Notes under the pieces: generated by a model
Seen by the model: only the letters and a program-made list of their open reading frames with translations
Database searches by the model: none
What the model was told of the DNA's origin: nothing
Translations under genes and position numbers: made by a program
Shown here: positions 1 through 32,125 of the stretch, one piece after another
Numbering within the stretch: position 1 is the stretch's first letter
Layout of the letters: the number at the start of each line of letters is the position of its first letter
Origin: a virus
Taxonomy: Duplodnaviria > Heunggongvirae > Uroviricota > Caudoviricetes
Length of the DNA stretch: 32,125 nt
IMG/VR virus record: IMGVR_UViG_2703718850_000013
Direction: 5' to 3' (one strand)

Positions 1-489
1 ATGGCAAATAAAGCACGAGATTACGACAATACACCATTCCTACGCATTGCGGGGAATTTTGGAGACTATGACAACGATCTTACACCAGAAGCAAAACAGA
101 TAATTGATGAAGCAATAGCATCAGTCCCAATGGGTAACGGTAAGCCATATAGTGGATTTAAGATCTATTACATCGTTTTCAATTTGATCACATTCAGTAC
201 TGAGAAAGTTTTAGCCAGGTTACATCTTTACCAGGACTATCATATAAAAGAAGTTCAGGAACGTGTAAGTGAATCTACCGCAGTAAAGGTAAGGCGTGTA
301 GCAACCGCAGTATCAAAAGCTCTTATAGCAGCACATAAACGCAAAGTGAAGCTATTCAAAGTGCAAAAGGACGGAATGCACTACATAGACAACAAACAGT
401 TCTATGAGACGTTAGCAAACGCACATGATAGCGGAGCATCAGCAGAGGAACTAATTATTATTCTACAGGGTTTCATTGATGGTAAATGA
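1..489 (+). CDS. hypothetical protein (162 aa), function unknown
   Basis: Uninterrupted ORF starting with ATG at window position 1; no recognisable motif. May be N-terminally truncated by the window edge. Confidence 0.45.
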   Translation: MANKARDYDNTPFLRIAGNFGDYDNDLTPEAKQIIDEAIASVPMGNGKPYSGFKIYYIVFNLITFSTEKVLARLHLYQDYHIKEVQERVSESTAVKVRRVATAVSKALIAAHKRKVKLFKVQKDGMHYIDNKQFYETLANAHDSGASAEELIIILQGFIDGK

Positions 490-502
490 AGCATTTTTTA
501 AC

Positions 503-631
503 TCCATTAATGGAATGAGTTAATCCACTAATAGAGATTTTATTCCATTAATGGAGTGTTATATTCCAACATATATGGCTTGAAACCCGCATTCTACCGT
601 TGAAATTGTGAATTTTACTTCATTAATGGAA
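503..631. promoter_or_regulatory. cluster of three 12-bp palindromic sites (TCCATTAATGGA at 503-514 and 544-555; variant TCATTAATGGA at 620-630), operator-like
   Basis: Exact repeated dyad-symmetric sequence read directly from the intergenic region after the first ORF; a TCCACTAAT half-site also occurs at about 524-532. Confidence 0.4.
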
Positions 632-1117
632 CACTATAATATAATAACACATATAAAATGGACTGAAGTCCGAAGATCAAAACCTCGCAAGCTCGCCTTT
701 GATCTTAGAATTTATAACCAGACTTTCGCCCTTTCAGGTCGAGCAAGTCCTTTACTTGCTTTCGCTCAAACAAACCCCATGTACTCACCAAAGTGATTAA
801 TAAAGTATTTGGGGTCGACCTACGGTCTAAAGTATTCGTGAGTACTACGCGGTCGTAAACTCCCTTGTTTGGGTCGTTCGCTGTTGAAGCTCACTAAAGT
901 GAACCACTACCCATACTAGCTAGGAACTTAATTAATTAAAGTGTGAAGCCGCACCGCCGGATGAATACGCAACACACAAGCCACCGAGAGGCATACTATG
1001 AGGAAATGAAAGTGAGTAGGGAGTCTGTGTATACCCATTAGACTATGAAAATAAACTGGCCTTTATTATAGAATCACACCTTTTTAATAAATACCAGTAC
1101 TACAGAGGATAATAAAA

Positions 1118-1429
1118 ATGAAATTACTAAAAACTGAAGAGTATGATCTGTTTCACCGATACACGTATGAGGATCACAGTACTATGACAGTATTCACGGA
1201 TCAGATTGTCTACTTTAATCACCCAACACGTGTAGTACTGCAACGAGAAGGACTACAATTCTATCATCAGAAGATTGATGGTACTCAAATAAATGAAACA
1301 CCTGATCTATCTAGGATGAGTGAATCAGAACTATTCCAAGCAAGCTTAGCACTGCAAACAGAGATCGACATTAATCGATTAATTATTATTCAAACACAAA
1401 TGAATAAAATAAGTGAGGACTACGAATGA
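1118..1429 (+). CDS. hypothetical small protein (103 aa)
   Basis: ORF with GAGGA Shine-Dalgarno about 9 nt upstream of ATG; ATGA overlap with the next ORF suggests translational coupling. Confidence 0.5.
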   Translation: MKLLKTEEYDLFHRYTYEDHSTMTVFTDQIVYFNHPTRVVLQREGLQFYHQKIDGTQINETPDLSRMSESELFQASLALQTEIDINRLIIIQTQMNKISEDYE

Positions 1430-1626
1430 AAGGCGTCAATTTTATACACCATAACTATGGAGAGTACATCTATGAGTTTGATTTTAAAAAAGGAATTGTA
1501 GAAGTACTAGAGCTAGGTTATCAAGTAATTGAAAAGCATAACATACAATTATTGCAAGAACTACCTAGTACTAATCTACACAGAGATTTACTAATAGAAA
1601 TTTATTCAAAACACCAGATGCAATGA
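1426..1626 (+). CDS. hypothetical small protein (66 aa)
   Basis: ORF overlapping the upstream stop by 4 nt (ATGA). Confidence 0.4.
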   Translation: MKGVNFIHHNYGEYIYEFDFKKGIVEVLELGYQVIEKHNIQLLQELPSTNLHRDLLIEIYSKHQMQ

Positions 1627-1776
1627 TAAATCCGGTGTTTTAGAACTGATGCTTATTTGGGAAATGTAAACGTTTCTTTAATATGCATCCTTAATGATTT
1701 TGAATCAAGTATGACTTTTTCTATTAAGTCATCAGTAATTCTACAAACTTAATAGGTTTGCAAGATAGGGTATTAA

Positions 1777-2520
1777 TCATTTTTTCTTTAGAGTTATGAA
1801 GTTATCAATTGGATAGTTATCATCATATATATCTTTTATGAAAGATGAAATCTTATTGTGAAGTGAAATTGCTTTTGACTGTATAACGAAAAGCTCACTA
1901 CTAGTTTGATCCCTCACACATTCATCGGCCTGTATAAGTGCAGGAACCTCAGAACTTGCAATATAGAAATCGATACTCAGTCCGTTATATTCATCAATAT
2001 TTAATTTAAGTTCAGCAATAATGTTTTTTGTGTATTCGCTTAAAGCATAATTAGTTCTATCAATAGATTTTAAGGAATTAATAACGGAGTAAGAAGTGAA
2101 GAATAAATCGGAAACAAGAGCATCTGTTTCCTTCATAAACTCATCATGTGAATCTTGGGGTATGGTCTCGTTTTTTAAATGATTGCGATATTTTTTGGAG
2201 AATGTCACTAATTGATGTTTTAAAATTAAGGTTGAAGTACGTACTTTATTAAGATCTTGATAAATTGCTTTCTCAATAACACCATATACTACATCATAAT
2301 GTTTTTGCGACAACCATTCAGGTGCTTTTAGGTATGCTTGGTAGGCTACCCATAGTGTACCTAATGTACCTACAGCACTACATAATGTTCCAATTAAAGT
2401 TACCCACTCCCATCCTTTCGAACCAGAAAATAATATTTTTACACCAACTAATATAGCAATTAGCAGCAGTAATAGTACGGTACTTAGTAGTATTAAATTA
2501 TATTTTTTAATATTAAGCAT
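1777..2520 (-). CDS. 2TM membrane protein, paralog of 3498..4199 (start re-chosen at internal ATG)
   Basis: N-terminus MLNIKKYN...VKILFSGSKGWEW parallels MNIKTIN...VKVLFAGSRGFEW of the 3498..4199 product; two hydrophobic helices then an about 180-aa helical soluble region. The track start at 2568 adds 16 residues absent from the paralog. Confidence 0.6.
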   Translation of the reverse strand: MLNIKKYNLILLSTVLLLLLIAILVGVKILFSGSKGWEWVTLIGTLCSAVGTLGTLWVAYQAYLKAPEWLSQKHYDVVYGVIEKAIYQDLNKVRTSTLILKHQLVTFSKKYRNHLKNETIPQDSHDEFMKETDALVSDLFFTSYSVINSLKSIDRTNYALSEYTKNIIAELKLNIDEYNGLSIDFYIASSEVPALIQADECVRDQTSSELFVIQSKAISLHNKISSFIKDIYDDNYPIDNFITLKKK

Positions 2521-2584
2521 GTTAATCTCATTTCTTAAATAAAAGACATAGATGTATATATGTAGCATTGATGGATATATATTC

Positions 2585-2602
2585 CACTAATCATGATTAG
2601 TG
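2585..2602. promoter_or_regulatory. perfect 18-bp palindrome CACTAATCATGATTAGTG between two minus-strand genes
   Basis: Read directly; lies in the 118-nt gap between the 2639..3460 stop and the 2520 start, so it could be an operator or an attenuator hairpin. Confidence 0.3.
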
Positions 2603-2638
2603 CCTCTCTGATTAATAATGTGATACATGTCCATGTAA

Positions 2639-3460
2639 TTAATAACGGAAACTCCATGTTTTTCTACTCAAAGCTAACTTCTTATGGACAAGTAGAAATA
2701 CAAATATCTCATGGAGATATGGAACCAGAGGTTCTCTTATCCCTTTACTGTGCTCAATGTTGTCAATATCATCTTTAAATTTAGAAATTAGATAATAATA
2801 AGGCTGCAACATATCAATGATTTCAAACACAATATAAGGTGAAACGTTTATTACTTTCCAGGAAAGTATATACTCATCAATTTGGCTTAAAATCGCACCA
2901 TCAAGACCTCTATTCCAGGTGTAACCGTATGCTTTGTATTTGTCGGCCCATAAATTTAATTCTCTTTCTAGTTTTTGTTTTCTAGAATCAGTAATGTGTT
3001 TACGGAAGCAAGAATTAATTATTTCGTTCCACTGTGCTAACGGATCTTTGACTTCTTTTTTGCCTTTTACAATTTTATCAAGATTATAATATCTTGAAGC
3101 ATCAGCGAATTCAGAAAGCATTTCTAATATGAGGTTTTGCTGCCAGTTTAATTCCCACTCCAAATTGGGTAAATGGCTAGCACCATAGCTTGAACAGTTT
3201 TTATGAAGCTCCGCAATATTATGGCTGAATTTTTTAAGTGTACGGAAGTCTGGCTTCTCAAGATTATTTTCGATCATATGATTGAGTATGAAGATAATCT
3301 TAAAAAACCTTTCTATGCCAATTGATAATTGAAAGAAGCTGCTATAGAAGCTACCTTTATCATGTGCTCTACATTTCCGCACAGCAGTAAGCCCACCACC
3401 TATTGAGGTACTGGACAAATAAGACTCTACCATGAATTGATTAAATGACTCCCCAAGCAT
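2639..3460 (-). CDS. hypothetical cytoplasmic protein (273 aa), possible Abi/HEPN-like (weak)
   Basis: ORF with AAGGA Shine-Dalgarno 6 nt upstream of ATG at 3460; no TM segment; an R-x4-H motif (RKCRAH) near the N-terminus is the only HEPN-like hint. Confidence 0.55.
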   Translation of the reverse strand: MLGESFNQFMVESYLSSTSIGGGLTAVRKCRAHDKGSFYSSFFQLSIGIERFFKIIFILNHMIENNLEKPDFRTLKKFSHNIAELHKNCSSYGASHLPNLEWELNWQQNLILEMLSEFADASRYYNLDKIVKGKKEVKDPLAQWNEIINSCFRKHITDSRKQKLERELNLWADKYKAYGYTWNRGLDGAILSQIDEYILSWKVINVSPYIVFEIIDMLQPYYYLISKFKDDIDNIEHSKGIREPLVPYLHEIFVFLLVHKKLALSRKTWSFRY

Positions 3461-3497
3461 AAGCTTTCCTTTTTATTTACATCAATTAACTATAAAT

Positions 3498-4199
3498 TTA
3501 GCTGAACGAATAATCAGTATCAATATTTGTTTCACATAGCTCGTACTGAAATATGGCAGCTAGCTCTCTTTTAACACTTTCAAGATTTTCTGTAGCTGCA
3601 ATTACGTCCTCATGCTTGGGGCAATTAATATGTTTGCATATGGTCAATAGATATATATATTGATTGTCTAAATATGACTGCCTTAACTCTAATATATTTT
3701 TAAATAAATTTTCAAGCCGTTCGCTTAACTTAATATCAAACCTGGCTAGCATTGACCTTGTCGTATATAGCTTAGCAAGTTCAGATAAATCACTTGTGGC
3801 CTTTTTATTAATTTCAGCAGCAACTTTAGATTTTATTTCATCTGTCAGTTCTTTATTATCCTGAACATATTTCCTGATGGAAGCACGAACTATACCATCA
3901 TTATATAAACGTGAATTTATTTCCCATAACTGCATCTCAAATTTCATAGCCAACTGATGTGAGGTAGAAAGGGATTTTAATTTTTTATTCTGAACGAACC
4001 AATTATTTGCTACAAAAGCAGCACAAAGAGCTGTAGACGCAATCACGATATTGCATAACGCACTTGTTAAATCAGCTGCGTTCCCCCATTCAAACCCCCT
4101 GCTACCAGCGAATAGAACCTTAACGAGTACTAAGACTGCTAAAAACAGAAGTACTGCAACAATGCCGACAAGAGTAGAGTTTATAGTTTTTATATTCAT
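3498..4199 (-). CDS. 2TM membrane protein, paralog of 1777..2520
   Basis: Two N-terminal hydrophobic helices then a helical soluble domain; its ATG overlaps the upstream gene's TGA (ATGA at 4196-4199), implying coupling. Confidence 0.6.
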   Translation of the reverse strand: MNIKTINSTLVGIVAVLLFLAVLVLVKVLFAGSRGFEWGNAADLTSALCNIVIASTALCAAFVANNWFVQNKKLKSLSTSHQLAMKFEMQLWEINSRLYNDGIVRASIRKYVQDNKELTDEIKSKVAAEINKKATSDLSELAKLYTTRSMLARFDIKLSERLENLFKNILELRQSYLDNQYIYLLTICKHINCPKHEDVIAATENLESVKRELAAIFQYELCETNIDTDYSFS

Positions 4200-4747
4200 A
4201 ATTTATCAGCTATGTTAACTTCACTATAGAGCAAGCCTTTCAATTTCATCAAAGCTTCCCAAATTTCAGTTGGCTTACCGCTACAATTTCTAAGTAATAT
4301 TTCATCGTTTTCTTGTTTACTCAATGATGAATCATAAAACCGTGCTCCCAATTCTTCAAAATCATTTATAGCATTAGTAACCGTCCAAATCGCATCGTGA
4401 ATTTGTGGTGTCATGTATAATGTATAATCGAGAAGGAAGTCACTTGCTTTACTTTTAATTAAATCCTGTTTATAAAGCATAATTTGATCTAAAAGATCAC
4501 CATCATCATAAAAATTAAAATTTTCTGGAAGATTCAAAGAATTAATAAACTGAATGAAAGGTTTAATAGTTTGCTTTTTTTCTTTTAATTCATCTTCGAG
4601 TATTTTGAATAAAAGTTGTTTTTTTAGTTTTTCGTTCTCATATTTTTTAGTGATTAATTGGCTTGCCAATGTTACACCCGCAGCTATTAATGCACCGCCT
4701 AAAGTACCACCGACTGCAATGAGTTGTGTAATGGTTTCAGCTTCCAT
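4196..4747 (-). CDS. single-pass membrane protein (first gene of the putative four-gene operon; start re-chosen)
   Basis: One N-terminal TM helix (ITQLIAVGGTLGGALIAAGVTLA) then an about 150-aa soluble domain. The track start at 4771 is TTG; the ATG at 4745-4747 (MEAETITQ) is used here. No strong SD, so the start is uncertain. Confidence 0.5.
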   Translation of the reverse strand: MEAETITQLIAVGGTLGGALIAAGVTLASQLITKKYENEKLKKQLLFKILEDELKEKKQTIKPFIQFINSLNLPENFNFYDDGDLLDQIMLYKQDLIKSKASDFLLDYTLYMTPQIHDAIWTVTNAINDFEELGARFYDSSLSKQENDEILLRNCSGKPTEIWEALMKLKGLLYSEVNIADKL

Positions 4748-4818
4748 TTTTTTAGAAATCCAATATATCAAAGTGAAAAATGAACTTTACCATAATAACC
4801 ATTCTGGCGTAAACTATT

Positions 4819-4880
4819 AGCGACACGCCCCACTCATAAAGGGTAGGTTTGTTTAGTTGGTGTGTGTGGGACGTGTCGCT
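4819..4880. repeat. inverted repeat: 9-bp arms AGCGACACG (4819-4827) and CGTGTCGCT (4872-4880) with a 44-nt spacer
   Basis: Read directly; relatively GC-rich arms in an AT-rich intergenic region next to the octamer array. Confidence 0.5.
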
Positions 4881-4896
4881 GAACAGTTGGACTATG

Positions 4897-5024
4897 TTCT
4901 TATGTTCTTATGTTCTTATGTTCTTATGTTCTTATGTTCTTATGTTCTTATGTTCTTATGTTCTTATGTTCTTATGTTCTTATGTTCTTATGTTCTTATG
5001 TTCTTATGTTCTTATGTTCTTATG
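4897..5024. repeat. perfect tandem array, 16 x TTCTTATG (CATAAGAA on the minus strand)
   Basis: 128 nt of uninterrupted 8-nt periodicity read directly; intergenic between the HNH gene stop (5053) and the start of the 4747 operon. Confidence 0.95.
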
Positions 5025-5052
5025 TCTATATTTCTCAACCTTTAGTTGAAAA

Positions 5053-5856
5053 TCATTTAGGATAACTAACACAAGTATGACCAGAAATTACCATCATAAA
5101 TTGATTATTCTTTAAACCTACAAAGGGAAATGAAGCATAATCAATATTAGCCGTTGTCATATTAAAATGAAGAGATTGATCATATTGAGTCATTTCAGTT
5201 GCATGAATAGGAAATGTTCCTTGCTCCTTCAGTGTAACCAAAAAAGATATTGGGAAAAAATGTAAGCAAGAACATATACTATGATGTCCATTATTGTAGA
5301 ATGTAACTGACTGAGCAGTAATTTGTTTTCTGAATGGATAAAACCAATAGTAAATATTATGAGTTGCCCCAATGTCTGGATTCCTGCCTAATACAAAATT
5401 TCTCAATGGAGTATAAAAAGGACTATCAACAATAGGCTTCATACAATCTTTTACTGAAGTTGCAGCCAGAAGGTGTCCAATCATTGCTCTTAGAAATTTA
5501 TCCGCATCAAATTTTAATGAAATATAATTTTTGTAAAAGAACTTACCACTAAAATAATCATTTAACTTTTCGATGAATTCAGTTGTAACACGGCCTATTT
5601 CTGCATCCATTGATCCTAAAATATTCGAGTTACAATTGTGACAAATGGTACGAAAAGTTGTCCCGCTTTTTGCTTTAATTGGTGGTACTCGAGTATTAGA
5701 GAAATACTCAGAAATCGTTTTTTGTAACATAGGTGAAGGTTTAGATGCACATTGCGGGGGAACATGGTCTTTTTTTAATTTGCCAAAATTACCACATATT
5801 ACACAATATCCATTAGCTATTTTTACATGGTCAATTCTTTCAGAGACAAATTTCAT
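5053..5856 (-). CDS. HNH-endonuclease-domain protein with about 200-aa C-terminal extension of unknown function
   Basis: N-terminal CVICG-x7-DHVPP ... TICHNCN matches the HNH zinc-finger/His-Me pattern (CxxCG...DH..P...CxxCN). Confidence 0.6.
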   Translation of the reverse strand: MKFVSERIDHVKIANGYCVICGNFGKLKKDHVPPQCASKPSPMLQKTISEYFSNTRVPPIKAKSGTTFRTICHNCNSNILGSMDAEIGRVTTEFIEKLNDYFSGKFFYKNYISLKFDADKFLRAMIGHLLAATSVKDCMKPIVDSPFYTPLRNFVLGRNPDIGATHNIYYWFYPFRKQITAQSVTFYNNGHHSICSCLHFFPISFLVTLKEQGTFPIHATEMTQYDQSLHFNMTTANIDYASFPFVGLKNNQFMMVISGHTCVSYPK

Positions 5857-6179
5857 TCTGCAATCTCAAAAGTTAACATCACCAAAATATAGAGCATTCA
5901 AACACAATGTTCAATATGATTTTACTCTAACCAGTGTGCTATTTTTTATGCAAACTTATACATGGACGAATACTCAAACTGCGATAATAAACTGAAAATA
6001 TCGATATAAGAATTGATTTTATGAGTAATCATCATTATAGCCTATACCATGTAGCATTAACACTTTACCACCAAATAGAACATACATATACTATTGATTA
6101 TCGACCTAGGGTAAGTTTATCAATTATGGTACGATAGAATCTAAATAATCTATAGTAGCAAGAGGCTTAGGGGGAGATA

Positions 6180-6854
6180 ATGGAGTGGAAGAAAGAGCTT
6201 AGAGCAAAGTTTGAAAGAGACGAACTTAGAAGATTAATTTCTAATGTAAACTGGATTATATTCAAACCTAAAATAAAAAAGCAATTAGAAATACTATCAA
6301 CCCAATTATCAGGAGAGCATATAAGATTTAATATAATTGATATGCAAGATGAACCAGATGGTTATGGTTTTGATTGCCTGACATTTCAGATCGCTGATCG
6401 TATGACTGGAAATATGCGGCAGGAAAAAACTACCGAAAGCATAAAGTTTAATCATCATTGGCAAAAAGGAGCCGCACTTTCAATTACATATAGTGCGACG
6501 GGGGCTGTGCATATAATTCTTTTTCCGTCTACTTCAGATGATTCATTAGCAACACATGATTCCTTGATTGTCCATCATTCATATAACGTTAAACACATAA
6601 CACCAAAAAAAATAGAGAAAGCAGTAAAGAATTTACTTCATTATCACCGTGTTACAGGTGTTTTACACAAGGCCGCATTAAAAGATTTAATTTTAATCCG
6701 CTTACTGAAAATTAAGATGTTTTTTATTCAGTATAACGACAAAGAGAACAAGTTTAGAAGAGTTACAGCATTATATATACCTACATTAAGTCTTATAGTT
6801 TCGTTGGCTGCCGCAGTAGCATCTATTCTGGCATTAGTATCTGTTAAATCATGA
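6180..6854 (+). CDS. tail-anchored membrane protein (224 aa), unknown function
   Basis: Strong SD (GGGGGAG) before the ATG; single C-terminal hydrophobic helix (LSLIVSLAAAVASILALVSV); the only plus-strand gene in the island, convergent with the nucleotidyltransferase gene. Confidence 0.55.
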   Translation: MEWKKELRAKFERDELRRLISNVNWIIFKPKIKKQLEILSTQLSGEHIRFNIIDMQDEPDGYGFDCLTFQIADRMTGNMRQEKTTESIKFNHHWQKGAALSITYSATGAVHIILFPSTSDDSLATHDSLIVHHSYNVKHITPKKIEKAVKNLLHYHRVTGVLHKAALKDLILIRLLKIKMFFIQYNDKENKFRRVTALYIPTLSLIVSLAAAVASILALVSVKS

Positions 6855-6860
6855 TGATTA

Positions 6861-6890
6861 TAAGCCAGCAACTAACTGGCTTATAAATTA
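6861..6890 (+). terminator. putative intrinsic terminator after 6180..6854
   Basis: Stem TAAGCCAG / CTGGCTTA with 7-nt loop, followed by a T/A-rich tail, 7 nt after the stop codon. Confidence 0.45.
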
Positions 6891-7099
6891 GAAATTGGAA
6901 ACTATCTCTTCTCACAAAACTGCTATCTTTAGCGATAAGGGAATGTAATCTCCTGATACTGATGGTAGAGGAGCGGGTCATACAATCTTAGCAATCTCAT
7001 TTAGCTGTACGACGGTGGAATGTTTCAACTGTACTCAATTCTTACAAGTAAAAATATCGAGAATGATTTTTTGGATTCAAGCAAAGACAATGAGCTGTA

Positions 7100-7127
7100 C
7101 CCCCTTATAATTAGTAATATAAGGGGG
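7100..7127. terminator. hairpin CCCCCTTATA-loop-TATAAGGGGG between convergent genes
   Basis: 10-bp perfect stem with 8-nt loop, 5 nt downstream of the 7133..7909 stop; possibly bidirectional. Confidence 0.45.
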
Positions 7128-7132
7128 CAAGA

Positions 7133-7909
7133 TTATTTTATGGGTAAAATTTTCTTTATTTCATTTTCGGCGGCAAAATGATTGTTTAACTGCTCATAAT
7201 ATTTTGACATCATAACTGAATTTTTTAGACGCTGAATCTTATCTTTTTTCCATTGTGCGAGATAATAGGAACCTGAAAGTTGTTCTACAGCAGAGTAAAA
7301 ATATTCTTTAAGGGTAGAGCACCAAAAATAGTTAAAGCTAACAATATCTTTTTCAAGTTGATACGACTCAAAGACATAACCTGCATTGGCATTCCAATAT
7401 TTCATTATGCGAATAAGAGGCTTAATTAAATTGTTATTATTTTTATTGCAATTAGTTAAATCAGTATTGAACGCATTGGGATCGGTATTCATCCAACGGT
7501 TCAAAAAATCCTGGTTGGAAGGGATTTGATAACCAAATAAAATATTATGAGATGCAGGGACAAGCTCGAAAGTAATATGATTAAGGTTCAATTGAATAGT
7601 AGGGTGGCTTTGCTTTATTTCAGATGTACGATAGTAATAATTTACAAAACCCCTTAGCTTGTTTAGGTAGGTCTGAGGCTGATATATTACATTTTTGAAT
7701 ACAACCATATAATCAACATCAGAAGAAGGATCATAGCTACGAGGAAGCATTGTATTACGTGAATATGAGCCAAATACAAAATGACTAACAAGTTCACCAG
7801 CAAAATAACCATTCAGTCTGTTTTTTATGGTTGCAATTGAATTCGTTATTGTAATATCTCTTTGATAAGCATTGCTTTTAATAGACTCAAGATAGGTACT
7901 GACTGTCAT
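7133..7909 (-). CDS. pol-beta-type nucleotidyltransferase, SMODS/CD-NTase-like
   Basis: FGSYSRNT...SDVDY (hG[GS]-x9-13-DxD) plus a later acidic residue (FELVP); AAGGAA SD 6 nt upstream; start lies 2 nt after the upstream gene's stop. Confidence 0.6.
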   Translation of the reverse strand: MTVSTYLESIKSNAYQRDITITNSIATIKNRLNGYFAGELVSHFVFGSYSRNTMLPRSYDPSSDVDYMVVFKNVIYQPQTYLNKLRGFVNYYYRTSEIKQSHPTIQLNLNHITFELVPASHNILFGYQIPSNQDFLNRWMNTDPNAFNTDLTNCNKNNNNLIKPLIRIMKYWNANAGYVFESYQLEKDIVSFNYFWCSTLKEYFYSAVEQLSGSYYLAQWKKDKIQRLKNSVMMSKYYEQLNNHFAAENEIKKILPIK

Positions 7910-7911
7910 GT

Positions 7912-8415
7912 TTATTCCTTGTCAATATTATACTTAGTAAAGCCTTGGTTAACATCTCTTTGAGTTTTCTCATAAGCCCACCGAGGAATATTTGGCGAAC
8001 TTGAATTAAGTTGATTGCGTCGATCAGAGTAACTCGTAAGTTTTTCAATCAAAGTTTTATCAGTAAAATCAAAATTAGAAGTCAATATTTCCCTAAATAT
8101 TCTAACTTCATTCTTTAATTTATTATATTCATTTGCTGCTGATTTATGAAGTGCAGCACGCTTACTTGGGTTAAGAGACGTATTTAATGCAGTTAGAATT
8201 GTAGCAGTTATGGAAATAGCTACAACAGCATTGGCTGTACTCTTGATTGCGGCAATACCACTCAAAGCGGTTAAGATTGCTAATGGTACACCGAACCACA
8301 GATTCAGCTTATCCCATCTATCAGAAACATTATAATGAGATTTAGAAGAGTACAGAGCGTCCTCTTCTATACGATGACACTCAGAAATGACTGTTTGGAT
8401 GAGCTTCTGATTCAT
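7912..8415 (-). CDS. 2TM membrane protein, SLATT-like effector candidate (start re-chosen)
   Basis: About 40-aa N-terminal region, two TM helices (LWFGVPLAILTALSGIAAI; AVVAISITATILTAL), helical C-terminal region; tightly coupled to the nucleotidyltransferase gene. ATG at 8413-8415 has a GGAG SD; the track start is a GTG two codons upstream. Confidence 0.55.
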   Translation of the reverse strand: MNQKLIQTVISECHRIEEDALYSSKSHYNVSDRWDKLNLWFGVPLAILTALSGIAAIKSTANAVVAISITATILTALNTSLNPSKRAALHKSAANEYNKLKNEVRIFREILTSNFDFTDKTLIEKLTSYSDRRNQLNSSSPNIPRWAYEKTQRDVNQGFTKYNIDKE

Positions 8416-8579
8416 AAACACTCCAACAAATCCGATTCCCTAACAGTATAACATGGTAGGGTTAATAAATACTATAGGTACTTCCCTCTGAATAGACACA
8501 ATCGGGAAGTTTCGCCGCGAACTATTTTTTTTGCATATTAAATATTTTAAATAACACAAACAAAACCTGGATAAACAAA

Positions 8580-9101
8580 TTGAACGATAGATATACAACA
8601 AACGAAATTGCAGAACGTATGGGAGTTAATGACAGTACTGTAAGCCGTGAATGGGCAAAACGTGGAATGCCACACCCAAAGAAAGCAAGTAAAAAAGAAA
8701 TAGATCAATGGATACTAATTAATATTATCCAACCATTGCGAAATACTGATGTAAAAGAACAGATTGAAAAAGAGAAATTACGCAAGATATCACTTGAAGC
8801 AGATTTAGTTGAGATTGAATTAAATATCAGTACTGAAAAGGTATTGAGTACTGATTATGTAACTCAAACACTAACTGGTTATTTTGCAGCACTACGCGGA
8901 GTACTAAGAAGTATTCCGGCATCTATCTATGTAGAACTATTTGAAAGTGAAGATGCGGATACATTGCGGATAAAACTAGAAGAAAGGATTGATGAGAAAC
9001 TAAGGGAATTAGGATCATATGAGTACGAAGAACAGCCAGAAGAAGATGATGAAGATTCTGAACCAGAGTCTGAAATCAATATTACCCCCACCGAAGATTA
9101 A
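8580..9101 (+). CDS. terminase small subunit, lambda Nu1-like
   Basis: N-terminal HTH TNEIAERMGVNDSTVSREWAKRGMP resembles Nu1 (…IRTIQNWQEQGMP) and EKEKLRK resembles Nu1 ENEKLRR; acidic C-terminus. Track start is TTG with no clear SD, so the true start is uncertain. Confidence 0.6.
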   Translation: MNDRYTTNEIAERMGVNDSTVSREWAKRGMPHPKKASKKEIDQWILINIIQPLRNTDVKEQIEKEKLRKISLEADLVEIELNISTEKVLSTDYVTQTLTGYFAALRGVLRSIPASIYVELFESEDADTLRIKLEERIDEKLRELGSYEYEEQPEEDDEDSEPESEINITPTED

Positions 9102-10938
9102 ACCATCTGAATGGTGTGAACAATATACTGTATTTCCAGATGGACCACTGGCACAACAAAAAACTAAATTATTTTCATTTCAAGTAGAACCCCTAAACGC
9201 CACAGTAGATCCATCAGTACAGAAGATCTGTTTAATGAGTAGTGCACAATTACTCAAGACAACAATACTACAAAATGCAATGCTTTACAGGATGGCAAAT
9301 AAACCCTCCCATATGATATTTGCGGGTAGTAGTGGTAGTACTGTGAAAAAGTTCCGTACTGGTAAATGGATGGATACTATTAATGCGTGTCCAAACCTTC
9401 AAGCATTAATCACTGACAAATCAGATAAGAATGCAGTAAACGATCTACACACTCAACAGAACGTTGACGGTACTAAGACATACTTTGTTAACCTCAATTC
9501 TAGCCAGTCCCTACGCTCGCTTACAGTTCCTGCAATCTTCATTGATGAATTATCAGGTGTAGATCCAGAACAAGATGAGGGCAACCCCCTATCACTCATA
9601 GAACAGCGTGCAACTCAGTTTGGTAAGAACTCCCTGATCGTGATGGCCTCCACACCATTAGTACAGGACGATATGATCTGCCAGCAATGGGAACTCTCAG
9701 ACCAGAGACATTTTCATGTCGTGTGTCCACATTGTGATCATGACCATATTTTAGAATGGGAGAATATAAAGTTTGAATGGGTGAAGTTCAACGAACGACG
9801 TAATGCACCAGAACCCACTACAGCACGCCTACACTGTCCAGGATGTGATGAAGTAATCACTGAAGGGCAACGTGCACGGATGGTTGCAAAAGGTTACTGG
9901 AAAGCACACAGACTGCATGTGATGGGTTTCAGGGGATACCATGTTAATAGACTATATTCACCGATTACTACTATTGAGAAGATTGTTGAAGACTTTAAGA
10001 ACTCATGGATAAACTTTGAAGAACAATCTTTCTATAATAACGTACTCGGTTTACCGTGGGTAGATAAGAATAATATTAAAGAAGATCTTACAGTACTGGA
10101 AAACTTACGCGACTTTGATTTAGATGTAAAACATATTCCAGATAATGCACTTGGTATTGTACTGGCATGTGACCAACAGATAGACCGCTTAGAATGTAGT
10201 ACTATTGCATTTGATGAAAAGAATATATGGGTTCTGGACCACCGTATGTTTTATGGTGTCGATTGTACTAAGTATGAAGATAAGGCATATACTGAACTAC
10301 TTAATTATAGTAAGAGTATATTTAAAACCACTTCAGGTAGAAAAGTACCAGTACTGAGATCCTTTATTGATAGCTCAAACGGATCTGCAACCAGTTCCAT
10401 ATATCGCTTTTGTTCTTCCAGTGGGGGACGATGGCATGCAATTAAGGGTGCAAACACACAGACTGGTCCCATCACGAAGGATTCCACAACGGCAGGACAT
10501 CAACTGGTTAATATTAATACTCAAGTACTGAAGCACCAGGTTAAGAAGTTATTACGACAGGCATGTGAAGGGGGAGAGTATAGTACTAATATACACTTCA
10601 GTCATTCCCTTGTCGATGATTACTTCCTCCAACTTACAGCAGAAAAACTAGTACGAAAAGGTTCAGTGATGGTATGGGAGAATCCAAATGGAGAGCGTAA
10701 CGAATGTCTCGATACGCTCGTCTACTCATTAGCAGCGATTGATCACAAGATACAGGCACTTGGTGCACAACCGTATAGGAAGTTGCGAGAGTATAGAGCT
10801 AAACAAAAAGAACTAAATACTAAAGTAGAAGAATCCATAAAAACTAAAGCAGAACAACAACCAGTACAGAAAGAGAAGCAGAAATCAAAACCTAAGAAAA
10901 AAGGACTTTCAGCACTTAATAATCGTAACTGGTTTTAA
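9019..10938 (+). CDS. terminase large subunit, GpA-like
   Basis: 639 aa, immediately after TerS, with cysteine/histidine clusters (CPHCDHDH; CPGCDE); AGGA SD before ATG 9019; overlaps TerS by 83 nt (alternative ATGs at 9046/9049). Confidence 0.8.
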   Translation: MSTKNSQKKMMKILNQSLKSILPPPKIKPSEWCEQYTVFPDGPLAQQKTKLFSFQVEPLNATVDPSVQKICLMSSAQLLKTTILQNAMLYRMANKPSHMIFAGSSGSTVKKFRTGKWMDTINACPNLQALITDKSDKNAVNDLHTQQNVDGTKTYFVNLNSSQSLRSLTVPAIFIDELSGVDPEQDEGNPLSLIEQRATQFGKNSLIVMASTPLVQDDMICQQWELSDQRHFHVVCPHCDHDHILEWENIKFEWVKFNERRNAPEPTTARLHCPGCDEVITEGQRARMVAKGYWKAHRLHVMGFRGYHVNRLYSPITTIEKIVEDFKNSWINFEEQSFYNNVLGLPWVDKNNIKEDLTVLENLRDFDLDVKHIPDNALGIVLACDQQIDRLECSTIAFDEKNIWVLDHRMFYGVDCTKYEDKAYTELLNYSKSIFKTTSGRKVPVLRSFIDSSNGSATSSIYRFCSSSGGRWHAIKGANTQTGPITKDSTTAGHQLVNINTQVLKHQVKKLLRQACEGGEYSTNIHFSHSLVDDYFLQLTAEKLVRKGSVMVWENPNGERNECLDTLVYSLAAIDHKIQALGAQPYRKLREYRAKQKELNTKVEESIKTKAEQQPVQKEKQKSKPKKKGLSALNNRNWF

Positions 10939-10950
10939 TAAGGAATTAAT

Positions 10951-11427
10951 ATGAATCCACGTAAGACGGACTTAACTAGCCCGATCTTTATTGGTGAAAC
11001 TATAGTACTAGACTTCCCATCAACAGCAACGATTAAAATCATTGATGCAAAAGGTAATGAGCAAGAATACTTTCCAAATTTACCCATTGATACATCTCAA
11101 TGGGTAGCTGGTGTCAGTACTGCAATTATTAGCGATGGTAGTATGTCTGTACAACTTTTCACTGTTAAAGATCCACTTGAAGCAGCAAATAAAATAAATC
11201 AGTTACAGGAATTGATCGATGAAATTGATATGGTTATTGAATCCAAGATTCTTGGGGGTGGTACTACACAACTTACCATTAATAATAAAACACTAGTAAC
11301 AGAAAGTGCTGAAGTACTTTACCGTATGCGACAAGTATATGCAAAGAAACTTGCAGATGAAAAGGCACGTGTACGAAAAGTTAAGACGGGCAACCCCATC
11401 AAATCAATTACACGTTTTACAAGATAA
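10951..11427 (+). CDS. hypothetical head protein (158 aa) between terminase and portal
   Basis: ORF in the position lambda gives to W; no motif recognised. Confidence 0.45.
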   Translation: MNPRKTDLTSPIFIGETIVLDFPSTATIKIIDAKGNEQEYFPNLPIDTSQWVAGVSTAIISDGSMSVQLFTVKDPLEAANKINQLQELIDEIDMVIESKILGGGTTQLTINNKTLVTESAEVLYRMRQVYAKKLADEKARVRKVKTGNPIKSITRFTR

Positions 11428-11436
11428 GAGGGGAAT

Positions 11437-12429
11437 ATGTTTAATTTTAATTTTAGAAAGGCAAAGGAACAGCCAAAAGAAGAACCAAAACTATATATTG
11501 GTAAGGCAAAAATACGTACTGAACCAGTACTTGGTAATTTAGGTATTGAAACCAAACGTTCCATTTCTTCCATCGGTAACGGTAACGCAGCCGCACAACT
11601 TGGTACATTTGGTGCAGTTGGTAAGAGTGGCTCGATCAATGCCGTAATTAACCGTGTATTGAACACGGCAGTACTACAAAGTCGCCAGCTTAGTATGAGT
11701 AACCCAATTCATAAGAAGTATATTGCACAGAATGCCAGTAGTGTATGTGGTGCAAATGGTATTACGTATCGTCCATGTGTTCACGTTGCTGAAGATGACA
11801 ATGTTAATAATGATATTAATAAACGTCTCGCCGATGCGTTCTACTCATGGTGTGAAGACCCCGCACGTTTTTCCCTAAATGGAAAACTTGAAATGTCCAA
11901 ATTCCAGTCACTGGTAGAGAAGACACGTTCAATTGATGGTAGTTGTTTTATTCGTATCCATCCTGGTATGAAGATTGAAGTACTAGACAGTACTGTAATT
12001 GATACGAAAGGTAATCAATGGCTAAGTAATGGTAACTATCGTTCAAATGGTATTGAGTTTGAAAAAGGCACTGGTAAACCCGTTGCTTACTTTCTAACAC
12101 AATATGACCCCGTATCGTACTCAGTTAGTACTGAAGCAGAACGTGTACCCGCAGAAGAGATCCTTCACTTATTCAGTACTGACTATCCAGAACAGCAACG
12201 CGGCATTCCCGATATATTTTGCGGTACTGGACTACTGGCAGACCTGGATAAATTCATGAGGGCGTCAATCAAGACGCGACAATTAGCAGCGGAAAGCATG
12301 GGTTTTATCACGAATGCGTCACGTGATGCATCATTTGAAGATATTGATGATGATGACGATTCTGATGTAGATGAATACCAGGTTGCACGTATGGAGGGTG
12401 GAGTACTGTTAGAACTTCGTGAGGGTTAA
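11437..12429 (+). CDS. portal protein, N-terminal segment (ends at an in-frame TAA)
   Basis: Position after TerL; weak resemblance to lambda gpB from memory; followed in the same frame by 12433..12948. Confidence 0.6.
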   Translation: MFNFNFRKAKEQPKEEPKLYIGKAKIRTEPVLGNLGIETKRSISSIGNGNAAAQLGTFGAVGKSGSINAVINRVLNTAVLQSRQLSMSNPIHKKYIAQNASSVCGANGITYRPCVHVAEDDNVNNDINKRLADAFYSWCEDPARFSLNGKLEMSKFQSLVEKTRSIDGSCFIRIHPGMKIEVLDSTVIDTKGNQWLSNGNYRSNGIEFEKGTGKPVAYFLTQYDPVSYSVSTEAERVPAEEILHLFSTDYPEQQRGIPDIFCGTGLLADLDKFMRASIKTRQLAAESMGFITNASRDASFEDIDDDDDSDVDEYQVARMEGGVLLELREG

Positions 12430-12898
12430 GATGTGAAGTCACTCAGTCCATCACAAACATTCGACGCACTACAGGAATTTCTAGATAACCAGTTGATTTT
12501 CATAGGGATGTCACTCGATCTTACACCACAGACGTTAACAGGTTCGACCGCAGGGGCATCATTCAGTGCCTCGAAGTTAACAGACAAAATTCAGCAAAAT
12601 ACATTTCTTGCAAAACAAAACAACCTGGTTAAGTCAGTACTTCAACCTTTGTATATTAAGTGGCTCAAGAATGAAATGCTAAATAACCCGATGTTGAAGG
12701 ATTTGCCATTTAGTAAATTTACTGAACTAACTGAATGTAATTTCATTCCACAACGTCATATTAGTCTAGACCCACTGAAAGATTTACAGACTGAGATTCT
12801 CGCAATGGAAAATGGATTAAAGAGTAAAGAACAAATAATTTCTGAGATGGGCTATTCACCAGTACTAACCCATGAGCAGATTACTAAGGAAGAAACAG

Positions 12899-15014
<2,116 letters not shown>

Positions 15015-15015
<1 letters not shown>

Positions 15016-15452
15016 TGCGAACTTCAGACTACACAATACGGAAATTTTTGATTAATAATCTCAGTACTTTGGTAAATCTTCAATATCAATCGAGAGCAAC
15101 GGTAGACGACAAACCAATGTTATACATCGGTGACAGTACTGTAACACGTTCACGCATTCAAAAAGCAAATACATTAATTAATGGTCAATTAATACCACGT
15201 GGGATTAATTATCTCTGTGAATTTAGAGTGGACTTTGTAGCAGTAGGCGAAAATTATAAACTTGCATCAGATGAAATTAGTAAAGTGATTGATGCAATCT
15301 ATGCAAGTGGTTTTATTAATGAATTGAACAAACTACTTCCAATGGATGTTTTCAATGTTGTTCTGGAAGAGAGCTTAATGACTACCCAGGCCGAAGCAAC
15401 TAATACGATGTATGTGCATACACAAACTATATCTTTTAGCTATGGGGAATAA
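15015..15452 (+). CDS. hypothetical neck / tail-terminator-like protein (145 aa)
   Basis: Position only. Confidence 0.4.
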
Positions 15453-15455
15453 TTT

Positions 15456-17138
15456 ATGGCTTTTATTACTAACAACACAAGTGTATGGATTAACACCGAC
15501 ACATTAAACAGTGACCCCAAATCGAAGGGATTTAAAGAAGTACCAGAATTAAGCGGGTTCCCTTCATTCGGTCACAGTACTGCAACCCTTGCTATTGAAA
15601 CATATGACTCTGAATACATCGAAAAAGTAGCAGGTGATAGCACATATGGTGATGTCACTATTACGGTTAACTGGGTTCCTGCTAAACATAAGTTTCTTGA
15701 TGACATCGTAAAAAGTCGCCAATTAGTACAAATGAAGGTAGAGATCCCCGATGAAGGACAGAATGACCTTACGGTTAACTATGCACTTTATAATGGTTAT
15801 CTGGCTTCTGTATCCACCAGTGGTGATTATGATTCTGTTACTTCCCGTTCCTACGTATTCACCCCAAACGAACAACTTTCTTCGGGTATTCTTGACAGTA
15901 CGATAGTCCCTCTAAATCGCGGAGACTGGGGCGTAGGTGCAAACGGTATTGAGTTTCCAAGTTATCAGGGGCGTGACGGTAATGCTTTTATTAAGATCCC
16001 TGGTGCAGGTTCACCAACAGGGACAGATGTACTCGGTATTAATAACCTTGATTCGAACTTTGGTACACAATTGGTTATCAGTAAGACAGGTACGCCAATA
16101 ATTAACGTGCGTAACTATGGTGCATCTATGGGGGCATGGTACAAGGTCTATACCAGTGCTGATAAACCTACACTGACAGAACTGGGTGCTGCATCAAGTG
16201 CATCCCTTGCAGACTACGTACCGATTACCCGTACTATCAATAGCAAACCACTAACTGCTAATATTACACTACTGGCTTCTGATATCGCTGATGTATACAG
16301 TAAGACGTATATAGATCAGAACGTAGTCCCAAAAGTATTCCAGTTAAACGGTCATGCACTATCCGGTACGGCATTAAACTTAGTTGCCGCAGATATTCTT
16401 GATGTGTATTCACAGACTCAGGTTGATACTTCATTTGTTAAAAAAACAACTACTGTTAACGGTTTAAGTCTTTCCCAGAATATAACACTGACAGCCGCAC
16501 AACTCCCAGATATGGCAAGTATTGTTTTTACTAATAACACATATGTACCAAAAACATACTTAATCAACAATAAGCCATTATCAGGAACTAACATTCAATT
16601 AGTTGCTGCTGATATTCCTGATGTGTACTCACGTACCCAGTCAAATGATCTATTTGCACTACGTATCACCACTATTAACGGGTATGCTCTTAACAGTAAT
16701 ATAGTACTGAATTTTGATGATGTAGGAACATATTCAAAGAAACAGATCGATGACAAAGACAAGGTTCTGAAGGAAGATATTGATACGAAGGTAACAATTG
16801 TAGATGATATTCTTAAACTAAATACCCTTGTAAATAATTCATTAGAAATAGATTTGAGTGATAGTAAAACTACATTCACCGTGACTCTATCACAACCAAC
16901 GTCAAACTTCTCTGTACTAAATGCAAGTGGTAATGACAAAAAGAGTCAAACATTTCAGGTGCTTATTAAGCAGGGTACAGGGGCAAATAAAATATCCTGG
17001 CCTACAAACATTTTATGGTCTTATGGGCGTGTTCCAGTATTAACCTTTACAAAAGATTCTACTGATGTATTTCAGTTTGTCACAGTAGACGGGGGTAGTA
17101 CTTGGTACGGCTCTCTACTAATGGCAGATATGAAATAA
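15456..17138 (+). CDS. tail-tube-domain protein with C-terminal tail-fibre-like tandem repeats
   Basis: N-terminal region (…ITVNWVP…YALYNGYLASVSTSGDYDSVTSRSYVFTPNE) is homologous to the 158-aa protein at 20048 (…LSVNWKPG…YSIVNGYISSDVVGGDFDAVATREFVMTITGE); the C-terminus carries about five 35-aa repeats (xNGxxLSxNIxLxAADIxDVYS…). Confidence 0.6.
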   Translation: MAFITNNTSVWINTDTLNSDPKSKGFKEVPELSGFPSFGHSTATLAIETYDSEYIEKVAGDSTYGDVTITVNWVPAKHKFLDDIVKSRQLVQMKVEIPDEGQNDLTVNYALYNGYLASVSTSGDYDSVTSRSYVFTPNEQLSSGILDSTIVPLNRGDWGVGANGIEFPSYQGRDGNAFIKIPGAGSPTGTDVLGINNLDSNFGTQLVISKTGTPIINVRNYGASMGAWYKVYTSADKPTLTELGAASSASLADYVPITRTINSKPLTANITLLASDIADVYSKTYIDQNVVPKVFQLNGHALSGTALNLVAADILDVYSQTQVDTSFVKKTTTVNGLSLSQNITLTAAQLPDMASIVFTNNTYVPKTYLINNKPLSGTNIQLVAADIPDVYSRTQSNDLFALRITTINGYALNSNIVLNFDDVGTYSKKQIDDKDKVLKEDIDTKVTIVDDILKLNTLVNNSLEIDLSDSKTTFTVTLSQPTSNFSVLNASGNDKKSQTFQVLIKQGTGANKISWPTNILWSYGRVPVLTFTKDSTDVFQFVTVDGGSTWYGSLLMADMK

Positions 17139-19996
17139 TGAAACCACACAATATAGATAATGCATATCAAATGATCGAAGGTCAGTTTAAGTTCTTGGCA
17201 CGTAATACTGGCCTTACAACAAATAATAAGACACAGCACTATGTATTAAACCCAGATAATGTACTTGCAAACAACCGTCACTTTATTGCAGAAACTGGAT
17301 GGGAGGCACAGCCGGAAGGTGATGCAACTACAGAAGGTCAAAGCCTCCAGATTCTGGGGGCAATATATGTGTATCAGGCAACTAAAGACCCTTTCTATCT
17401 ACAGAAGGCAAAAGAGTACTTTAACGCATATCACAAGGCGTTCTATCGTGGTGCACCATTTCCAGATCCACCGAGTTCATCACTACGCTGTAATTGGATT
17501 TGTAATGGGAAGGCTCCAGTACTGGCACACTACCCATTAGATCCAGAATATCCGACGCATGGCGGTTTTAAAGGGACACTATTCACATGGGCTAATGGCC
17601 TTACAAAGATCCCACATGGTGCACCACACTGGGGTGAATACCTCGATGCAGTATGGTTTGCCTTCCCTAAGCGTGCGGGACTTGGCTGGAATCAGGTTAA
17701 CGCAACTGCTTATCTGTGGCTTGCCAATGAAGACTCAATAGACTGGGACACTAAAGCACCAACCTATGACGTCGAATGGATCATTGATCGTACCGGACGT
17801 AAGGTAGACTCAAACGGCACTGTACTGCAATCCGGTCTAACTGGTCAGGAAGGTACAGTACAGTTAAAGAATAAAACCATTACTGGTGAATATCGTTTTA
17901 ACTATGCAACCCGAAACCCTGTAGAACATGGCGGGTATATGTTCAAGCGTAATGAACGCTGGCATAACCGACCTGTACACGTACCGATTGATAACTATGG
18001 TTCTTTGGACTTCTCTGATAATGCATCAGATGCCGAATTATGGTTTTGTCAGGCAGCCAAGCTACTTTGGGATATTACAGGAGAACGCCAGTATTATCTT
18101 GCGTGGCAATGTGCACTATTAACCTGTTATGGATATTCAGATATTGACAAGTACGATATGTTCTTTCGTAAATCTACTATTGCCGTAACACCTTTTACTG
18201 ATGGTATTTCATACGACTACTTCTACCCAAGTGAGCAAGTAGCATCATATTCCCGTGATGCACAGGGTTATATTGTAATAAATCAAAGTGCATCCGCACA
18301 GACGATGTTAGAACAACAATCAATCTGGTTTAAATTCAATAATAACTCAAAGTTTCATATTGAATATGGTGGTGTTGATAATACCAGTACTGCAATGTCA
18401 GTTTCTGCTGAAGTCACAGTGAATAAAACAAAAACAGAAGAAGGTGCAATTGATTATCGGTGTGGTCTACCAATGACTAATCCAGATGGCTCTATCACTA
18501 CAATGGACATTCCTATGAATCGTTTTACACGTGTAATGAAACCAGATGGCTCTAATTATATGACTGCTGATCTACGTATGATCGCCGATTATGGAGATAA
18601 CACGGTAACAAACTTTGAATATCAGAGTGGAGTACTTGGAAATTATTACGATAACGTCGTGTCTACAACAATGGATGGTGACGGGGGACAGGTGGTGGGG
18701 TTTTGGATATTCACACCAGAGACTGCCAATATTCAATCTTTTACCTATCGTTCATATGATGATGATTTTAACTTTCGTATAAGTGATGATAATAAATGGC
18801 GTTGGTGGGCTATGCTCCCTGCAACAAATGGTGAATGGGTTACAAAGACTTTTACTATTGCTGACTTCAAACTAAACGGTTATCAACCCGATCACCCCGA
18901 AATTGAAGATCCAGATAACCCAGGAGAATGGATTCAACCTGATCCTATTCCCGCAAGCCCAGTACTAACGAACCGTGAATCTTTCACACTGCTACTTGAT
19001 GCAGATCCAGTAAATGGTGTGAATGGGAAGATTGACTGGTATTGTATTAATGATTTGCCTGCGATGTATACAGATGGTGGGACAGGTGATTATTCGGTCA
19101 CAGTACTGCTTACGTTTAACGACACAACTGGTAATGGTTACACAGCCCGTTTAGGTGACTGTACTATTAAGGATTATATGCTAGATAGTCTTGCGTATAC
19201 TCCGGGTTTAATTCCGTTCTCTAACATTACCGATCCCTATGCCCAGTTATATTCTGGGTGGCGTGGTCTACCGTATCCGGGTTATCAACTACCGGCGATC
19301 TGGTGCTTTAAAGGAACAGAAATAGATCATACTCGCTTAAATAACAGTATCAATTTTCTATATGATTCTCAGGCATGGTTTACAAATAAATTTAAACCAT
19401 CATTACCAGGACCATGTGCACAGGCTTTCGTATGGAACAGACAGGACGCTTTAGCATATGCCCCTGATGGTAAGCCAGATCAATTCATAATGCAGCACTG
19501 GTACGCCGAAGCATGGAGTGGATACGAACCAAGGGCTTTCTTTGGTGGGTGTGATGCAGTACATGAATTATGGTCACGACAAGACAGTACTGTAATACCT
19601 CCTAAACTAATATCTTTCTGCCAGAACTGGATGAACTATCTAAAATGGTTCATGAAAAATAATGGCGGTAAAGCTCCTACCTATTTTAGGGATAATGGTT
19701 CTGTAGAATATGATGGCTTTACCCCTCATATGTCCGGTCTATGGTTAGCAGGGGCATGTATGATGGCTATCGCCGGATATCCAGATCATGAGCTAATTCA
19801 ATTACTATTTGATGAAATACAACTTAACTATGCAGTTATTTCACCAAATCATGTAATGAATGGTACATGGCCTGCGTCAATCAGAACAGGTAATGAAACA
19901 ACTGCCGAAAACAATAGTATGTTCTTTGGTTTCTATTCGGGTGAACTTTTACGCGGATTGGGGCTATATGTGCATTACTACAATCTTCATAAATAA
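17138..19996 (+). CDS. large virion-associated protein (953 aa), possible carbohydrate-active tailspike or depolymerase
   Basis: TAATG overlap with the upstream gene (track start 17102 is TTG); aromatic-rich (many W/Y); no catalytic motif identified. Confidence 0.5.
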   Translation: MKPHNIDNAYQMIEGQFKFLARNTGLTTNNKTQHYVLNPDNVLANNRHFIAETGWEAQPEGDATTEGQSLQILGAIYVYQATKDPFYLQKAKEYFNAYHKAFYRGAPFPDPPSSSLRCNWICNGKAPVLAHYPLDPEYPTHGGFKGTLFTWANGLTKIPHGAPHWGEYLDAVWFAFPKRAGLGWNQVNATAYLWLANEDSIDWDTKAPTYDVEWIIDRTGRKVDSNGTVLQSGLTGQEGTVQLKNKTITGEYRFNYATRNPVEHGGYMFKRNERWHNRPVHVPIDNYGSLDFSDNASDAELWFCQAAKLLWDITGERQYYLAWQCALLTCYGYSDIDKYDMFFRKSTIAVTPFTDGISYDYFYPSEQVASYSRDAQGYIVINQSASAQTMLEQQSIWFKFNNNSKFHIEYGGVDNTSTAMSVSAEVTVNKTKTEEGAIDYRCGLPMTNPDGSITTMDIPMNRFTRVMKPDGSNYMTADLRMIADYGDNTVTNFEYQSGVLGNYYDNVVSTTMDGDGGQVVGFWIFTPETANIQSFTYRSYDDDFNFRISDDNKWRWWAMLPATNGEWVTKTFTIADFKLNGYQPDHPEIEDPDNPGEWIQPDPIPASPVLTNRESFTLLLDADPVNGVNGKIDWYCINDLPAMYTDGGTGDYSVTVLLTFNDTTGNGYTARLGDCTIKDYMLDSLAYTPGLIPFSNITDPYAQLYSGWRGLPYPGYQLPAIWCFKGTEIDHTRLNNSINFLYDSQAWFTNKFKPSLPGPCAQAFVWNRQDALAYAPDGKPDQFIMQHWYAEAWSGYEPRAFFGGCDAVHELWSRQDSTVIPPKLISFCQNWMNYLKWFMKNNGGKAPTYFRDNGSVEYDGFTPHMSGLWLAGACMMAIAGYPDHELIQLLFDEIQLNYAVISPNHVMNGTWPASIRTGNETTAENNSMFFGFYSGELLRGLGLYVHYYNLHK

Positions 19997-20007
19997 AAAA
20001 AGGAAAC

Positions 20008-20026
20008 GGGTAACAGGACGTTACCC
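20008..20026 (+). terminator. stem-loop GGGTAAC-AGGAC-GTTACCC just upstream of the major tail gene
   Basis: 7-bp perfect stem, 5-nt loop, A-rich before and AT-rich after; may be an attenuator or RNA stability element. Confidence 0.35.
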
Positions 20027-20047
20027 TAATTAAATAAGGAAATTAAA

Positions 20048-20524
20048 ATGGCTTTTAATCGAATTTTCGCAGCGAATAACGTTGTAGTAGAAATTGCAGA
20101 AGCACCAGCAGGTGGTGGTCAGGCAACCACTTTTACAGTAATTGAAGAAGTTGCAGCTTTCCCGGCAGCAGCAGGTGCTGAGTCTACAATTATCTCAGTA
20201 AATACATTTGGTAAGCAGTACGCACAGAAGCTTTTAGGATCTCGTTCTGTGCCAGATCTAACCCTATCGGTGAACTGGAAACCAGGGGCAGTAGGTCAAG
20301 AGATGTTAGTTACCGCAGCTCAAAAACAGACGCTTATGCAGGTAAAAGTAACTTATTACGAAAACATCGCTGATACCGATGGAGTGGGTTATTACTCGAT
20401 AGTTAATGGCTATATTAGTTCTGATGTTGTCGGTGGCGATTTTGACGCTGTAGCAACACGTGAATTTGTTATGACAATCACGGGCGAACCTGTAGCAGTT
20501 GGTGAAATTGCAGCAAAACCATAA
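20048..20524 (+). CDS. major tail (tube) protein, lambda V-like position
   Basis: 158 aa, immediately upstream of the chaperone/frameshift pair and the tape measure gene; shares its fold-level motifs with the N-terminus of 15456..17138. Confidence 0.65.
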   Translation: MAFNRIFAANNVVVEIAEAPAGGGQATTFTVIEEVAAFPAAAGAESTIISVNTFGKQYAQKLLGSRSVPDLTLSVNWKPGAVGQEMLVTAAQKQTLMQVKVTYYENIADTDGVGYYSIVNGYISSDVVGGDFDAVATREFVMTITGEPVAVGEIAAKP

Positions 20525-20556
20525 TATAAAATAATCATAATAAGGAAAAAATACAC

Positions 20557-20847
20557 ATGGATCTATCTAATCTAATGACAGCAATTGGTGTCAAAAAACA
20601 TGCCTTTGAACTTGCTCCGGGGTTTACTGTTTATATTCGTCTTCCAGCTATTTCTAAGTATAGTGAATGTAGTGACCCGTACACTACAATCCATTACTGT
20701 GTAGTTGATGCCAATGGTAAACAACTTTTTAAATCACCAGAACAGGTAGAGAGCGAAATTGACATGGTTTATCAAATCAAACTTAATACCGAAATCACGC
20801 GTATTTTTACCGAAGCTATGAATATTGAAGAAATTGAAAAAAAGTAA
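20557..20847 (+). CDS. tail assembly chaperone (G-like)
   Basis: 96-aa ORF between the major tail and tape measure genes, ending in a slippery heptamer. Confidence 0.6.
   Translation: MDLSNLMTAIGVKKHAFELAPGFTVYIRLPAISKYSECSDPYTTIHYCVVDANGKQLFKSPEQVESEIDMVYQIKLNTEITRIFTEAMNIEEIEKK
20838..20844 (+). promoter_or_regulatory. -1 programmed ribosomal frameshift site A_AAA_AAG
   Basis: The heptamer sits in the X_XXY_YYZ register of the 20557 frame (codons GAA AAA AAG TAA); the -1 frame is open from 20838 through to the stop at 21170. Confidence 0.6.
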
Positions 20848-20879
20848 GGGGCGATCCGTTTCTTAAACTTTCTCTAAAA

Positions 20880-21170
20880 ATGCTGATGACAAAAGGGTGT
20901 GGTGTGGAAGATCTCTGCACCATGCCCTTTTCGCTTTTTATCTATCTATTTGTATATGACACTTTTGTAGAACCAAATTCTTCCAGAATTGAACAGGTAA
21001 GACATACCGAAATACTCCAGGCTATATGGCTCAGTACTGGGAATATTAAGAAGGAAGACTTAAAGAAATTCAGTATCACAGAATTGGATTCTCTTAATAT
21101 CATCAACAATAAGACCATTAAAGAACAAGCCGAAGAGAGAGAAACGGATCGCCGAAGAACAGAGAGCTAA
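20880..21170 (+). CDS. T-like extension, probably expressed as a G-T fusion by -1 frameshifting rather than from its own ATG
   Basis: In the -1 frame relative to 20557..20847, with that frame open upstream across the slippery site. Confidence 0.5.
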   Translation: MLMTKGCGVEDLCTMPFSLFIYLFVYDTFVEPNSSRIEQVRHTEILQAIWLSTGNIKKEDLKKFSITELDSLNIINNKTIKEQAEERETDRRRTES

Positions 21171-21199
21171 CATGTTAAACTGGATGGGAAGAAAATAAT

Positions 21200-23461
21200 A
21201 TGGCAGGGAATAAACAACAGATGATTTTTGAAATCACTGGTGATGAATCTGGGTTACAAAAATCTTTAAAAAGTGCTGGCAATGGACTTGCCGACTTTGG
21301 TGATCGTGCTGGTGGTGTATTTGGTGGTATTAGTGGTGGACTAAGCACAATGGCAACTGGTCTTGGTGGTGTTGGTAATGCGGCAACCTTGGCAATTACA
21401 GCTATTACAGCACTGACTACATATACAATTGGTCTTGCAAACGAGATCAACGCATTGACCCGTACAACCGGACTGAGTGCCGAGCAACTTCAGCAGTGGT
21501 CAGGAGCATTCAAAACCATAGGATTATCTATGGAAGAAGTTGGTTCGATTAACGAAGCAGTGATGGACCAGCTTGGTATTGCGTCTGCTGACGGTTCTGG
21601 TGTTGGTGCCGACTTAAAAACATTCGGCGTAGATGTAAATAGCCTAATACCGACATTAAAACAGGCAGATGGTGGTTTACAGGCATTGTCAAAAGTCTTT
21701 TTTGATATGAAAAAGAATGGTGCAAATCTTGCCGAAATAACAAATATGATCAACGCCCTCGGTGGTGATGCTGCAAAACTAATACCGACATTCAACTCTT
21801 TTAACAGTGAGATTGAATTTAATAACTCTCTTGCAGCCCAGAACGTAGCAATGACTAATGAACAGGCAAAAACATTTGATCTGTTAAGTCAGAATACTTC
21901 AGGTCTTGGTAGTGGACTGAAAACTCTTGCATTTGAAATTGTTACACCCCTCATTGATATTTTTAATGGACTCGTAAAAGCCTGTAAGGAAATATATCAA
22001 TGGTTTGACAACCTCAAAACAAAAGCAGTTGAGTTTATTAATTCATTCTTTAACTGGGATTCAAATAATACGATCATACAGTCGTTATACGATCAGGTAA
22101 TTAAATTCTATGACATGATCCGTAATGTAGGCTCAAAGATTGGCCTTGAATTACCCGAGTTTACACCAGAGCAAATAGCAAAAGGACGTAAACACGTACA
22201 GACAGCAGCCGATGCAGTTTTCTCACCACTAGGCCCAGGTATTGGTGGTCTTGCTGCCCTTGCCCGTGGATATTCTCAGGAAGACTATAAACCAACCACA
22301 AAGGCATATACAGGAACGACAAAAGAGCGTTCTAACTTTGATGATGGTAAAGCAGGGGAAGAAGCGAAAAAAGCCAGTGATAAGGCCGCAAAGGATCGTA
22401 TTCAGGCTGCCAAAGTACTGGAACAGACTATGAATGGTATTGCAGGTAATGGTGCTGCCCTCCAGCTACAGCAATTTAATAAGACCCAGGATGAAATAGA
22501 ACAACGCATTAAAACAAGTGCAACTACTCTCGGTAAAACTGAAGCTGAAAAGACTGAACTATTAAGAAAGCAGACTGATTCACGTAAACGCCTGTATAAA
22601 GAAATGGTTGATTCAATGCTCACCGAAAGTGACCCACTTAAACTTGCCCAGAATATTTCAGCAATTGGTGGTTCTATGTCAGGGAAAGACCTTAATTCAG
22701 TACTGGCAGGTCAAAACGAACGTATGGGACTTAATCAAGATCCATTCAATATGAGTGCCGATCAGAACACGCTCGATACATTAGCAACAGAAGGACAGGC
22801 CGAATTAGCACTGAATCAAAGTCTGTATGAACAGAAGTTATTAAGTTATCAGGATTACCAAGATCGCATGGTAGCAATTCAACAATCTACTACAGACAAA
22901 ATGAGTCAGGCTAATATTGATGCCCAGCAAAAGACACTTTCTATGTATGCAACGGGTGCTCAGGATCTCGGTACTACTCTTGCAGGTGTATTTGGTGAAA
23001 GTAATGCTATGGCAAAAGCTGCATTTGCAATGAGCAAAGGGATCGCAGTTGCCCAGTCTATTATCAATATTCAGCAGGGTATTTCAGAGGCTATGAAACT
23101 TGGATGGCCTATGGGGATTCCAGCAGGGCTTAAAGTAGCTGCCGAAGGTGCCAATATTGTCAGTACGATTAAGGGTACAAAGATTGAAGGGCAGGCACAT
23201 GATGGCTGGGACTCACTACCGAAGACTGGTACATATAATCTTGAAAAAGGTGAACGTGTTGTAGGTAAATCTCTGAACCAGGACTTGACACAGTACTTGA
23301 ATAATAAGGGTGGTGATAAAGGCGGTGATATTAAAATTGATGCCCCTTTAATTATTCAGGGTGCCGGAGAACTCACAGATTCAAAATTCCAGAGTATGTG
23401 TGATAAACACGCCGATACTATCACTCAGGCAGTACGTAAAAGCCAACAGAGGAACGTCTAA
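21200..23461 (+). CDS. tail tape measure protein
   Basis: 753 aa, Gly/Ala-rich hydrophobic segments near the N-terminus, long helical body, directly after the chaperone pair. Confidence 0.8.
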   Translation: MAGNKQQMIFEITGDESGLQKSLKSAGNGLADFGDRAGGVFGGISGGLSTMATGLGGVGNAATLAITAITALTTYTIGLANEINALTRTTGLSAEQLQQWSGAFKTIGLSMEEVGSINEAVMDQLGIASADGSGVGADLKTFGVDVNSLIPTLKQADGGLQALSKVFFDMKKNGANLAEITNMINALGGDAAKLIPTFNSFNSEIEFNNSLAAQNVAMTNEQAKTFDLLSQNTSGLGSGLKTLAFEIVTPLIDIFNGLVKACKEIYQWFDNLKTKAVEFINSFFNWDSNNTIIQSLYDQVIKFYDMIRNVGSKIGLELPEFTPEQIAKGRKHVQTAADAVFSPLGPGIGGLAALARGYSQEDYKPTTKAYTGTTKERSNFDDGKAGEEAKKASDKAAKDRIQAAKVLEQTMNGIAGNGAALQLQQFNKTQDEIEQRIKTSATTLGKTEAEKTELLRKQTDSRKRLYKEMVDSMLTESDPLKLAQNISAIGGSMSGKDLNSVLAGQNERMGLNQDPFNMSADQNTLDTLATEGQAELALNQSLYEQKLLSYQDYQDRMVAIQQSTTDKMSQANIDAQQKTLSMYATGAQDLGTTLAGVFGESNAMAKAAFAMSKGIAVAQSIINIQQGISEAMKLGWPMGIPAGLKVAAEGANIVSTIKGTKIEGQAHDGWDSLPKTGTYNLEKGERVVGKSLNQDLTQYLNNKGGDKGGDIKIDAPLIIQGAGELTDSKFQSMCDKHADTITQAVRKSQQRNV

Positions 23462-23474
23462 GTAAATACAGTAT

Positions 23475-23497
23475 GCCCACATTCATGTGGGCTTTAT
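23475..23497 (+). terminator. hairpin GCCCACA-TTCA-TGTGGGC followed by TTTAT, after the tape measure stop
   Basis: 7-bp GC-rich stem, 4-nt loop, T-rich tail; probably a partial terminator inside the tail operon. Confidence 0.4.
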
Positions 23498-23508
23498 AAG
23501 GAAAATAT

Positions 23509-24063
23509 ATGTTTAATAACTCTCTAATAAGTGATTTTATACTTTCTGATAATATCCCCCAATACCAAAACAAAACATGGTCTGGTGAGGTAATTACCCG
23601 TATTGTCGGAACACAGTACTTCAGCATAAGTTTTAAGGTTACAACAAATAAAAAATACAGAACCGATTTAACAAACTTTCTTGCACTCTATTCTAGTGGC
23701 AGACCTTTTGATATGTCTCTTGGTTGGTGGGGCGATTATTCAGGCAATCAGGCGACGGGTATACAGGTAACAGCAGCCCGTACTGCCGGAGCTACATCTA
23801 TTCAGACCAATACTAATAACCTTTCCCCTGGTGATTTAATTCAATTCTCAGGACACAAAAAACTCTATCGTGTTATTGCCCGTAGTGGAACGACTCTGAA
23901 TATCTACCCTGGACTGATCCGAAATCTCCAGATAGGGGAAACTGTAAAATACGATAATCTAATGGGTTCTTTTATTCTTACACCTGCTAACTCTACATAT
24001 GATCTACCAAGTACAAATATTATTGAGATGACAATTACGGCAACTGAGAATATAAGGGGGTAA
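23509..24063 (+). CDS. minor tail protein (lambda M-like position)
   Basis: AAGGAAA SD; gene order after the tape measure gene. Confidence 0.45.
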   Translation: MFNNSLISDFILSDNIPQYQNKTWSGEVITRIVGTQYFSISFKVTTNKKYRTDLTNFLALYSSGRPFDMSLGWWGDYSGNQATGIQVTAARTAGATSIQTNTNNLSPGDLIQFSGHKKLYRVIARSGTTLNIYPGLIRNLQIGETVKYDNLMGSFILTPANSTYDLPSTNIIEMTITATENIRG

Positions 24064-24064
24064 T

Positions 24065-24709
24065 ATGGCAATTCCAAACGATGTACTAAGTAACCCAGAA
24101 TTAGTAAAGTACTGGAATCTAATGAGAGGTGATAATAAGTCAGTTCTTACAGAAAGGGAATTATACCAGTGTGGAATCATGGTAAAACTGATTGATCTGT
24201 TACCTCCTACAGGAAGTAATTTATATCTTACTGATGCAGTAGTAGAACAGAATATTAATGGCATTGTATATAAACCAATTCCAGATCTAATTGATTCATC
24301 CTTTGCGAACTATGTAGAAAAGAATCAGATTAATAATACCGGTACTACGTTTAAGATTAGTAACGTAAGCCAGGATTATCTTTCCCTTGCTTTAAGAGGA
24401 TTGTGGAAAGATGCCAAAGTTAATATCTGGATGGGGATCGTTAACCCTGCAACAGGTGCACTTCTTTACCGTTATCGTATTTTTAGTGGGTATATAGATT
24501 ATTTTAGCAGTGATTTTTCTGTAGATGGAACTAACACACAGAATGAAACCACTGTTAATCTTAATTCTATATGGAAGAAATTAGACCAGACACAACGTCT
24601 ACTATCAAGTACATCAATTCACCAATCAACCCACAAGGGTGATAAGTTCTTTGACCTAATCGGAATACTAAATAGTTCAGAACAGTTTTGGCAAGCGAGT
24701 AAAAAATAA
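24065..24709 (+). CDS. minor tail protein (lambda L-like position)
   Basis: Gene order; TAATG coupling to the next gene. Confidence 0.45.
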   Translation: MAIPNDVLSNPELVKYWNLMRGDNKSVLTERELYQCGIMVKLIDLLPPTGSNLYLTDAVVEQNINGIVYKPIPDLIDSSFANYVEKNQINNTGTTFKISNVSQDYLSLALRGLWKDAKVNIWMGIVNPATGALLYRYRIFSGYIDYFSSDFSVDGTNTQNETTVNLNSIWKKLDQTQRLLSSTSIHQSTHKGDKFFDLIGILNSSEQFWQASKK

Positions 24710-25098
24710 TGAATGGATTTATTACAGAATATCTTAGTACTCTAATCGGTCAGCCAATTGTATACGGTGAAAATGATTGTCATATCATGTCGCTGACTGT
24801 TATTGATATGCTTCTTGGTACAAATTACAGGGACGAAATCTATCAGAGATATACGTCACCTACTGGCGGTCGAAAGTACGCAAAAGAACATTGTTCATAT
24901 AAATCACTAAATGCCCTATGTAATGATCTGGGTACAAAACAAGTAGAACCATTTGATGGGGATATCCTAATTACTGGCTCCCAATCTACTGTGTACTGGA
25001 GAGGCAAAGTAATCATTTCAATCGATGGTGTTTATGCAGTAATGAAATATGAACCAATAGAAAACAATTATAAAATTTATAGATTCGGAGGGAAATAA
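24709..25098 (+). CDS. minor tail protein (lambda K/I-like position)
   Basis: Gene order; a possible Cys/His pair (ENDCH) is not enough to call a peptidase. Confidence 0.4.
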   Translation: MNGFITEYLSTLIGQPIVYGENDCHIMSLTVIDMLLGTNYRDEIYQRYTSPTGGRKYAKEHCSYKSLNALCNDLGTKQVEPFDGDILITGSQSTVYWRGKVIISIDGVYAVMKYEPIENNYKIYRFGGK

Positions 25099-25099
25099 C

Positions 25100-28000
25100 A
25101 TGGCAGTAGCAGCCGTATTAACAGCAGTAATAGCAGGTGCATCAGCCGCCGCCGCTGCCTATGCAGCCGTAGGTCTTGCTGCATCTATCGCTATTGGTGT
25201 TGGTGTAGCAGCACTATCTTACGTTGCATCCTCCCAGATGATGCGTGTTGGAGATCAGGGGGTAAACTATCCCAGTACTGGGACGGTTAACTCTCGAAGT
25301 ACTTCACCCAGTACTGGGATACCGATTGTATATGGCGGTACTAATAGAAGCCTGACCGAAGAATCATTTGTTAAGGTAGGTTCCATCGTCGTATGGCAGA
25401 ACGTCTATAAGGGACAAAGTAACCAGCTATGTACAGTACATGCTATTAGTATCGGGGAGATCGGACGTGCTCCAGGTGCACAATCTGGTGCCGTAATTAA
25501 ACAGGTATACTTTGATAACAGTCCAATCTTGCTGGATGATGCCGAAATAACCAGTGAGGGTATTGTTTCTACATCCCTTATGCGTGAGAAGTATCGTAAC
25601 TTCCTCCAACTCGAAATTCGTTTTGGAAAGCCGTCTTATGGTGGTTCTATGACACTTGCCCGGCAATATGGCGGGTCTCGCTGGACTGATGAAATGCGTG
25701 GTGATGGATTAGTACAGGTTTGTTCGGTTATCCGTAAGACTAATGGTAGTCTGACCGATGGTATTTTAGTGAATCAAAACTATGCACTTTCATTGGAGAT
25801 GAAAGGACGTCTAATTTATGACCTTACTGATAACATTCGTAAACCCTCCAGTAATCCACCAAGCCAGTTATATGACTTTATCACAAATAATGAATTTGGT
25901 TTCAACACTGATCCTAATGATATTGATATTGCATCATTTCGTAATTGTGCAATGTACTGTAAGAATAATGAACTATATTCAAATGGTGCTATTGCCTATG
26001 ATAAGTCATATAAAGAAAACCTTGAAAGCATCTTGTCTACATTCGGTGGTGTAATATATGAATCGAATGGCATTATGTATCTCACCGTAGATACTGCTGA
26101 TGTTCCACTATATCATTTTGATGAAAAAAACATTCTCGGTACTGTGAATATCACAACTGGTTCTAATACGGATTATGCGAATACATTCGATGTGACCTAT
26201 ACAAACCCAGGCGGGGATTATTCAGAAGATATTATTCGTTATCCAAGTGATACGCTTACAAATGAAACAGTGGTACGGGATGGTTTAATCATTAAAAAAG
26301 ACCTTAATCTAAAATGGATTCAGGACAAAAAACAACTGGCTAAAATGGCTAATACCGAGCTATTAAAATCTAAGTATGTTCTTAATAGTATAACTTTTAA
26401 CACATACGTTACCGATCTCACAGTCTACGATGTTTTTACACTCAGTTTCAAAGAAGCCGGATTTGTTAATAATAAGTTCCGTGTAATACAACGTACTGTA
26501 CCGATGACCGTAGATAAGACTGGTGTCGTACAGATTACCGCTATAGCCTATGCGGACGGCATATATCAGGGGAAAGACCCTGGACGATTCCCACTGGACG
26601 GGATCACAAATCTACCAAACGCGACATACGTAGAACCTCCATCAAACTTGCAGGTACAGAAACTCGGTGCAACCGTTAACGGCAATGCCGTGCTTATGAC
26701 ATGGGATTTAAGCCAGGATTCAAGCGTACGGGGTTATAAGATTAGATATAAACGCAGTGATTCGAATACATGGATCTCGATTGGTAACGTAGGACAGTAC
26801 ACCACAGAGTTTCAGATACTGAATCTAATCCACGGTGTTAAATATGATTTTGGTATTGAGGCGTATAACACTCTCGGTTATTCATCTGAGTTAGTTGCAA
26901 TTTATAATCAAACGCCACAGGTGATTTTTGCCCTACCAAAGATTACTAATCTTGATATGACTAACGATAATATGGGCTTGAACCAGACTTATTCACAAGA
27001 TTTTATATTCAGATGGGATGATCAAAGTACTTTGCCAGTAAATGGAAAACGATTCTCTGATTTTTTCAAATATTATGAAATTCGTGTGTATGACCGTTAT
27101 CGTACATATATTAAGTCGTACTTTACAACGGACTTTAACTGGACATATACCTTTGCAATGAATCAATCTGATGGACTTAACAGATATCGTGTAATTGGTA
27201 TTATTGCCCACGGTCACGGTACTGGAATTTATTCAGAAGAGGTACAGATTGAAGTAAGTAACCCACAGCACCCCCAATTACTTGGTGTACGTTTGCGTAA
27301 TGGCTATGATAATGTGTTCTTAGAATGGGATGAATCAAACGTACCAGACTATTCTGGTGTAGTGTTCCAGTGTGCTAAGGATGAGGGTTTTAGTTCAGAT
27401 GTTCACTATTTCAGTTCTTCTAACCGCTTCTCTGCTTCATTTGGGATAGAGGATGGATCGTGGTTCGGACGTCTTGCAGCATATGATGTAATGGGACAGG
27501 ATGAATTAGTATGGTCGCCAACTATTGGTTTTAATCAGAATACTAAAGTTCCGTACTCAAAGCTAAATGATGATGTTGTAGATGAATTACTGAATTCAGA
27601 TGTTGCCACAGGCATTATTGAGAAACATATTGTTGATGACCTTGGATCACACTGGCAGGTTCAGGTGACGAATAACGGCAACGTATCAGGTGTATCACTT
27701 GCTAATGACGGGAAAAACTCAGCATTTACAGTAATGGCAGACCGTTTCAGTATAATCAGTACCGACAGTGCTAAACAGACTGATAAGGTATATCCGTTTG
27801 TAGTTCAGAATGGTAAGACTTATATCAATAGTGCGGTCATTGGAGACGCGAGCATAAACACAGGGCAGATAAATGACCTTGCTGTGACGCGGGCAAAAAT
27901 TCAGATAGCAGCAATCGACTCAGCCCGCATAGCCCAGGCCTCAATCCTTAATGGTCATATAGTTAATGGGGTTATCGACTCAGCAAAAATATCCCAGCAA

Positions 28001-28657
28001 ATTCAATCTACAAACTGGAATGGTAGTACAGGCTGGATGATCAATAAGAATGGTAAGGCAAGCTTCCAGGACGTATCAGTACGGGGTAATATTCAGGCAA
28101 CCAGTGGAACCATGAATAATGTTACTATTAACCAGGACTGTACAATTCTCGGTACCCTTAATGCATCACGTATTGTTGGTGATCAGTGCAGACCTCAAAG
28201 TACTGGTGTTAATCGACAGGGGAACGTTTGGGCACCACCGGGGGTAGAATTCCCAGAAAACTATAAGCCAGAACCAGGTAGATTATATGTAGGATTGCGT
28301 ATTAAGGGGGAGGACTTTGCAAGGACTCTGAATAGTAATATGAGTTTTTATTTTACATGCTGGAAATGGAACTATTTTCAGGTGTTTGTTGGTGGGGATG
28401 GAATAGCAAACCGTCTATTATGGGGTTATGATGCAGGTTCCGGTGGTGAAGATACGCCAGTTTCATATAAAATTGATAATATTCAAATTCCTGCTGTAGG
28501 TAGGGGTAAGATGAATTATCTATATGTAATGGCTTCAGATGGTCGTAGTGGTTCATGTGGACTGGATATAGGCGAACATCAGGGGAACAATAATCTACCA
28601 GGTGACAGACTTGATCTCTTCTTATTCCGTAGTGGTGAGAATCCTGTTAGTAACTAA
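25100..28657 (+). CDS. central tail fibre / host-specificity protein, lambda J-like, with fibronectin-III-like domain
   Basis: 1185 aa; SGTMNNVTINQDCTILGTLNASRIVGD matches lambda J SGTLSNVTIAENCTINGTLRAEKIVGD; FN3-like segment around LMTWDLSQDSSVRGYKIRYK; GGAGGG SD. Confidence 0.75.
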   Translation: MAVAAVLTAVIAGASAAAAAYAAVGLAASIAIGVGVAALSYVASSQMMRVGDQGVNYPSTGTVNSRSTSPSTGIPIVYGGTNRSLTEESFVKVGSIVVWQNVYKGQSNQLCTVHAISIGEIGRAPGAQSGAVIKQVYFDNSPILLDDAEITSEGIVSTSLMREKYRNFLQLEIRFGKPSYGGSMTLARQYGGSRWTDEMRGDGLVQVCSVIRKTNGSLTDGILVNQNYALSLEMKGRLIYDLTDNIRKPSSNPPSQLYDFITNNEFGFNTDPNDIDIASFRNCAMYCKNNELYSNGAIAYDKSYKENLESILSTFGGVIYESNGIMYLTVDTADVPLYHFDEKNILGTVNITTGSNTDYANTFDVTYTNPGGDYSEDIIRYPSDTLTNETVVRDGLIIKKDLNLKWIQDKKQLAKMANTELLKSKYVLNSITFNTYVTDLTVYDVFTLSFKEAGFVNNKFRVIQRTVPMTVDKTGVVQITAIAYADGIYQGKDPGRFPLDGITNLPNATYVEPPSNLQVQKLGATVNGNAVLMTWDLSQDSSVRGYKIRYKRSDSNTWISIGNVGQYTTEFQILNLIHGVKYDFGIEAYNTLGYSSELVAIYNQTPQVIFALPKITNLDMTNDNMGLNQTYSQDFIFRWDDQSTLPVNGKRFSDFFKYYEIRVYDRYRTYIKSYFTTDFNWTYTFAMNQSDGLNRYRVIGIIAHGHGTGIYSEEVQIEVSNPQHPQLLGVRLRNGYDNVFLEWDESNVPDYSGVVFQCAKDEGFSSDVHYFSSSNRFSASFGIEDGSWFGRLAAYDVMGQDELVWSPTIGFNQNTKVPYSKLNDDVVDELLNSDVATGIIEKHIVDDLGSHWQVQVTNNGNVSGVSLANDGKNSAFTVMADRFSIISTDSAKQTDKVYPFVVQNGKTYINSAVIGDASINTGQINDLAVTRAKIQIAAIDSARIAQASILNGHIVNGVIDSAKISQQIQSTNWNGSTGWMINKNGKASFQDVSVRGNIQATSGTMNNVTINQDCTILGTLNASRIVGDQCRPQSTGVNRQGNVWAPPGVEFPENYKPEPGRLYVGLRIKGEDFARTLNSNMSFYFTCWKWNYFQVFVGGDGIANRLLWGYDAGSGGEDTPVSYKIDNIQIPAVGRGKMNYLYVMASDGRSGSCGLDIGEHQGNNNLPGDRLDLFLFRSGENPVSN

Positions 28658-28716
28658 AACTAAATAATTATGGGTAGCCTAAAAACCACCTATAATAATA
28701 AAAGGAACTAAAGGGA

Positions 28717-28983
28717 ATGGTAGAATTAGTAATTGCAGGGATTGCAGTTTTTCTAACTTTTGTAGCATTAATCTGGACTATCATTCGTGATAATAAGACC
28801 GATGATGCAGAAATAGAAGCACGTCTTGCCTCTGTAGAAACACGACTTGCACTTGTAGAACAATCTGTTACTACATTACGAAGTGAGCATGAAGCTATGA
28901 AGATTACTCTTAAGTCAGTTGATGAATCAATCAGACGACTTGAAGTAGATATTGCACGTATTCTTGTGATACTTGAAAAATAA
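28717..28983 (+). CDS. small membrane protein with coiled coil (88 aa); lysis-associated candidate
   Basis: N-terminal TM helix (LVIAGIAVFLTFVALIWTII) followed by a heptad-like helical region. Confidence 0.4.
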   Translation: MVELVIAGIAVFLTFVALIWTIIRDNKTDDAEIEARLASVETRLALVEQSVTTLRSEHEAMKITLKSVDESIRRLEVDIARILVILEK

Positions 28984-28985
28984 AA

Positions 28986-29010
28986 GGGGCATTAATGCCC
29001 CTTTTTATTT
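28986..29010. terminator. bidirectional intrinsic terminator GGGGCATTAATGCCCC + T-tract
   Basis: Perfect 16-bp palindrome flanked by an A-run upstream and a T-run downstream, between convergent genes; it overlaps the endolysin stop codon. Confidence 0.7.
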
Positions 29011-29451
29011 GTTAATTAAATCTTTAATCATCTGGTTAAGTCTATTCGGTGTCTGACGATACCATAAACTATCCTTTGCCTGTTTAATTGCTTCTGTGTA
29101 ATTATTGTTTAGTAATGCAATGATCATCTTTTTAAACTTCTTAGTACCACTTAAGCCTAACTGAAAAATCATGATAACCATGAAGTCTTCCCAGTCCTGT
29201 GGTAATTTCAAATTTAAGGTAGATAAATTACGTTTGGCAATGCCAATATCTTTATCCAGTAGTTTATCTGCTTCATCCTCGTTAATGCCGTTAGGGAACG
29301 TCTCAGAGGCTTTTAGAAGATGTCCATATCCAATCGTATCTTTGTTCTCACTACATTTATACACCCAGAATTTACCATTGCGATAATAACCCATATGGGC
29401 CTGGTATTCTTTCGTACCTTCATATATTTTTAATTTTTCTATTAAACACAT
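29005..29451 (-). CDS. endolysin, GH24 T4-lysozyme-like (start corrected)
   Basis: DTIGYGHLL and SLWYRQTPNRLNQMI align with T4 lysozyme TIGIGHLL and SRWYNQTPNRAKRVI; the ATG at 29449-29451 has a GAGG SD, whereas the track start at 29505 adds 18 residues with no counterpart. Confidence 0.85.
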   Translation of the reverse strand: MCLIEKLKIYEGTKEYQAHMGYYRNGKFWVYKCSENKDTIGYGHLLKASETFPNGINEDEADKLLDKDIGIAKRNLSTLNLKLPQDWEDFMVIMIFQLGLSGTKKFKKMIIALLNNNYTEAIKQAKDSLWYRQTPNRLNQMIKDLINK

Positions 29452-29487
29452 AAATACCTCATAAACTATTATTTGTGGGGTATTTAT

Positions 29488-29916
29488 ATGAAATGGACAA
29501 TGCATGATCCTGAGACATGGGATTATGAAGATATAAATGACGGGAGGTATGCAGCTTTTGTATATATGATCACTTTTGACGATGGTTCATATTATTTTGG
29601 TGTAAAGTCAATCTTCAAAAGTATTCGGGATGTAAAGAAGCTGAAGCCAACTACAAAGGAATCCAACTGGGAGAATTATTATTCTTCCTCGAAGAAGGTG
29701 CAGGCAATGGTTGATTCAGGCCTGAACTATGAAAAACAAATACTATGGTGTTTCAGAACGACGAATGAAGCTGAGCAAGTAGAAGCGGCATTGATTCTAT
29801 TCTTAGGACAGCAATCAAATAATTTAAATCTTGCCGTGATGTGCAAAGTACGGCTTGGTAAAAATCGTTCTGAAACATTCAAAGTACTGCAACAATTATT
29901 AGAGAGGTTATCATGA
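29488..29916 (+). CDS. hypothetical protein, possible stand-alone GIY-YIG nuclease domain
   Basis: FVY-x10-YFG then Arg, Glu and Asn at roughly GIY-YIG spacing; weak. Start set at ATG 29488 (track start 29473 is TTG). Confidence 0.35.
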   Translation: MKWTMHDPETWDYEDINDGRYAAFVYMITFDDGSYYFGVKSIFKSIRDVKKLKPTTKESNWENYYSSSKKVQAMVDSGLNYEKQILWCFRTTNEAEQVEAALILFLGQQSNNLNLAVMCKVRLGKNRSETFKVLQQLLERLS

Positions 29917-30506
29917 AATGGAAAAATGGTCATTCACCAGATGATATGAAGAAATTTGTTAATAAAAATTCCCCAAAGATCGGTAAAGACTTCAAAAAAG
30001 AACTAAGTAACCGTATGCGTAATGTTACCCAACAGATACAGCAGAAAATTAACCAGGAAGTAGAGGGTGGTGTAATTCCATATACGGGTAGGGCGATGTA
30101 CTTTAATTTTAAACGGCTTAATGAATTTGAGAGTGTAAACCAGATTATAGTACTGGGAAATCAGGCGAGATACTTAAAGCATATTATTGACCCTGATTAT
30201 GTAGGGAATAAGGAATATAAAGCGATCCCATACCAAAACGCCAAGAAGACAAAACAGGGCAATATAACTCAACTTAAATCAAAGCGTAAGAACGATAAAT
30301 ATAAAAAAGTGAAGAGTAAGACGTCTGGAAAGACATATCTAATCGACACTACCAAGAAGACGAAAACGAGTAAGGAACGTGTTATTGGTTATTATGGAAG
30401 TGTTGGAAGAAAACCAATATTTGATTTTTATGACACAACCGAAAAAATGGTATTACGACAACTTCAAACTATGCGTGGTACATTCGAATATAAATGGAGA
30501 AAATAA
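29913..30506 (+). CDS. hypothetical lysine-rich protein (197 aa)
   Basis: ORF with ATGA overlap to the upstream gene; highly basic. Confidence 0.45.
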   Translation: MKWKNGHSPDDMKKFVNKNSPKIGKDFKKELSNRMRNVTQQIQQKINQEVEGGVIPYTGRAMYFNFKRLNEFESVNQIIVLGNQARYLKHIIDPDYVGNKEYKAIPYQNAKKTKQGNITQLKSKRKNDKYKKVKSKTSGKTYLIDTTKKTKTSKERVIGYYGSVGRKPIFDFYDTTEKMVLRQLQTMRGTFEYKWRK

Positions 30507-30826
30507 TGAATATACTTGATCAATATCCCTGTTATGACCATACCGTACTGGATGAATTCCTATTTCAAAACGTCAAACCTGTAAGTGTTACTTTGCCATA
30601 TGACAAAGTGTTTTCGGGTAGCAAGTTAATTAAAAAGAAGGTAGATAAGAGTAAAGGGGATTTGATCGTATTCAGTTTCAATCTAAACAATATTCCGAAT
30701 GTTAATGATGGTGATGTACTCGATACAGTATGTCTTGGTGATAATAAGACAGTAGCAGTACTGTCATGCTTTAATCAAGTCTACAAAGGTCATCGCGTTT
30801 GGTCTGTCGTATGCCAGTTACAATAA
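30494..30826 (+). CDS. hypothetical protein (110 aa)
   Basis: ORF overlapping the upstream gene end; no motif. Confidence 0.4.
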   Translation: MEKIMNILDQYPCYDHTVLDEFLFQNVKPVSVTLPYDKVFSGSKLIKKKVDKSKGDLIVFSFNLNNIPNVNDGDVLDTVCLGDNKTVAVLSCFNQVYKGHRVWSVVCQLQ

Positions 30827-30837
30827 GGAAATGAAAT

Positions 30838-31131
30838 ATGATAAATGCAATATCCGTATTAATTAGTACAATAATGAGTGTTTTTACAAAGACAAAATTA
30901 ATTGAAAAAGAGGAACATAGAACTAACACTGAAGGACAGATTGAGACAAATAAAATTGAAATTGAGCAAAACACCTTTCACTGGAGAAACTTCCTTGGTT
31001 TTGTACTTTCCCTAATCATTTTATATAATTGGATAATTGTACCTGTTCTTGATGCGTTTGGTATTGTATTAATACAAGTTCCACTAGGTGAGCTACTACA
31101 GATACTTTTAATCATGGTGGGTGGTGGTTGA
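30838..31131 (+). CDS. small membrane protein, holin-like candidate (97 aa)
   Basis: AAGGAAA SD; two C-terminal hydrophobic helices (FLGFVLSLIILYNWIIVPVL; LLQILLIMVGG). Confidence 0.4.
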   Translation: MINAISVLISTIMSVFTKTKLIEKEEHRTNTEGQIETNKIEIEQNTFHWRNFLGFVLSLIILYNWIIVPVLDAFGIVLIQVPLGELLQILLIMVGGG

Positions 31132-31135
31132 TATT

Positions 31136-31159
31136 GAAAGGCTACAATTGTAGCCTTTC
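31136..31159. terminator. hairpin GAAAGGCTACA-AT-TGTAGCCTTTC between convergent genes
   Basis: Near-perfect palindrome 5 nt after the 30838..31131 stop; no strong T-tract. Confidence 0.35.
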
Positions 31160-31162
31160 ATA

Positions 31163-32125
31163 TTAATCTATACGTTTATTATTGTACGTATCGTGACTAA
31201 ATCTATTTGTCTGTCTTTTTTCTGCTGACTCTAAGAATTGGACTACTGGGCTTATATATTCATCCCAACGAGTCTTATTAAATTTAGATACTATTCTATA
31301 AACCATAAAAATAGGTTGATTAGTAAATGTATAGTTGCTAAACCATCTGTTTCCTATTTTGTTTTTTAATCTTTTGAAATATTTATGGTAATTAACTTTA
31401 CCATCTTCTTCTAAAAATTGAATGTCTTTAGAAAAATTTATGATCTCTAAGGTTTCTTTTTTTTCTCTGCAAATATCCTTGAGACTAAGCATTATATTTT
31501 TATTGGAATTTTCATCAGTTGTTTTATCTAGCCAAGAATGAAGTTCATTTTCTTTATCTTTAAATACATTGTTTATTTTGTCTTCGTCGATTTCATCCAT
31601 CATATTTTTTAAATTTAACTCCGGCTTTCCCTTTATATTTTTTTTTGACAGGAGAGCCGTTGGAATATTGAAGCTAGTTATATGTTGACTTATCTGTTCT
31701 GTTATTTCTTCTAACATCTCTGGGATGAAATCACCTTCATATATTTTAGAAATCATATCTTCTATTTCACGCTTGCTAATATCACCATCGACTACGCCAA
31801 CTACTTCCAGTACCTTTTCATTCCCTGTTTTTATTAATTCTTTAGAATATAGTAGGCACCCAGCTAATGATATAATTATATTAGCCCACGAACCACATCG
31901 CCTAAAATTAAATGATCCTACATTCATTTTCCGATATGATAATGAATGAATAATTAATTCCTCAGCTACTTTGTCTTCGCAAAAAACAATAACAGGAGGA
32001 ATATTGTATGAATTGAAACTACGGGTGTTTGTTATTATAATTTCAGATGTATCACCATGATTGGTTTTCGTAATTGTTTGAGTACCAATTACACCTATTC
32101 CACAATTTATTTTATATTTGTTCAT
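31163..32125 (-). CDS. TOPRIM-like nuclease-domain protein (OLD / AriB-like candidate)
   Basis: Conserved Glu in VIVFCEDKVAEEL followed about 65 residues later by VVGVVDGD (DxD); the ATG sits exactly at the window edge, so the N-terminus and any upstream partner gene cannot be assessed. Confidence 0.45.
   Translation of the reverse strand: MNKYKINCGIGVIGTQTITKTNHGDTSEIIITNTRSFNSYNIPPVIVFCEDKVAEELIIHSLSYRKMNVGSFNFRRCGSWANIIISLAGCLLYSKELIKTGNEKVLEVVGVVDGDISKREIEDMISKIYEGDFIPEMLEEITEQISQHITSFNIPTALLSKKNIKGKPELNLKNMMDEIDEDKINNVFKDKENELHSWLDKTTDENSNKNIMLSLKDICREKKETLEIINFSKDIQFLEEDGKVNYHKYFKRLKNKIGNRWFSNYTFTNQPIFMVYRIVSKFNKTRWDEYISPVVQFLESAEKRQTNRFSHDTYNNKRID

What the first reader, a model, noticed from the sequence alone, without database searches (positions are those of the whole stretch)
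503..631. Three copies of a 12-bp palindrome in a 600-bp ORF-free region
TCCATTAATGGA occurs twice exactly and once as a variant within about 130 bp after the first ORF. The spacing and dyad symmetry fit an operator array for a dimeric DNA-binding protein (repressor-like or replication-initiator-like), and no coding explanation exists.
Basis: seen in the sequence. Interest (0 to 1): 0.5.

Follow-up and report, generated by a model that had tools for sequence, protein, structure and literature searches.

The report
Prophage promoter-control sites for neighbouring gene
The repeated palindrome is real: it is one prophage lineage's version of a conserved set of protein-binding sites that sit on and upstream of a promoter for a structured RNA and are most likely recognised by the uncharacterised protein encoded next door.

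Summary
Observation confirmed and extended. TCCATTAATGGA is exact at 503 and 544 and has one mismatch at 619 (3 hits vs 0.11 expected). There is a degenerate copy at 524 and a site-like copy at 470-482 inside the 3' end of ORF1.

The window is an E. coli/E. albertii prophage with a large serine recombinase. Twelve further relatives carry an ORF1-family gene (~160 aa, no Pfam, all 'hypothetical') linked to the same kind of array. The motif differs by lineage, but in most relatives the layout is the same: about -116(+), -98(-), -78(-), and one copy directly before a TATA-rich -10 with no -35.

In relatives the motif is asymmetric, so the dyad symmetry is a lineage quirk and not evidence for a dimer. 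Downstream lies a structured RNA that is conserved in relatives and has no Rfam match.

ORF1 is the best candidate binder. It is the only gene always linked to the array, including in the jumbo phage RaK2. The upstream ribbon-helix-helix (RHH) protein does not co-vary with the motif.

Favoured mechanism: a looped repressor-operator switch, inferred rather than shown. Rivals are a P1 Lpa-like activator and origin iterons. This is a new variant of a known kind, of moderate interest.

The parts
1..489 (+). ORF1, 162 aa: member of a small uncharacterised phage protein family and the candidate binder of the sites
470..482 (-). Site S0: CCATCAATGAAAC, followed leftward by CCTG + TAGAAT (465-460). 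It mirrors site D plus TATAAT and may be a leftward promoter-operator unit.
   Evidence: 2 mismatches to the oriented 13-mer. (arms 455-481 / 621-647, 78% complementary). It lies in coding sequence, so this reading is tentative.
470..498 (+). Hairpin plus U-run spanning the ORF1 stop codon: a terminator-like end of the ORF1 transcript just before the array
   Evidence: dG -7.4, z -2.2. The L006 orthologue has dG -11 and z -4.2 with compensating changes, and was called a terminator. The hairpin is absent in L012 and L017.
503..516 (+). Site A: TCCATTAATGGA (oriented 13-mer CCATTAATGGAAT, 504-516)
522..535 (-). Site B: degenerate copy TCCACTAATAGA, 21 bp after A and 20 bp before C
   Evidence: 2 mismatches. 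The position is conserved in L006, L009 and L012.
542..555 (-). Site C: TCCATTAATGGA (oriented 13-mer on the minus strand, 542-554). With its flanks it is a 16-nt exact inverted copy of site A.
   Evidence: (arms 501-516 / 542-557, 100%)
563..599 (.). Spacer elements between the distal array and site D. ATTCC half-site-like (563-567) continues the 20-bp period. CCCGCATTCTACCG (586-599) is conserved in lineages with different motifs.
   Evidence: Invariant columns in alignment A3. Also seen in L017 and L018. Function unknown.
619..632 (+). Site D: TTCATTAATGGA(AC), the promoter-proximal copy, ending 2-4 bp before the -10 hexamer
   Evidence: A proximal copy directly before a TATA-rich hexamer was found in all 15 loci tabulated.
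635..640 (+). TATAAT, a -10-like hexamer with no recognisable -35. The 40-mer 620-659 is the AT-richest of the region (GC 17.5%).
   Evidence: Sequence. The scan did not call a promoter here because no -35 exists. That this is a promoter is inferred from conservation and from the structured RNA that starts about 20 nt later.
647..1100 (+). Conserved structured leader or non-coding RNA (start and end inferred). H1 is 660-671, H2 is 673-706, and a conserved core lies at 810-900.
   Evidence: z -2.3 on the plus strand against -1.2 on the minus strand. H1 has 2 pairs with compensatory changes. In H2 all pairs are kept, but most of the 'both sides changed' counts come from a 1-nt register shift in the alignment. 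The core is found by nhmmer in window, L004, L013, L005, L137, L138 and L139, which are the training sequences, and in none of 113 control loci. A few G-U pairs on the plus strand. No Rfam family. 71.5% DNA identity in unannotated DNA of other E. coli.

Best explanation
The palindromes are this lineage's version of a conserved cis-regulatory array. The array consists of recognition sites for the product of the adjacent gene, ORF1, a new all-helical protein family.

The layout is two or three distal sites at a 20-21-bp period (A, B, C) plus one site (D) lying on the spacer region of a -35-less promoter (TATAAT 635-640). That promoter transcribes a structured leader RNA and the rightward genes.

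Favoured mechanism (inferred, not shown):
- ORF1 protein occupies D and blocks RNA polymerase.
- Distal sites about 78 bp away, on roughly the same helical face, raise occupancy by cooperative binding or DNA looping.
- The array therefore works as the phage's lineage-specific on/off switch, an immunity-type operator.
- A mirrored site plus -10 at 482-460 may give the switch a second, leftward output that is antisense to ORF1.

Shown: the sites, their non-random clustering, the conserved layout, the concerted change of motif between lineages, the linkage to ORF1, and the structured RNA downstream.

Inferred: that ORF1 is the binder, that 635-640 is a promoter, and that the effect is repression.
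For: 1. Clustering is far beyond chance.

2. The geometry is the same although the motif differs by lineage. Positions relative to the proximal copy are -116(+)/-98(-)/-78(-)/0(+) in window, L006, L009 and L012. L018 has -126/-108/-88/0, L138 has -107/-87/0 and L019 has -168/-149/-128/0, so the shifts are close to multiples of 10 bp.

3. The motif changes in concert at all sites between closely related prophages. TCCATTAATGGA becomes TCCGATAATGGA / CATTATCGGA while the flanks stay conserved. This pattern is expected of specificity-determining protein-DNA pairs.

4. The proximal copy always ends 0-4 bp before a TATA-rich hexamer.

5. ORF1 is the only gene always linked to the array. This holds in serine-recombinase prophages, in a phage with a split single-subunit RNA polymerase (ssRNAP) (L138, where the array lies upstream of RHH-ORF1), and in jumbo phage RaK2, where ORF075 is followed by 5 copies of GAATTAGGGACAC and no RHH or HNH protein was recognised next to the module.

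6. The other candidates fare worse. The RHH beta-strand does not co-vary with the motif. The HNH_3 gene is a pseudogene here and is absent in L018.

8. The site lies over the -28 to -15 region of the promoter. ORF1 has a terminator-like 3' end here and in L006 only. Sites flank the promoter-like element in RaK2. All three points fit occlusion.
Against: - There is no binding or expression data.
- The promoter has no -35 in any lineage, which argues for an activator-dependent promoter rather than one that needs repressing.
- ORF1-family genes also occur in lytic jumbo phages, which need no lysogeny repressor.
- ORF1 is co-directional with the controlled promoter and upstream of it, unlike classic divergent repressor genes.
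- Co-variation of ORF1 with the motif cannot be separated from shared phylogeny with about 14 lineages.
Confidence: 0.45

Rival explanations
1. The binder is still ORF1 but the sign is opposite. ORF1 would be an activator that replaces -35 recognition at a -10-only promoter, as P1 Lpa does at late promoters (a 9-bp box a few bp upstream of -10). The distal sites would act as a reservoir or enhancer.
For: There is no -35 in any lineage. The P1 record annotates late promoters as a '-22 region' plus -10, and lpa (150 aa) is immediately followed by LPpac, which matches ORF1 (162 aa) followed by box and -10. The ORF1 family occurs in lytic phage RaK2. A strong conserved promoter plus attenuator lies upstream of RHH-ORF1, which suggests regulated rather than constitutive expression.
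Against: There is no sequence relation to Lpa (hhalign probability 0.2%). Lpa boxes are single and dispersed before many late operons, whereas here all sites sit in one cluster and none occurs before the terminase, tail or lysis genes. Concerted diversification of specificity between close relatives is more typical of immunity or incompatibility determinants. The spacing to the best -10 hexamer varies by a few bp between lineages.
Confidence: 0.2
2. The array is the phage replication origin. The sites would be iterons for ORF1 acting as initiator, the AT-rich 620-659 segment would be the unwinding element, and the downstream transcript or hairpins would serve in priming.
For: The 20-21-bp repeat period starts at the 3' end of the putative initiator gene, and an AT-rich block (GC 17.5%) follows the last site. 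No replication gene was recognised among the 30 window ORFs scanned or in the RefSeq (NCBI) annotation of the N61 copy. Lineage-specific site/protein pairs are also typical of initiator/iteron systems. The fixed unit 'array + TATA + long RNA' recalls transcription-primed origins.
Against: The sites are in mixed orientation rather than direct repeats. ORF1 shows no similarity to Rep, winged-helix or lambda-O-type initiators by Pfam, by PDB sequence or by fold. No DnaA box occurs within 400-1200. In short-leader relatives the RNA runs straight into a ribosome-binding site and ORFs, which fits an mRNA leader. A 162-aa protein is small for an initiator that must also recruit a helicase.
Confidence: 0.15
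3. The sites are bound by another factor, not by ORF1. Candidates are the conserved 49-aa RHH protein encoded about 0.5 kb upstream of ORF1, the HNH_3 endonuclease, and a host protein.
For: An RHH gene is conserved in the serine-recombinase prophages where the upstream region was read, and in L138. RHH proteins commonly bind tandem or inverted arrays.
Against: The RHH beta-strand is identical in L006 and L005, whose motifs are unrelated. It differs between window and L006, which share one motif. RaK2 has the ORF1 homologue and the sites, and no RHH was recognised next to it. HNH_3 is a pseudogene here and is missing in L018. A host factor would not explain motifs that differ between prophages of one host.
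Confidence: 0.07
4. The site plus TATA is a promoter, or a promoter mimic, for a T7-type single-subunit RNA polymerase. It would serve to sense or exploit an infecting T7-like phage.
Against: A K11 PWM scan is not significant: the best hit, in L020, scores 12.3 bits and 7% of shuffles reach it. The 15-mer TAATGGAACACTATA gives only single, chance-level hits in IMG/VR and no multi-copy genome. hhalign of the ORF1 family against K11 RNAP is negative. No RNA_pol domain was found in the window ORFs scanned. The distal copies lack the TATA part.
Confidence: 0.03

Closest known systems
Phage immunity operators with auxiliary sites and looping (lambda OR/OL, Mu O1-O3, 186 and P2 arrays)
   Same: Several clustered copies of one recognition sequence. 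One copy lies over the core promoter and the others tens of bp away in helical phase. The specificity differs between otherwise similar phages. The regulator gene is adjacent.
   Different: The candidate regulator belongs to no known repressor family. Its gene points toward the controlled promoter instead of away from it. In relatives the sites are asymmetric 13-16-mers. The controlled promoter lacks a -35. No SOS-cleavable or antirepressor partner was identified.
P1 C1 repressor and its asymmetric 17-bp 'monovalent' operators
   Same: The operator is asymmetric and is read in a defined orientation. The P1 record lists monovalent operators. The phage is a temperate enterobacterial one.
   Different: P1 operators are scattered over the genome, whereas here all sites are in one cluster. 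No sequence relation was tested or seen.
P1 Lpa-dependent late promoters (-22 box plus -10, no -35)
   Same: A short, partly palindromic box lies a few bp upstream of a -10 hexamer in place of a -35. A gene of about 150-160 aa lies directly upstream of such a promoter.
   Different: There is no detectable homology. Here there is a single locus with extra -10-less copies, not a dispersed regulon.
Iteron origins (lambda ori/O; P1, F and pSC101 Rep-iteron origins)
   Same: The repeat period is about 20 bp, next to or inside the 3' end of the binding protein's gene. An adjacent AT-rich block is present. Specificity differs by lineage.
   Different: The repeats are in mixed orientation. There are no DnaA boxes, and the protein shows no Rep-like or O-like similarity. 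One repeat abuts a conserved -10 that is followed by a structured RNA.

Membership tests
Phage repressor-operator (immunity) array | Three or more clustered copies of one recognition sequence, beyond chance | tested here: met
   3 hits at <=1 mismatch against 0.11 expected, plus 2 degenerate copies
Phage repressor-operator (immunity) array | At least one site overlaps the core of the controlled promoter | tested here: inconclusive
   Site D ends 2-4 bp before TATAAT 635-640, and this arrangement is conserved in all 15 loci. The promoter itself is inferred, not mapped.
Phage repressor-operator (immunity) array | Operator specificity diverges between related phages together with the regulator | tested here: met
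   Same motif at 79% ORF1 identity. Concerted 2-nt change at 66-70% identity. Unrelated core at <50% identity. Shared phylogeny cannot be separated from this.
Phage repressor-operator (immunity) array | The cognate protein binds the sites and represses | not testable with these tools
   Needs EMSA or footprinting and reporter assays
Iteron-type replication origin | Direct repeats of 17-22 bp period bound by the initiator | tested here: inconclusive
   The period is 20-21 bp, but orientations are mixed (+,-,-...,+)
Iteron-type replication origin | Adjacent AT-rich unwinding element, and usually DnaA boxes | tested here: inconclusive
   The AT-rich segment 620-659 is present. No DnaA box at <=1 mismatch within 400-1200.
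Iteron-type replication origin | The neighbouring protein is a recognisable initiator (Rep winged helix, lambda-O-like) | tested here: not met
   No Pfam, PHROG or PDB sequence hit and no such fold hit
P1 Lpa-type late promoter | A -10 hexamer, no -35, and a short box just upstream | tested here: met
   Sequence, compared with the P1 record
P1 Lpa-type late promoter | The activator is homologous to Lpa | tested here: not met
   hhalign probability 0.2%
P1 Lpa-type late promoter | The box recurs before several late operons | tested here: not met
   No further copy at <=1 mismatch in the 32 kb
T7-group ssRNAP promoter | Significant match to a known promoter consensus, several copies per genome, and a cognate RNAP gene | tested here: not met
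   No RNA_pol domain was found in the window ORFs scanned.
RHH (Arc/Mnt/CopG-type) operator | The base-contacting beta-strand co-varies with the operator sequence | tested here: not met
Known RNA family (for the downstream RNA) | Match to an Rfam covariance model | tested here: not met

The most novel reading that the evidence does not exclude
The array would be the gate of a portable control module that has not been described before and contains few proteins. The module comprises an ORF1-family DNA binder, a small RHH protein, and a mosaic structured RNA of 300-480 nt with no Rfam family. It is shared by otherwise unrelated phages: serine-recombinase siphovirus-like prophages of Enterobacteriaceae and a phage with a split ssRNAP. 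ORF1 plus its sites also occurs alone in RaK2-type jumbo phages. In these prophages no replication or classical repressor gene was recognised. On this reading the RNA, not a protein, is the effector that the sites control, for example as a replication primer, a processive-antitermination RNA or an immunity RNA.
Probability: 0.2. Interest if true: 0.8.

Novelty: new variant of a known kind. Interest (0 to 1): 0.5.

Why it matters
If the reading is right, it defines the switch region of a family of enterobacterial prophages that has not been studied. These prophages have low GC, use a serine integrase, and have no recognisable repressor or replication genes.

It would assign a first function, sequence-specific DNA binding, to a protein family now annotated only as hypothetical. 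That family also occurs in jumbo Klebsiella phages.

It supplies a natural series of orthogonal protein/site pairs, with at least 8 distinct 13-mers on one conserved scaffold, that could be tested directly.

It also points to a conserved structured RNA, immediately downstream of the gated promoter, that matches no curated family.

Tried and rejected
- **Rfam.** Gathering and E-value modes found no family for 480-1130. No tRNA or tmRNA was found.
- **Known phages.** blastn of 1-2000 against known phages found nothing. The only close phage hit for a neighbouring gene (5053-5856) is a cargo gene of the P2-like phage pro147, which is irrelevant here.
- **Representative genomes.** A genome-contig scan with the ORF1 alignment found no relative. 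Alignment A1 was too divergent to scan.
- **T4 oriE analogy.** This was prompted because the RaK2 module lies among gp5-like baseplate genes. T4 repEA and repEB are only 45-50 aa, so they are not homologues.
- **T7-type promoter or promoter-binding-domain idea.** The PWM scan was not significant. The IMG/VR 15-mer scan gave chance-level hits. hhalign against K11 RNAP was negative.
- **Lpa homology.** Negative.
- **ORF1 fold.** The first AF2 run with 5 sequences was poor (pLDDT 56.5). Foldseek against PDB found nothing. BFVD returned only uncharacterised phage proteins. The afdb50 library was unavailable.
- **Other checks.** There are no DnaA boxes near the array. A literature search for the 12-mer returned only an unrelated primer. 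The P1 genome paper is not held.
- **RNA core structure.** The RNAalifold consensus for the core is weak because the MAFFT alignment mis-registers the hairpins, so only single hairpins are claimed.

Full report
**1. The observation**

TCCATTAATGGA is exact at 503-514 and 544-555. It occurs with one mismatch (TTCATTAATGGA) at 619-630. At up to one mismatch the window holds only these three copies. The expectation is 0.11, and none of 100 dinucleotide shuffles reaches three. The 20 kb upstream in the host chromosome holds none.

- TCCACTAATAGA at 524-535 fills a 21/20-bp period.
- CCATCAATGAAAC lies on the minus strand at 470-482, inside the end of ORF1.

Read with their flanks, the sites are oriented 13-16-mers. 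Site A (501-516) and site C (542-557) are exact inverted copies of each other. The region 490-1117 has no ORF longer than 62 aa.

**2. Context**

The first 2 kb are 100% identical to the chromosome of E. coli N61. The ORF1 protein is also recorded from E. albertii. The element is a prophage of about 36 kb lying between yggS and yggR.

Its gene order is as follows:
- a large serine recombinase,
- a small membrane protein,
- a 49-aa ribbon-helix-helix (RHH) protein,
- a broken HNH_3 endonuclease gene,
- ORF1,
- the ORF-free region,
- a few small genes,
- a reverse-strand cargo block that includes SMODS/SLATT genes,
- lambda-type terminase, portal, capsid, tail and lysis genes.

No replication gene or classical repressor was recognised among the 30 ORFs scanned or in the RefSeq (NCBI) annotation.

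**3. Comparative evidence**

ORF1 belongs to a small family. It has 22 clusters with E <= 0.001 among 1.84 billion representative proteins, and all members are about 155-180 aa. There is no Pfam domain, and every named copy is 'hypothetical'.

I fetched loci for fourteen relatives. The arrays of thirteen are described here, and twelve are distinct lineages (L004 and L013 are near-identical). In every serine-recombinase prophage the ORF1 homologue is followed by 450-700 nt without ORFs. That stretch begins with repeats of a motif specific to the lineage.

Read in the orientation of the promoter-proximal copy, the motifs are:

| Locus | Motif |
|---|---|
| window, L006 | CCATTAATGGAAC |
| L009, L012 | CCATTATCGGAAC |
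| L017, L138 | CCATTATGAGAAC |
| L018 | CCATTGTGAGAAC |
| L004 | CCATTATGCGACC |
| L019 | CATTCTGGTAAC |
| L020, L137, RaK2 | AATTAGGG(C/T)AAC or AATTAGGGACAC |
| L139 | AATAACCGTAAC |

Outside the window lineage the motifs are not palindromes.

The layout is conserved although the sequence is not. Positions relative to the proximal copy are:

| Locus | Site positions |
|---|---|
| window, L006, L009, L012 | -116(+), -98(-), -78(-), 0(+) |
| L018 | -126, -108, -88, 0 |
| L138 | -107, -87, 0 (plus more upstream) |
| L019 | -168, -149, -128, 0 |

The shifts are close to whole helical turns. Between close relatives all the sites changed together while their flanks stayed the same.

**4. Who binds**

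Three proteins are encoded nearby.
- The HNH_3 gene is a pseudogene in this lineage and is absent in L018.
- The RHH protein is conserved, but its base-contacting strand does not follow the motif. L006 and L005 share ISVGVRLS and have unrelated motifs. Window and L006 share a motif and differ in that strand.
- ORF1 is the only gene always linked to the array. In L138 the array lies upstream of RHH-ORF1 instead of downstream. In the lytic jumbo phage RaK2 an ORF1 homologue (30.7% identity) is followed directly by five copies of GAATTAGGGACAC within 210 bp, one of them before TCTATTATTAAA. No RHH or HNH protein was recognised in the adjacent ORF074.

A monomer with two such modules would fit an asymmetric 13-16-bp site. 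This is a lead, not a demonstration.

**5. What the sites control**

The proximal copy always ends 0-4 bp before a TATA-rich hexamer. Here that hexamer is TATAAT at 635-640. No lineage has a -35. The 40-mer 620-659 is the AT-richest of the region.

About 20 nt downstream two hairpins begin, H1 at 660-671 and H2 at 673-706. H1 keeps pairing through compensatory changes at two pairs. H2 pairs in all six sequences, but most of its apparent double changes come from a 1-nt register shift in the alignment.

A further conserved core (810-900) is found in seven loci, including the L138 phage, and in none of 113 unrelated control loci. It contains a hairpin with visible compensating changes: GACC/GGUC, GGAC/GUCC and GGCC/GGCC. 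A few G-U pairs lie on the plus strand.

The plus strand folds better than shuffled sequence (z -2.3), while the minus strand gives -1.2. No Rfam family matches. The leader is mosaic: relatives combine the H1/H2 module and the core module differently.

These data make 635-640 a plausible promoter for a structured RNA or leader. The start site was not mapped.

**6. Further anatomy**

ORF1 ends in a hairpin plus U-run here and in L006, but not in L012 or L017.

A strong minus-strand terminator lies just upstream of the ORF1 start codon (dG -20.2, z -6.4). It recurs with a different sequence in most lineages. The site-like 13-mer at 470-482 on the minus strand is followed by TAGAAT and so mirrors site D plus TATAAT. 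Together these suggest a leftward transcript antisense to ORF1. This is tentative, because the sequence is also coding.

**7. Mechanism**

What is shown is a conserved, phased, lineage-specific array of recognition sites. One site lies on a promoter-like element, and the array is linked to ORF1.

I favour a looped repressor-operator switch (about 0.45) for four reasons:
- The proximal site covers -28 to -15.
- Auxiliary sites lie at phased distances.
- In RaK2 the sites flank the promoter-like element.
- Concerted diversification of specificity is what immunity determinants show.

The main rivals are these:
- An Lpa-like activator (about 0.2). The missing -35 and the presence of the family in a lytic phage favour it. 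The P1 record shows the same gene-box-(-10) layout. However, there is no homology and no dispersed regulon.
- Origin iterons (about 0.15). The 20-bp period, the AT-rich block and the lack of recognisable replication genes favour it. Against it are the mixed orientations, the absence of DnaA boxes and the absence of any initiator-like fold.

**8. Ideas tested and dropped**

The site plus TATA looks like T7-group promoters, and the K11 promoters were read from the phage record. However:
- a K11 matrix scan is not significant;
- the exact 15-mer occurs only at chance level in IMG/VR;
- ORF1 shows no profile similarity to K11 RNA polymerase.

T4 repEA and repEB are unrelated small proteins.

**9. 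Verdict**

The operator reading is supported in kind. The 'dimer because palindrome' argument is not supported. The sign of regulation and the binder remain inferences. This is a new variant of a known kind of element. It uses an undescribed protein family and gates an undescribed structured RNA.

Noticed in passing
window 647-1100 (H1 660-671, H2 673-706, core 810-900): A structured RNA or leader that is conserved in relatives and has no Rfam family. It is mosaic between relatives. 71.5% DNA identity was found in unannotated DNA of other E. coli. It contains a boxA-like CGCUCAAACAA motif and repeated AAAGTR motifs.
   Followed up: partly
whole window, especially 8.6-30.8 kb; also L138, L017, L004, L139, L021: The palindrome AGTACT is 7.7-fold over-represented: 71 copies against 9.2 expected. 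It is the most enriched 6-bp palindrome. It is nearly absent from the reverse-strand cargo block. It is enriched 4-14-fold in relatives, including a RaK2 segment. Unexplained.
   Followed up: partly
L138 235-2073(-) and 5601-6485(+): A relative carrying the ORF1/RHH/array/RNA module encodes a T7-type single-subunit RNA polymerase split into two genes on opposite strands. Pfam RNA_pol profile positions 3-143 and 145-376 match the two parts. The polymerase is only distantly related to known phage RNAPs.
   Followed up: partly
L003 19935-19967 (34-66 bp upstream of window position 1): A strong minus-strand intrinsic terminator lies directly upstream of the ORF1 start codon (dG -20.2, z -6.4). It is present with a different sequence in most relatives. 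It implies leftward transcription across ORF1, possibly from the mirrored site plus TAGAAT at window 482-460.
   Followed up: partly
L003 19206-19475 (about 0.5-0.8 kb upstream of the window): A conserved TTGGGA-N18-TATAAT promoter is followed by a terminator-like attenuator hairpin and then by the 49-aa RHH gene. The same arrangement occurs in most relatives examined, and the promoter type recurs downstream of ORF1 in L138.
   Followed up: partly
window 586-599: CCCGCATTCTACCG lies between the distal sites and site D. It is conserved in lineages whose ORF1 motifs differ (L006, L012, L017, L018). In some it is flanked by an ACATATAG/CTATATGT inverted repeat. It may be a site for a second, conserved factor.
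   Followed up: no
window 1777-8421, minus strand: A reverse-strand cargo block sits inside the prophage. It holds four unknown genes, a protein 51% identical to a cargo (moron) gene of the P2-like phage pro147 (5053-5856), and a SMODS nucleotidyltransferase plus SLATT pair (7133-8421). Positions 1670-2000 are 100% identical in about 88 other E. coli genomes, so this block is mobile on its own.
   Followed up: partly
L021 3543-4600 (Klebsiella phage RaK2 ORF074-ORF075): The ORF1 homologue of RaK2 sits with one other gene on the opposite strand inside a baseplate gene cluster. It is followed by a 36-bp direct repeat (two copies) and five motif copies, which looks like an inserted module.
   Followed up: partly
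window 17102-19996 versus L014 9050-13169: In E. coli N61 the 964-aa tail gene is interrupted by an IS3 element, whereas in the window it is intact. The window therefore comes from another host of the same prophage. An IMG/VR provirus (UViG 2698536560_000009) ends exactly at the ORF1 start.
   Followed up: no
window 29005-29916: A phage lysozyme gene on the minus strand overlaps the start of a SegE-like GIY-YIG homing endonuclease gene on the plus strand, within the lysis region.
   Followed up: no

What the first reader, a model, noticed from the sequence alone, without database searches (positions are those of the whole stretch)
1777..4747. Four-gene minus-strand operon with two paralogous 2TM proteins: candidate undescribed membrane-effector system
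The genes 4196..4747 (single-pass membrane protein), 3498..4199 (2TM), 2639..3460 (cytoplasmic) and 1777..2520 (2TM) are co-oriented, and the first two are coupled by an ATGA overlap. The two 2TM proteins share their N-termini (MNIKTIN...VKVLFAGSRGFEW versus MLNIKKYN...VKILFSGSKGWEW), while the two partner proteins are unrelated. This looks like two successive partner + 2TM-effector modules, the same architecture as the neighbouring nucleotidyltransferase + 2TM pair. I recognise no characterised family for any of the four proteins. Such an operon inside a phage could be a superinfection-exclusion or abortive-infection module.
Basis: partly seen in the sequence, partly recalled or inferred. Interest (0 to 1): 0.8.

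Follow-up and report, generated by a model that had tools for sequence, protein, structure and literature searches.

The report
Prophage hotspot array of unknown genes
Four real but unnamed genes sit in the anti-phage "hotspot" of an E. coli prophage; they look like separately acquired accessory genes (two or three related membrane proteins plus one stand-alone HEPN-fold protein) driven by one conserved promoter, not one four-part machine.

Summary
Genes A (4196-4747), B (3498-4199), C (2639-3460) and D (1777-2520) are real and co-oriented, A/B overlap by ATGA, and B, C and D evolve under purifying selection. B and D are true paralogues.

None of the four matches Pfam, NCBIfam, PADLOC or PHROGs. 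They lie in a low-GC accessory island of an E. coli prophage, next to a type I CBASS (SLATT + SMODS).

The proposed "A+B and C+D" two-module reading is not supported:
- A is confined to this prophage lineage. It is absent from one relative and replaced by a third 2TM paralogue in another.
- B-C (usually followed by D) is the recurring block.
- C belongs to a large unannotated family (about 1,100 clusters) that usually stands alone in defence islands. Its model has a HEPN-like fold but no conserved Rx4-6H motif.
- The 2TM family is the resident gene of this hotspot. It occurs in one to three copies, beside varied neighbours (C, 8xMP, DUF2971, a GIY-YIG-like protein).
- It sits downstream of a conserved hairpin (invariant loop, unrelated stems) and an invariant TGGTAAAGT extended -10.

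My best reading is an array of independently acting prophage defence or exclusion genes sharing a promoter. No function has been shown. Interest is moderate.

The parts
4196..4747 (-). Gene A: 183 aa, one N-terminal TM segment (9-27) and a cytoplasmic helical tail. It occupies the slot, 107 nt after the start of the hairpin-loop motif, where related phages carry the first 2TM-family gene.
   Evidence: ORF and PGAP CDS. TM segment and charge bias. No family hit. Found only in this prophage lineage. Only a weak N-terminal resemblance to TM2 of the 2TM family: BLASTP E=6e-4 against P0028, hhalign probability 0.7%. Offset from the motif.
3498..4199 (-). Gene B: 233 aa, an N-terminal 2TM hairpin with a short GSRGFEWG periplasmic loop, then a cytoplasmic helical domain. 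It is a paralogue of D.
   Evidence: Only 6 homologous clusters were found. dN/dS is 0.16-0.20.
2639..3460 (-). Gene C: 273 aa, soluble, all-helical, with a HEPN-like fold. It belongs to a large unannotated family with invariant E12, E50, R51, K54, H80 and R123.
1777..2520 (-). Gene D: 247 aa, an N-terminal 2TM hairpin followed by a cytoplasmic four-helix bundle. It is a paralogue of B.
4819..4880 (-). Conserved hairpin upstream of A: an 18-nt inverted repeat (about 15 bp in the RNA fold) closing a 26-nt loop that contains AACAAACCTACCC.
   Evidence: Inverted repeat I3. Folding z-score is -6.5 against shuffles. All 15 instances from different phages fold as a hairpin around the near-invariant loop motif, with stems that differ widely in sequence. 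The element is linked to 2TM-family genes.
4784..4813 (-). Putative sigma-70 promoter: a -35-like TTTACG (4808-4813), an 18-nt spacer, and the extended -10 TGGTAAAGT (4784-4792).
   Evidence: TGGTAAAGT is invariant in all 10 loci compared, and AGTKTAC lies about 17-18 nt upstream in most of them. The transcription start has not been mapped, so this is an inference.
4893..5020 (.). 8-bp simple-sequence repeat (TATGTTCT) of 16 full copies, directly upstream of the hairpin.
   Evidence: TRF reports 16.6 copies at 100% match over 4893-5025. Copy number is 3, 4, 4, 5, 5, 5 and 7 in other copies of the same prophage. No tandem run was found in the IS-flanked remnant copies.
2585..2602 (.). Perfect 18-bp palindrome CACTAATCATGATTAGTG in the 118-nt C-D spacer.
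   Evidence: I8. It carries one mismatch in L040 and L041. Its function is unknown.
1608..1641 (.). Terminator-like hairpin flanked by an A-run and a T-run, between D and the convergent gene 1426-1626. It is the likely 3' end of the array.
   Evidence: (I6) and the sequence. This is an inference.

Best explanation
The region is an array of accessory genes in the defence hotspot of a temperate E. coli phage. The phage has a serine-recombinase integrase and lambda-like terminase and portal genes. The array is not one four-component system.

The resident element of the hotspot is a small, fast-diversifying family of inner-membrane proteins. Each has an N-terminal 2TM hairpin followed by a cytoplasmic four-helix bundle. 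B and D belong to it, and A possibly does as a derived one-TM form. In all 10 loci compared, this family sits downstream of a conserved extended -10 promoter (TGGTAAAGT), which in turn lies just 3' of a conserved hairpin.

C is an autonomous gene of a large, unannotated, HEPN-fold family that has lodged between two of the paralogues and probably rides on their promoter.

Inferred function: all of them protect the lysogen against other phages. C would act as a stand-alone abortive-infection protein, possibly an RNase-type one built around the invariant E/ER..K/H/R residues. The 2TM proteins would act at the inner membrane, either by exclusion or by a membrane-damaging abortive response.

Shown here: gene reality, paralogy, fold, distribution, gene contexts, and the conserved promoter and hairpin. 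Inferred: any defence activity, RNase chemistry and co-transcription.
For: Context:
- The accessory island has low GC and lies in a prophage next to yggS.
- A CBASS pair is adjacent.
- The same site in related prophages holds UzuA, PDC-S31/DUF2971, a GTPase and 8xMP.

C is autonomous:
- About 1,120 clusters, nearly all around 270 aa.
- It stands alone in Yersinia, an environmental contig and E. hormaechei.
- Its neighbours elsewhere are SngC, a dGTPase, an MkoC-like protein, an NsnB-like protein and PDC-S15.

Histories are decoupled:
- C is 99.3% identical between L040 and L041, while their B proteins are 66.5% identical.
- Synonymous divergence falls along the array: B 0.5-1.07, C 0.23-0.24, D 0.04-0.10.

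The 2TM family is the resident gene:
- It occurs in 1-3 copies per locus.
- It has many different neighbours.
- It is linked to the hairpin, and in all 10 loci compared to the invariant TGGTAAAGT.

A is dispensable. Single genes are broken in remnant copies while the others stay intact.
Against: - No experiment shows defence.
- Tight spacing is what a co-translated operon looks like: the ATGA overlap and B-C gaps of 19-45 nt across lineages.
- B-C stayed adjacent at 52%/77% protein identity in Enterobacter.
- The 2TM gene is very often followed closely by a second gene, and the 8xMP pairing recurs in two gene orders. Both fit a real 2TM-plus-effector partnership.
Confidence: 0.45

Rival explanations
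1. B-C, with or without D, is one integrated system. A 2TM inner-membrane protein senses infection or anchors and gates the HEPN-fold protein C. More generally, the 2TM family would be a modular membrane partner for interchangeable effectors: C, 8xMP, DUF2971 and a GIY-YIG-like protein.
For: - B-C adjacency is retained between E. coli and Enterobacter prophages, with gaps of 19-45 nt.
- B-C-D is retained in L040 and L041.
- 2TM genes are closely followed, or overlapped, by a variable second gene in 7 of 9 lineages.
- The 8xMP + 2TM pairing occurs in two gene orders.
- An unrelated 2TM protein lies upstream of C in Mixta.
Against: - C and DUF2971/PDC-S31 mostly occur without any 2TM-family gene.
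- 2TM genes also occur alone (L125 and L231).
- B diverged or was exchanged while C stayed 99.3% identical.
- All the syntenic loci are related prophages, so the adjacency may simply be inherited.
Confidence: 0.25
2. The 2TM proteins serve the phage's own biology or lysogenic conversion (membrane remodelling, lysis timing, exclusion of the phage's own kin only) and are not general anti-phage defence. C is an unrelated passenger.
For: - The 2TM family with its conserved promoter and hairpin is a near-constant feature of this phage group. That is more typical of a backbone gene than of cargo.
- There are no PADLOC hits.
- The fold is a generic helical bundle.
Against: - Copy number varies from 1 to 3, divergence is fast, and the genes sit among known defence genes.
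- The phage has its own lysozyme and a candidate holin elsewhere.
- The block is kept in degraded, IS-flanked prophage remnants that have lost the adjacent phage genes on one side.
Confidence: 0.15
3. One reading: two successive modules, A + B and C + D, each a cytoplasmic or partner protein plus a 2TM effector, analogous to CBASS cyclase + SLATT.
For: - A and B overlap by ATGA.
- C and D are the two most widely distributed genes of the array in E. coli assemblies.
- The C-D spacer keeps its 118-nt length in relatives.
Against: - A+B is not conserved outside this lineage.
- Enterobacter has B-C without D.
- D-family genes occur without C, and C without D.
- There is no SLATT or NTase homology.
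Confidence: 0.05
4. The region is a toxin-antitoxin or addiction cassette that stabilises the prophage, with C as a HEPN-like toxin and a neighbouring gene as its antitoxin.
For: HEPN toxins of HEPN/MNT pairs are among the best structural matches (7ae2, 5yep). The block also persists in prophage remnants.
Against: There is no MNT or other recognisable antitoxin. C is usually a solitary gene with no conserved partner. C is broken in some copies while its neighbours stay intact, and the reverse also occurs.
Confidence: 0.07

Closest known systems
HEPN-domain abortive-infection proteins and toxins (AbiV, AbiD/F, HepT of HEPN/MNT, Csm6-type RNases)
   Different: No Pfam or PADLOC HEPN model matches above noise. 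The Rx4-6H motif is not conserved. The invariant residues are E12, E50-R51-x2-K54, H80 and R123-Y-x-N. At 273 aa, C is about twice the size of a minimal HEPN domain.
CBASS type I cyclase + SLATT 2TM effector (the neighbouring pair at 7133-8421)
   Same: Both are small co-oriented gene sets that include a 2TM protein, and they sit in the same prophage island.
   Different: B and D carry the TM hairpin at the extreme N-terminus, followed by a 170-aa four-helix bundle. They show no SLATT homology (hhalign probability 0.3%; NCBIfam SLATT_1 E=0.09, below cutoff). There is no cyclase partner.
Prophage and satellite defence hotspots (P2/P4 hotspots, Rousset et al. 2022; cited from my own knowledge, not checked here), including the Rst_2TM_1TM_TIR system
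   Same: A fixed site in a family of temperate phages carries interchangeable defence cargo. This array likewise combines a 1TM protein, a 2TM protein and a soluble protein.
   Different: There is no TIR domain. The phage backbone differs. Here one protein family (the 2TM family) and its promoter and hairpin stay resident while the cargo around them changes.
Prophage superinfection-exclusion or abortive membrane proteins (lambda RexB and SieB, P22 SieA/SieB, T4 Imm; from my own knowledge)
   Same: These are prophage-encoded inner-membrane proteins. Here a sigma-70-type promoter is suited to expression in the lysogen.
   Different: There is no sequence match to SieB or any other Pfam family. 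The large domain is cytoplasmic, not periplasmic. No phenotype is known.

Membership tests
HEPN superfamily (protein C) | Four-helix up-down HEPN fold | tested here: met
HEPN superfamily (protein C) | Conserved Rx4-6H catalytic motif | tested here: not met
   R28-x4-H33 of the window protein is not conserved even among 7 close homologues. Across 57 diverse members the invariant residues are E12, E50, R51, K54, H80 and R123, with no R-x4-6-H spacing.
HEPN superfamily (protein C) | Sequence-profile match to a described HEPN family | tested here: not met
   Pfam gives nothing for C. Of 57 family members, one hits HEPN_AbiV at E=0.079 and one hits PADLOC CARF_HEPN_mCpol at E=5.6e-4. The PDB profile search finds no HEPN protein.
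HEPN superfamily (protein C) | Metal-independent RNase activity | not testable with these tools
   This needs biochemistry.
CBASS-like NTase + SLATT 2TM effector pair | The partner is a CD-NTase/SMODS nucleotidyltransferase | tested here: not met
   A and C have no SMODS, NTase or cyclase hit in Pfam, PADLOC or NCBIfam. The neighbouring gene 7133-7909 does (E=3.5e-113).
CBASS-like NTase + SLATT 2TM effector pair | The 2TM protein carries a SLATT domain | tested here: not met
   The B/D family profile against the window's SLATT protein gives hhalign probability 0.3%. The NCBIfam SLATT_1 hit scores E=0.092, 12.7 bits against a cutoff of 41.
Rst_2TM_1TM_TIR (Rousset 2022; definition from my own knowledge) | A 2TM protein plus a 1TM protein encoded together | tested here: met
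   A has 1 TM segment and B has 2, and their ORFs overlap.
Rst_2TM_1TM_TIR (Rousset 2022; definition from my own knowledge) | A TIR-domain effector | tested here: not met
   No TIR hit in any of the four proteins.
Known defence systems in PADLOC-DB v2 | A significant match to any model | tested here: not met
   A, B and C give no hits, and D gives only PDC-S05 at E=0.043. The 57 members of the C family give no consistent hit.
Holin / lysis cassette | A small TM protein adjacent to an endolysin | tested here: not met
   B and D are 233-247 aa with large cytoplasmic domains. The phage lysozyme is at 29005-29505, with a weak holin hit at 30838-31131.
Superinfection-exclusion membrane proteins (SieB and similar) | Sequence membership (for example Pfam SieB) | tested here: not met
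   No such Pfam hit at E<=1.
Superinfection-exclusion membrane proteins (SieB and similar) | An exclusion or abortive phenotype in lysogens | not testable with these tools
   This needs plaquing assays.

The most novel reading that the evidence does not exclude
The 2TM family is the constant membrane component of a modular prophage immunity locus. It would pair with interchangeable effectors: the HEPN-fold C family, SLATT-like 8xMP, DUF2971 and a GIY-YIG-like protein. Its expression would be set by a previously undescribed cis element, a hairpin with an invariant loop abutting an extended -10 promoter. In some lineages that element is flanked or invaded by hypervariable simple-sequence repeats, which would give phase-variable defence. 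In this reading the C family would also be a new, widespread defence gene family of more than 1,000 clusters.
Probability: 0.2. Interest if true: 0.75.

Novelty: new variant of a known kind. Interest (0 to 1): 0.5.

Why it matters
If C is a defence gene, it names a widespread family (about 1,100 clusters at 50% identity across Proteobacteria) that no domain database or defence-finder currently annotates, and it supplies six invariant residues to mutate.

The 2TM family, with its conserved hairpin and promoter, marks a recognisable hotspot in a group of enterobacterial temperate phages. That marker could be used to harvest further cargo genes.

The hairpin has an invariant 13-nt loop and stems that differ widely between phages. 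The neighbouring repeat tract varies in copy number. Together they form a compact, testable candidate for a regulatory switch of prophage-encoded immunity.

None of this changes current understanding unless a phenotype is shown. Uncharacterised candidates in defence islands are common.

Tried and rejected
- **R28-x4-H33 as a HEPN motif in C.** Rejected, because it is not conserved.
- **SLATT homology of B and D.** Rejected.
- **A as a clear member of the 2TM family.** Only weak hints (BLASTP E=6e-4 against P0028; hhalign probability 0.7%), so left open.
- **The 246-aa 2TM protein upstream of C in Mixta as a B/D relative.** No similarity.
- **Megablast and tblastn against the phage collection.** Nothing for the island, the backbone or A.
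- **Generic promoter and terminator scan.** No more sites than in shuffled sequence. The conserved promoter was found only by comparing loci.
- **Rfam.** No match in 1-9000.
- **The search for related loci with the 57-sequence alignment.** The 7-sequence alignment worked.
- **afdb50 fold library.** Unavailable.
- **MAFFT + RNAalifold on 12 hairpins.** Failed, because the stems are too dissimilar to align. The stem comparison therefore rests on per-sequence folds.
- **14-mer scans of IMG/VR.** Mostly chance matches, which had to be filtered by flanking complementarity.
- **Literature searches** for the protein accessions, '8xMP', and HEPN + 2TM prophage systems found nothing relevant.
Full report
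**1. Observation**

The four minus-strand ORFs are present as described: A 4196-4747, B 3498-4199, C 2639-3460 and D 1777-2520. NCBI's PGAP calls the same four CDS in E. coli N61.
- The A stop and B start overlap as ATGA.
- The B-C gap is 37 nt with an AGGA upstream of the C start. The C-D gap is 118 nt.
- Hydropathy gives one TM segment in A, two in B, two in D and none in C. Positive charges follow the last TM segment in each, which puts all the soluble domains in the cytoplasm.
- B and D share 42% identity over 64 N-terminal residues (E=6e-7). Profiles of their families align over 157 columns (hhalign probability 98.7%, E=2.9e-16).
- Against two diverged relatives, dN/dS is 0.16-0.20 (B), 0.10 (C) and 0.12-0.13 (D), so these are functional genes.
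- None of the four matches Pfam, PADLOC, PHROGs or NCBIfam. All public copies are named 'hypothetical protein'.

**2. Where it sits**

The window is an E. coli prophage integrated next to yggS. It has a serine-recombinase integrase, a lambda-type GpA terminase, a portal and a capsid gene. Near-identical DNA occurs in 90 of 5,426 complete E. coli genomes.

Bases 1000-8500 form a low-GC island (31-33% against 38-43%) just upstream of the small terminase gene. The island holds, in order:
- a type I CBASS: a SLATT 2TM effector at 7912-8421 and a SMODS cyclase at 7133-7909;
- an unknown 224-aa protein;
- an HNH-like protein (phrog_21495);
- A-B-C-D.

The same block also sits in IS-flanked prophage remnants in very many E. 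coli assemblies. D's exact sequence is listed in 4,988 index blocks. Individual copies there have breaks in A, B or C, and one has D alone.

**3. Is it one four-gene unit? No.**
- A was found only in this prophage lineage.
- L040 has B-C-D directly after the terminase gene, without A.
- L041 has a third 2TM paralogue in A's place (hhalign probability 98%, E=2.8e-13) followed by B-C-D.
- Enterobacter prophages keep B (52% identity) and C (77%) 19 nt apart, without A or D, next to Uzume.
- C stands alone in Yersinia, in an environmental contig and in most of 11 species-representative genomes.
- D-family genes occur without C in several contexts: Citrobacter (two tandem 2TM paralogues after a GTPase), C. 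braakii (overlapping an 8xMP gene) and E. asburiae (followed by DUF2971/PDC-S31).
- C is 99.3% identical between L040 and L041 while their B proteins are only 66.5% identical. Synonymous divergence falls from B to D. The array is therefore a recombinational mosaic.

**4. Protein C**

A profile of 7 homologues finds 1,120 cluster representatives at E<=1e-3 and 709 at E<=1e-10, nearly all about 270 aa. Across 57 diverse members, E12, E50, R51, K54, H80 and R123 are invariant. No Pfam, PADLOC or PDB sequence match appears.

Neighbours of C homologues in other genomes include SngC, a dGTPase, an MkoC-like protein, an NsnB-like ATPase and PDC-S15. The family therefore lives in defence islands.

**5. 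The 2TM family**

**6. A conserved cis element**

Directly upstream of the first gene of these arrays lies a hairpin. In the window its arms are at 4819-4836 and 4863-4880, and its folding z-score is -6.5. The loop always carries AACAAACCTACCC or a near variant, while the stems differ widely in sequence (15 instances).

I scanned IMG/VR with two 14-mers. After filtering for flanking complementarity, 8 hairpins remained, one of which is the window's own prophage. Of the six other contigs with enough downstream DNA, five carry a 2TM-family gene downstream, and three of those five start 107-128 nt after the motif.

In 10 loci the sequence TGGTAAAGT (an extended -10) is invariant. In most of them an AGTKTAC -35-like element lies 17-18 nt upstream and overlaps the base of the hairpin. 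A's ATG lies 107 nt after the start of the motif, which is the slot normally taken by a 2TM gene.

In the window the hairpin abuts an 8-bp repeat of 16 full copies (TRF 16.6). Other copies of the prophage have 3-7, and no tandem run was found in the remnants. In E. asburiae the loop itself holds a variable CACACC repeat.

**7. Interpretation**

Best reading (0.45): a hotspot array of independently acting accessory genes sharing the conserved promoter. C would be a stand-alone HEPN-fold abortive-infection candidate. The 2TM proteins would be resident membrane-level exclusion or abortive candidates.

Main rival (0.25): a genuine partnership between the 2TM protein and a variable effector. It is favoured by the tight spacing, by B-C persistence, and by the 8xMP + 2TM pairing that recurs in two gene orders.

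A holin role is unlikely, because the phage has its own lysozyme and a candidate holin elsewhere.

**8. Verdict**

These are real, uncharacterised genes in a defence context, and the protein families are undescribed. The kind of thing, prophage hotspot cargo with a HEPN-like protein and TM proteins, is familiar. No function has been shown. Interest is moderate (0.5).

Noticed in passing
window 4819-4880 (also L040 ~5930-5970, L014 ~5875-5962, L019 ~5235-5290, L020 ~5760-5850, L034 ~4870-4950, L073, L118, L125, L129, L154, L157, L231): A hairpin with an invariant 13-nt loop motif (AACAAACCTACCC) and stems that differ widely in sequence between phages. It is not in Rfam. It lies immediately 5' of an invariant TGGTAAAGT extended -10 and is almost always followed by a 2TM-family gene.
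   Followed up: partly
window 4893-5020: An 8-bp simple-sequence repeat (TATGTTCT) with 16 full copies here (TRF 16.6 over 4893-5025). Other copies of the same prophage have 3-7, and no tandem run was found in IS-flanked remnants. Many assemblies break inside gene A next to it. It may tune or phase-vary expression.
   Followed up: partly
L020-L022 (E. asburiae), hairpin at about 5760-5850 of L020: The loop and left arm of the homologous hairpin contain a CACACC hexanucleotide repeat whose copy number differs between the three contigs.
   Followed up: no
window 7133-8421 (minus strand): A complete type I CBASS pair. The SLATT 2TM effector is at 7912-8421 (NCBIfam SLATT_4 E=2e-41) and the SMODS cyclase at 7133-7909 (PADLOC cyclase E=3.5e-113).
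   Followed up: yes
window 5053-5856 (minus strand): A 267-aa protein with CxxC...DHVPP...CxxCN motifs and only weak HNH hits. It matches phrog_21495 (E=1e-94), a family of unknown function. It is co-oriented with, and upstream of, the repeat and the array.
   Followed up: partly
window 6180-6854 (plus strand): A 224-aa protein with a single C-terminal TM segment (204-222) and no family match, lying between the CBASS pair and the HNH-like gene.
   Followed up: no
window 2585-2602: A perfect 18-bp palindrome, CACTAATCATGATTAGTG, in the C-D spacer. The spacer keeps its 118-nt length in L040 and L041, where the palindrome has one mismatch.
   Followed up: partly
L019 5334-6017 and L073 (2TM gene at 10762-11472, then an 8xMP homologue at 11518-12216): An 8xMP ('octameric membrane protein', PF24838) gene is paired with a 2TM-family gene in two divergent phages, in opposite gene orders (BLASTP E=4e-19 between the two 8xMP proteins). 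8xMP weakly resembles a CBASS 2TM effector model (E=0.004).
   Followed up: partly
L239-L248 (E. coli chromosomes): The block CBASS - orf224 - HNH-like - A-B-C-D persists in degraded, IS-flanked prophage remnants at other chromosomal sites, for example next to pabB/sdaA in L247. Individual copies have breaks in A, B or C, and L240 retains D alone.
   Followed up: partly
window 498-568: About three tandem copies of a 20-21-bp unit (TCCATTAATGGAGTGTTTTAT-like) lie just after the gene at 1-489. They may be iterons or an operator array.
   Followed up: no
window 29005-31131: A phage lysozyme (29005-29505, minus strand) lies next to a SegE-like GIY-YIG homing endonuclease (29473-29916) and a weak 3TM holin match (30838-31131).
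   Followed up: no
L024 (Citrobacter plasmid) 4133-4948 and L020 6650-7420: A protein whose N-terminus I judged by eye to resemble DUF2971 lies directly upstream of a C homologue on a plasmid; it had no PADLOC hit. A Pfam-confirmed DUF2971 / PDC-S31 protein lies directly downstream of a D homologue in E. asburiae. The same cargo types recur around both families.
   Followed up: no

What the first reader, a model, noticed from the sequence alone, without database searches (positions are those of the whole stretch)
1777..8421. Accessory island with opposite polarity and different composition from the morphogenesis operon
All but one gene between about 1777 and 8421 are on the minus strand, whereas the remaining genes out to about 29 kb are on the plus strand apart from the endolysin. 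The island is dominated by membrane proteins and nuclease or nucleotidyltransferase domains, and it nearly lacks the AGTACT motif that saturates the structural genes. This is consistent with a horizontally acquired moron or defence cargo region just upstream of the terminase genes.
Basis: partly seen in the sequence, partly recalled or inferred. Interest (0 to 1): 0.6.

Follow-up and report, generated by a model that had tools for sequence, protein, structure and literature searches.

The report
Prophage defence-gene slot before terminase
This 6.6-kb stretch is the swappable accessory-gene slot of an uncharacterised, AT-rich E. coli prophage, and it carries a known suicide-type anti-phage system (CBASS) plus several unstudied genes; this kind of region is already well known.

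Summary
Window 1777-8421 holds eight genes, seven on the minus strand. It lies between the integrase-proximal small genes and terS/terL of an E. coli prophage.

**Composition.** GC is lower than in the backbone (0.33 v 0.38), but silent-site GC is not significantly different. The island has 2 AGTACT sites, which is what chance predicts. The backbone is the anomaly, with 59 sites against 6.4 expected.

**Contents.**
- H+G (7133-8415) is a type I CBASS: a SLATT two-helix membrane effector and a CD-NTase.
- E is an HNH-like Cys/His protein with no fold relative. It also sits in a variable locus of a P2-like phage.
- B has a HEPN fold but lacks the canonical motif.
- A and C belong to an unnamed two-helix membrane family that recurs in this slot.
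- D and F are single-helix membrane proteins.

**Variability.** In about 25 relatives from more than 15 genera the same position holds different cargo: Old nuclease, PLD nuclease, PDC-S29, PDC-S31, methyltransferases, or CBASS again.

**Spread.** In 85 of 5,426 complete E. coli genomes only the island survives, bounded by IS3 and IS100.

**Unexpected.** A perfect 8-bp repeat (4893-5025) has 1 to 16 units among near-identical copies.

Verdict: a new member of a known kind.

The parts
1627..1776 (.). Left junction of the slot
   Evidence: Homology to L002 runs through 1577-1732 and then breaks until 4070. The IS3-bounded remnants in 85 E. coli genomes start at window 1670.
1777..2520 (-). A: membrane protein with two N-terminal helices (247 aa; the ORF extends to 2568). 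Member of the unnamed A/C family, which has a variable C-terminal domain.
   Evidence: Transmembrane helices at residues 9-27 and 40-58. 84 clusters in 1.84 billion representatives, many matching only the N-terminus. No Pfam family. Homologues lie on the minus strand in this slot in L003, L007 and others.
2639..3460 (-). B: soluble all-alpha protein of 273 aa with a HEPN-like fold. Candidate RNase or toxin.
3498..4199 (-). C: membrane protein with two N-terminal helices (233 aa), a paralogue of A in its N-terminal part
   Evidence: 42% identity to A over 64 residues. Transmembrane helices at 13-31 and 46-64. 51% identical homologue next to a B homologue in L017. Contains the island's only two AGTACT sites.
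4196..4747 (-). D: membrane protein with one helix (183 aa; the ORF extends to 4771). Overlaps the start of C by 4 nt.
   Evidence: 85-92% identical copies lie immediately upstream of an A/C-family gene in L002 and L033.
4812..4888 (-). Conserved long hairpin between the 8-bp repeat and D
   Evidence: Free energy -34 kcal/mol, z = -6.5 against shuffles. Both arms are conserved in L002, where a T-to-C change turns a G-U pair into G-C. No U-tract follows. No Rfam match.
4893..5025 (.). Perfect octanucleotide repeat (TATGTTCT)x16.6, intergenic, starting 27 nt after the E stop codon
   Evidence: TRF reports 100% matches. Whole-unit counts among near-identical E. coli copies are 16, 7, 5, 5, 5, 4, 4, 3, 3, 2, 2 and 1. 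The minus strand has stop codons in all frames. The plus-strand ORFs end within 40 nt of the repeat.
5053..5856 (-). E: 267-aa Cys/His metal-binding, HNH-like protein of unknown fold (phrog_21495; named 'chaperonin' by NCBI)
5886..5914 (-). Promoter-like site upstream of E (TTGAAC-17-TATATT)
   Evidence: Consensus scan. This is a consensus match only. The scan found no more promoter-like sites than shuffles give.
6180..6854 (+). F: 224-aa protein with a C-terminal membrane anchor and no known family. The only plus-strand gene in the island.
   Evidence: 95% aa identity in L002 and 67% in Buttiauxella L046, which has no CBASS. Truncated in L022.
7133..7909 (-). G: CD-NTase (SMODS) cyclase of a type I CBASS
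   Evidence: Pfam SMODS 108.6 bits against a cutoff of 26.5. PADLOC Cyclase PDLC00769 375 bits. Aligns to the solved B. cereus CdnD (9sa4) with GS, DVD and an E at the position of the third acidic residue.
7912..8415 (-). H: SLATT effector with two membrane helices. First gene of the H-G operon, separated from G by 2 nt.
   Evidence: NCBIfam SLATT_4 141 bits against a cutoff of 55. PADLOC 2TM Effector PDLC00712 234 bits. Transmembrane helices near residues 39-57 and 63-81.
8422..8579 (.). Right junction: the intergenic region between divergent H and terS
   Evidence: 93% identical to L002. terS at 8580-9101 (phrog_57) and terL at 9019-10938 (GpA_ATPase and GpA_nuclease) follow.

Best explanation
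Window 1777-8421 is the variable accessory (moron/defence) slot of a temperate phage-like element. The element integrates with a large serine recombinase and packages with a lambda gpA-type terminase. In E. coli strain N61 it lies between yggS and yggR.

The slot sits between the integrase-proximal small genes and terS. Most of it is transcribed away from the late operon. From that orientation I infer that its genes can be expressed in the lysogen independently of virion genes.

It is a mosaic of separately mobile modules:
1. **H-G, a type I CBASS.** By analogy with studied CBASS systems, the CD-NTase G makes a cyclic nucleotide signal on infection. The SLATT protein H then permeabilises the inner membrane, and the cell dies before the invading phage matures. 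This mechanism is inferred from family membership, not shown here.
2. **F**, a tail-anchored membrane protein of unknown role.
3. **E**, a stand-alone HNH-like metal-binding protein. It also occupies a variable locus of a P2-like phage.
4. **D-C-B-A.** Three small membrane proteins and a HEPN-fold protein, probably read as one operon with E. These are candidate abortive-infection or superinfection-exclusion genes.

In front of D-C-B-A lie a hypermutable 8-bp repeat and a stable hairpin. Together they may tune expression of that operon.

Modules are exchanged between phage lineages by recombination at conserved flanks. The whole slot, with terS and a terL stub, has also been captured between IS3 and IS100 in a leuX-type genomic island. 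It persists there without the phage.
For: **Position and flanks.**
- terS and terL lie immediately to the right.
- In N61 and in relatives, a serine recombinase plus small ORFs lie to the left.

**Variability.**
- The first relatives fetched gave nine different slot configurations, and 18 further species-level genomes gave more.
- Defence genes appear in other relatives' slots.

**CBASS identity.**
- SMODS, SLATT_4 and PADLOC matches are all far above threshold.
- Catalytic motifs align to a solved CD-NTase.
- No Cap2, Cap3 or HORMA neighbours are present.
- CBASS sits at the same spot beside terS in L002, L032 (77% nt) and Rouxiella L048 (58% and 64% aa).

**Recent exchange.**
- H, G and F are 98.2, 97.7 and 96.6% identical in nucleotides to L002, and 95-96% at third positions.
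- terS, terL and capsid are 85.3, 79.4 and 84.0% identical.
- A, B and most of C are replaced outright in L002.

**Backbone signature.** AGTACT is written into 27 of 56 Ser-Thr and 27 of 47 Val-Leu dipeptides in core genes, but into 0 of 11 and 2 of 7 in the island. Cargo genes in relatives also lack it, whichever strand they are on.

**Persistence without the phage.**
- 85 of 5,426 complete E. coli genomes hold only window 1670 to about 9500 at 99.7% identity, with the same IS3 and IS100 ends, in different serotypes.
- The virion genes decay independently. The portal is broken at three different places and N61 has an IS3 in a tail gene.

**Modules.**
- B has a HEPN fold.
- An E homologue lies in P2-like phage pro147.

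**Repeat.** The 8-bp repeat has seven alleles.
Against: - No experiment shows defence by any of these genes. Only 2 of the 8 genes match a known defence family.
- Silent-site GC does not separate the island from the backbone, so composition alone does not prove foreign origin.
- The A/C family recurs in 7 of 9 and then 7 of 18 relatives' slots, always on the minus strand. That part may be an old, phage-linked function rather than acquired cargo.
- B lacks the HEPN catalytic Rx4-6H motif.
- E has no significant HNH Pfam match and no fold match.
- A SLATT-only effector has no recognisable nucleotide-binding domain. Direct activation by a cyclic nucleotide is therefore assumed, not demonstrated.
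- The promoter scan found no more sites than shuffles give (36 against 40.4), so the operon structure is inferred from spacing only.
Confidence: 0.8

Rival explanations
1. The minus-strand block is the phage's own ancestral lysogeny, immunity or exclusion module. It would be comparable to lambda cI-rexAB, which is also transcribed against the lytic genes. On this view it is not horizontally acquired cargo, and the A/C membrane family is its conserved core.
For: - A/C-family genes occur on the minus strand in this slot in 7 of 9 and 7 of 18 relatives across many genera.
- GC3 of the island is not significantly different from the backbone.
- No repressor or replication module was recognised anywhere else in the element, so some regulatory function could be hiding here.
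Against: - None of the eight proteins has a DNA-binding domain.
- The A/C family is absent from L008, L032 and 11 of the 18 further relatives.
- Every other gene in the slot is replaced between relatives.
- F-G-H are far more similar between lineages than the backbone is.
- The AGTACT backbone signature is missing.
- The block survives and spreads without the phage.
Confidence: 0.12
2. The island originated in an E. coli chromosomal genomic island and the phage picked it up. The phage copy would then be secondary.
For: The island is about 85 times commoner in the leuX-type genomic island than in an intact prophage among complete genomes. It sits among other defence and resistance genes there, such as dptF and tet(B).
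Against: - The chromosomal copy includes terS and the first roughly 165 codons of terL, cut by IS100, and is cut on the left by IS3. It is therefore a fragment of the phage.
- The same modules sit beside terS in prophages of other genera, for example CBASS and E in Rouxiella L048.
Confidence: 0.04
3. G-H is not a conventional infection-activated CBASS. Instead it would be a guard system with inverted logic, like Panoptes. The small cyclase would constitutively make a nucleotide that holds the two-helix effector off, and phage sponges or nucleases would release it.
For: - G is short for a CD-NTase (258 aa).
- H has no recognisable nucleotide-sensor domain.
- Cyclase plus two-helix-effector pairs with inverted logic have been shown for mCpol/OptE (PMC12657218).
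Against: - G is a SMODS/Pol-beta CD-NTase, not an mCpol.
- H is a SLATT protein, not an S-2TM-beta protein.
- Both match PADLOC CBASS cyclase and effector models almost end to end.
- There is no evidence about constitutive activity.
Confidence: 0.07
4. The 8-bp repeat is a neutral, slippage-prone microsatellite with no regulatory role.
For: - It is intergenic.
- No ORF of useful length depends on its frame.
- No promoter-like site was reported in the D-E spacer.
- The commonest form (the 85 remnants) and L002 have a single unit.
Against: It lies directly between two co-oriented genes and next to a strongly conserved hairpin. Seven alleles occur among 12 loci that are otherwise about 99.9% identical. 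Position and instability are compatible with neutrality, so this rival is not weak.
Confidence: 0.5

Closest known systems
Type I CBASS with a two-helix (SLATT) membrane effector (SMODS-SLATT pairs of Burroughs et al. 2015; CBASS classification of Millman et al. 2020; both cited from my own knowledge)
   Same: A two-gene operon of a SMODS CD-NTase and a SLATT protein with no ancillary Cap genes. Both match the PADLOC CBASS cyclase and 2TM effector models nearly end to end.
   Different: It is carried by a prophage directly beside terS. The effector comes first. The cyclase is short (258 aa). By alignment to 9sa4 the third catalytic acidic residue appears to be Glu. The signal molecule and the trigger are unknown.
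Defence hotspots of temperate phages and satellites (P2 and P4 hotspots, Rousset et al. 2022, PMC9122126)
   Same: A fixed position between conserved phage genes, whose content differs between relatives and is rich in known and unknown anti-phage genes. The E family also sits in a variable locus of the P2-like phage pro147.
   Different: The phage family is different and has no sequenced isolate; the best TerL identity to GenBank phages is 34%. The slot lies between the integrase end and terS. One membrane-protein family recurs in it. The slot has been excised by IS elements into a chromosomal island.
Lambda-type morons and exclusion genes transcribed in the lysogen (rexAB, sieB, bor, lom; from my own knowledge)
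   Same: Non-essential genes inside a prophage, set apart from the late operon, several of them membrane proteins.
   Different: No sequence relationship was found to any of them in Pfam, PHROGs, NCBIfam or PADLOC.
Simple-sequence-repeat contingency loci, for example the 7-bp repeats upstream of hmw1A/hmw2A in Haemophilus influenzae (from my own knowledge)
   Same: A perfect short tandem repeat in a non-coding 5' region whose unit number differs between otherwise near-identical genomes.
   Different: The host is E. coli, where phase variation by such repeats is unusual. The unit is 8 bp. No effect on expression has been shown. The repeat is not between recognisable -35 and -10 elements.
HEPN-domain toxins and abortive-infection proteins (the HEPN/MNT toxin 7ae2; the HEPN domain of AbiA, 8oz7)
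   Different: B is about twice their size (273 aa), has no adjacent MNT-type antitoxin gene and lacks the Rx4-6H motif.

Membership tests
Type I CBASS | A CD-NTase (SMODS / Pol-beta fold) gene | tested here: met
   Pfam SMODS 108.6 bits against a cutoff of 26.5. PADLOC Cyclase PDLC00769 scores 375 bits over residues 1-256.
Type I CBASS | Catalytic GS ... DxD ... D residues of the nucleotidyltransferase | tested here: inconclusive
   The G-S motif (residues about 47-48) and the D-V-D motif (about 65-67) of G align with GS and DVD of the solved CdnD 9sa4. The 9sa5 chain carries N at the first Asp. The third acidic position aligns as E in FELVP against D in MDVVP. Activity was not tested.
Type I CBASS | An effector gene in the same operon | tested here: met
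   H is a SLATT_4 protein (141 bits against a cutoff of 55) and matches PADLOC 2TM Effector at 234 bits. It lies 2 nt upstream of G on the same strand.
Type I CBASS | No Cap2/Cap3 (E1-E2/JAB) or HORMA/TRIP13 ancillary genes | tested here: met
   The neighbours are F (no family) and terS. No such domains appear anywhere in 1-9200.
Type I CBASS | Cyclic nucleotide synthesis on infection and protection from phage | not testable with these tools
   Requires biochemistry and plaque assays.
Prophage defence/moron hotspot | A fixed position between conserved phage genes | tested here: met
   The slot lies between the serine recombinase with its small ORFs and terS in all family members examined.
Prophage defence/moron hotspot | Content differs between related phages | tested here: met
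   The arrangement differs in each lineage. A, B and C are replaced even in the 85%-TerL relative L002.
Prophage defence/moron hotspot | Known defence systems found in the slot in several relatives | tested here: met
   CBASS four times, Old, a PLD nuclease, PDC-S29, PDC-S31 and methyltransferase-like genes.
HEPN domain (protein B) | The all-alpha HEPN fold | tested here: met
HEPN domain (protein B) | The Rx4-6H catalytic motif | tested here: not met
   None of the invariant columns forms Rx4-6H. The R27-x4-H32 stretch of the window protein is not conserved across the family. B therefore looks like a HEPN protein but is not filed as a catalytic HEPN RNase.
HNH nuclease (protein E) | A significant match to an HNH profile or to the beta-beta-alpha-metal fold | tested here: not met
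SLATT family (proteins A and C) | Profile similarity to SLATT | tested here: not met
   NCBIfam SLATT_1 gives only E = 0.088. hhalign of the A/C alignment against H gives a probability of 0.1%. None of 40 family members matches a SLATT Pfam model.
Simple-sequence-repeat contingency locus | A perfect tandem repeat whose copy number is polymorphic between near-identical genomes | tested here: met
   16.6 perfect units. Alleles of 1, 2, 3, 4, 5, 7 and 16 units.
Simple-sequence-repeat contingency locus | The repeat lies in a reading frame or promoter so that unit number switches expression | tested here: inconclusive
   It is not in a usable ORF. It lies in the E-D spacer with no scan-level promoter. 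Any effect on transcription is untested.

The most novel reading that the evidence does not exclude
D-C-B-A, possibly together with E, is a new abortive-infection or superinfection-exclusion system. It would be built from a diversifying family of two-helix membrane proteins (A/C), a one-helix partner (D) and a non-canonical HEPN-fold protein (B). Its expression in E. coli would be set by a hypermutable octanucleotide repeat, which would be repeat-based phase variation of phage defence in a species not known for it. In addition, the AGTACT signature would be a backbone-specific mark that the cargo escapes.
Probability: 0.2. Interest if true: 0.65.

Novelty: new member of a known kind. Interest (0 to 1): 0.42.

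Why it matters
The main result is confirmatory. Temperate phages keep a swappable slot of anti-phage genes, and this window adds one more phage family and one more slot position to that picture.

Three things give it some extra value:
1. The slot is a compact source of untested candidate defence genes: E, B, the A/C family, D and F. These recur across Enterobacterales at a position that also holds CBASS, Old, PLD, PDC-S29 and PDC-S31.
2. It gives a clear example of how phage cargo outlives its phage. The island, cut out by IS3 and IS100, is present in about 1.6% of complete E. coli genomes, while the intact prophage is present in one.
3. The 8-bp repeat offers a simple test of whether E. coli tunes a prophage operon by repeat slippage.

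Tried and rejected
**Searches that found nothing**
- Megablast of the island and of the structural genes against GenBank phages gave no match. Megablast against plasmids gave no match.
- The first genome-contig scan, using TerL alone, found nothing. Repeating it with a TerL alignment worked.
- The Rfam scan of 1-9200 found no family.
- Literature searches for CAGTACTG and for 8xMP returned only noise.
- The afdb50 fold library was unavailable.

**Proteins that could not be placed**
- The A/C family is not SLATT-related: hhalign probability 0.1% and no Pfam family among 40 members. D is not related to A/C.
- F is not related to the 224-aa gene near the E homologue in Morganella. It did not match the 224-aa EAL gene at the same position in Klebsiella.

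**Ideas rejected**
- I considered that AGTACT absence reflects strand or transcription unit. This is rejected because the motif is a palindrome, and because plus-strand cargo in L002 also lacks it.
- I considered Chi enrichment as the counterpart of AGTACT in family members that lack it. This is rejected because full Chi occurs only 0-3 times per 12 kb, and the GGTGGT excess is strand-biased and therefore codon-level.
- I considered translational phase variation through the 8-bp repeat. This is rejected because the minus strand has stops in all frames and the plus-strand ORFs end within 40 nt of the repeat.

Full report
**1. The observation**

The window is a phage-like element.
- terS lies at 8580-9101 (phrog_57) and terL at 9019-10938 (GpA_ATPase and GpA_nuclease).
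- Portal, capsid, tail and lysis genes follow on the plus strand.
- Between 1777 and 8421 there are eight plausible genes, seven on the minus strand and one (F, 6180-6854) on the plus strand.
- The only minus-strand gene between terS and 29.5 kb is a lysozyme at 29005-29505.

Five of the eight island proteins have predicted membrane helices. One is a nucleotidyltransferase and one has HNH-like motifs.

Composition:
- Per-gene GC is 0.329 in the island against 0.380 in the core (p = 1.7e-5).
- Tetranucleotide usage correlates less well with the core (0.78-0.80 against 0.87-0.95).
- Third-position GC does not differ significantly (0.259 against 0.290, p = 0.12).

AGTACT is enriched across the window, with 71 sites against 9.4 expected.
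- The island's 2 sites equal its chance expectation of 1.5-2.3.
- The stretch 8422-29000 has 59 sites against 6.4 expected.
- At core density, 19 sites would be expected in the island (P of 2 or fewer = 1e-6).

The description is therefore correct. The better wording is that the backbone is saturated with the motif and the island is ordinary.

**2. Host and element**

Exact-sequence look-ups place every island protein in Escherichia coli.

In strain N61 the element lies between yggS and yggR. A large serine recombinase sits at its left end. The element is about 36 kb including an IS3 insertion. The window starts just right of the recombinase and its tiny ORFs.

An IMG/VR contig (L001) is the same element at 99.97% identity.

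No sequenced phage is close. Megablast finds nothing, and the best TerL identity to GenBank phages is 34%.

TerL relatives at 38-85% identity are prophages of Klebsiella, Citrobacter, Edwardsiella, Enterobacter, Serratia, Yersinia, Leclercia, Rouxiella and others. Their structural genes are 36-44% GC whatever the host.

**3. What the island contains**

*H and G* (7912-8415 and 7133-7909) form a type I CBASS.
- G matches Pfam SMODS (108.6 bits) and PADLOC cyclase PDLC00769 (375 bits, end to end).
- H matches NCBIfam SLATT_4 (141 bits) and PADLOC 2TM effector PDLC00712 (234 bits).
- The two genes are 2 nt apart, with the effector first, and no Cap2, Cap3 or HORMA gene is nearby.
- G aligns to the solved B. 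cereus CdnD with GS and DVD conserved and Glu at the third acidic position.

*E* (5053-5856) belongs to a family of about 42 clusters of 267-275 aa in Gammaproteobacteria. NCBI mislabels it 'chaperonin'.
- It has invariant CxxC, DH and CxxCN residues and two invariant His.
- A 51% homologue sits alone, on the opposite strand, between the tail-fibre-assembly and sheath genes of the P2-like phage pro147. From my own knowledge this is the variable Z/fun locus of P2.
- In Morganella it lies in a small integrative element.

*B* (2639-3460) has only seven sequence clusters.
- It lacks Rx4-6H.
- It stands alone in Yersinia and one other host, and is paired with a C homologue in an Enterobacter member of the same prophage family.

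*A and C* share an N-terminal two-helix module, 42% identical over 64 residues, and differ in their C-terminal domains.
- The family has 84 clusters at 50% identity in 1.84 billion representatives.
- Many of these match only the N-terminus.
- It has no Pfam family and no detectable link to SLATT.

*D* (one helix) overlaps the start of C by 4 nt. It is 85-92% identical in L002 and L033, always just upstream of an A/C gene.

*F* is a tail-anchored protein with no family.

**4. The repeat and the hairpin**

Between the E stop codon (5053) and D lies a perfect (TATGTTCT)x16.6 array at 4893-5025. On the minus strand it is followed by a hairpin of -34 kcal/mol (z = -6.5) that is conserved in L002.

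Whole-unit counts among E. coli copies that are otherwise 99.9% or more identical are:

| Units | Copies |
|---|---|
| 16 | window |
| 7 | L025 |
| 5 | L001, N61, L023 |
| 4 | L024, L026 |
| 3 | L027, L029 |
| 2 | L022, L028 |
| 1 | the remnants, and L002 |

The repeat is not in a usable reading frame, and no scan-level promoter lies in the spacer.

By eye, the single-unit form reads TTGAGA-N16-CATAGT, a weak promoter-like match. Extra units replace the final T of the second hexamer. I offer this only as a testable idea. Neutral slippage is an equally good explanation.

**5. Synteny**

The interval between the recombinase and terS differs in every lineage:

| Locus | Host | Slot content |
|---|---|---|
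| L002 (TerL 85%) | unknown (sequencing-run assembly SRR31617685) | D, E, F, G, H shared; a single 208-aa A/C gene replaces A-B-C; also a helicase-like gene |
| L003 | Klebsiella | a 209-aa A/C gene, a 104-aa gene and an EAL protein |
| L007 | Citrobacter | 8xMP, an A homologue and an HNH |
| L008 | E. coli | an Old-family nuclease |
| L011 | Edwardsiella | a DEAD-like helicase, a methyltransferase-like gene and a 216-aa A/C gene |
| L032 | E. coli | a 77%-identical CBASS, again beside terS |
| L033 | E. coli | D plus two A/C genes |

Eighteen further species-level genomes each show a different ORF pattern.
- A/C-family hits occur in 7 of them, always on the minus strand.
- CBASS and E occur in Rouxiella.
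- F occurs in Buttiauxella.
- A PLD nuclease, a dynamin-like GTPase with PDC-S29, PDC-S31 and methyltransferases occur elsewhere.

**6. Evidence for exchange**

Nucleotide identity between the window and L002 is:

| Gene | Identity (%) |
|---|---|
| H | 98.2 |
| G | 97.7 |
| F | 96.6 |
| E | 93.2 |
| D | 88.8 |
| terS | 85.3 |
| terL | 79.4 |
| capsid | 84.0 |

Third positions follow the same trend. So F-G-H moved between the lineages after the backbones diverged.

The A-B-C segment (window 1733-4069) is bounded by sequence shared with L002 on both sides.

The AGTACT mark supports the same conclusion. It is written into about half of all synonymous opportunities in core genes and almost none in the island. 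Cargo in relatives lacks it on either strand.

**7. Fate of the island**

Among 5,426 complete E. coli genomes, 101 have some match.
- One (N61) has the whole region.
- 85 have only window 1670 to about 9500, at 99.7% identity.

In 55989, an O18:H1 strain and an APEC O2:K1:H5 strain the fragment has identical ends. IS3 lies on the left and IS100 cuts terL after about 165 codons. In the APEC O2:K1:H5 strain it sits in a genomic island next to tRNA-Leu. The neighbouring genes differ between strains and include dptF and tet(B).

The direction of transfer is therefore from phage to chromosome.

Meanwhile the virion genes decay in the full-length copies:
- a portal nonsense codon at 12427 in the window and L030 (TAA for CAA)
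- different portal breaks in L024 and L025
- F truncated in L022
- IS3 inserted in a tail gene in N61
- terL and portal fragmented in L032 and L033

**8. Mechanism**

*Shown here:*
- gene identities
- slot variability
- recent exchange
- persistence without the phage

*Inferred from family knowledge:*
- G senses infection and makes a cyclic nucleotide.
- H then disrupts the membrane and causes abortive infection.

*Inferred from arrangement only:*
- E-D-C-B-A is one leftward operon.
- The island is expressed in lysogens.
- B, E and the membrane proteins are further exclusion or abortive-infection factors.

A Panoptes-like inverted logic for G-H cannot be excluded.

**9. Verdict**

It is an instance of a well-known phenomenon, the prophage defence or moron hotspot, in a phage family that has not been described. 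It carries an already annotated CBASS.

The parts that could repay work are the uncharacterised E, B and A/C-D genes, the hypervariable 8-bp repeat, and the family-wide AGTACT signature, which lies outside this finding.

Noticed in passing
window 1-1776 and 8422-31131; also L002, L003, L011 and L038-L054: AGTACT (extended CAGTACTG) is the most over-represented hexamer of the phage backbone, with 59 sites against 6.4 expected (z = 20.8). It falls in two reading frames: 30 as Ser-Thr, 32 as Val-Leu and 5 in the third frame. It takes up about half of all Ser-Thr and Val-Leu dipeptides, so selection acts at the DNA level. The same enrichment (25-74 sites per 12 kb) occurs in about 20 of 24 family members across more than 12 genera. 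It is absent from four of them, including E. coli L008 with 0 sites against 5.6 expected. No cause was found.
   Followed up: partly
whole window; L002-L011, L037-L054: The whole prophage family is 36-44% GC, with GC3 about 0.29 in this window, in hosts of 50-59% GC. No sequenced phage isolate is close; the best TerL identity is 34%.
   Followed up: partly
window 12427-12429: The portal gene is split by an in-frame TAA (11437-12429 plus 12433-12948). N61 has CAA at this position. Other copies have the portal broken elsewhere (L024, L025), and L032 and L033 have fragmented terL. The prophages are decaying independently.
   Followed up: yes
window 1-1776 and 29000-32125; N61 record 792624-828788 (L012, L018): The E. 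coli element, about 36 kb between yggS and yggR, has no recognisable replication or repressor module. Relatives L002, L011, L032, L042, L044 and L045 carry a 645-1035-aa gene left of the slot, which is helicase-like in L002, L011 and L032 (the three scanned). This element lacks that gene.
   Followed up: partly
window 29005-32125: A second low-GC stretch (0.33) lies at the right end. It holds a minus-strand lysozyme, a SegE-like GIY-YIG endonuclease (29473-29916), three small plus-strand ORFs of unknown function, and a 320-aa minus-strand ORF (31163-32125) with no family match that abuts the attachment end. This may be a second cargo region.
   Followed up: partly
window 498-568: An imperfect 20-21-bp tandem repeat of about 3 copies (consensus TCCATTAATGGAGTGTTTTAT) lies in the intergenic region just after the first ORF. 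It could be a protein-binding site.
   Followed up: no
L002 4358-4386: The closest other lineage has a different perfect 8-bp repeat, (GTGAAGCA)x3.6, at the left edge of its cargo region.
   Followed up: no
L011 6926-8335, L038 3633-4427, L054 5406-6254: Type II DNA methyltransferase-like genes occur in the slot of three AGTACT-rich relatives. Whether they relate to the motif is unknown. The window itself has no recognisable methyltransferase.
   Followed up: no

What the first reader, a model, noticed from the sequence alone, without database searches (positions are those of the whole stretch)
4819..4880. Inverted repeat beside the octamer array
Nine-bp arms AGCGACACG and CGTGTCGCT are separated by 44 nt, immediately next to the tandem array and upstream of the operon start. 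This could be an operator for a dimeric regulator, or an RNA stem that terminates the HNH transcript or structures the operon leader.
Basis: seen in the sequence. Interest (0 to 1): 0.4.

Follow-up and report, generated by a model that had tools for sequence, protein, structure and literature searches.

The report
Conserved hairpin in prophage promoter cassette
The inverted repeat is real: it is one member of a small, undescribed family of long stem-loops with an identical 13-base loop motif, each fused to a promoter block in front of accessory (probably anti-phage) genes of E. coli-type prophages, but which strand folds and what reads the loop remain unknown.

Summary
The repeat is confirmed and is longer than reported. 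There are 15 contiguous pairs (18 with one mismatch), a 7-bp outer stem and a 26-nt loop (z = -8.5).

The window is an E. coli lambdoid prophage. The hairpin lies in its low-GC accessory island, between an HNH-like gene and a four-gene operon of unknown membrane proteins.

About 20 distinct relatives were recovered from E. coli genomes, public assemblies and IMG/VR. All share four features:
- A long stem whose sequence has turned over completely (at least four types) while staying complementary, with many compensatory changes.
- A 13-nt loop core, AACAAACCTACCC.
- An adjacent ~35-bp block, AGT(G/T)TAC-N-TGGTAAAGT, that reads as two overlapping divergent sigma-70 promoters.
- A variable downstream gene. 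The left neighbour varies in identity and orientation.

The element is not an operator, because the arms are not conserved. It is not the HNH terminator, because it has no U-tract, a large loop, and travels with the downstream promoter.

Best reading (0.35): the hairpin is the 5' structure of a plus-strand RNA that starts at the divergent promoter. The main rival (0.30) is an intercistronic insulator or RNase III hairpin on the minus-strand RNA. There are no Rfam, phage-database or plasmid matches.

The parts
4819..4880 (.). Main stem-loop: arms 4819-4836 and 4863-4880, loop 4837-4862
   Evidence: Covariation with relatives.
4812..4888 (.). Full hairpin including the outer 7-bp stem (4812-4818 with 4881-4888, one bulged base)
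   Evidence: The outer ACTAT/ATAGT-like pairing recurs in FDN-24, L102 and type C elements.
4841..4853 (-). Loop core AACAAACCTACCC (read on the minus strand; GGGTAGGTTTGTT on the plus strand)
   Evidence: Exact in loci found through p183 homologues or the covariance model, that is without using the core itself. Also present in hits of pattern scans that fixed the core.
4784..4816 (.). Conserved promoter block. Minus strand 'P2': -35 TTTACG (4808-4813), 18-nt spacer, TGgTAAAGT (4784-4792), predicted start near 4777. Plus strand 'P-anti': -35 TTTACC (4786-4791), 18-nt spacer, -10 TAAACT (4810-4815), predicted start near 4822, inside the hairpin base.
   Evidence: Read directly from the sequence. 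Conserved in all relatives. The scan reports the P2 form in FDN-24 with TG. TGGTAAAGT occurs 3 times in the window against 0.29 expected. Promoter activity is inferred, not shown.
4196..4747 (-). p183, first gene of the downstream operon (then 3498-4199, 2639-3460, 1777-2568). N-terminal membrane helix, no family match.
5053..5856 (-). Upstream HNH-like gene ('chaperonin' in RefSeq, phrog_21495)
4893..5025 (.). TATGTTCT x16.6 array next to the hairpin. Copy number varies between near-identical prophages (16.6, 5.6, 1.6).
6053..6170 (-). Second, decayed copy of the cassette upstream of the HNH-like gene. The promoter block is intact (TGGTAAAGT at 6062-6070), the core-like motif GATAAACTTACCC lies at 6109-6121, and only a 5-bp stem remains.

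Best explanation
The repeat is the stem of a long hairpin that belongs to a portable cassette of about 110 bp. The cassette is found in the accessory (defence-type) island that lies next to the terminase genes in a family of enterobacterial lambdoid prophages.

The cassette has three parts:
- A stem of 11-30 bp whose sequence is free to change as long as the two arms stay complementary.
- A loop carrying the motif AACAAACCTACCC.
- A ~35-bp block that reads as two overlapping, back-to-back sigma-70 promoters.

P2 (minus strand in the window) drives the downstream gene or operon, here p183 and three further genes. My preferred reading is that the mirror promoter P-anti (plus strand in the window) starts transcription at the base of the hairpin. 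The hairpin would then be the 5'-terminal structure of a leftward RNA. Where a divergent gene is present, that RNA is its leader. In this window it is an orphan RNA that runs through the octamer array, antisense to the 3' end of the HNH-like gene.

In this model the stem stabilises and defines that RNA, and the loop (GGGUAGGUUUGUU on that strand) is the surface read by an unknown protein or RNA partner.

Shown: the structure, its covariation, the conserved core, its linkage to the promoter block, and the variable neighbours. Inferred: both promoter activities, the folding strand, and everything about the partner.
For: Structure. Every one of about 20 distinct elements folds into a hairpin enclosing the core. 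The 13 I folded against shuffles gave z from -3 to -9, with 0-1 of 200 shuffles as good. On six sequences found through p183 homologues, 17 pairs are 94% paired; 9 of them show double-sided changes, which 0 of 500 shuffles reached, and slid-partner controls give 30-52% paired. Four pairs are compensated between E. coli 55989 and FDN-24. One type C position is G-C, A-U or U-A in three different loci.

Linkage. The hairpin sits 1-6 nt from the AGT(G/T)TA block in every member. The homology between window-type and FDN-24-type loci starts at the hairpin base.

Plus-strand reading. Internal non-Watson-Crick positions are mostly A.C on the gene-sense strand, which is G.U on the other strand. This holds in type C, L106/L119, L108 and L111: about 7 cases (my count), against 1-3 cases the other way. 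The left block varies only at the position that corresponds to the least conserved base of a -10 hexamer (TA[A/C]ACT). The hairpin stays intact in 8 loci where the left neighbour is divergent, so no gene-sense read-through is expected there. In L111 and L083 there is no room for another promoter between the hairpin and the divergent gene.
Against: No transcript data exist, and the promoter scans are no better than chance. The outer stem (ACTAT(C) with (G)ATAGT) overlaps the proposed P-anti -10, so it would not be fully inside a P-anti transcript, yet it is complementary in several members. In about two thirds of loci there is no leftward gene, and the hairpin lies between two co-oriented genes, which suits a gene-sense RNA role. 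The window/N61 allele has a U.G on the minus strand, which is an A.C mismatch on the plus strand. The TG of TGGTAAAGT and its conserved final T fit P2 better than a P-anti -35. On the plus strand the G/U-rich loop is predicted to pair partly with itself. Complementarity in DNA palindromes can also be restored by template switching without selection on RNA. The later members were retrieved with patterns that fix the core and TGGTAAA, so conservation there is partly by construction.
Confidence: 0.35

Rival explanations
1. Gene-sense (window minus strand) RNA hairpin. It would be an intercistronic insulator, processing site or stabiliser in transcripts that read through from the upstream gene. 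It separates the upstream message from the P2-driven operon, for example as an RNase III substrate or a 3'-end protecting stem. The C-rich, G-free loop stays single-stranded.
For: About two thirds of loci have a co-oriented gene ending 50-90 nt upstream. With the outer stem the helix is 22-31 bp, which by my own knowledge is in the size range of RNase III substrates. The loop has no G on this strand in types A, B and D. The window allele keeps a U.G wobble on this strand. The whole palindrome, including the outer stem, would be transcribed.
Against: The hairpin is equally intact, and still evolving by compensation, in 8 loci where the left neighbour is divergent and no sense read-through is expected. 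In FDN-24, E. fergusonii and L037 a separate terminator-like hairpin already precedes it. A.C mismatches accumulate on this strand. A purely structural role does not explain the conserved loop.
Confidence: 0.3
2. DNA-level element. The 13-bp core is a protein-binding site upstream of P2 (about -65 to -78), and the flanking palindrome allows cruciform extrusion or otherwise modulates the overlapping promoters.
For: The core is as conserved as the -10 element. The element always sits immediately upstream of the -35 region. The palindrome reaches into the promoter block, so extrusion would occlude it.
Against: The distance from the core to the promoter block varies from 23 to 31 bp, nearly a full helical turn, which is not what a phased activator needs. 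A loop of 22-34 nt makes cruciform extrusion unfavourable (own knowledge). No regulator gene travels with the cassette, and no DNA-binding domain was found in the window proteins scanned. The promoter block occurs without the hairpin upstream of p183 in L036 and L037.
Confidence: 0.15
3. A relic of a small mobile or self-perpetuating palindrome (MITE-like or quasi-palindrome). Complementarity would be maintained by template switching or gene conversion rather than by function.
For: The architecture of inverted repeats, conserved core and promoter at the end resembles Correia elements (PMC2649163). Decayed copies exist: window 6053-6170, the second L036 copy, and E. fergusonii.
Against: There is one place per genome in 90 of 5426 E. 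coli genomes, and none in the phage or plasmid collections. Arm sequences are not conserved, so no transposase-recognised ends exist. No target-site duplication was seen. Complete turnover of the stem with an unchanged loop is not what arm-to-arm correction alone gives.
Confidence: 0.1
4. Terminator (intrinsic or Rho-dependent) of the HNH-like gene transcript.
For: It is a strong GC-rich stem 170 nt after the HNH stop codon, and no other terminator lies between. The C-rich, G-free loop resembles a Rho loading site in composition.
Against: There is no U-run after the stem and the loop is 26 nt. The scan finds no terminator in the window or in relatives. The element is linked to the downstream promoter rather than to the HNH-like gene, which is absent from most family loci.
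Confidence: 0.07
5. Operator bound by a dimeric regulator at the two 9-bp arms.
For: It is an inverted repeat close to a promoter.
Against: Arm sequences differ completely between members that share the same promoter block and loop. The centre-to-centre distance between arms varies from 44 to 54 bp. The full 15-30 bp of complementarity is kept, rather than a short half-site.
Confidence: 0.03

Closest known systems
Correia repeat-enclosed elements (CREE/NEMIS) of Neisseria (PMC2649163)
   Same: About 100-150 bp in size, with inverted repeats around a conserved core. They can supply promoters at one or both ends and often sit 5' of genes. When transcribed they fold into a hairpin that RNase III binds or cuts. 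The core holds a protein (IHF) site.
   Different: Correia arms are conserved in sequence, and the elements are dispersed in over a hundred copies with TA target duplications. Here the arms are unrelated between members, there are one or two copies per genome, all in a single prophage island, and no IHF consensus is present in the core.
Rho-independent (intrinsic) terminators
   Same: A GC-rich stem downstream of a gene.
   Different: The loop is 22-34 nt instead of 3-8, no U-tract follows, and the loop sequence is conserved.
RNase III processing hairpins of phage transcripts (lambda sib, T7 early sites) and intercistronic REP/BIME stabilisers (own knowledge)
   Same: Long double-stranded stems between cistrons of phage or operon transcripts. 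The position between two co-oriented genes in most loci also matches.
   Different: No experimental cleavage data exist here. This stem is nearly perfect, has a large sequence-specific loop, and is fused to a promoter block. It also occurs beside divergent genes.
Stem-loop regulatory RNAs made from promoters that oppose or abut a gene promoter (e.g. IS10 RNA-OUT; own knowledge)
   Same: A compact unit of promoter plus stable stem-loop, in which the loop is the recognition surface.
   Different: P-anti and P2 transcripts would not overlap, so this is not a cis-antisense pair. No target for the loop was found in the window.

Membership tests
Intrinsic terminator | Short loop (3-8 nt) closing a GC-rich stem | tested here: not met
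   The loop is 26 nt in the window and 22-34 nt in relatives.
Intrinsic terminator | Run of U immediately after the stem | tested here: not met
   No terminator-like site is found in the window or in loci L028, L029 and L052. The flanks read UAAUAGUUUACG on the minus strand and GAACAGUUGGAC on the plus strand.
Operator for a dimeric regulator | Half-site sequence conserved among homologous sites | tested here: not met
   There are at least four unrelated arm sequences with the same loop and promoter block.
Operator for a dimeric regulator | A DNA-binding regulator encoded with or near the site | tested here: not met
   None of the island proteins scanned matches a DNA-binding family in Pfam, PHROGs, PADLOC or NCBIfam. 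A regulator encoded elsewhere cannot be excluded.
Correia/MITE-like palindromic element | Inverted repeats around a conserved core, with a promoter at an end | tested here: met
   (the promoter is judged at consensus level only).
Correia/MITE-like palindromic element | Terminal repeats conserved in sequence, and many dispersed copies | tested here: not met
   One place per genome in 90 of 5426 E. coli genomes. No hits in the phage or plasmid collections. The arms are not conserved.
RNase III substrate hairpin | About 20 bp or more of near-continuous double-stranded RNA within a transcript | tested here: inconclusive
   The helix is 22-31 pairs including the outer stem. Whether it is transcribed, and whether it is cut, cannot be tested here.
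Any Rfam family | Covariance-model match at or near the gathering score | tested here: not met
   No match at gathering threshold in the window. Only chance-level microRNA/lncRNA hits with E of about 1 or higher at 4650-5100.
Type III toxin-antitoxin (ToxI-like repeats, terminator, toxin) | Tandem RNA repeats of about 34-36 nt conserved upstream of the toxin | tested here: not met
   The repeat unit is 8 nt. There are 1.6 copies in nearly all strains, and the array is absent in FDN-24.
Integron attC | Conserved outer core sites (RYYYAAC and GTTRRRY) with a variable centre, plus an integrase | tested here: not met
   The pattern here is the opposite: a conserved centre with variable arms. The 3' flank GTTTACG does not fit GTTRRRY. 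No integron integrase was found among the island proteins scanned in the window.

The most novel reading that the evidence does not exclude
The cassette encodes a new kind of phage-borne regulatory RNA. It would be a short hairpin RNA made from the mirror promoter, whose loop acts as a seed or protein handle. That RNA would coordinate or gate expression of the polymorphic membrane-protein (defence-type) cassettes in this prophage hotspot. In the same scenario, the conserved ~110-bp cassette would also serve as the homology linker through which these cassettes are exchanged.
Probability: 0.2. Interest if true: 0.7.

Novelty: new variant of a known kind. Interest (0 to 1): 0.5.

Why it matters
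Accessory and defence islands of prophages are usually studied gene by gene, and their regulatory DNA is largely unmapped. Here a compact, recurrent unit sits in front of many different cargo genes in one prophage hotspot. It combines a covarying hairpin, a conserved loop motif and a bidirectional promoter block. If the hairpin RNA or its loop partner is real, it offers a handle on how such islands are switched or insulated from phage late transcription. It would also give a search motif for finding new cargo genes, and a candidate new RNA family. If it proves to be only an insulator, it is still a useful annotation for about 2% of E. coli genomes.

Tried and rejected
- Dispersed repeat (REP, ERIC or MITE): rejected. 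There is a single place per genome.
- Exact-arm search of IMG/VR: 25 of the 26 hits were chance palindromes in unrelated, mostly GC-rich contigs.
- A hairpin-agnostic promoter pattern in GTDB genomes and in metagenomes found only chance hits plus three 55989-type copies. The protein-based metagenome scan found nothing.
- tRNA, tmRNA and Rfam: nothing.
- Loop pairing with a target in the window: the best duplex, -20.4 kcal/mol, is no better than shuffled loops, which reach -20 to -27.
- Mini-ORF in the 3' arm (AUGAGUGGGGCGUGUCGCUAA): the start codon is absent in L052, so it is not conserved. The plus-strand ORFs through the hairpin and array change with the stem, so they are not coding.
- Pair-count shuffle control: uninformative, because C-rich and G-rich arms still pair after mononucleotide shuffling. 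I used energy z-scores instead.
- Literature: no paper mentions the six RefSeq protein accessions annotated at this locus in E. coli 55989 (the four operon genes and the two genes upstream). Hits to the 13-mer are human mitochondrial primers, a coincidence.
- A promoter upstream of the hairpin (TTGAGA-16-CATAGT) exists only in the 55989-type flank and is not conserved, so it cannot be the general promoter.

Full report
**1. The observation**

The two 9-mers are at 4819-4827 and 4872-4880, as stated. The repeat extends to 18-nt arms (4819-4836 and 4863-4880) that are 89% complementary and 26 nt apart.

On the minus strand this gives 15 contiguous pairs, one of them U.G. Two more pairs follow an A.A mismatch, and there is a 7-bp outer stem. 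Energies are -34.0 kcal/mol (z = -8.46) on the minus strand and -35.9 kcal/mol (z = -5.24) on the plus strand. No shuffle folds as well on either strand.

No T-run follows on either strand, and the terminator scan finds nothing.

**2. Setting**

The window is a lambdoid prophage with a gpA-type terminase, a lambda-type portal, an HK97-type capsid and a J-like tail tip. Close relatives are in E. coli.

Positions 1777-8421 form a low-GC island (31-35% GC in 1-kb windows) upstream of the terminase, mostly antisense to the structural genes. It contains:
- a SMODS cyclase plus SLATT effector pair (7133-8421);
- an HNH-like gene (5053-5856, phrog_21495);
- a four-gene operon (4747 down to 1777) of proteins with no family match, three of which have N-terminal membrane helices.

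The hairpin lies between the HNH-like gene and this operon.

**3. Close relatives**

Ninety of 5426 complete E. coli genomes carry the region, once each. Eighty-eight match the 145-nt hairpin query at 99% identity or better. One of these (N61) is identical to the window; the rest listed differ at a single base. In E. coli 55989 that base is the C that turns the window's U.G into C-G. No feature is annotated there.

The octamer array has 16.6 copies in the window and 5.6 in N61 and the IMG/VR copy. It has 1.6 in 55989 and, judging from alignment spans, in all other full-length rows listed.

In strain FDN-24 the p183 gene is 92% identical in protein, but the upstream gene is different. Homology starts at the hairpin base. 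Four stem pairs differ on both sides and stay paired, and the loop is kept with a 7-nt insertion.

On six sequences reached through p183 homologues, RNAalifold returns the same 17 pairs. Nine show double-sided changes and 94% of cells are paired, which 0 of 500 shuffles reach. Sliding the partner by 1-3 columns gives 30-52% paired.

In E. fergusonii, where p183 stands alone, the stem is degraded (z = -1.5).

**4. A wider family**

I built a covariance model from those six sequences. It found further copies in front of other genes: a p233-like gene in L037 and a decayed copy in L036. These have an entirely different stem but the same 13-nt loop core, AACAAACCTACCC.

Pattern scans of IMG/VR that fixed only the core plus ATAGT or TGGTAAA then recovered about 15 more distinct elements. 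One more came from E. coli MG48.

In all but one chance hit (L104) and one decayed copy (L115), the core is flanked by complementary arms of at least four unrelated sequence types. The 13 elements I folded against shuffles gave z from -3 to -9.

Caveat: for these later hits, conservation of the core and of TGGTAAA is imposed by the search. The arms are not.

Every member is followed within 1-6 nt by AGT(G/T)TA(C), then by 13-16 nt, then (A/T/G)TGGTAAAGT. A gene starts 24-110 nt further on. That gene is usually a member of a polymorphic family of membrane proteins with an N-terminal FEWG..DW motif (p233/p263-like). It can also be p183, a 304-aa protein, an HNH-like protein or a p232-like protein.

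The left neighbour is a co-oriented gene in about two thirds of loci and a divergent gene in about one third.

The window holds a second, decayed copy upstream of the HNH-like gene at 6053-6170. The promoter block also occurs without a hairpin upstream of p183 in L036 and L037.

**5. What it is not**

- Not an operator. The arms are not conserved, and the spacing between arm centres varies from 44 to 54 bp.
- Not a canonical terminator. It has a large loop and no U-tract. It is tied to the downstream promoter block rather than to the HNH-like gene.
- Not a dispersed repeat.
- Not in Rfam, nor in the phage or plasmid collections.
- Not coding.

The loop has no better-than-chance target in the window.

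**6. How it may work**

The block reads as P2 toward the gene: T(T/G)TAC(G/A), then 17-18 nt, then TGgTAAAGT. The TG is kept even where the intervening base changes in L037. It also reads, on the other strand, as P-anti: TTTACC, then 17-18 nt, then TA(A/C)ACT. The P-anti start is predicted at the hairpin base. Both readings are inferences from sequence.

Arguments for the strand opposite to the genes (plus strand in the window):
- Internal mismatches are mostly A.C on the gene-sense strand, which is G.U on the other strand.
- The hairpin stays intact beside divergent genes.
- In L111 and L083 there is no room for another promoter between the hairpin and the divergent gene.

Arguments for the gene-sense strand:
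- Most loci are intercistronic.
- The loop is G-free on that strand.
- The window allele has a U.G wobble on that strand.
- The outer stem overlaps the P-anti -10, so it would not be fully transcribed from P-anti.

The distance from the core to the promoter block varies from 23 to 31 bp, which argues against a phased DNA-bound activator.

I rank the explanations as follows:

| Explanation | Confidence |
|---|---|
| 5'-terminal hairpin of a P-anti RNA | 0.35 |
| Gene-sense insulator or RNase III hairpin | 0.30 |
| DNA-level element | 0.15 |
| Palindrome relic | 0.10 |
| HNH terminator | 0.07 |
| Operator | 0.03 |

**7. Comparison and novelty**

The nearest described architecture is the Neisseria Correia element: inverted repeats, a conserved core, promoters at the ends, and an RNase III hairpin (PMC2649163). 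This element fails the Correia criteria of conserved ends and dispersed copies.

I file it as a new variant of a known kind, namely a promoter-associated structured palindromic element. It deserves transcript mapping before any stronger claim.

Noticed in passing
window 4893-5025; L009; L028; NZ_AP028880: The TATGTTCT array is hypervariable between near-identical prophages: 16.6, 5.6 and 1.6 copies. In the 1.6-copy form it lies inside the 16-nt spacer of a sigma-70-like site (TTGAGA-16-CATAGT) whose predicted start is at the hairpin base, so expansion would destroy that site. On the plus strand the array also reads as a repetitive ORF (MFLCSYVL)n at 4910-5065. Collapse during short-read assembly cannot be excluded for some records.
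   Followed up: partly
window 1777-4747 (-) and relatives L029, L030, L036, L037, L052, L103, L105-L118: There is a polymorphic family of membrane proteins with a conserved N-terminal region (FEWG..DW motif) and variable C-termini, present as several paralogues per locus together with the conserved p183. None matches Pfam or PADLOC. Neighbours include OLD-family nucleases, DarT-Macro, SMODS/SLATT and HNH nucleases. This is probably an undescribed defence or exclusion system in a hotspot next to the terminase.
   Followed up: partly
window 7133-8421 (-): A SMODS cyclase (PADLOC Cyclase PDLC00769, E = 3.5e-113) and a SLATT 2TM effector (PDLC00712, E = 2.2e-70) form a minimal CBASS-like pair carried by the prophage.
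   Followed up: no
window 498-631: Three copies of the palindromic motif TCCATTAATGGA(G/A)T lie just after ORF 1-489. They include a perfect 16-nt inverted repeat at 501-516 and 542-557. They look like an operator or iteron.
   Followed up: no
window 12123-12184, 13550-13596, 25262-25321: Palindromes built on CAGTACTG / CCAGTACTGG recur inside the portal, capsid and tail-tip genes.
   Followed up: no
window 28977-29010: AAAAGGGGCATTAATGCCCCTTTTT looks like a bidirectional intrinsic terminator between the tail-tip gene and the converging ORF 29005-29505.
   Followed up: no
L005 1980-2055; L011 10990-11186: Two chance hits of the arm pattern in unrelated phage contigs lie next to, or enclose, clusters of DnaA-box-like sequences (TTATCCACA), which suggests replication origins.
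   Followed up: no
L028 (E. coli 55989): In 55989 the prophage is a remnant. The terminase gene is truncated beside an IS100, and an IS3 element plus an H-NS-family gene flank the island. The hairpin cassette and operon are nevertheless intact in 88 genomes.
   Followed up: no

Follow-up and report, generated by a model that had tools for sequence, protein, structure and literature searches.

A hypermutable octanucleotide tandem array between a cargo gene and a membrane-protein gene cluster of an Escherichia coli prophage

Does the length of a short tandem array upstream of a cluster of membrane-protein genes in an Escherichia coli prophage act as a regulatory switch? The array lies in a stretch of 32,125 nucleotides (hereafter the window) that represents a tailed prophage, with genes for the large terminase (9019-10938), portal, capsid, tape-measure protein (21200-23461) and a J-like tail protein. 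The window is 99.9-100% identical to a prophage of E. coli strain N61, which is integrated beside yggS and next to a serine recombinase. The initial annotation placed the array in the promoter or 5' leader of the downstream operon and regarded it as a contingency locus that could make this operon phase-variable. Our analysis favors a different reading, with a probability of about 70%: a VNTR made by slippage in a 3' trailer or intercistronic spacer, which is neutral, or has a weak graded effect at best, and is not a conserved ON/OFF switch.

The accessory region that contains the array is low in GC (31-34%) and lies upstream of the terminase genes. Read along the minus strand, this region comprises a CBASS pair, a 224-aa gene on the opposite strand, a 267-aa gene, the spacer with the array, and genes of 183, 233, 273, and 263 (247) aa (Table 1). 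Three of the four proteins encoded downstream of the array have N-terminal hydrophobic segments, in agreement with the membrane-protein cluster proposed initially, and a 2-TM module at the N-terminus is common to the 233-aa and the 263-aa protein (BLASTP, 42% identity over 64 aa). Searches of the four proteins against Pfam, PADLOC, PHROG and NCBIfam gave no assignment, and a PDB sequence search of the downstream proteins, including the 273-aa protein, returned no informative match. The 183-aa protein has eight homologue clusters, of which the named ones are only from E. coli and E. fergusonii. A megablast of positions 4200-5900 against the phage GenBank collection gave no match.

Table 1. Features of the array region and its surroundings, in minus-strand order.
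Feature	Position	Strand	Basis or remark
Type I CBASS-like pair	7133-8421	-	SMODS cyclase and SLATT 2TM effector, between terminase genes and array region
SLATT 2TM effector, 169 aa	7912-8421	-	CBASS partner
SMODS oligonucleotide cyclase, 258 aa	7133-7909	-	PADLOC Cyclase, E = 3.5e-113
Consensus-like promoter of 267-aa gene, TTGAAC-17-TATATT	5886..5914	-	promoter scan; weak, number of sites equals shuffle expectation
267-aa gene, CxxC..DHVPP..CxxCN metal-binding protein with weakly HNH-like N-terminus	5053..5856	-	array in its 3' trailer
9-bp stem-loop directly after stop codon of 267-aa gene, no T-run	5031..5052	-	RNA fold
ATATAGA, followed by array	array 5024-4897	-	sequence
Octanucleotide VNTR, (CATAAGAA)16 + CATA on minus strand	4893..5024	-	TRF, raw sequence, homologous loci with other copy numbers
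CATAGTCCAACTG	directly after array	-	sequence
GC-rich inverted repeat/hairpin between array and promoter, arms 15-18 bp, loop 26-33 nt	4819..4880	-	repeat search, DNA and RNA fold
Candidate sigma-70 promoter of 183-aa gene, TTTACG-18-TGgTAAAGT	4784..4813	-	conservation in relatives and consensus
-35 element TTTACG	4813-4808	-	coordinates
18-nt spacer, then extended -10 element TGgTAAAGT	4792-4784	-	coordinates
34 nt after -10, then ATG of 183-aa gene	4747	-	coordinates
183-aa gene, N-terminal TM segment, first gene downstream of array	4196..4747	-	ORF; 183 aa called in all loci
233-aa gene	3498-4199	-	overlaps stop of 183-aa gene
273-aa gene	2639-3460	-	ORF, co-oriented with 183-aa gene
263/247-aa gene	1777-2568	-	ORF, co-oriented with 183-aa gene

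The gene upstream of the array had been labeled an HNH gene. Its family occurs in Enterobacterales and other gammaproteobacteria, often mislabelled as 'chaperonin' in the NCBI annotation, and has the invariant residues C18, C21, D30-H31-V-P-P, C72, and C75-N76. A PHROG HNH family matches residues 3-36 (E = 0.004). An AlphaFold (AF2) model of the protein is confident (pLDDT 86, pTM 0.88) and gave no significant match when compared to PDB folds. The evidence reaches as far as an HNH-like N-terminal metal finger joined to an unknown C-terminal domain. In Citrobacter freundii (L057, 4001-5260) a homologue of the 267-aa gene is followed, after 34 nt, by a gene for a paralogue of the 263-aa membrane protein of the window. 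This arrangement hints at a possible cooperation of the 267-aa gene with the genes downstream of it, and the pair of a 267-aa and a 263-like protein may be an uncharacterised two-component module, perhaps in defence.

In the raw sequence, positions 4897-5024 read (TTCTTATG)16 on the plus strand without a single deviation. Tandem Repeats Finder also gave one array (4893-5025; period 8, 16.6 copies, 100% matches, no indels, score 266), and both results confirm the perfect 16-copy octanucleotide array that was noted at first. A partial unit adjoins the array at 4893-4896 (TATG on the plus strand, equivalent to CATA on the minus strand). The 12-mer CATAAGAACATA occurs 16 times, always within the array, and has no other exact match in the 32-kb window; with at most one mismatch allowed, 0.4 matches are expected by chance in the window. 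In the minus-strand direction, the stop codon of the 267-aa ORF precedes the array and the start codon of the 183-aa membrane-protein gene follows it, and the ORF coordinates thus agree with the intergenic position between the upstream gene and the downstream cluster that had been assigned to it.

Every minus-strand frame of the array is interrupted by a TAA at intervals of 24 nt, which makes the array non-coding on this strand. Its interpretation as a coding repeat was rejected. The plus-strand frames, by contrast, are open in all three cases, read (FLCSYVLM)n and contain an ATG every 24 nt, and hence yield three mechanical ORFs (4849-5049, 4857-5045, and 4910-5065). These ORFs are absent from relatives with one copy, and the spurious nature that had been ascribed to array-derived ORFs is borne out. 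Arrays of the same 8-mer elsewhere were judged unrelated: three copies of TTCTTATG in the viral contig L012 stand in a different AT-rich repeat context, and those in 19 stretches from unrelated phyla were attributed to chance or independent origin and not to a family. Among species representatives of the Enterobacterales, no array of the 8-mer was found.

Comparison of the copy number across related isolates, the check that had been suggested, gave 1-16 copies in near-identical backgrounds and supports the proposed slipped-strand hypermutability. Homologous loci were gathered by exact-protein look-ups, flank-anchored DNA patterns and BLAST, and units were counted by exact regular expression. 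The resulting 30 loci carry 1, 2, 3, 4, 5, 7, 8, or 16 copies, and all changes are of whole units. In nature, a single copy predominates (19/30 loci): it is found in 10 degraded-island copies, three apparently intact prophages (L016, L019, and L020), four metagenome contigs, and two contigs of a relative at 86% identity; the latter (L032) reads CATGAGAA-CATA, with an A>G change in the proto-repeat. Two copies are present in L014 and L018, three in L015 and L017, four in L022 and L055, five in L011 and L013 (strain N61), seven in L021, eight in L054, and 16 in the window. A metagenome scan with a flank-anchored pattern yielded four loci, all with one copy. The locus is present in 90 of 5426 complete E. 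coli genomes; among the best 60 of these 90 matches, 59 span 981 bp, equivalent to one copy, and the other 30 rank lower. Strain N61 is the sole complete E. coli genome (1/5426) with a near-intact prophage, carries five copies, and is the only one with more than one copy among the matches listed. Across assemblies in general, the intact prophage, as traced by a 158-aa marker protein, is present in roughly 111 assembly blocks.

A remnant of the prophage region, with the CBASS, 224-aa and 267-aa genes and the four-gene cluster (approximately 1777-9500 of the window), is widespread in E. coli chromosomes (L001-L010 and 89/5426 complete genomes, e.g., NC_011748.1 of strain 55989). In 9 of the 10 remnant loci fetched, an IS21 element lies beside a terminase gene cut to approximately 164 aa, and the remaining one (L008) has other upstream DNA; an IS3 element follows the gene cluster in most. 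Among the remnant loci fetched and the matches listed, the island carries one copy of the VNTR unit.

All alleles with at least three copies belong to one clade, whose members differ from the window by at most four SNPs over approximately 20 kb. The 6.5-kb flanks are identical (0 SNPs and 0 gaps) among loci with 3, 3, 5, 5, 7, and 16 copies. Across the clade, approximately eight SNP events over approximately 20 kb compare with at least six changes of the array, and rough arithmetic from these counts indicates that the array changes at least ~10^4-fold faster, per site, than point substitutions occur. As whole-unit changes far outpace SNPs, the array is a genuine hypermutable VNTR. Within this clade all alleles are expanded and none has returned to one or two copies, a pattern to which selection could have contributed besides mutation pressure. 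All alleles with at least three copies also share a C>T change in the hairpin downstream of the array (position 4871, 5' arm); since only one clade carries this change, causation is inseparable from shared ancestry.

The loci with 4, 8, and 16 copies (L055, L054, and the window) have a private portal stop and an AG deletion in common, and are separated by one or two SNPs in 21 kb. Their copy numbers are exact doublings, which could result from duplication of the whole array by unequal exchange instead of single-unit slippage, or from coincidence. The stop at 12427-12429 (…LELREG*DVKSL…) splits the portal gene of the window into ORFs at 11437-12429 and 12433-12948. It is shared only with the siblings L054-L056; in eight near-identical relatives, position 12427 is a C and the 503-aa portal is intact, and the sub-lineage with the portal stop is probably defective. 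The AG was lost at 21134 from the run gaagagagag at 21126-21136 (ORF 20880-21170, just upstream of the tape-measure gene), in the window and in L054 and L055 as opposed to all other relatives that cover the site, and shortens the ORF from 106 to 96 aa. It represents a second slippage-type change in the sub-lineage, in a region where tail-chaperone frameshifting usually occurs. Other length changes were observed among the relatives as well: a 48-bp gain in the capsid/scaffold gene of L018, within its acidic repeat region (approximately 13460-13530 of the window), a loss of 6 bp from a run of TTTAAT hexamers at the beginning of the portal gene (11440-11455) of L019, a 5-bp deletion in the portal gene (12611-12615) of L021, and a 6-bp gain in the 224-aa gene (6358) of L022. 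Tail genes of L013 and L022 carry IS3 insertions.

The ancestral state of the array is a 12-nt proto-repeat, CATAAGAA-CATA, in which a 4-nt direct repeat surrounds AAGA. We infer that this proto-repeat, in the non-coding 3' trailer of the 267-aa cargo gene, gave rise to the array by replication slippage or unequal exchange. Once at least two units were present, whole units would be gained and lost much faster than point substitutions arise, leading to the 3-16 copies in one very young clade. Loops of 8 nt escape the MutS-dependent mismatch repair of E. coli, which covers loops up to approximately 4 nt. Transcription of the array would be restricted to mRNAs from the 267-aa gene, in which it would form the 3' UTR or an intercistronic spacer, and changes in its length would most likely be neutral, with at most a graded tuning of read-through or of 3'-end stability.

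The position of the array relative to the promoter of the 183-aa gene bears directly on a regulatory role. The hairpin that follows the array (arms 4880-4866 and 4833-4819, extendable to 18-22 pairs) is an inverted repeat unique in the window and has a z-score of -5.85 in the DNA fold. Beyond it lies the candidate promoter, which scores below the threshold of a strict consensus scanner. This strict scan detected no site within the spacer (4748-5052), but its site counts equal the shuffle expectation and the scan alone is uninformative. Relatives of the 183-aa protein at 86, 74, and 68% identity are encoded at the same position in related prophages, and in an alignment with these the columns TTTAC ... 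TGnTAAAnT are invariant, with a fixed spacer and a conserved leader. In two of the three relatives, the upstream cargo differs from the 267-aa gene. Upstream of the -35 element, L027 shows only partial relatedness and L034 none; both lack the array site and have kept TTTAC-18-TGnTAAAnT and the leader.

Because this footprint is conserved across relatives with different cargo, it places the candidate promoter of the 183-aa gene, as judged from conservation and consensus, downstream of the array and the hairpin. By the same footprint, the array site appears to be part of the 3' trailer of the 267-aa gene, outside the conserved regulatory module. The array ends 83 bp before the -35 element, with the hairpin in between; as it lies upstream of both the hairpin and the conserved promoter, it would be outside the core promoter and leader of the 183-aa gene. 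This argues against the location in the promoter or 5' leader of the operon that was assumed in the initial annotation. The promoter region itself (4784-4813) is nearly symmetric, with TTTACC-18-TAAACT as its reverse complement on the plus strand. This is possibly a weak antisense promoter, directed into the hairpin, the array and the 3' terminus of the 267-aa gene.

The slot upstream of the 183-aa gene (L032 5012-6000, L027 5070-6000, L034 4000-6000) is occupied by the 267-aa gene, a 189-aa gene or a gene for a 606-aa OLD-family AAA+TOPRIM nuclease. The 189-aa gene, found in E. fergusonii-type phages, and the OLD-family nuclease gene of L034 each have their own terminator. From these arrangements, the slot looks like a hotspot of cargo exchange, with its boundary at the 5' arm of the hairpin (TTCAGCGACA).

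We consider it unlikely that the array is a contingency locus of the rheostat type, in which its length would tune the 183/233/273/263-aa cluster, or the 267-aa gene via the 3' UTR, in a graded way. Such tuning could occur on read-through mRNA from the 267-aa gene or through a changed spacing to upstream DNA elements, and would result in heritable, reversible heterogeneity of a prophage accessory or defence function in a lysogen population. The demonstrated hypermutability, a unit length that is not a multiple of 3, and the intergenic location in a defence-island setting beside a type I CBASS would suit this role, but the conserved promoter is located downstream, with the 83-bp gap and the hairpin separating it from the array. 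A scan for intrinsic terminators identified none between the 267-aa and 183-aa genes, so that read-through transcripts carrying the array are possible, with the consensus-like promoter of the 267-aa gene as a possible source, and possibly in these transcripts only the array is part of a leader. The adjacency of the 267-aa and 263-like genes in Citrobacter likewise makes a functional coupling of the genes possible. The strong hairpin after the array is loosely reminiscent of the 5'-UTR with simple sequence repeats and a hairpin of hmw (PMC12721329), the expression of which drops as the number of 7-bp repeats rises in a range of 9-28 (PMC2424069). However, the RNA of the array is fully unpaired in the predicted fold, whereas the hmw repeats constitute one arm of the hairpin, and a search of 4000-9200 against Rfam (E<=1) found no family.

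The distribution of alleles also speaks against a maintained regulatory tract. Long tracts are not retained at this site, given the predominance of one copy, the mutated site in L032 and its absence from L027 and L034, whereas hmw keeps at least 11 repeats, according to a section title of the source (PMC12721329). The alleles of 1, 2, 3, 4, 5, 7, 8, and 16 copies display no helical-phase periodicity. The array is neither within nor abutting the conserved -35 and -10 elements and has no usable promoter inside it. The single-copy majority, the A>G change in L032, the lack of helical-phase periodicity and the unstructured repeat RNA thus argue against a classical contingency locus in a promoter or leader, and the proposal of a phase-variable operon finds no support in either position or comparison.

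To our knowledge, E. coli is not a species known for switching based on simple sequence repeats. That the prophage nevertheless carries a true contingency locus, in which octanucleotide slippage in the intact-phage clade, on a read-through mRNA with the hairpin, sets a graded and heritable level of an uncharacterised cluster of the 267-aa HNH-like protein and the membrane proteins next to the CBASS, is rather improbable. If array length did tune the neighboring genes, this prophage defence island would harbor an SSR-based contingency locus of a kind that is rare in E. coli. Phase variation would then be connected with accessory or defence functions encoded by a phage, and lysogen populations could hedge costly protection or exclusion against fitness; this stronger reading draws no support from the present evidence. 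As a slippage-made VNTR, the locus is a clean E. coli example, has a mutation rate orders of magnitude above that of its flanks, provides a high-resolution marker for tracking the prophage lineage, and explains contig breaks and spurious ORFs in annotations.

It is very unlikely that the 16 copies are an artefact of assembly or sequencing. A perfect repeat of 128 bp is at the limit of short-read assembly, the short-read contig of a sibling (L056) terminates within the array, and an exact look-up of the two longest spurious plus-strand ORFs, as a search for other 16-copy assemblies, returned none on record. Yet independent assemblies contain multi-copy arrays of whole units at the same site, including two with a chromosome-scale 4.8-Mb record (N61 with five copies, CP099166.1 with four), and siblings of the window carry four and eight copies. 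The existence of the array is certain; the exact number of 16 copies in the window is uncertain.

We give hardly any credence to a classical ON/OFF promoter switch, in which the copy number would alter the spacing of -35 and -10 elements or make and destroy a promoter. What suggests it is only the intergenic position upstream of a gene. Scanning and inspection revealed no sigma-70-like pair of hexamers with a usable spacer in or across the array on either strand, and the spacers possible in an 8-bp register are 14/15 or 22/23 nt. Moreover, the gene clusters with one copy are intact in the remnant loci L001-L010 and in the prophages L016, L019, and L020, and for the conserved promoter, 83 bp downstream, the switch is effectively refuted. 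Protein-binding or functional RNA repeats, be it iterons of an origin or partition site, operators or the antitoxin RNA of a type III toxin-antitoxin system, are just as improbable and were rejected: the succession of direct repeats, hairpin and gene superficially recalls the toxI-terminator-toxN layout, but the 8-nt unit is too short compared to iterons of ~17-22 bp and type III antitoxins of ~34-45 nt, the three apparently intact prophages carry one copy, the motif is found nowhere else in the phage, the downstream TM protein matches no ToxN, Abi, PADLOC or Pfam entry, and Rfam has no match.

Several known systems combine short repeats with a downstream gene. In type III toxin-antitoxin loci, toxI repeats are followed by a terminator and toxN, and the present locus resembles these in its direct repeats, stem-loop and gene in a phage-defence neighborhood; its unit, however, is 8 nt and not ~36 nt, is predicted to be unstructured and is present as one copy in most relatives, and the product of the downstream gene is membrane-anchored, with no ToxN-like match. 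Slippage-prone non-coding repeats upstream of a gene are also known as the (TAAA)n tract upstream of the -35 element of Neisseria meningitidis nadA, the (TA)n tract between the -35 and -10 elements of Haemophilus influenzae hifA/B and the T-tract of Helicobacter pylori sabA. These tracts abut or lie in the core promoter or regulator sites, whereas the present array is located 83 bp upstream of the -35 element, on the far side of the hairpin.

The closest functional analogue is the 7-bp (ATCTTTC)n repeat of H. influenzae hmw1A/hmw2A, for which 9-28 repeats correlate inversely with the mRNA level (PMC2424069). It is transcribed in the 5' UTR of the gene itself, where it forms one arm of a hairpin processed by RNase III, and a section title of the same source has at least 11 repeats retained in nature (PMC12721329). 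Both loci have a non-triplet unit of 7-8 bp in an intergenic position upstream of a surface or membrane gene, a wide range of copy numbers and a hairpin nearby. The present array differs in that the conserved promoter lies downstream of it, its RNA is predicted to be unpaired and one copy is commonest; it is thus set apart from hmw by its probable position outside the leader of the gene, by the lack of repeat-RNA pairing and by the lack of long-tract maintenance.

When the literature was searched for every rotation of the unit and for E. coli VNTRs with 8-bp repeats, the matches were at most primer noise, and no paper was found to give the unit in a relevant context. Intergenic repeats of the bacterial VNTR/MLVA type are polymorphisms from slipped-strand mispairing that are used for strain typing, and many are located in prophage or intergenic DNA of E. 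coli. The present locus differs from these in being confined to one rare prophage lineage, with the remnant island at one copy among the loci fetched and matches listed. It shares with them perfect short head-to-tail units, whole-unit polymorphism in near-identical genomes and no demonstrated function, and the array fits this generic class of VNTR/MLVA repeats.

What the first reader, a model, noticed from the sequence alone, without database searches (positions are those of the whole stretch)
5053..5856. HNH nuclease domain fused to an uncharacterised 200-aa domain
The N-terminal 65 residues carry a complete HNH pattern (CVICG...DHVPP...CHNCN), but the protein is far larger than the small HNH proteins that accompany terminases. 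It is on the opposite strand and about 2.7 kb from the terminase genes. It is more likely a defence or exclusion nuclease than a packaging factor.
Basis: partly seen in the sequence, partly recalled or inferred. Interest (0 to 1): 0.55.

Follow-up and report, generated by a model that had tools for sequence, protein, structure and literature searches.

The report
Solitary mobile HNH-like nuclease gene
This is a stand-alone, horizontally mobile gene for an HNH-type nuclease with an otherwise unrecognisable fold, carried as cargo in prophage hotspots and integron cassettes; it looks like an anti-phage defence gene, but this exact protein was tested against 24 phages in a published screen and gave no protection.

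Summary
The ORF (5053-5856, minus strand, 267 aa) is real. Its CxxC...DH...CxxCN pattern is invariant or nearly so across 130 relatives of 20-50% identity. It is a diverged HNH_5-type His-Me finger, below Pfam's cut-off in this protein.

It is not a fusion. About 1,100 family clusters almost all keep the same ~270-aa single-unit architecture, and a confident AlphaFold model (pLDDT 90.8, pTM 0.90) matches nothing in the PDB or in the viral predicted-structure library.

It is not a packaging factor. It recurs as a solitary, AT-rich gene in four unrelated mobile contexts: beside terS in this phage lineage, in the P2 tail-gene (Z/fun) hotspot, in a lambdoid slot between the replication genes and Q, and in Vibrio/marine integron cassettes. 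An identical copy sits in both P2-like and lambdoid phages as a 1.04-kb module. 87 E. coli genomes keep it without an intact terminase.

In the window it lies between the validated defence system DS-13 and a type I CBASS.

The exact protein (WP_001609855.1, "PDP1") was predicted defensive by DefensePredictor, cloned and challenged with 24 phages, and scored not defensive. Defence or exclusion remains the best guess (~0.4) but is unproven.

The parts
5053..5856 (-). Complete ORF, 267 aa. It is identical to RefSeq WP_001609855.1, construct 'PDP1' of the DefensePredictor study, and belongs to PHROG 21495.
   Evidence: (100% identity to the annotated CDS in strains 55989 and N61)
5587..5814 (-). 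Residues 15-90: Cys4 zinc site plus His-Me finger (HNH_5-like) module. It contains C18xxC21, strand 24-31 ending in D30-H31, a ~35-residue insertion, strand 67-72, helix 73-80 carrying C72xxC75-N76, and the invariant D84.
5056..5586 (-). Residues 91-267: family-specific alpha/beta region with invariant H128 and P202 and near-invariant G127, W171 and P244. It has no recognisable sequence or fold relative and is always found together with the N-terminal module.
5886..5914 (-). Candidate sigma-70-like promoter (TTGAAC-17-TATATT), ending about 30 nt upstream of the ATG. This is a weak consensus match only; the number of such matches in the region is no higher than in shuffled sequence.
3498..4771 (-). 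Context, not part of the gene: a two-gene operon of membrane proteins, 99% identical to the experimentally validated defence system DS-13 (WP_000387046.1 plus WP_001022716.1).
7133..8421 (-). Context, not part of the gene: type I CBASS, with a SMODS cyclase at 7133-7909 and a SLATT 2TM effector at 7912-8421.

Best explanation
The gene encodes a stand-alone metal-dependent nuclease of the His-Me finger (HNH_5-like) kind. A Cys4 zinc site holds a beta-beta-alpha catalytic core, with D30-H31 on the first strand and N76 on the helix. This core is packed into one globule with a family-specific ~180-residue region. I infer that this region targets or gates the nuclease. The gene travels as a self-contained ~1-kb module (upstream region, ORF, 3' hairpin). 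It lands in accessory-gene hotspots of unrelated temperate phages and in integron cassettes, so it is cargo (a 'moron'), not part of the packaging machinery. The most likely role is conflict between mobile elements: a defence or exclusion nuclease with a narrow target range, or one that needs a trigger absent from the 24-phage panel already tried. Shown here: the conserved catalytic set, the invariant architecture, the solitary mobile distribution, and the defence-island neighbourhood. Inferred: nuclease activity, gating by the C-terminal region, and the defence role.
For: Catalytic set: it is conserved across 130 relatives. 49 of 130 members hit Pfam HNH_5 at E<=0.01, best 1.9e-6, and no other family recurs. 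The only PDB sequence reached by the N-terminal profile is the HNH endonuclease 4h9d, with both motif halves in register. The order of secondary-structure elements in the model is beta-beta-alpha.
Architecture: there are 1,125 cluster representatives, almost all 255-300 aa, matched across both halves.
Cargo behaviour: the P2 FI/G hotspot, which the literature names as the Z/fun defence hotspot (PMC13586616; bioRxiv 10.1101/2024.10.15.618418). A lambdoid slot where a reference phage carries different cargo. attC-flanked integron cassettes in three genomes. Positions beside integrases or transposases.
Mobility: a 100% identical protein occurs in P2-like and lambdoid phages, and only 1.04 kb of DNA is shared.
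Composition: the gene is 9.4 GC points below its flanks, and lower in 56 of 61 loci.
No conserved partner gene.
Window neighbours: DS-13 and CBASS.
DefensePredictor log-odds are 7.5 for this protein and 8.4 for a homologue.
Integron cassettes are a proven reservoir of single-gene defence systems, including two with distant His-Me finger similarity (10.1101/2024.07.02.601686).
Against: The exact protein was cloned with its native promoter on a low-copy plasmid in E. coli MG1655. It gave no protection against 24 diverse coliphages: defensive = FALSE and no DS name (PMC13092281 Tables S6 and S11). There is no PADLOC match. Three fold searches did not retrieve any HNH structure, so the fold assignment rests on motif, weak profile hits and topology. 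The window protein itself scores 14.4 bits against the HNH_5 cut-off of 27.5. Nuclease activity has never been shown. In six related phages the gene sits directly beside terS, which could also hint at a phage-cycle role.
Confidence: 0.42

Rival explanations
1. It is a selfish free-standing homing-type endonuclease. The HNH cuts a site in genomes that lack the gene, and repair copies the gene in. This would explain the sporadic distribution without any benefit to the host.
For: The N-terminal HNH plus a larger C-terminal part resembles the layout of free-standing HNH homing endonucleases (my own knowledge). The distribution is sporadic, between conserved phage genes, and beside terS in six related phages. 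There was no defence phenotype.
Against: The identical 1.04-kb module sits in P2-like and lambdoid phages whose flanks share no homology, so that transfer was not homology-driven homing. The same hotspots hold unrelated cargo in other phages. Three copies are attC-bounded integron cassettes. No NUMOD or HTH-type DNA-binding module was found. The model is one compact globule rather than an extended modular protein. No target site was identified.
Confidence: 0.17
2. It is a phage life-cycle nuclease. It could be a terminase-associated HNH or a branch-resolving enzyme like T4 endonuclease VII that clears DNA for packaging or recombination.
For: The gene is immediately adjacent to terS in L008 and L012-L016, although the terminase there is only 42-48% identical. 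There are weak Endonuclease_7 hits: E 0.29 for this protein, and 4 of 130 members at E<=0.01. The Cys4 + DH + CxxCN layout matches the T4 endonuclease VII pattern as I recall it.
Against: The gene is antisense to the terminase genes. In the window it is separated from them by a CBASS and another ORF. It is kept at 100% protein identity in genomes with only a 452-nt terminase stub. It is present in only a subset of P2-like and lambdoid phages, at accessory hotspots, and in integron cassettes. The terminase here is of the GpA type, with its own nuclease domain.
Confidence: 0.1
3. It is not a nuclease. The Cys4/His pattern would then be a structural zinc (treble-clef) module in a protein with another role, for example a regulator, an anti-defence factor or a binding protein.
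For: No fold search returned an HNH. The window protein is below Pfam's threshold. Database names are only 'metal-binding protein' and 'chaperonin'. The clone is viable and shows no phenotype.
Against: The catalytic positions are invariant or nearly so, not only the zinc ligands: H31 and N76 are invariant and D30 is conserved in at least 90%. D84 and H128 are also invariant. Hits to HNH_5 recur in 49 of 130 members.
Confidence: 0.12
4. It is a defence or exclusion component that works only together with neighbouring genes, so testing it alone was bound to fail.
For: Four transcription units of this island were cloned separately and only DS-13 worked. The divergent neighbour at 6180-6854 is also unexplained.
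Against: No neighbour is conserved across contexts. The module that moves between phages contains this gene only. The integron cassettes are single-gene.
Confidence: 0.07

Closest known systems
HNH_5 / canonical HNH His-Me finger nucleases (Pfam PF14279; solved example 4h9d)
   Same: Both have CxxC before the first strand, DH at its end, and CxxCN at the start of the helix. HNH_5 hits recur across the family, and the motif halves align in register with 4h9d.
   Different: About 25-35 residues are inserted between the two halves. The window protein is below the Pfam cut-off (14.4 against 27.5 bits). The motif is embedded in a ~270-aa globule with no known fold relative.
T4 endonuclease VII / R.Hpy99I (Pfam Endonuclease_7)
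   Same: Both have a Cys4 zinc site with an Asp-His pair and an Asn directly after the second CxxC, the 'HNN' variant (from my own knowledge of endonuclease VII). Weak profile hits were found.
   Different: No significant sequence or structural match was found. There is no evidence of junction-resolving activity. The gene is accessory rather than a core phage gene.
Terminase-associated HNH proteins (HK97 gp74 type)
   Same: Both are HNH-type and lie near the terminase genes. In related phages this gene lies directly beside terS.
   Different: It is on the opposite strand and about twice the size. It is found in tail-gene hotspots, in the lambdoid slot between the replication genes and Q, and in integrons. 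It is retained where the terminase has been lost.
P2 accessory-hotspot morons (Z/fun, old, tin) and other phage-hotspot defence cargo
   Same: The position is the same: between the tail-fibre and sheath genes of P2-like phages (PMC13586616; 10.1101/2024.10.15.618418). Like them it is solitary, AT-rich and antisense to its neighbours.
   Different: There is no sequence relationship, and no protective phenotype has been shown so far.
Sirona and Nemetona, single-gene integron-cassette defence systems of V. cholerae described as distantly related to His-Me finger nucleases (bioRxiv 10.1101/2024.07.02.601686)
   Same: They are single-gene integron cassettes with distant HNH similarity, and Sirona is reported in 34 genera of Pseudomonadota. 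This family also occurs as Vibrio integron cassettes.
   Different: Homology was not tested, because their sequences or locus tags could not be obtained. V. cholerae was not among the genome hits. They are described as resembling NinG or a type II restriction domain, whereas this family hits HNH_5 and Endonuclease_7.
DefensePredictor candidate PDP1 (PMC13092281)
   Same: It is the same protein, WP_001609855.1.
   Different: There is nothing to distinguish. It is listed there only in supplementary tables, as predicted and not validated, with no domain or family analysis.

Membership tests
His-Me finger / HNH nucleases (Pfam HNH_5, PF14279) | Catalytic His at the end of the first beta strand (usually D/E-H) | tested here: met
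   H31 is invariant and D30 is conserved in at least 90% of 130 diverse relatives. The model places them at the end of strand 24-31.
His-Me finger / HNH nucleases (Pfam HNH_5, PF14279) | Metal-binding Asn/His on the helix, and Cys4 zinc site (CxxC ... CxxC) | tested here: met
   C72, C75 and N76 are invariant; C18 and C21 are conserved in at least 90%. Helix 73-80 starts at the second CxxC.
His-Me finger / HNH nucleases (Pfam HNH_5, PF14279) | Beta-beta-alpha-metal fold recognisable in three dimensions | tested here: inconclusive
His-Me finger / HNH nucleases (Pfam HNH_5, PF14279) | Profile score at or above Pfam's gathering threshold | tested here: not met
   The window protein scores 14.4 bits against a cut-off of 27.5, E 0.036. 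Relatives reach E 1.9e-6, and 49 of 130 hit at E<=0.01. The link is therefore transitive, not direct.
His-Me finger / HNH nucleases (Pfam HNH_5, PF14279) | Metal-dependent nuclease activity | not testable with these tools
   This needs a biochemical assay.
Terminase-associated HNH (HK97 gp74 type) | Small protein co-oriented with, and adjacent to, the terminase and portal genes, and conserved wherever that packaging module occurs | tested here: not met
   It is 267 aa and antisense, 2.7 kb from terS in the window. It is retained alongside a 452-nt terminase stub in 87 genomes. It occurs in P2 tail-gene, lambdoid and integron contexts. Adjacency to terS is seen only in L008 and L012-L016, and there it is divergent.
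Free-standing HNH homing endonuclease | Recognisable DNA-binding modules, and spread between homologous genomes at a defined target site | tested here: not met
   No NUMOD or HTH domains were found. The identical module lies in non-homologous flanks. No target site was identified, and cleavage specificity itself cannot be tested here.
Known anti-phage defence systems | Match to a curated defence-protein model | tested here: not met
   PADLOC-DB v2.0.0 gives no hit at E<=10.
Known anti-phage defence systems | Location in defence islands or mobile-element hotspots | tested here: met
   The gene lies between DS-13 and a type I CBASS. Relatives lie in the P2 Z/fun hotspot, a lambdoid variable slot and integron cassettes.
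Known anti-phage defence systems | Protection against phage when expressed | not testable with these tools
   Others tested it. Construct PDP1, with native promoter on pCV1 in MG1655 against 24 phages, is listed as defensive = FALSE (PMC13092281 Tables S6 and S11).
Type IV (modification-dependent) restriction enzymes of the McrA type | HNH joined to a recognisable modified-DNA-binding domain (SRA, EVE or similar) | tested here: not met
   The C-terminal region has no Pfam match and no fold neighbour. A novel reader domain cannot be excluded.

The most novel reading that the evidence does not exclude
The family is a new single-protein immune or exclusion nuclease in which a previously unseen ~180-residue fold senses or selects the target for a diverged HNH core. 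It would spread as a 1-kb plug-in module between unrelated temperate phages and integrons. It would act on targets that the published 24-phage screen did not include, such as competing temperate phages, satellites, plasmids or DNA with particular modifications.
Probability: 0.35. Interest if true: 0.6.

Novelty: new variant of a known kind. Interest (0 to 1): 0.4.

Why it matters
If it is active, this is a widespread family: more than 1,100 clusters at 50% identity, from enterobacteria to cyanobacteria. It has no Pfam model and no structural relative, and it moves between P2-like phages, lambdoid phages and integrons as a minimal module. Its target would define a new specificity class among solitary HNH nucleases and could explain a 'false positive' of defence-prediction tools. 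If it is inactive in defence, it is a useful counter-example: a gene with every contextual hallmark of immunity (hotspots, AT-richness, defence neighbours, a high machine-learning score) that does something else. On present evidence it is an uncharacterised but already flagged candidate, so its importance is moderate.

Tried and rejected
1. Direct family assignment. Pfam, NCBIfam, PADLOC and PDB-sequence searches of the single protein gave only sub-threshold HNH_5 and Endonuclease_7 hits. The NCBIfam hits (a Clo7bot peptide and a trehalose synthase) and the Hel308 hits are noise.
2. Full-length family profile against PDB sequences: no hit at E<=10.
4. Checking zinc-site and active-site geometry in the model: the coordinates are not exposed.
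5. Looking for extra domains in the longer family members: none found, so these are probably mis-called starts. A single weak EAD2 hit (E 0.009) was not reproduced among the ten longer members scanned.
6. Looking for a conserved partner gene such as an immunity protein, methyltransferase or antitoxin: none found in any context. The 224-aa ORFs next to the gene in different loci are not homologous.
7. Promoter and terminator scans: no more matches than in shuffled sequence.
8. Linking the family to Sirona or Nemetona: no locus tags or sequences are in the held text or supplement.
10. The NCBI product name 'chaperonin' was rejected as an annotation artefact, because nothing in the sequence or model supports it.

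Full report
THE OBSERVATION

The ORF at 5053-5856 on the minus strand is real: ATG start, 267 aa. It carries C18-x-x-C21, D30-H31-V-P-P and C72-H-N-C75-N76. This is not a chance pattern.
- In 39 homologues of 36-82% identity all of these residues are invariant.
- In 130 relatives of about 20-50% identity, drawn from an exhaustive profile search, H31, C72, C75 and N76 remain invariant. C18, C21 and D30 are kept in at least 90%. D84, H128 and P202 are also invariant.
- One correction: the motif spans residues 18-76, not the first 65.

IS IT AN HNH?

The window protein itself gives only sub-threshold hits: HNH_5 at E 0.036 (14.4 bits against a cut-off of 27.5) and Endonuclease_7 at E 0.29. The link holds at family level.
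- 25 of 39 close members hit HNH_5 (at E<=1), and 49 of 130 diverse members do so at E<=0.01, best 1.9e-6. No other Pfam family recurs.
- A profile of the N-terminal 90 residues touches one sequence of 177,635 in the PDB. That sequence is the HNH endonuclease 4h9d. The E-value of 3.6 is not significant, but both motif halves are in register.
- The AlphaFold model (39-sequence alignment, mean pLDDT 90.8, pTM 0.90) puts D30-H31 at the end of strand 24-31. Strand 67-72 and helix 73-80, which starts at the second CxxC, follow. This is the beta-beta-alpha order of a His-Me finger, with ~35 residues inserted between the strands.

I conclude that this is a diverged HNH_5-type His-Me finger with a complete catalytic set. 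Nuclease activity is inferred, not shown.

IS IT A FUSION?

No. The exhaustive HMMER search found 1,125 cluster representatives at E<=0.001, and 577 at E<=1e-10. Nearly all are 255-300 aa and are matched from about profile position 15 to beyond 215. The few longer members carry no extra domain. The model is one compact globule. The C-terminal ~180 residues have no Pfam, NCBIfam, PADLOC, PDB-sequence or fold relative. The whole family is PHROG 21495, function unknown. NCBI's product name 'chaperonin' has no support.

WHERE THE GENE LIVES

The window is a ~36-kb prophage-like element with a large serine recombinase, inserted between yggS and yggR. The gene lies in a minus-strand cargo block of 31-34% GC, next to structural genes of 38-43% GC. 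Relatives turn up in at least four unrelated mobile settings, and always alone.
1. Directly divergent from terS in related phages whose terminase is only 42-48% identical (L008, L012-L016).
2. Between the sheath gene FI and the tail-fibre gene G of P2-like phages (pro147, L024, L033, L037, L038, L040). The literature names this the Z/fun accessory and defence hotspot (PMC13586616; 10.1101/2024.10.15.618418).
3. In Rac-like lambdoid prophages, in the slot between the replication genes and Q. A reference phage carries an S8 peptidase and an AAA ATPase there instead.
4. As a single-gene integron cassette flanked by attC sites, in a marine metagenome contig, in V. mimicus and in V. barjaei.

Other copies sit beside integrases, a satellite-like module or transposases. 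The gene averages 9.4 GC points below its flanks, and is lower in 56 of 61 loci. It is usually antisense to both neighbours. The range is mostly Gammaproteobacteria, and it reaches Betaproteobacteria and cyanobacteria.

MOBILITY

The protein is 100% identical in P2-like loci (L024, L033) and lambdoid loci (L020-L031). The DNA they share is only 1,033-1,042 bp at 99.4-99.7% identity: ~145 bp upstream, the ORF and ~80 bp downstream. It is bounded by similar palindromes, GTCCGCTTTGAGCGAAAAGCAGAC and GTCCGCTGTTGGCACAAAGCGGAC. The 3' palindrome lies ~55 nt after the stop codon in every copy of that subfamily. Because the flanks are unrelated, this transfer was not homology-driven homing.

PACKAGING ROLE

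This is unlikely. Of 88 complete E. coli genomes that match the terminase, 87 keep only its first 452 nt (it is followed by IS100 in strain 55989). About 89 genomes keep the region around the gene at 99% identity or more, and the protein is 100% identical in the two examined. Clonal descent weakens this argument, but together with the hotspot and integron contexts it is persuasive. The terminase is also of the GpA type, with its own nuclease domain.

DEFENCE ROLE

The context says yes.
- The two genes just downstream (3498-4771) are 99% identical to WP_000387046.1 and WP_001022716.1, the validated system DS-13.
- A type I CBASS lies at 7133-8421 (PADLOC E 3.5e-113 and 2.2e-70).
- The window protein is exactly WP_001609855.1. 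DefensePredictor scored it as a 'predicted novel defense gene', log-odds 7.5, and scored a 268-aa homologue at 8.4.

The experiment says not yet. [quoted passage not shown] Table S6 lists defensive = FALSE, and no DS name was given. Its neighbours at 2639-3460 (COAT) and 6180-6854 (VANC) were also tested and were negative. The clone is viable, so at native expression the protein does not attack K-12 DNA. A negative result on one panel in one host is not decisive, since 55% of that study's candidates failed. It does lower my estimate that this is a defence gene to about 0.4.

MECHANISM I COMMIT TO

This is a solitary His-Me finger nuclease whose family-specific C-terminal region restricts when or on what it cuts. 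It is carried as a lysogen-expressed module for conflict between mobile elements, and its targets lie outside the tested panel. Rivals are a selfish homing-type nuclease (0.17), a non-catalytic zinc protein (0.12), a phage-cycle nuclease (0.10) and a component that needs its neighbours (0.07).

A lead I could not close concerns Sirona and Nemetona. These are validated single-gene integron-cassette defence systems of V. cholerae, described as distantly His-Me-finger-like (10.1101/2024.07.02.601686). They might be relatives, but their sequences were not obtainable.

VERDICT

'Not a packaging HNH' is supported. 'Defence nuclease' is plausible, was already proposed by others, and has so far been tested with a negative result. 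The family is an uncharacterised variant of a known kind, a solitary HNH nuclease carried as mobile cargo, with an orphan fold. Interest is moderate.

Noticed in passing
window 4893-5025: A perfect 8-bp tandem repeat, (TATGTTCT) x 16.6, lies in the 281-nt gap between the stop codon of the HNH-like gene and the start of the DS-13 operon. The copy number is hypervariable between otherwise >99.7% identical loci: 16.6 here, 5.6 in E. coli N61 and none detectable in strain 55989. The 185-nt gap in the ECOR contig used to validate DS-13 implies about 1.6 copies there. It may be a contingency locus affecting DS-13 expression.
   Followed up: partly
window 3498-4771 (minus strand): This two-gene operon of predicted membrane proteins is 99% identical to the experimentally validated defence system DS-13 (WP_000387046.1 plus WP_001022716.1; PMC13092281 Tables S6 and S8).
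   Followed up: yes
window 7133-8421 (minus strand): A complete type I CBASS: a SMODS cyclase (PADLOC E 3.5e-113) and a SLATT 2TM effector (E 2.2e-70). It sits between the HNH-like gene and the terminase genes.
   Followed up: yes
window 1777-2568, 2639-3460 and 6180-6854: Three more cargo genes with no recognisable domains all have high DefensePredictor scores (10.7, 12.4 and 9.5). The second (COAT) and third (VANC) were cloned and tested, and were not protective. The first does not appear in the table of tested units.
   Followed up: partly
whole window; E. coli N61 NZ_AP028880.1 792.6-828.8 kb: The element is a ~36-kb prophage-like island between yggS and yggR. It has a large serine recombinase, a GpA-type terminase, and portal, capsid and tail genes, but no annotated repressor, replication or lysis module. 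Only 1 of 5,426 complete E. coli genomes has the intact structural region. 87 keep the cargo block plus a terminase stub cut at nt 452, which in strain 55989 is followed by IS100.
   Followed up: partly
L021 5857-5880 and 6865-6888 (also L001, L024, L037 and others): The 1.04-kb module shared by P2-like and lambdoid phages is bounded by two similar palindromes (GTCCGC...GCGGAC/GCAGAC). The 3' one folds at -13.2 kcal/mol (z -2.7) and marks exactly where the homology ends. It could be a terminator without a U-tract or a recombination site.
   Followed up: partly
L060 6913-7650 (Citrobacter): In Citrobacter the 82%-identical homologue has a divergently transcribed 245-aa neighbour with a canonical Pfam HNH domain (PF01844). 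This pairing is not seen in the other contexts.
   Followed up: no
window 5053-5856; public annotation: NCBI and UniRef name this family 'chaperonin', and some records say 'metal-binding protein'. Nothing in the sequence, profile or model supports a chaperonin, so the name looks like a propagated annotation error.
   Followed up: partly
window 498-568 and 28814-28860: Two further short imperfect tandem arrays, of 20-21-nt units with about 3 and about 2 copies. The first lies just after the ORF that ends at 489.
   Followed up: no
L063 4748-8141 (phage vB_EcoS-683R6): The lambdoid slot that holds the HNH-like gene in L021 carries an S8-family peptidase plus an FtsH-like AAA ATPase pair in this reference phage. 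This may be another swappable defence cargo.
   Followed up: no

What the first reader, a model, noticed from the sequence alone, without database searches (positions are those of the whole stretch)
6180..6854. Lone plus-strand tail-anchored membrane protein inside the island
This gene has a strong SD and a single C-terminal TM helix, and it is convergent with the nucleotidyltransferase gene, with terminator-like hairpins between them. Its position between the HNH gene and the NTase pair suggests it is an independent cargo gene, possibly an immunity or exclusion factor.
Basis: inference. Interest (0 to 1): 0.4.

Follow-up and report, generated by a model that had tools for sequence, protein, structure and literature searches.

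The report
Orphan tail-anchored prophage cargo protein
This is a real, stand-alone prophage cargo gene for a small membrane-anchored protein of unknown family that sits among anti-phage defence genes in several bacteria; it has already been predicted to be a defence gene and tested once, with no protection seen.

Summary
The ORF at 6180..6854 (+), 224 aa, is real. It has a GGGGGAG Shine-Dalgarno, a conserved C-terminal transmembrane helix, dN/dS of about 0.1-0.2, and two stable hairpins before the convergent CBASS cyclase gene.

It is not part of the neighbouring CBASS:
- A related E. coli prophage carries that CBASS without this gene.
- One strain has the gene split by an IS with CBASS intact.
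- Homologues elsewhere lie next to Old, SIR2-HerA, Uzume or methyl-directed restriction genes.

The near-identical WP_000454879.1 (one substitution, I48V) is candidate "VANC" in DeWeirdt et al., Science 2026. It scored a DefensePredictor log-odds of 9.46. Cloned with its native promoter in MG1655, it gave no protection against 24 phages.

Best reading: an independent defence-island cargo gene, probably a narrow-range exclusion or defence factor. That function is unproven. Interest is modest.

The parts
6064..6092 (+). Sigma-70-like promoter candidate (TTTACC-17-TATACT), 88 nt upstream of the ATG. Weak evidence only.
   Evidence: The number of promoter-like sites in the region is no higher than in shuffles (8 found against a mean of 7.6). 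Upstream regions are not conserved between lineages.
6170..6176 (+). Shine-Dalgarno sequence GGGGGAG.
   Evidence: Read directly from the sequence.
6180..6854 (+). CDS of 224 aa, an orphan tail-anchored membrane protein. It differs from WP_000454879.1 / UniProt B7LD23 by I48V only.
6180..6731 (+). Predicted cytoplasmic domain, residues 1-184: helix 2-43, seven-stranded antiparallel sheet 50-134, helices 142-159 and 167-184.
6768..6845 (+). C-terminal transmembrane helix (about residues 197-222), rich in small residues (SLAAAVAS). It is preceded by the basic stretch KENKFRR and followed by only 2 residues.
6858..6886 (.). Perfect 11-bp inverted repeat (TTATAAGCCAG / CTGGCTTATAA) starting 4 nt after the stop codon. 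Probable transcript-end hairpin; it has no U-tract.
   Evidence: -13.9 kcal/mol, z -5.4 on the + strand; -16.5 kcal/mol, z -5.8 on the - strand.
7100..7127 (.). Perfect 10-bp inverted repeat (CCCCCTTATA / TATAAGGGGG) just beyond the stop of the convergent cyclase gene. On the + strand a T-rich run follows it.
   Evidence: -19.3 kcal/mol, z -4.1 on the - strand.
7133..8421 (-). Context, not part of the feature: type I CBASS, made of a SMODS cyclase (7133..7909) and a SLATT 2TM effector (7912..8421).
   Evidence: PDLC00769 3.5e-113; PDLC00712 2.2e-70.
3498..4771 (-). Context, not part of the feature: a two-gene transmembrane operon about 99% identical to WP_001022716.1 + WP_000387046.1. This is the experimentally validated defence system DS-13.
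   Evidence: PMC13092281, Tables S6 and S8.

Best explanation
The gene is an autonomous, horizontally mobile cargo gene (a 'moron') in the variable defence hotspot just upstream of the terminase genes of a low-GC lambda-like prophage.

It encodes a tail-anchored inner-membrane protein. About 185 residues form a non-enzymatic helix/sheet/helix sandwich that faces the cytoplasm, and a single C-terminal helix holds it in the membrane.

The most likely role (inferred, not shown) is a narrow-spectrum phage exclusion or defence factor. In this model the cytoplasmic domain binds a phage or host protein at the inner face of the membrane. It then either sequesters that protein or blocks it there (genome entry, early functions), or it triggers association of the small-residue-rich tail helices and so damages the membrane.

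What is shown:
- The gene is real and under purifying selection.
- The tail-anchor architecture is conserved across the family.
- The gene is independent of CBASS and of the HNH-like gene.
- Family members lie repeatedly next to diverse known defence genes.

What is inferred: the topology, the binding function, and the defence or exclusion role itself.
For: Real gene:
- Homologues at 46-70% identity across Escherichia, Serratia, Dryocola, Buttiauxella, Pantoea and Mangrovibacter.
- dN/dS about 0.1-0.2 with saturated synonymous sites.

Conserved architecture:
- Confident model, pLDDT 92.
- C-terminal hydrophobic helix in 39 of 46 members.

Probably non-enzymatic:
- Across 46 members only W25 is invariant and G97 and L100 nearly so. 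No conserved Asp, Glu, His, Cys or Lys.
- The nearest folds are binding scaffolds: frataxin/CyaY, Nqo15, Med14/17, TriTu immunity protein, type III secretion chaperones and PsiB, all with Z no higher than 8.7.

Autonomy:
- CBASS occurs without the gene in E. coli GF3-3.
- The gene is IS-disrupted with CBASS intact in EM06-18-14.
- No neighbour is conserved across loci.

Defence context. Immediate neighbours of family members are:
- type I CBASS in the window;
- Old, 9.6e-76, in Serratia;
- SIR2-HerA, 2.9e-155 and 3.7e-253, in Mangrovibacter;
- a methyl-directed type II restriction enzyme, 1.3e-71, plus an HNH protein in L015;
- UzuA, 5e-53, plus a PLD nuclease in L030.
The validated system DS-13 lies about 1.4 kb upstream in the window.

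Mobile and viral setting:
- Seven IMG/VR viral contigs carry close relatives.
- Related prophages carry the gene in the same slot.
- Distant members occur in phage contigs.

Independent prediction: DefensePredictor log-odds 9.46, category 'Predicted novel defense gene', with no HHblits homology to known defence proteins (PMC13092281 Table S6).
Against: - The near-identical protein WP_000454879.1 ('VANC') was cloned with its native promoter region on low-copy pCV1 in E. coli MG1655. It gave no protection against a panel of 24 coliphages.
- No member matches any PADLOC model.
- Proximity to defence genes is only circumstantial. Prophage hotspots also carry anti-defence genes and other morons.
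- Nine of about 14 dereplicated contexts had no recognised defence neighbour.
- The fold matches are weak and generic, so they give no real mechanistic anchor.
- There is no evidence of expression, membrane insertion or oligomerisation.
Confidence: 0.5

Rival explanations
1. The gene is a prophage or island moron whose role is not anti-phage. Examples would be a membrane-associated factor in the prophage's own life cycle (lysis timing, lysogeny maintenance, envelope remodelling) or a host-fitness factor. On this view it simply accumulates in the same variable hotspots as defence genes.
For: - Negative result against 24 phages.
- No homology to any defence family.
- Many neighbours in other loci are unannotated proteins rather than recognised defence genes.
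- Some family members sit inside phage structural or early regions.
Against: - In the window it is not in a lysis cassette.
- In Serratia and Mangrovibacter it sits in small chromosomal islets whose only other cargo is a defence system, with no prophage genes in the 8 kb read on either side in Serratia.
- The DefensePredictor score is high.
Confidence: 0.27
2. The gene is an anti-defence or counter-defence factor. The cytoplasmic binding domain would inhibit a host or competitor immune protein, as PsiB or immunity-type proteins of similar fold do, to help the prophage or mobile element.
For: - It is prophage-borne.
- Anti-defence genes can cluster near defence genes.
Against: - It occurs in stable chromosomal islets beside single defence systems in Serratia and Mangrovibacter, outside any recognisable phage.
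- A membrane anchor is unusual for known anti-defence proteins (general knowledge).
- It is absent from 50,697 sequenced phage genomes. Among 72,556 plasmids there is a single weak partial hit.
Confidence: 0.13
3. The gene is a functional partner (immunity protein, regulator or extra effector) of the adjacent CBASS cyclase/2TM pair.
For: - It is adjacent to the CBASS. In the 88 complete E. coli genomes that carry this element, both are present at 99% identity or more.
- Both products are membrane proteins.
Against: - It is convergent, not co-oriented, and separated by two hairpins.
- Ten E. coli genomes carry a 77%-identical CBASS without it, and the one locus read (GF3-3) has that CBASS in the same prophage slot.
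- CBASS is intact where the gene is IS-disrupted.
- No homologue outside E. coli is next to a CBASS.
- The co-occurrence within E. coli reflects one nearly clonal element.
Confidence: 0.04

Closest known systems
DefensePredictor candidate 'VANC' (WP_000454879.1), DeWeirdt et al., Science 2026, PMC13092281, Tables S6 and S11
   Same: It is the same protein apart from I48V. It lies in the same island as DS-13, 'COAT' and 'PDP1'.
   Different: Nothing differs biologically. That study scored it as 'Predicted novel defense gene' (log-odds 9.46) but found no protection against 24 phages, gave it no DS name and did not analyse it further. The structure, family size, cross-genus contexts and independence from CBASS are added here.
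Prophage-encoded inner-membrane superinfection-exclusion or abortive-infection proteins (T4 Imm and Sp, P22 SieA, HK97 gp15, lambda RexB). Named from general knowledge.
   Same: Small, prophage- or phage-borne, membrane-embedded, single-gene accessory functions located in moron-type slots.
   Different: There is no sequence or fold relationship. As recalled, and not checked here, those proteins have N-terminal or multiple transmembrane segments and little cytoplasmic mass. This protein is tail-anchored with a cytoplasmic domain of about 185 residues. No exclusion phenotype has been shown.
SNIPE, a membrane-bound defence nuclease acting at the site of genome injection (Saxton et al., Nature 2026, PMC13190303)
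   Same: The concept is similar: a constitutively membrane-localised defence protein whose cytoplasmic part meets the phage at the inner membrane.
   Different: SNIPE is a nuclease. This family has no nuclease domain and no conserved catalytic residues. No homology was found.
Frataxin/CyaY, Nqo15 and type III secretion chaperone-like alpha/beta sandwiches, including the TriTu immunity protein and PsiB
   Different: Sequence identity is only 7-13%. There is no Pfam or PDB sequence match. This protein has extra strands, a 42-residue first helix and a membrane anchor. The resemblance is at the level of a common fold, not a family.
CBASS 2TM/SLATT effectors and DS-13B-type N-terminal 2TM proteins in the same island
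   Same: Membrane proteins of defence islands; physical neighbours of this gene.
   Different: Those have N-terminal 2TM modules. This protein has a single C-terminal transmembrane helix and shows no homology to them.

Membership tests
Tail-anchored membrane protein (architectural class) | A single hydrophobic helix within about 30 residues of the C-terminus; no signal peptide or other transmembrane segment; the bulk of the protein on the cytoplasmic side. | tested here: met
   Residues 197-222 reach a Kyte-Doolittle mean of 2.46 and only 2 residues follow. No other window scores 1.6 or more. The feature is conserved in 39 of 46 members. The AlphaFold model has a helix at 188-223. The cytoplasmic orientation is inferred from the K/R residues before the helix and was not tested experimentally.
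CBASS (as an accessory, effector or immunity component) | Encoded in the operon with, and phylogenetically co-occurring with, a CD-NTase. | tested here: not met
   The gene is convergent with the cyclase. CBASS occurs without it. It occurs without CBASS in every other genus. An IS-disrupted copy sits beside an intact CBASS.
CBASS (as an accessory, effector or immunity component) | A recognised Cap or effector domain (SAVED, STING, TIR, patatin, 2TM/4TM, E1/E2/JAB, HORMA/TRIP13). | tested here: not met
   No Pfam or PADLOC hit for the protein or for any of 46 relatives.
Known anti-phage defence families (PADLOC-DB v2.0.0) | A significant HMM match to a defence-system protein model. | tested here: not met
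   No families at E of 0.1 or less for the protein. No families at E of 0.01 or less for 46 family members.
Experimentally validated DefensePredictor systems (DS-1 to DS-45) | At least a ten-fold drop in efficiency of plating, or smaller plaques, for at least one of 24 phages when cloned in MG1655. | tested here: not met
   Literature result, not my experiment. Table S6 of PMC13092281 lists VANC / WP_000454879.1 with defensive = FALSE and no DS name. The method is described.
Defence-island gene (guilt by association) | Recurrent location next to diverse known defence systems in unrelated genomes. | tested here: met
   Immediate neighbours are CBASS, Old, SIR2-HerA, a methyl-directed type II restriction enzyme and UzuA/PLD, in 5 of about 14 dereplicated contexts. 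A weak type IV-like HNH protein adds a sixth. No formal background statistic was computed.
Superinfection-exclusion proteins of temperate phages | Prophage-encoded, expressed in the lysogen, membrane-located, and blocking entry or early development of specific superinfecting phages. | tested here: inconclusive
   Prophage-borne and predicted to be a membrane protein: met. Expression in the lysogen and an exclusion phenotype cannot be tested with these tools. The published 24-phage panel was negative. The rows I saw include T4, T5, T7, lambda, SECphi and Bas phages; I did not check whether it held any relative of this prophage.
Frataxin/CyaY family | Sequence-family membership (a Pfam frataxin/CyaY match). 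| tested here: not met
Holin or antiholin | A small (under about 150 aa) membrane protein encoded in the lysis cassette next to the endolysin. | tested here: not met
   The protein has 224 aa with a large soluble domain. It lies between an HNH-like gene and a CBASS, upstream of the terminase genes. No PHROG lysis family matched.

The most novel reading that the evidence does not exclude
The family is a new type of single-protein, non-enzymatic, tail-anchored phage-exclusion factor. Its frataxin/chaperone-like cytoplasmic domain would recognise a specific phage protein at the inner membrane, for example an injection or early protein of temperate siphoviruses related to the carrier prophage. This would explain the negative result with the 24-phage laboratory panel.
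Probability: 0.35. Interest if true: 0.55.

Novelty: new variant of a known kind. Interest (0 to 1): 0.35.

Why it matters
If it is a defence or exclusion factor, it would add a protein family with no homology to any known defence protein and an unusual design: a binding domain plus a tail anchor, with no enzyme. It would also be a concrete case of a high-scoring machine-learning prediction that needs the right phage to show a phenotype.

In practical terms, the analysis shows the gene need not be considered part of the adjacent CBASS or of DS-13. It also maps a defence hotspot upstream of the terminase genes in one family of enterobacterial prophages.

As it stands, it is a conserved hypothetical protein with one negative functional test, so its significance is moderate.

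Tried and rejected
Sequence and family searches
- Pfam, NCBIfam, PADLOC and PHROGs scans of the protein gave nothing. The one exception was an E = 0.014 match of 27 juxtamembrane residues to phrog_9634 ('nuclease'). I rejected it as too short and too weak.
- Scanning all 46 family members against Pfam and PADLOC gave only stray hits: DUF6353 in 2 of 46, and KH_Vigilin and DUF4788 in one each.
- A profile search of PDB sequences found nothing below E = 0.45.

Structure searches
- Foldseek against viral structures (BFVD) found nothing with E of 0.001 or less.
- The afdb50 library was unavailable.

Collections and context
- Isolated phage genomes gave no DNA or protein match.
- Plasmids gave one weak partial hit, in Pseudoalteromonas.
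- The search for related loci with the broad alignment failed because no stretch was conserved enough. With the close alignment it added only two genomes.
- A second word-indexed homology search with the profile added few distant members.

Tests of linkage
- A conserved partner gene was tested and rejected. The HNH-like neighbour in the window is unrelated to the 242-aa HNH protein found beside homologues elsewhere. The downstream genes also differ.
- A conserved upstream regulatory element was not found.

Other
- Rfam found nothing credible in 5800-7300.
- The consensus terminator scan did not call the two hairpins.
- Helix 167-184 is not notably amphipathic (hydrophobic moment 0.12), so I dropped the idea of an interfacial amphipathic helix.
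- Literature searches by accession (WP_000454879, B7LD23) in main texts found nothing. The hit came only from the supplementary tables of PMC13092281.

Full report
**1. The observation**

The ORF listing and the raw sequence show an ATG-started ORF at 6180..6854 on the + strand, 224 codons long. GGGGGAG lies at 6170-6176, just before the start codon.

A hydropathy scan finds one strongly hydrophobic segment, about residues 197-222 (LYIPTLSLIVSLAAAVASILALVSV). Its 19-residue Kyte-Doolittle mean reaches 2.46. The basic stretch KENKFRR precedes it and only two residues follow.

The gene is convergent with the minus-strand gene 7133..7909. The 278-nt spacer contains two perfect inverted repeats, at 6858-6886 and 7100-7127. 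Both fold far better than shuffled controls: -13.9 kcal/mol (z -5.4) and -19.3 kcal/mol (z -4.1). Neither has a canonical U-tract, and the consensus terminator scan did not call them. The only caveats are that "terminator" is not demonstrated and that the upstream "HNH gene" is only weakly HNH-like (Pfam HNH_5 E = 0.036; phrog_21495, unknown function).

**2. It is a real gene**

A search of 5.8 billion proteins returned 15 clusters of full-length relatives at 46-99% identity (L013 and L014). They come from E. coli, Serratia, Dryocola/Cedecea, Pantoea and metagenomes. Genome scans added Buttiauxella and Mangrovibacter.

Codon-level comparison gives dN/dS of about 0.1-0.2 with synonymous sites saturated.

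An exhaustive profile search of 1.84 billion representative proteins found 74 clusters with E of 0.001 or less, 21 of them with E of 1e-10 or less. Nearly all are 200-245 aa with the same layout. In an alignment of 46 members, 39 keep a C-terminal hydrophobic helix, with a median of four residues after it. The tail anchor is thus a family trait.

**3. What the protein looks like**

With the 46-sequence alignment, AlphaFold2 gives a confident model (pLDDT 92, pTM 0.80). It has a 42-residue N-terminal helix (2-43), a seven-stranded antiparallel sheet (50-134), two helices (142-159 and 167-184), a short less confident linker, and the transmembrane helix (188-223). The earlier 14-sequence model agrees.

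No sequence library recognises the protein or any of 46 relatives:
- Pfam, NCBIfam, PADLOC and PHROGs;
- PDB sequences;
- BFVD structures.

**4. Surroundings in the window**

Positions 7133..8421 (-) encode a type I CBASS: a SMODS cyclase (PDLC00769, 3.5e-113) and a SLATT 2TM effector (PDLC00712, 2.2e-70). From 8580 onward come the terminase small subunit, the GpA large terminase and the structural genes. Related loci show the GpA terminase and a lambda-type portal.

The cargo zone 1-8500 has 33% G+C, against 38-40% for the structural genes. The element is chromosomal in 88 of 5,426 complete E. coli genomes, at 99% identity or more. In E. coli 55989 the gene is annotated as hypothetical protein WP_000454879.1.

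**5. Independence from its neighbours**

Three findings separate the gene from the CBASS.
- Ten E. coli genomes carry a 77%-identical CBASS but no copy of the gene. In strain GF3-3 that CBASS sits in the same slot upstream of the terminase genes, directly next to a 242-aa HNH endonuclease.
- In strain EM06-18-14 the gene is split by ISVsa5, while both CBASS proteins keep their usual accessions. In EC147566 an IS2 sits between the gene and the CBASS.
- Outside E. coli no homologue lies next to a CBASS.

An all-against-all comparison of the cargo zone with twelve homologue-bearing loci found the target to be the only conserved cargo gene. The other shared genes were the terminase small subunit, the first ORF, and weak matches among N-terminal transmembrane proteins.

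The HNH-like neighbour in the window is unrelated to the 242-aa HNH protein that precedes the homologue in Dryocola, Buttiauxella and L015.

The gene is therefore an autonomous module. An immunity or partner role for the cyclase pair is not supported.

**6. Recurrent defence-island context**

I scanned the immediate neighbours of family members in independent loci with PADLOC and Pfam. The recognised defence neighbours were:

| Locus | Immediate neighbour | Best E-value |
|---|---|---|
| Serratia (L002) | Old nuclease, convergent, in a two-gene chromosomal islet | 9.6e-76 |
| Mangrovibacter (L014) | SIR2-HerA | 2.9e-155 / 3.7e-253 |
| L015 | DUF6998 methyl-directed type II restriction enzyme, plus an HNH protein | 1.3e-71 |
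| L030 | UzuA, plus a PLD nuclease | 5e-53 |
| Dryocola / Buttiauxella | HNH protein with a weak type IV restriction match | 7.8e-08 |

Together with the CBASS in the window, 5 of about 14 dereplicated contexts have a known defence system as direct neighbour, and the weak type IV-like HNH adds a sixth. The remaining neighbours are mostly unannotated proteins.

Close relatives occur on seven IMG/VR viral contigs. They also sit in the same slot of related prophages that have a serine recombinase and a GpA terminase. Distant members occur in phage contigs or at prophage ends. No sequenced isolated phage carries a relative, and plasmids give only one weak partial hit.

**7. Prior knowledge**

Main-text searches by accession found nothing. 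The supplementary tables of DeWeirdt et al., "DefensePredictor" (Science 2026, PMC13092281) do list WP_000454879.1, under working id VANC, on ECOR contig NZ_QOYF01000062.1 at 8499-9173. The entry reads:
- DefensePredictor log-odds 9.46;
- HHblits log-odds -2.35, meaning no remote homology to known defence proteins;
- category "Predicted novel defense gene";
- defensive = FALSE, with no DS name.

According to the paper, each unit was cloned with its native promoter region on low-copy pCV1 in MG1655 and challenged with 24 diverse coliphages. Strain MG1655 pCV1-VANC is listed. The window protein differs from WP_000454879.1 only by I48V.

The same contig yielded three more candidates:
- TMO1 (WP_000387046.1 + WP_001022716.1, equal to window 3498..4771) was validated as DS-13.
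- COAT (WP_000900255.1, equal to window 2639..3460) was not defensive.
- PDP1 (WP_001609855.1, equal to the HNH-like gene 5053..5856) was not defensive.

The authors note that non-validated candidates may need other phages, other hosts or redefined boundaries.

**8. Interpretation**

These points are firmly supported:
- the gene is real and under purifying selection;
- it encodes a tail-anchored protein whose large domain probably faces the cytoplasm and is probably non-enzymatic;
- it is an independent, horizontally mobile cargo gene of prophage and chromosomal defence hotspots.

Its function is inferred. The most likely role is a narrow-range exclusion or defence factor acting at the inner face of the membrane. 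It could sequester or block a phage or host protein there, or it could respond to binding by associating its small-residue-rich tail helices and damaging the membrane. I put this at about 0.5, because the only direct test was negative.

The alternatives are:
- a non-defence moron (about 0.27);
- an anti-defence factor (about 0.13);
- a CBASS partner (about 0.04).

A conceptual analogue for defence at the membrane is SNIPE (PMC13190303). SNIPE is a nuclease, and this family is not.

**9. Novelty and score**

The protein family is uncharacterised and unrelated to known families, but its kind, a prophage-borne membrane accessory protein in a defence island, is familiar. The defence prediction, and a negative test of it, are already published.

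What is new here:
- the confident structure;
- the definition and size of the family;
- the demonstration that the gene is independent of the CBASS;
- the cross-genus association with Old, SIR2-HerA, Uzume and restriction genes.

I rate interest at 0.35. If the protein proves to be a binder-plus-anchor exclusion factor with narrow specificity, it would deserve about 0.55.

Noticed in passing
window 4893-5025: A perfect 8-bp tandem repeat, TATGTTCT. Tandem Repeats Finder counts 16.6 copies at 100% match. It lies in the intergenic region about 120 bp upstream of the start of the DS-13 operon (4196..4771 / 3498..4199, minus strand) and just past the 3' end of the HNH-like gene. Copy number varies between otherwise nearly identical elements: 16 whole copies in the window, 5 in IMG/VR contig L024 and 1 in E. 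coli 55989. This could be a phase-variable or expression-tuning repeat for a validated defence system.
   Followed up: partly
window 3498-4771 (-): A two-gene operon of transmembrane proteins, about 99% identical to WP_001022716.1 and WP_000387046.1. This is the experimentally validated defence system DS-13 ('TMO1') of DeWeirdt et al. 2026. Its first gene has an HHpred match to a transmembrane HEPN protein of type VI-B CRISPR loci, according to their Table S8.
   Followed up: partly
window 1777-2568 (-): A 263-aa protein whose N-terminal 2TM module is 42% identical over 64 residues to that of DS-13B (3498..4199). The same module recurs in L006 and L013. It looks like a family of 2TM-headed proteins with variable C-terminal domains spread through this prophage hotspot.
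   Followed up: partly
window 7133-8421 (-): A complete two-gene type I CBASS (SMODS cyclase plus SLATT 2TM effector), placed directly upstream of the terminase small-subunit gene. A 77%-identical version occupies the same slot in a related prophage of E. coli GF3-3.
   Followed up: yes
window 1-8500 compared with L006, L007, L013, L015, L023: The region between the early genes and the small-terminase gene of this family of lambda-like prophages (GpA terminase; a serine recombinase in L006, L007, L013 and L015, integrated next to prkA in L006 and L007) behaves as a variable defence hotspot. Its contents differ in every lineage and include CBASS, DS-13, a type IV-like HNH protein, a methyl-directed type II restriction enzyme, 8xMP proteins and many unknowns.
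   Followed up: partly
window 2639-3460 (-) and 5053-5856 (-): Both genes were also high-scoring DefensePredictor candidates: 'COAT', log-odds 12.36, and 'PDP1', log-odds 7.50. Both were tested and found not defensive in MG1655. The 5053..5856 product belongs to phrog_21495 and has only a marginal HNH signature.
   Followed up: partly
window 4820-4879: A 14-bp inverted repeat, GCGACACGCCCCAC ... GTGGGACGTGTCGC, with one mismatch here and none in E. coli 55989. It has a 32-nt loop and lies immediately beside the 8-bp tandem repeat. Its function is unknown.
   Followed up: no
L021 (E. coli EM06-18-14) and L022 (E. coli EC147566): IS elements have landed in this small region. ISVsa5 sits inside the target gene in EM06-18-14. 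IS2 sits in the spacer between the target and the CBASS in EC147566. In 55989-type strains IS100 truncates the large terminase gene, so that copy of the element is a prophage remnant.
   Followed up: yes
L010, L012, L014 (Pantoea, Mangrovibacter): The called products carry 12-25 extra N-terminal residues that are not conserved. The internal Met that aligns with the E. coli start (MKW...) is probably the true start codon.
   Followed up: no

What the first reader, a model, noticed from the sequence alone, without database searches (positions are those of the whole stretch)
7133..8415. Coupled nucleotidyltransferase + 2TM protein pair (SMODS/SLATT-like) carried by the phage
A 2TM protein gene is followed 2 nt later by a gene whose product has the pol-beta NTase signature (GS...DVD plus a later acidic residue). 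This arrangement is the one reported in comparative-genomic work on nucleotide-second-messenger conflict systems, where SMODS synthetases pair with SLATT 2TM effectors. Such pairs are only predicted as defence modules; one encoded within a phage is a good experimental candidate.
Basis: partly seen in the sequence, partly recalled or inferred. Interest (0 to 1): 0.7.

Follow-up and report, generated by a model that had tools for sequence, protein, structure and literature searches.

The report
Prophage-borne type I CBASS defence pair

Summary
On the minus strand, a 167-aa two-transmembrane protein (7912-8415) is followed after a 2-nt spacer by a 258-aa nucleotidyltransferase (7133-7909) with G47-S48, D64-V-D66 and E115.

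Profile searches assign the pair to SMODS/CD-NTase (Pfam 4.9e-31; PADLOC CBASS cyclase 3.5e-113, full length) and SLATT_4 (NCBIfam 2e-41; PADLOC 2TM effector 2.3e-70). The predicted cyclase fold matches only CD-NTases among the top PDB hits.

The SLATT-then-SMODS pair recurs in Kluyvera, Serratia, Photobacterium and inside a type I restriction-modification operon. Both genes are under strong purifying selection (dN/dS 0.06-0.08). This is a minimal type I CBASS.

RefSeq already annotates it as SMODS/SLATT in 88 of 5,426 complete E. coli genomes. Comparable two-gene CBASS operons with SLATT effectors have been shown experimentally to block phages, so "only predicted" is out of date.

"Carried by the phage" needs qualifying:
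- Only one complete genome (strain N61) holds the whole roughly 35-kb element.
- The window copy has a premature stop in its portal gene, and N61 has an IS3 in a tail gene.
- The other 87 genomes keep one IS-bounded remnant with CBASS intact.

Still unknown: the nucleotide signal, the trigger, and how a SLATT protein with no recognisable nucleotide-binding domain is gated.

The parts
7912..8415 (-). CBASS effector gene: 167-aa SLATT_4-type two-transmembrane protein, first gene of the operon
   Evidence: Matches NCBIfam SLATT_4 (NF033632) at 2e-41, 141.4 bits against a cut-off of 55, and PADLOC 2TM effector model PDLC00712 at 2.3e-70 over 3-167 of 167. The Pfam SLATT_4 hit is only 21.3 bits, below the gathering score of 27. 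Hydrophobic helices lie at about residues 38-58 and 61-81. The AF2 model is all-helical, pLDDT 89.7. Invariant N-terminal motif E12..I16-E-E-D19..S23.K25.H27..W34, plus R105, L136 and D165, across 29 sequences.
7133..7909 (-). CBASS cyclase gene: 258-aa SMODS / CD-NTase with no AGS-C or other fused domain, second gene of the operon
   Evidence: Pfam SMODS 4.9e-31, model 1-164 of 164. PADLOC cyclase PDLC00769 3.5e-113 over 1-256. G47, S48, D64 and D66 invariant, E115 near-invariant. AF2 pLDDT 91.3, pTM 0.87. The Foldseek top 50 PDB hits are all CD-NTases (CdnD, CdnB, CdnE, CdnG, CdnC, DncV) at 10-18% identity.
7907..7920 (-). Gene junction: AAGGA ribosome-binding site (7920-7916) inside the end of the SLATT gene, stop TAA (7914-7912), 2-nt spacer (7911-7910), cyclase ATG (7909-7907)
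   Evidence: Read directly from the sequence. In homologous loci the two genes overlap by 4 nt. Translational coupling is inferred from this arrangement.
8416..8579 (.). 164-bp divergent intergenic region between the CBASS operon (leftward) and the small terminase gene (rightward). It holds the SLATT ribosome-binding site GGAG (8424-8421) and presumably the CBASS promoter; by analogy with lambda-type phages it may also hold the cos site.
   Evidence: The ribosome-binding site was read from the sequence. The consensus promoter scan found no sigma-70-like site in this interval. The promoter and cos assignments are inference only.
7102..7129 (-). 12-bp hairpin immediately after the cyclase stop codon; probable end of the operon and shared with the convergent gene 6180-6854
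   Evidence: RNA fold -19.3 kcal/mol, z = -4.2 against 200 shuffles. There is no U-tract on the minus strand, so terminator function is not shown, and the terminator scan did not call it.
8580..10938 (+). Context, not part of the system: small terminase (8580-9101) and GpA-type large terminase (9019-10938) of the host prophage
   Evidence: phrog_57 terminase small subunit 8.1e-20. Pfam GpA_ATPase 3.3e-52 and GpA_nuclease 1.3e-45.

Best explanation
This is a minimal (type I) CBASS anti-phage operon carried as accessory cargo of a prophage-like element.

Shown here:
- The two genes encode a CD-NTase/SMODS-family nucleotidyltransferase with an intact catalytic triad and a SLATT_4-family two-transmembrane protein.
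- They form a tightly coupled operon with no Cap2/Cap3, HORMA/TRIP13 or other accessory genes.
- The pair is conserved as a unit and is under purifying selection.

Inferred from what is established for CBASS:
- The cyclase is kept inactive in uninfected cells.
- Infection by a competing phage activates it. In other type I systems the trigger is linked to late or virion-assembly products, or to a phage RNA.
- The active cyclase makes a cyclic di- or tri-nucleotide from NTPs.
- The signal binds the cytoplasmic helices of the SLATT protein. The invariant N-terminal R-I-E-E-D..S.K.H.N helix and the C-terminal R..LN..SP.IP segment are the candidate binding sites.
- The effector then oligomerises or opens in the inner membrane. 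This dissipates membrane integrity or potential and stops phage production before progeny are released, through abortive infection or growth arrest.

In a lysogen the module would protect the host, and the resident element with it, from superinfecting phages. The identity of the nucleotide, the trigger and the gating mechanism are not known for this subfamily.
For: Family assignment:
- SMODS at 4.9e-31 with full model coverage.
- PADLOC CBASS cyclase at 3.5e-113 and 2TM effector at 2.3e-70, both end to end.
- NCBIfam SLATT_4 at 141 bits against a cut-off of 55.

Catalytic residues: G47, S48, D64 and D66 are invariant and E115 is near-invariant across 34 homologues.

Fold: the AF2 model has pLDDT 91.3, and the top 50 PDB matches are all CD-NTases.

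Effector topology: two central hydrophobic helices flanked by conserved cytoplasmic helices.

Operon: 2-nt spacer with the ribosome-binding site inside the upstream gene.

The pairing is conserved in unrelated contexts:
- Serratia prophage next to terS/terL.
- Kluyvera.
- A second E. coli lineage.
- A serine-recombinase island in Enterobacterales.
- A Photobacterium integrase island.
- Between hsdS and hsdR of a type I restriction-modification operon next to AbiE.

Selection: dN/dS is 0.06-0.08 for both genes.

Experimental precedent: two-gene type I CBASS operons with 2TM/4TM/SLATT effectors restrict phages by at least 100- to 10,000-fold (10.1101/2023.05.21.541620). A CBASS transmembrane effector, Cap14, is a nucleotide-gated ion channel (PMC10402079).
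Against: - Nothing here is experimental for this operon.
- The Pfam SLATT_4 hit is below the gathering score (21.3 against 27).
- The only NCBIfam cyclase model hit, CBASS_cyclase_b, is far below its equivalog cut-off (94.6 against 200). The cyclase therefore belongs to a subfamily without a curated equivalog.
- The effector has no recognisable nucleotide-binding domain (no SAVED, STING or CARF), and no solved structure resembles it. Direct gating by the nucleotide is an assumption.
- The promoter scan found no consensus promoter upstream of the operon.
- Recent work on another membrane-acting effector, CapV, argues that defence need not kill the cell (PMC13160051). 'Abortive infection' may be too strong a term.
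Confidence: 0.9

Rival explanations
1. The nucleotidyltransferase is an unrelated pol-beta enzyme, such as an antibiotic nucleotidyltransferase or the MNT half of an MNT/HEPN toxin-antitoxin pair, and the 2TM gene is an unrelated neighbour.
For: There are weak sub-threshold hits to the generic NTP_transf_2 model (20.2 bits against 21) and the Polbeta model (17.5 against 26.9).
Against: These are the expected shadow hits of any pol-beta fold. SMODS scores 108.6 bits and the PADLOC cyclase model 375 bits, both over the full length. The fold search returns only CD-NTases. No HEPN partner is present, and the 2TM partner is conserved with the enzyme in all six other locus types examined.
Confidence: 0.01
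2. The pair is an inactive relic of a decayed prophage with no current function.
For: The window's prophage copy has a nonsense codon in its portal gene, and N61 has an IS3 in a tail gene. In 87 genomes only a remnant flanked by IS3 and IS100 survives.
Against: Both ORFs are intact in every copy inspected. Catalytic and motif residues are conserved. dN/dS is 0.06-0.08 with synonymous sites near saturation. In strain APEC E19035 a neighbouring gene is truncated while the CBASS genes are not.
Confidence: 0.05
3. The module mainly serves the mobile element rather than host immunity. It might act as an addiction (post-segregational killing) module, or as a phage-controlled membrane switch used in the element's own life cycle.
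For: It occupies a fixed position next to terS in at least four related serine-recombinase elements. It is much better conserved between E. coli and Kluyvera (77% and 84%) than the adjacent terS (45%) and terL fragment (36%).
Against: The same pair also sits in non-phage defence contexts, namely inside a restriction-modification operon beside AbiE and in an integrase island. It persists after the phage genes are lost. A lysozyme gene lies about 21 kb away at 29005-29505. Homologous system types are demonstrated defence systems.
Confidence: 0.07
4. This is the same system but with a non-lethal output. The SLATT protein would be a selective nucleotide-gated ion channel that reversibly arrests the cell, rather than a membrane-rupturing pore that kills it.
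For: Cap14, another CBASS transmembrane effector, is a 2',3'-cGAMP-gated chloride channel (PMC10402079). CapV-based CBASS was reported to stop phage while preserving viability (PMC13160051). The SLATT protein is small (167 aa), with only two membrane helices per subunit.
Against: There are no data for any SLATT_4 effector. [quoted passage not shown]
Confidence: 0.3

Closest known systems
Type I CBASS operons with SLATT effectors tested in E. coli (EcCdnF04-SLATT6 and EcCdnF05-SLATT6; Richmond-Buccola et al., bioRxiv 10.1101/2023.05.21.541620)
   Same: Both are two-gene operons from E. coli with a CD-NTase plus a SLATT-family membrane effector and no accessory Cap genes. That class is proven to restrict phages from five families.
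   Different: The tested cyclases carry a C-terminal AGS-C Ig-like domain and pair with SLATT6. The cyclase here is a bare 258-aa enzyme paired with SLATT_4. AGS-C-fused relatives of this cyclase exist at about 50% identity. I could not obtain the tested sequences, so the identity to them is unknown.
SMODS and SLATT families as defined by comparative genomics (Burroughs et al. 2015, Nucleic Acids Res; recalled from memory, not read here), now Pfam PF18144 and PF18186 and NCBIfam NF033632
   Same: This is exactly the predicted pairing of a second-messenger synthetase with a 2TM effector, in the same gene order and with the same domain limits.
   Different: Nothing substantive. This is a textbook instance.
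CdnB-Cap14 type I CBASS (PMC10402079)
   Same: A two-gene operon with a membrane effector, where ion flux across the membrane is the output.
   Different: Cap14 senses 2',3'-cGAMP through a C-terminal SAVED domain. The SLATT_4 protein has no SAVED or other known nucleotide-binding domain.
Structurally characterised CD-NTases (PaCdnD 6P8J/6P82, BfCdnB 7LJO, RmCdnE 6E0K, BdCdnG 7LJN, EcCdnC 6P80, DncV 4XJ1, BcCdnD 9SA4)
   Same: Same fold, with TM-scores normalised to the query of 0.6-0.79 and the same catalytic triad.
   Different: Identity is only 10-18%, and this enzyme is shorter (258 aa against 270-370). No solved representative is close, so the product cannot be inferred by homology.
Defence hotspots in temperate phages and satellites (P2/P4 hotspots, PMC9122126) and prophage-encoded defence systems in general (PMC9090908)
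   Same: An anti-phage system carried in a low-GC variable accessory region of a prophage (31-34% GC against 38-43% in the structural genes), next to the packaging genes.
   Different: The host element is a different, uncultured phage type. It has a large serine recombinase, and its GpA-type terminase is only 34% identical to the best phage-database hit. Within it the CBASS position is fixed while the other cargo genes vary.

Membership tests
CD-NTase / SMODS (CBASS cyclase) | Profile match to SMODS (PF18144) above the curated threshold over the whole domain | tested here: met
   108.6 bits against a gathering score of 26.5; model positions 1-164 of 164. PADLOC cyclase PDLC00769 at 3.5e-113.
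CD-NTase / SMODS (CBASS cyclase) | Pol-beta catalytic signature: G-S, [D/E]-x-D and a third acidic residue on the following beta-strand | tested here: met
   G47-S48, D64-V-D66 and E115; invariant or at least 90% conserved in 34 homologues.
CD-NTase / SMODS (CBASS cyclase) | cGAS/DncV-like bilobed fold: nucleotidyltransferase core plus C-terminal helical lobe | tested here: met
   AF2 pLDDT 91.3. The Foldseek top 50 PDB hits are all CD-NTases, with E-values down to 1.6e-11.
CD-NTase / SMODS (CBASS cyclase) | Synthesis of a cyclic oligonucleotide | not testable with these tools
   Needs biochemistry.
NCBIfam NF041117 CBASS_cyclase_b (equivalog) | Score at or above the 200-bit equivalog cut-off | tested here: not met
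   94.6 bits. The cyclase is related to this equivalog group but is not a member of it.
CD-NTase clade F (Whiteley nomenclature) | Phylogenetic placement within clade F of the reference CD-NTase tree | tested here: inconclusive
   The reference tree and tables were not obtainable.

Indirect evidence comes from three points:
- The family has branches with and without AGS-C. Among type I CBASS cyclases, the source reports mixed branches (some with, some without the domain) only for clades F and G.
- SLATT effectors were tested with clade F cyclases.
- No solved structure is close, and solved structures from clades A-E and G are all 10-18% identical.

Clade F is the likeliest placement but is unproven.
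SLATT (SLATT_4) | Profile match above the curated threshold | tested here: met
   NCBIfam NF033632 SLATT_4 at 141.4 bits against 55. Pfam PF18186, by contrast, gives only 21.3 bits against 27, which is below threshold. PADLOC 2TM effector at 2.3e-70.
SLATT (SLATT_4) | Two central transmembrane helices forming a hairpin, flanked by soluble helices, with no enzymatic domain | tested here: met
   Hydropathy peaks centred near residues 48 and 70. AF2 helices 3-57, 61-81, 83-111, 119-139 and 145-156.
SLATT (SLATT_4) | Nucleotide-triggered membrane perturbation | not testable with these tools
   No solved structure or characterised homologue was found.
Type I CBASS | Cyclase and effector adjacent on one strand, with no Cap2/Cap3 (type II), HORMA/TRIP13 (type III) or type IV accessory genes | tested here: met
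   2-nt spacer between the genes. Flanking ORFs have no PADLOC, Pfam or NCBIfam hits to Cap proteins.
Type I CBASS | Pairing conserved across genomes and found in defence or mobile-element contexts | tested here: met
   this includes a copy between hsdS and hsdR next to AbiE.
Type I CBASS | Protection against phage that depends on the cyclase active site and the effector | not testable with these tools
   This is shown for other type I operons but not for this one. No paper mentioning this operon or E. coli 55989 CBASS was found.
Phage-encoded defence system | Located inside a mobile element that encodes virion and packaging genes | tested here: met
   In E. coli N61 the element lies between yggS and yggR. 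It has a large serine recombinase at one end and terS, terL, portal, capsid, tail and lysozyme genes.
Phage-encoded defence system | The carrier is an intact, viable phage | tested here: not met
   The portal gene has CAA->TAA at 12427, giving a stop at codon 331 of 503 in the window. N61 has an IS3 in the 964-aa gene. No repressor or replication genes were recognised. The other 87 genomes hold only a remnant.

The most novel reading that the evidence does not exclude
The bare 258-aa cyclase belongs to a CD-NTase clade, probably F, for which no in vitro product has been reported. It signals to a SLATT_4 protein that lacks any known nucleotide-binding domain. If so, the pair would use an uncharacterised nucleotide and a new ligand-gating mode, in which the conserved R-I-E-E-D..S.K.H.N cytoplasmic helix acts as the receptor.

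In addition, the module is a position-fixed, long-term component of one lineage of serine-recombinase prophages. It is kept intact while the phage around it decays, which would make this a documented case of a phage defence gene being domesticated by the host.
Probability: 0.3. Interest if true: 0.5.

Novelty: already known. Interest (0 to 1): 0.25.

Why it matters
As a discovery it adds little. Standard tools (PADLOC, DefenseFinder-type rules, NCBI PGAP) already recognise this operon, and the class is experimentally validated.

Its practical value is as a compact 1.3-kb, E. coli-native model for two open questions in CBASS biology:
- What nucleotide do the short, AGS-C-less cyclases of this branch make, and what activates them?
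- How is a SLATT effector of only 167 residues gated?

The genomic picture also gives a clean natural example of defence cargo outliving its phage. The same module is found in a near-complete prophage, in decaying prophages and in an IS-bounded remnant spread through 87 E. coli genomes.

Tried and rejected
- **Phage database.** A megablast of 5000-9100 against 50,697 phage records found nothing. The large terminase has only distant phage relatives, at most 34% identity. The carrier therefore has no cultured relative.
- **Clade assignment.** The Whiteley 2019 and Millman 2020 papers and their tables are not held. The bioRxiv paper on type I CBASS has no supplement held. Searches for 'CdnF' found nothing, and searches for the RefSeq accessions found no paper that mentions them. 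The clade is left as an inference.
- **AGS-C-fused homologues.** I hoped these were the tested E. coli CdnF04/05 enzymes. They come from marine symbionts instead.
- **Solved structure for the SLATT protein.** None was found by sequence or by fold; the best Foldseek E-value was 0.087, on a designed helical bundle.
- **Anti-CBASS genes or Cap regulators in the window.** Pfam, PHROG, NCBIfam and PADLOC scans of flanking and small late ORFs found none.
- **Promoter and terminator scan.** No consensus promoter was found upstream of the operon. The post-cyclase hairpin was not called as a terminator because it lacks a T-run.
- **Neighbouring genes as a known defence system.** I tested the four-gene operon 1777-4771 and ORFs 5053-5856 and 6180-6854. 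No library matched them except an unannotated PHROG family for 5053-5856. The 273-aa protein has only 7 homologous clusters, so their role stays open.
- **Counting the 87 E. coli remnants as independent events.** Rejected. In the roughly 30 records listed in each, all but one or two have the same end points (window 1670 and about 9470), and the two loci inspected in detail have the same IS3 and IS100 flanks. This is one event that spread.
Full report
**1. What is in the sequence**

Both genes lie on the minus strand.

- The upstream gene runs 8415->7912 and encodes 167 aa. Its ATG is preceded by GGAG at 8424-8421. An in-frame GTG at 8421 would add two residues, but NCBI's annotation of identical copies uses the ATG.
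- Its TAA stop (7914-7912) is followed by two bases (AC) and then the ATG of the second gene, which runs 7909->7133 and encodes 258 aa.
- An AAGGA ribosome-binding site (7920-7916) sits inside the end of the first gene.
- A 12-bp hairpin (7102-7129; -19.3 kcal/mol, z = -4.2) follows the second stop codon.

The only correction is that the gene order holds on the minus strand.

**2. Family assignment**

The 258-aa protein:
- It matches Pfam SMODS over the entire model (4.9e-31; 108.6 bits against a gathering score of 26.5). The generic NTP_transf_2 and Polbeta models fall below threshold.
- A PADLOC CBASS cyclase model aligns end to end (PDLC00769, 3.5e-113), and 21 further PADLOC cyclase models also hit.
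- NCBIfam's CBASS_cyclase_b equivalog is hit at 94.6 bits, well under its 200-bit cut-off. The enzyme is a CBASS cyclase, but of a subfamily with no curated equivalog model.

The 167-aa protein:
- It passes NCBIfam SLATT_4 (141.4 bits against 55).
- It matches PADLOC 2TM effector model PDLC00712 (2.3e-70).
- Pfam's own SLATT_4 model gives only 21.3 bits against 27.

The 34-sequence cyclase alignment goes down to 46% identity. In it G47, S48, D64 and D66 are invariant, E115 is at least 90% conserved, and a K-Y-W-N motif at 170-173 is also invariant.

The 29-sequence effector alignment shows an invariant cytoplasmic N-terminal motif, E12..I16-E-E-D19..S23.K25.H27..W34. It also shows G42 at the start of the first membrane helix and conserved C-terminal positions R105, R133, L136, N137 and S140.

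**3. Structure**

- AlphaFold2 models the cyclase with confidence (pLDDT 91.3, pTM 0.87).
- Foldseek against the PDB returns only CD-NTases in the top 50: P. aeruginosa CdnD, B. fragilis CdnB, CdnE enzymes, B. diazoefficiens CdnG, E. coli CdnC and DncV. Query TM-scores are about 0.6-0.79, but identity is only 10-18%.
- By sequence, the closest solved chain is B. cereus CdnD (9SA4, E = 6e-6).
- The effector model (pLDDT 89.7) is all-helical. A long helix 3-57 runs from the conserved N-terminal motif into the first membrane span, a second span covers 61-81, and three further helices follow. This agrees with the hydropathy profile.
- No solved structure resembles the effector, by sequence or by fold.

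**4. The pair is a unit under selection**

In every related locus I retrieved, a SLATT_4-like gene immediately precedes the SMODS gene, usually overlapping it by 4 nt:

| Locus | Identity to the window pair | Context |
|---|---|---|
| Serratia liquefaciens | 53% | Next to Nu1-like terS, GpA terL and portal |
| Kluyvera | 77% cyclase, 84% effector | Serine recombinase; terL cut by an IS |
| Second E. coli lineage | 78% cyclase, 84% effector | Same phage type |
| Enterobacterales island | 59% cyclase, 61% effector | Roughly 10-kb serine-recombinase island with no virion genes |
| Photobacterium kishitanii | 49% | Beside a tyrosine integrase |
| Genome CP019046 | 49% | Between hsdS and hsdR of a type I restriction-modification operon, next to AbiE |

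Nei-Gojobori estimates give dN/dS of 0.06-0.08 for both genes, with synonymous sites close to saturation. The genes are therefore functional and co-inherited, in contexts typical of defence systems.

**5. What it is and how it probably works**

The anatomy is that of a type I (minimal) CBASS: cyclase plus effector, with no Cap2/Cap3, HORMA/TRIP13 or other accessory genes. The flanking ORFs have no hits in PADLOC, Pfam or NCBIfam.

By analogy with characterised CBASS, the proposed sequence is:
1. The cyclase is silent until a phage infects.
2. It then makes a cyclic oligonucleotide.
3. The nucleotide activates the membrane effector, and phage production stops.

These steps are inferred, not shown here. 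The precedents are as follows.
- Fifteen two-gene type I operons were tested in E. coli. Each gave more than 100-fold protection against at least one phage, and EcCdnF04-SLATT6 gave at least 10,000-fold protection against five phage families. Escape mutations mapped to virion-assembly proteins (10.1101/2023.05.21.541620).
- A staphylococcal type I cyclase is activated by an RNA transcribed from phage terminase genes (PMC10686824, abstract).
- Cap14 is a cGAMP-gated chloride channel (PMC10402079).
- CapV-based CBASS may stop phage without killing the cell (PMC13160051).

Whether the SLATT_4 protein forms a lethal pore or a selective channel is open. I put about 0.3 on the non-lethal channel variant.

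**6. Which clade**

I could not place the cyclase on the reference tree because the sources are not held. Three indirect points favour clade F:
- Close homologues (49-55% identity) exist both with and without a C-terminal AGS-C domain. Among type I CBASS cyclases, the source reports mixed branches (some with, some without the domain) only for clades F and G.
- The SLATT-type effectors that were tested are partnered with clade F enzymes.
- Solved structures from clades A-E and G are all equally distant.

The same paper notes that no in vitro product has been seen for any clade F enzyme. This assignment is an inference and is marked inconclusive.

**7. 'Carried by the phage'**

The window is a prophage-like element. 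It has a GpA-type large terminase, a small terminase and head-tail joining protein, a portal (annotated in N61), a capsid, a tail-tip fibre and a lysozyme.

In E. coli N61 the whole element, about 35 kb, lies between yggS and yggR with a large serine recombinase at one end. CBASS sits at the edge of a low-GC accessory block (31-34% against 38-43% in the structural genes). It is transcribed divergently from terS.

The element is not demonstrably a live phage:
- The window copy carries CAA->TAA at 12427, which truncates the portal at codon 331 of 503.
- N61 carries an IS3 inside the 964-aa gene 17102-19996.
- No repressor or replication genes were recognised.
- The terminase has no close relative among 50,697 phage records.

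Of 5,426 complete E. coli genomes, 88 contain the CBASS pair at 99% identity or more, but only N61 has the phage. The other 87, including strain 55989, hold the same fragment (window about 1670-9470). It comprises six hypothetical genes, CBASS, terS and the first 164 codons (495 nt) of terL. It is bounded by IS3 and IS100 within a genomic island. Because the end points are identical, this is one decay event that has spread, not 87 independent ones.

Additional decayed carriers with intact CBASS are:
- the Kluyvera locus, where terL is cut by an IS;
- possibly the second E. coli lineage, where terL and portal are split into fragments, although assembly errors cannot be excluded there.

The module is also much better conserved between E. 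coli and Kluyvera (77% and 84%) than the adjoining terS (45%) and terL fragment (36%). Against Serratia, all are about 44-53%. This suggests both long association with this phage lineage and some module exchange within it.

**8. Novelty and score**

The exact proteins are in public databases. The cyclase occurs on 64 contigs and the effector on at least 1,000. RefSeq names them 'SMODS domain-containing nucleotidyltransferase' and 'SLATT domain-containing protein'. PADLOC models cover them end to end, and DefenseFinder's type I CBASS rule is exactly cyclase plus effector (PMC9090908). Prophage-borne defence systems are well documented (PMC9122126, PMC9090908).

I found no paper that has tested this particular operon. 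The finding is therefore a correct identification of an already known kind of system.

What remains of interest is the uncharacterised biochemistry of this branch (signal, trigger and SLATT gating) and the pattern of defence cargo outliving its phage. Interest is 0.25.

Noticed in passing
window 4893-5025: A perfect octanucleotide tandem repeat, (TATGTTCT) x 16.6. It lies between the stop of ORF 5053-5856 (-) and the start of the four-gene minus-strand operon 4771->1777. E. coli N61 has 88 nt fewer here, exactly 11 units. Copy number therefore varies between strains, and this could be a phase-variable promoter or 5' region.
   Followed up: partly
window 12427-12429 (portal gene 11437-12948): The window has TAA where E. 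coli N61 has CAA. This truncates the portal protein at codon 331 of 503, so the window's prophage copy is probably unable to make heads.
   Followed up: yes
window about 19498 (gene 17102-19996); L001 32530-33692: In strain N61, the only complete E. coli genome with the full element, an IS3 interrupts the 964-aa gene. That gene is intact in the window.
   Followed up: yes
window 1777-4771 (minus strand): A four-gene operon encoding proteins of 191 aa (one TM helix), 233 aa (two TM), 273 aa (soluble) and 263 aa (two TM). The 233- and 263-aa proteins have similar N-terminal membrane hairpins.

No gene hits Pfam, PADLOC, NCBIfam or PHROGs. The 273-aa protein has only 7 homologous clusters, all named ones from Enterobacterales and all in accessory regions of mobile elements.

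The operon is retained with CBASS in the 87-genome remnant. It is a candidate unknown membrane-acting accessory or defence module.
   Followed up: partly
window 5053-5856 (minus strand): A 267-aa protein with an HNH-like motif (C-x2-C ... K-D-H-V-P-P ... C-H-N-C-N) at its N-terminus. It matches the unannotated phage family phrog_21495 at 1.3e-94, and matches nothing in Pfam, PADLOC or NCBIfam.
   Followed up: partly
window 1670-9470; L002 and L018: This segment, and only this segment, of the element is present in 87 complete E. coli genomes. It is flanked by IS3 on the left and by IS100 inserted into terL on the right, inside a genomic island that in strain 55989 also carries tet(B).
   Followed up: yes
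window 29005-29916: A phage lysozyme gene on the minus strand (29005-29505) overlaps the start of a SegE-like GIY-YIG homing endonuclease gene on the plus strand (29473-29916).
   Followed up: no
window 12872-14713: The 613-aa capsid protein carries the Phage_capsid domain only in residues 348-609. The N-terminal 350 or so residues are unassigned and may be a fused scaffold or protease. This is relevant because type I CBASS escape mutations map to such proteins.
   Followed up: no
window 31163-32125 (minus strand): A 320-aa ORF runs to the very end of the window and has no family hit. N61 annotates only 226 aa here. It lies at the attR-proximal edge of the element, next to yggR.
   Followed up: no
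L007 5498-6825 (CP019046): A homologous SLATT-SMODS pair is inserted between the hsdS and hsdR genes of a type I restriction-modification operon, next to AbiEi/AbiEii. This is one defence system nested inside another.
   Followed up: no
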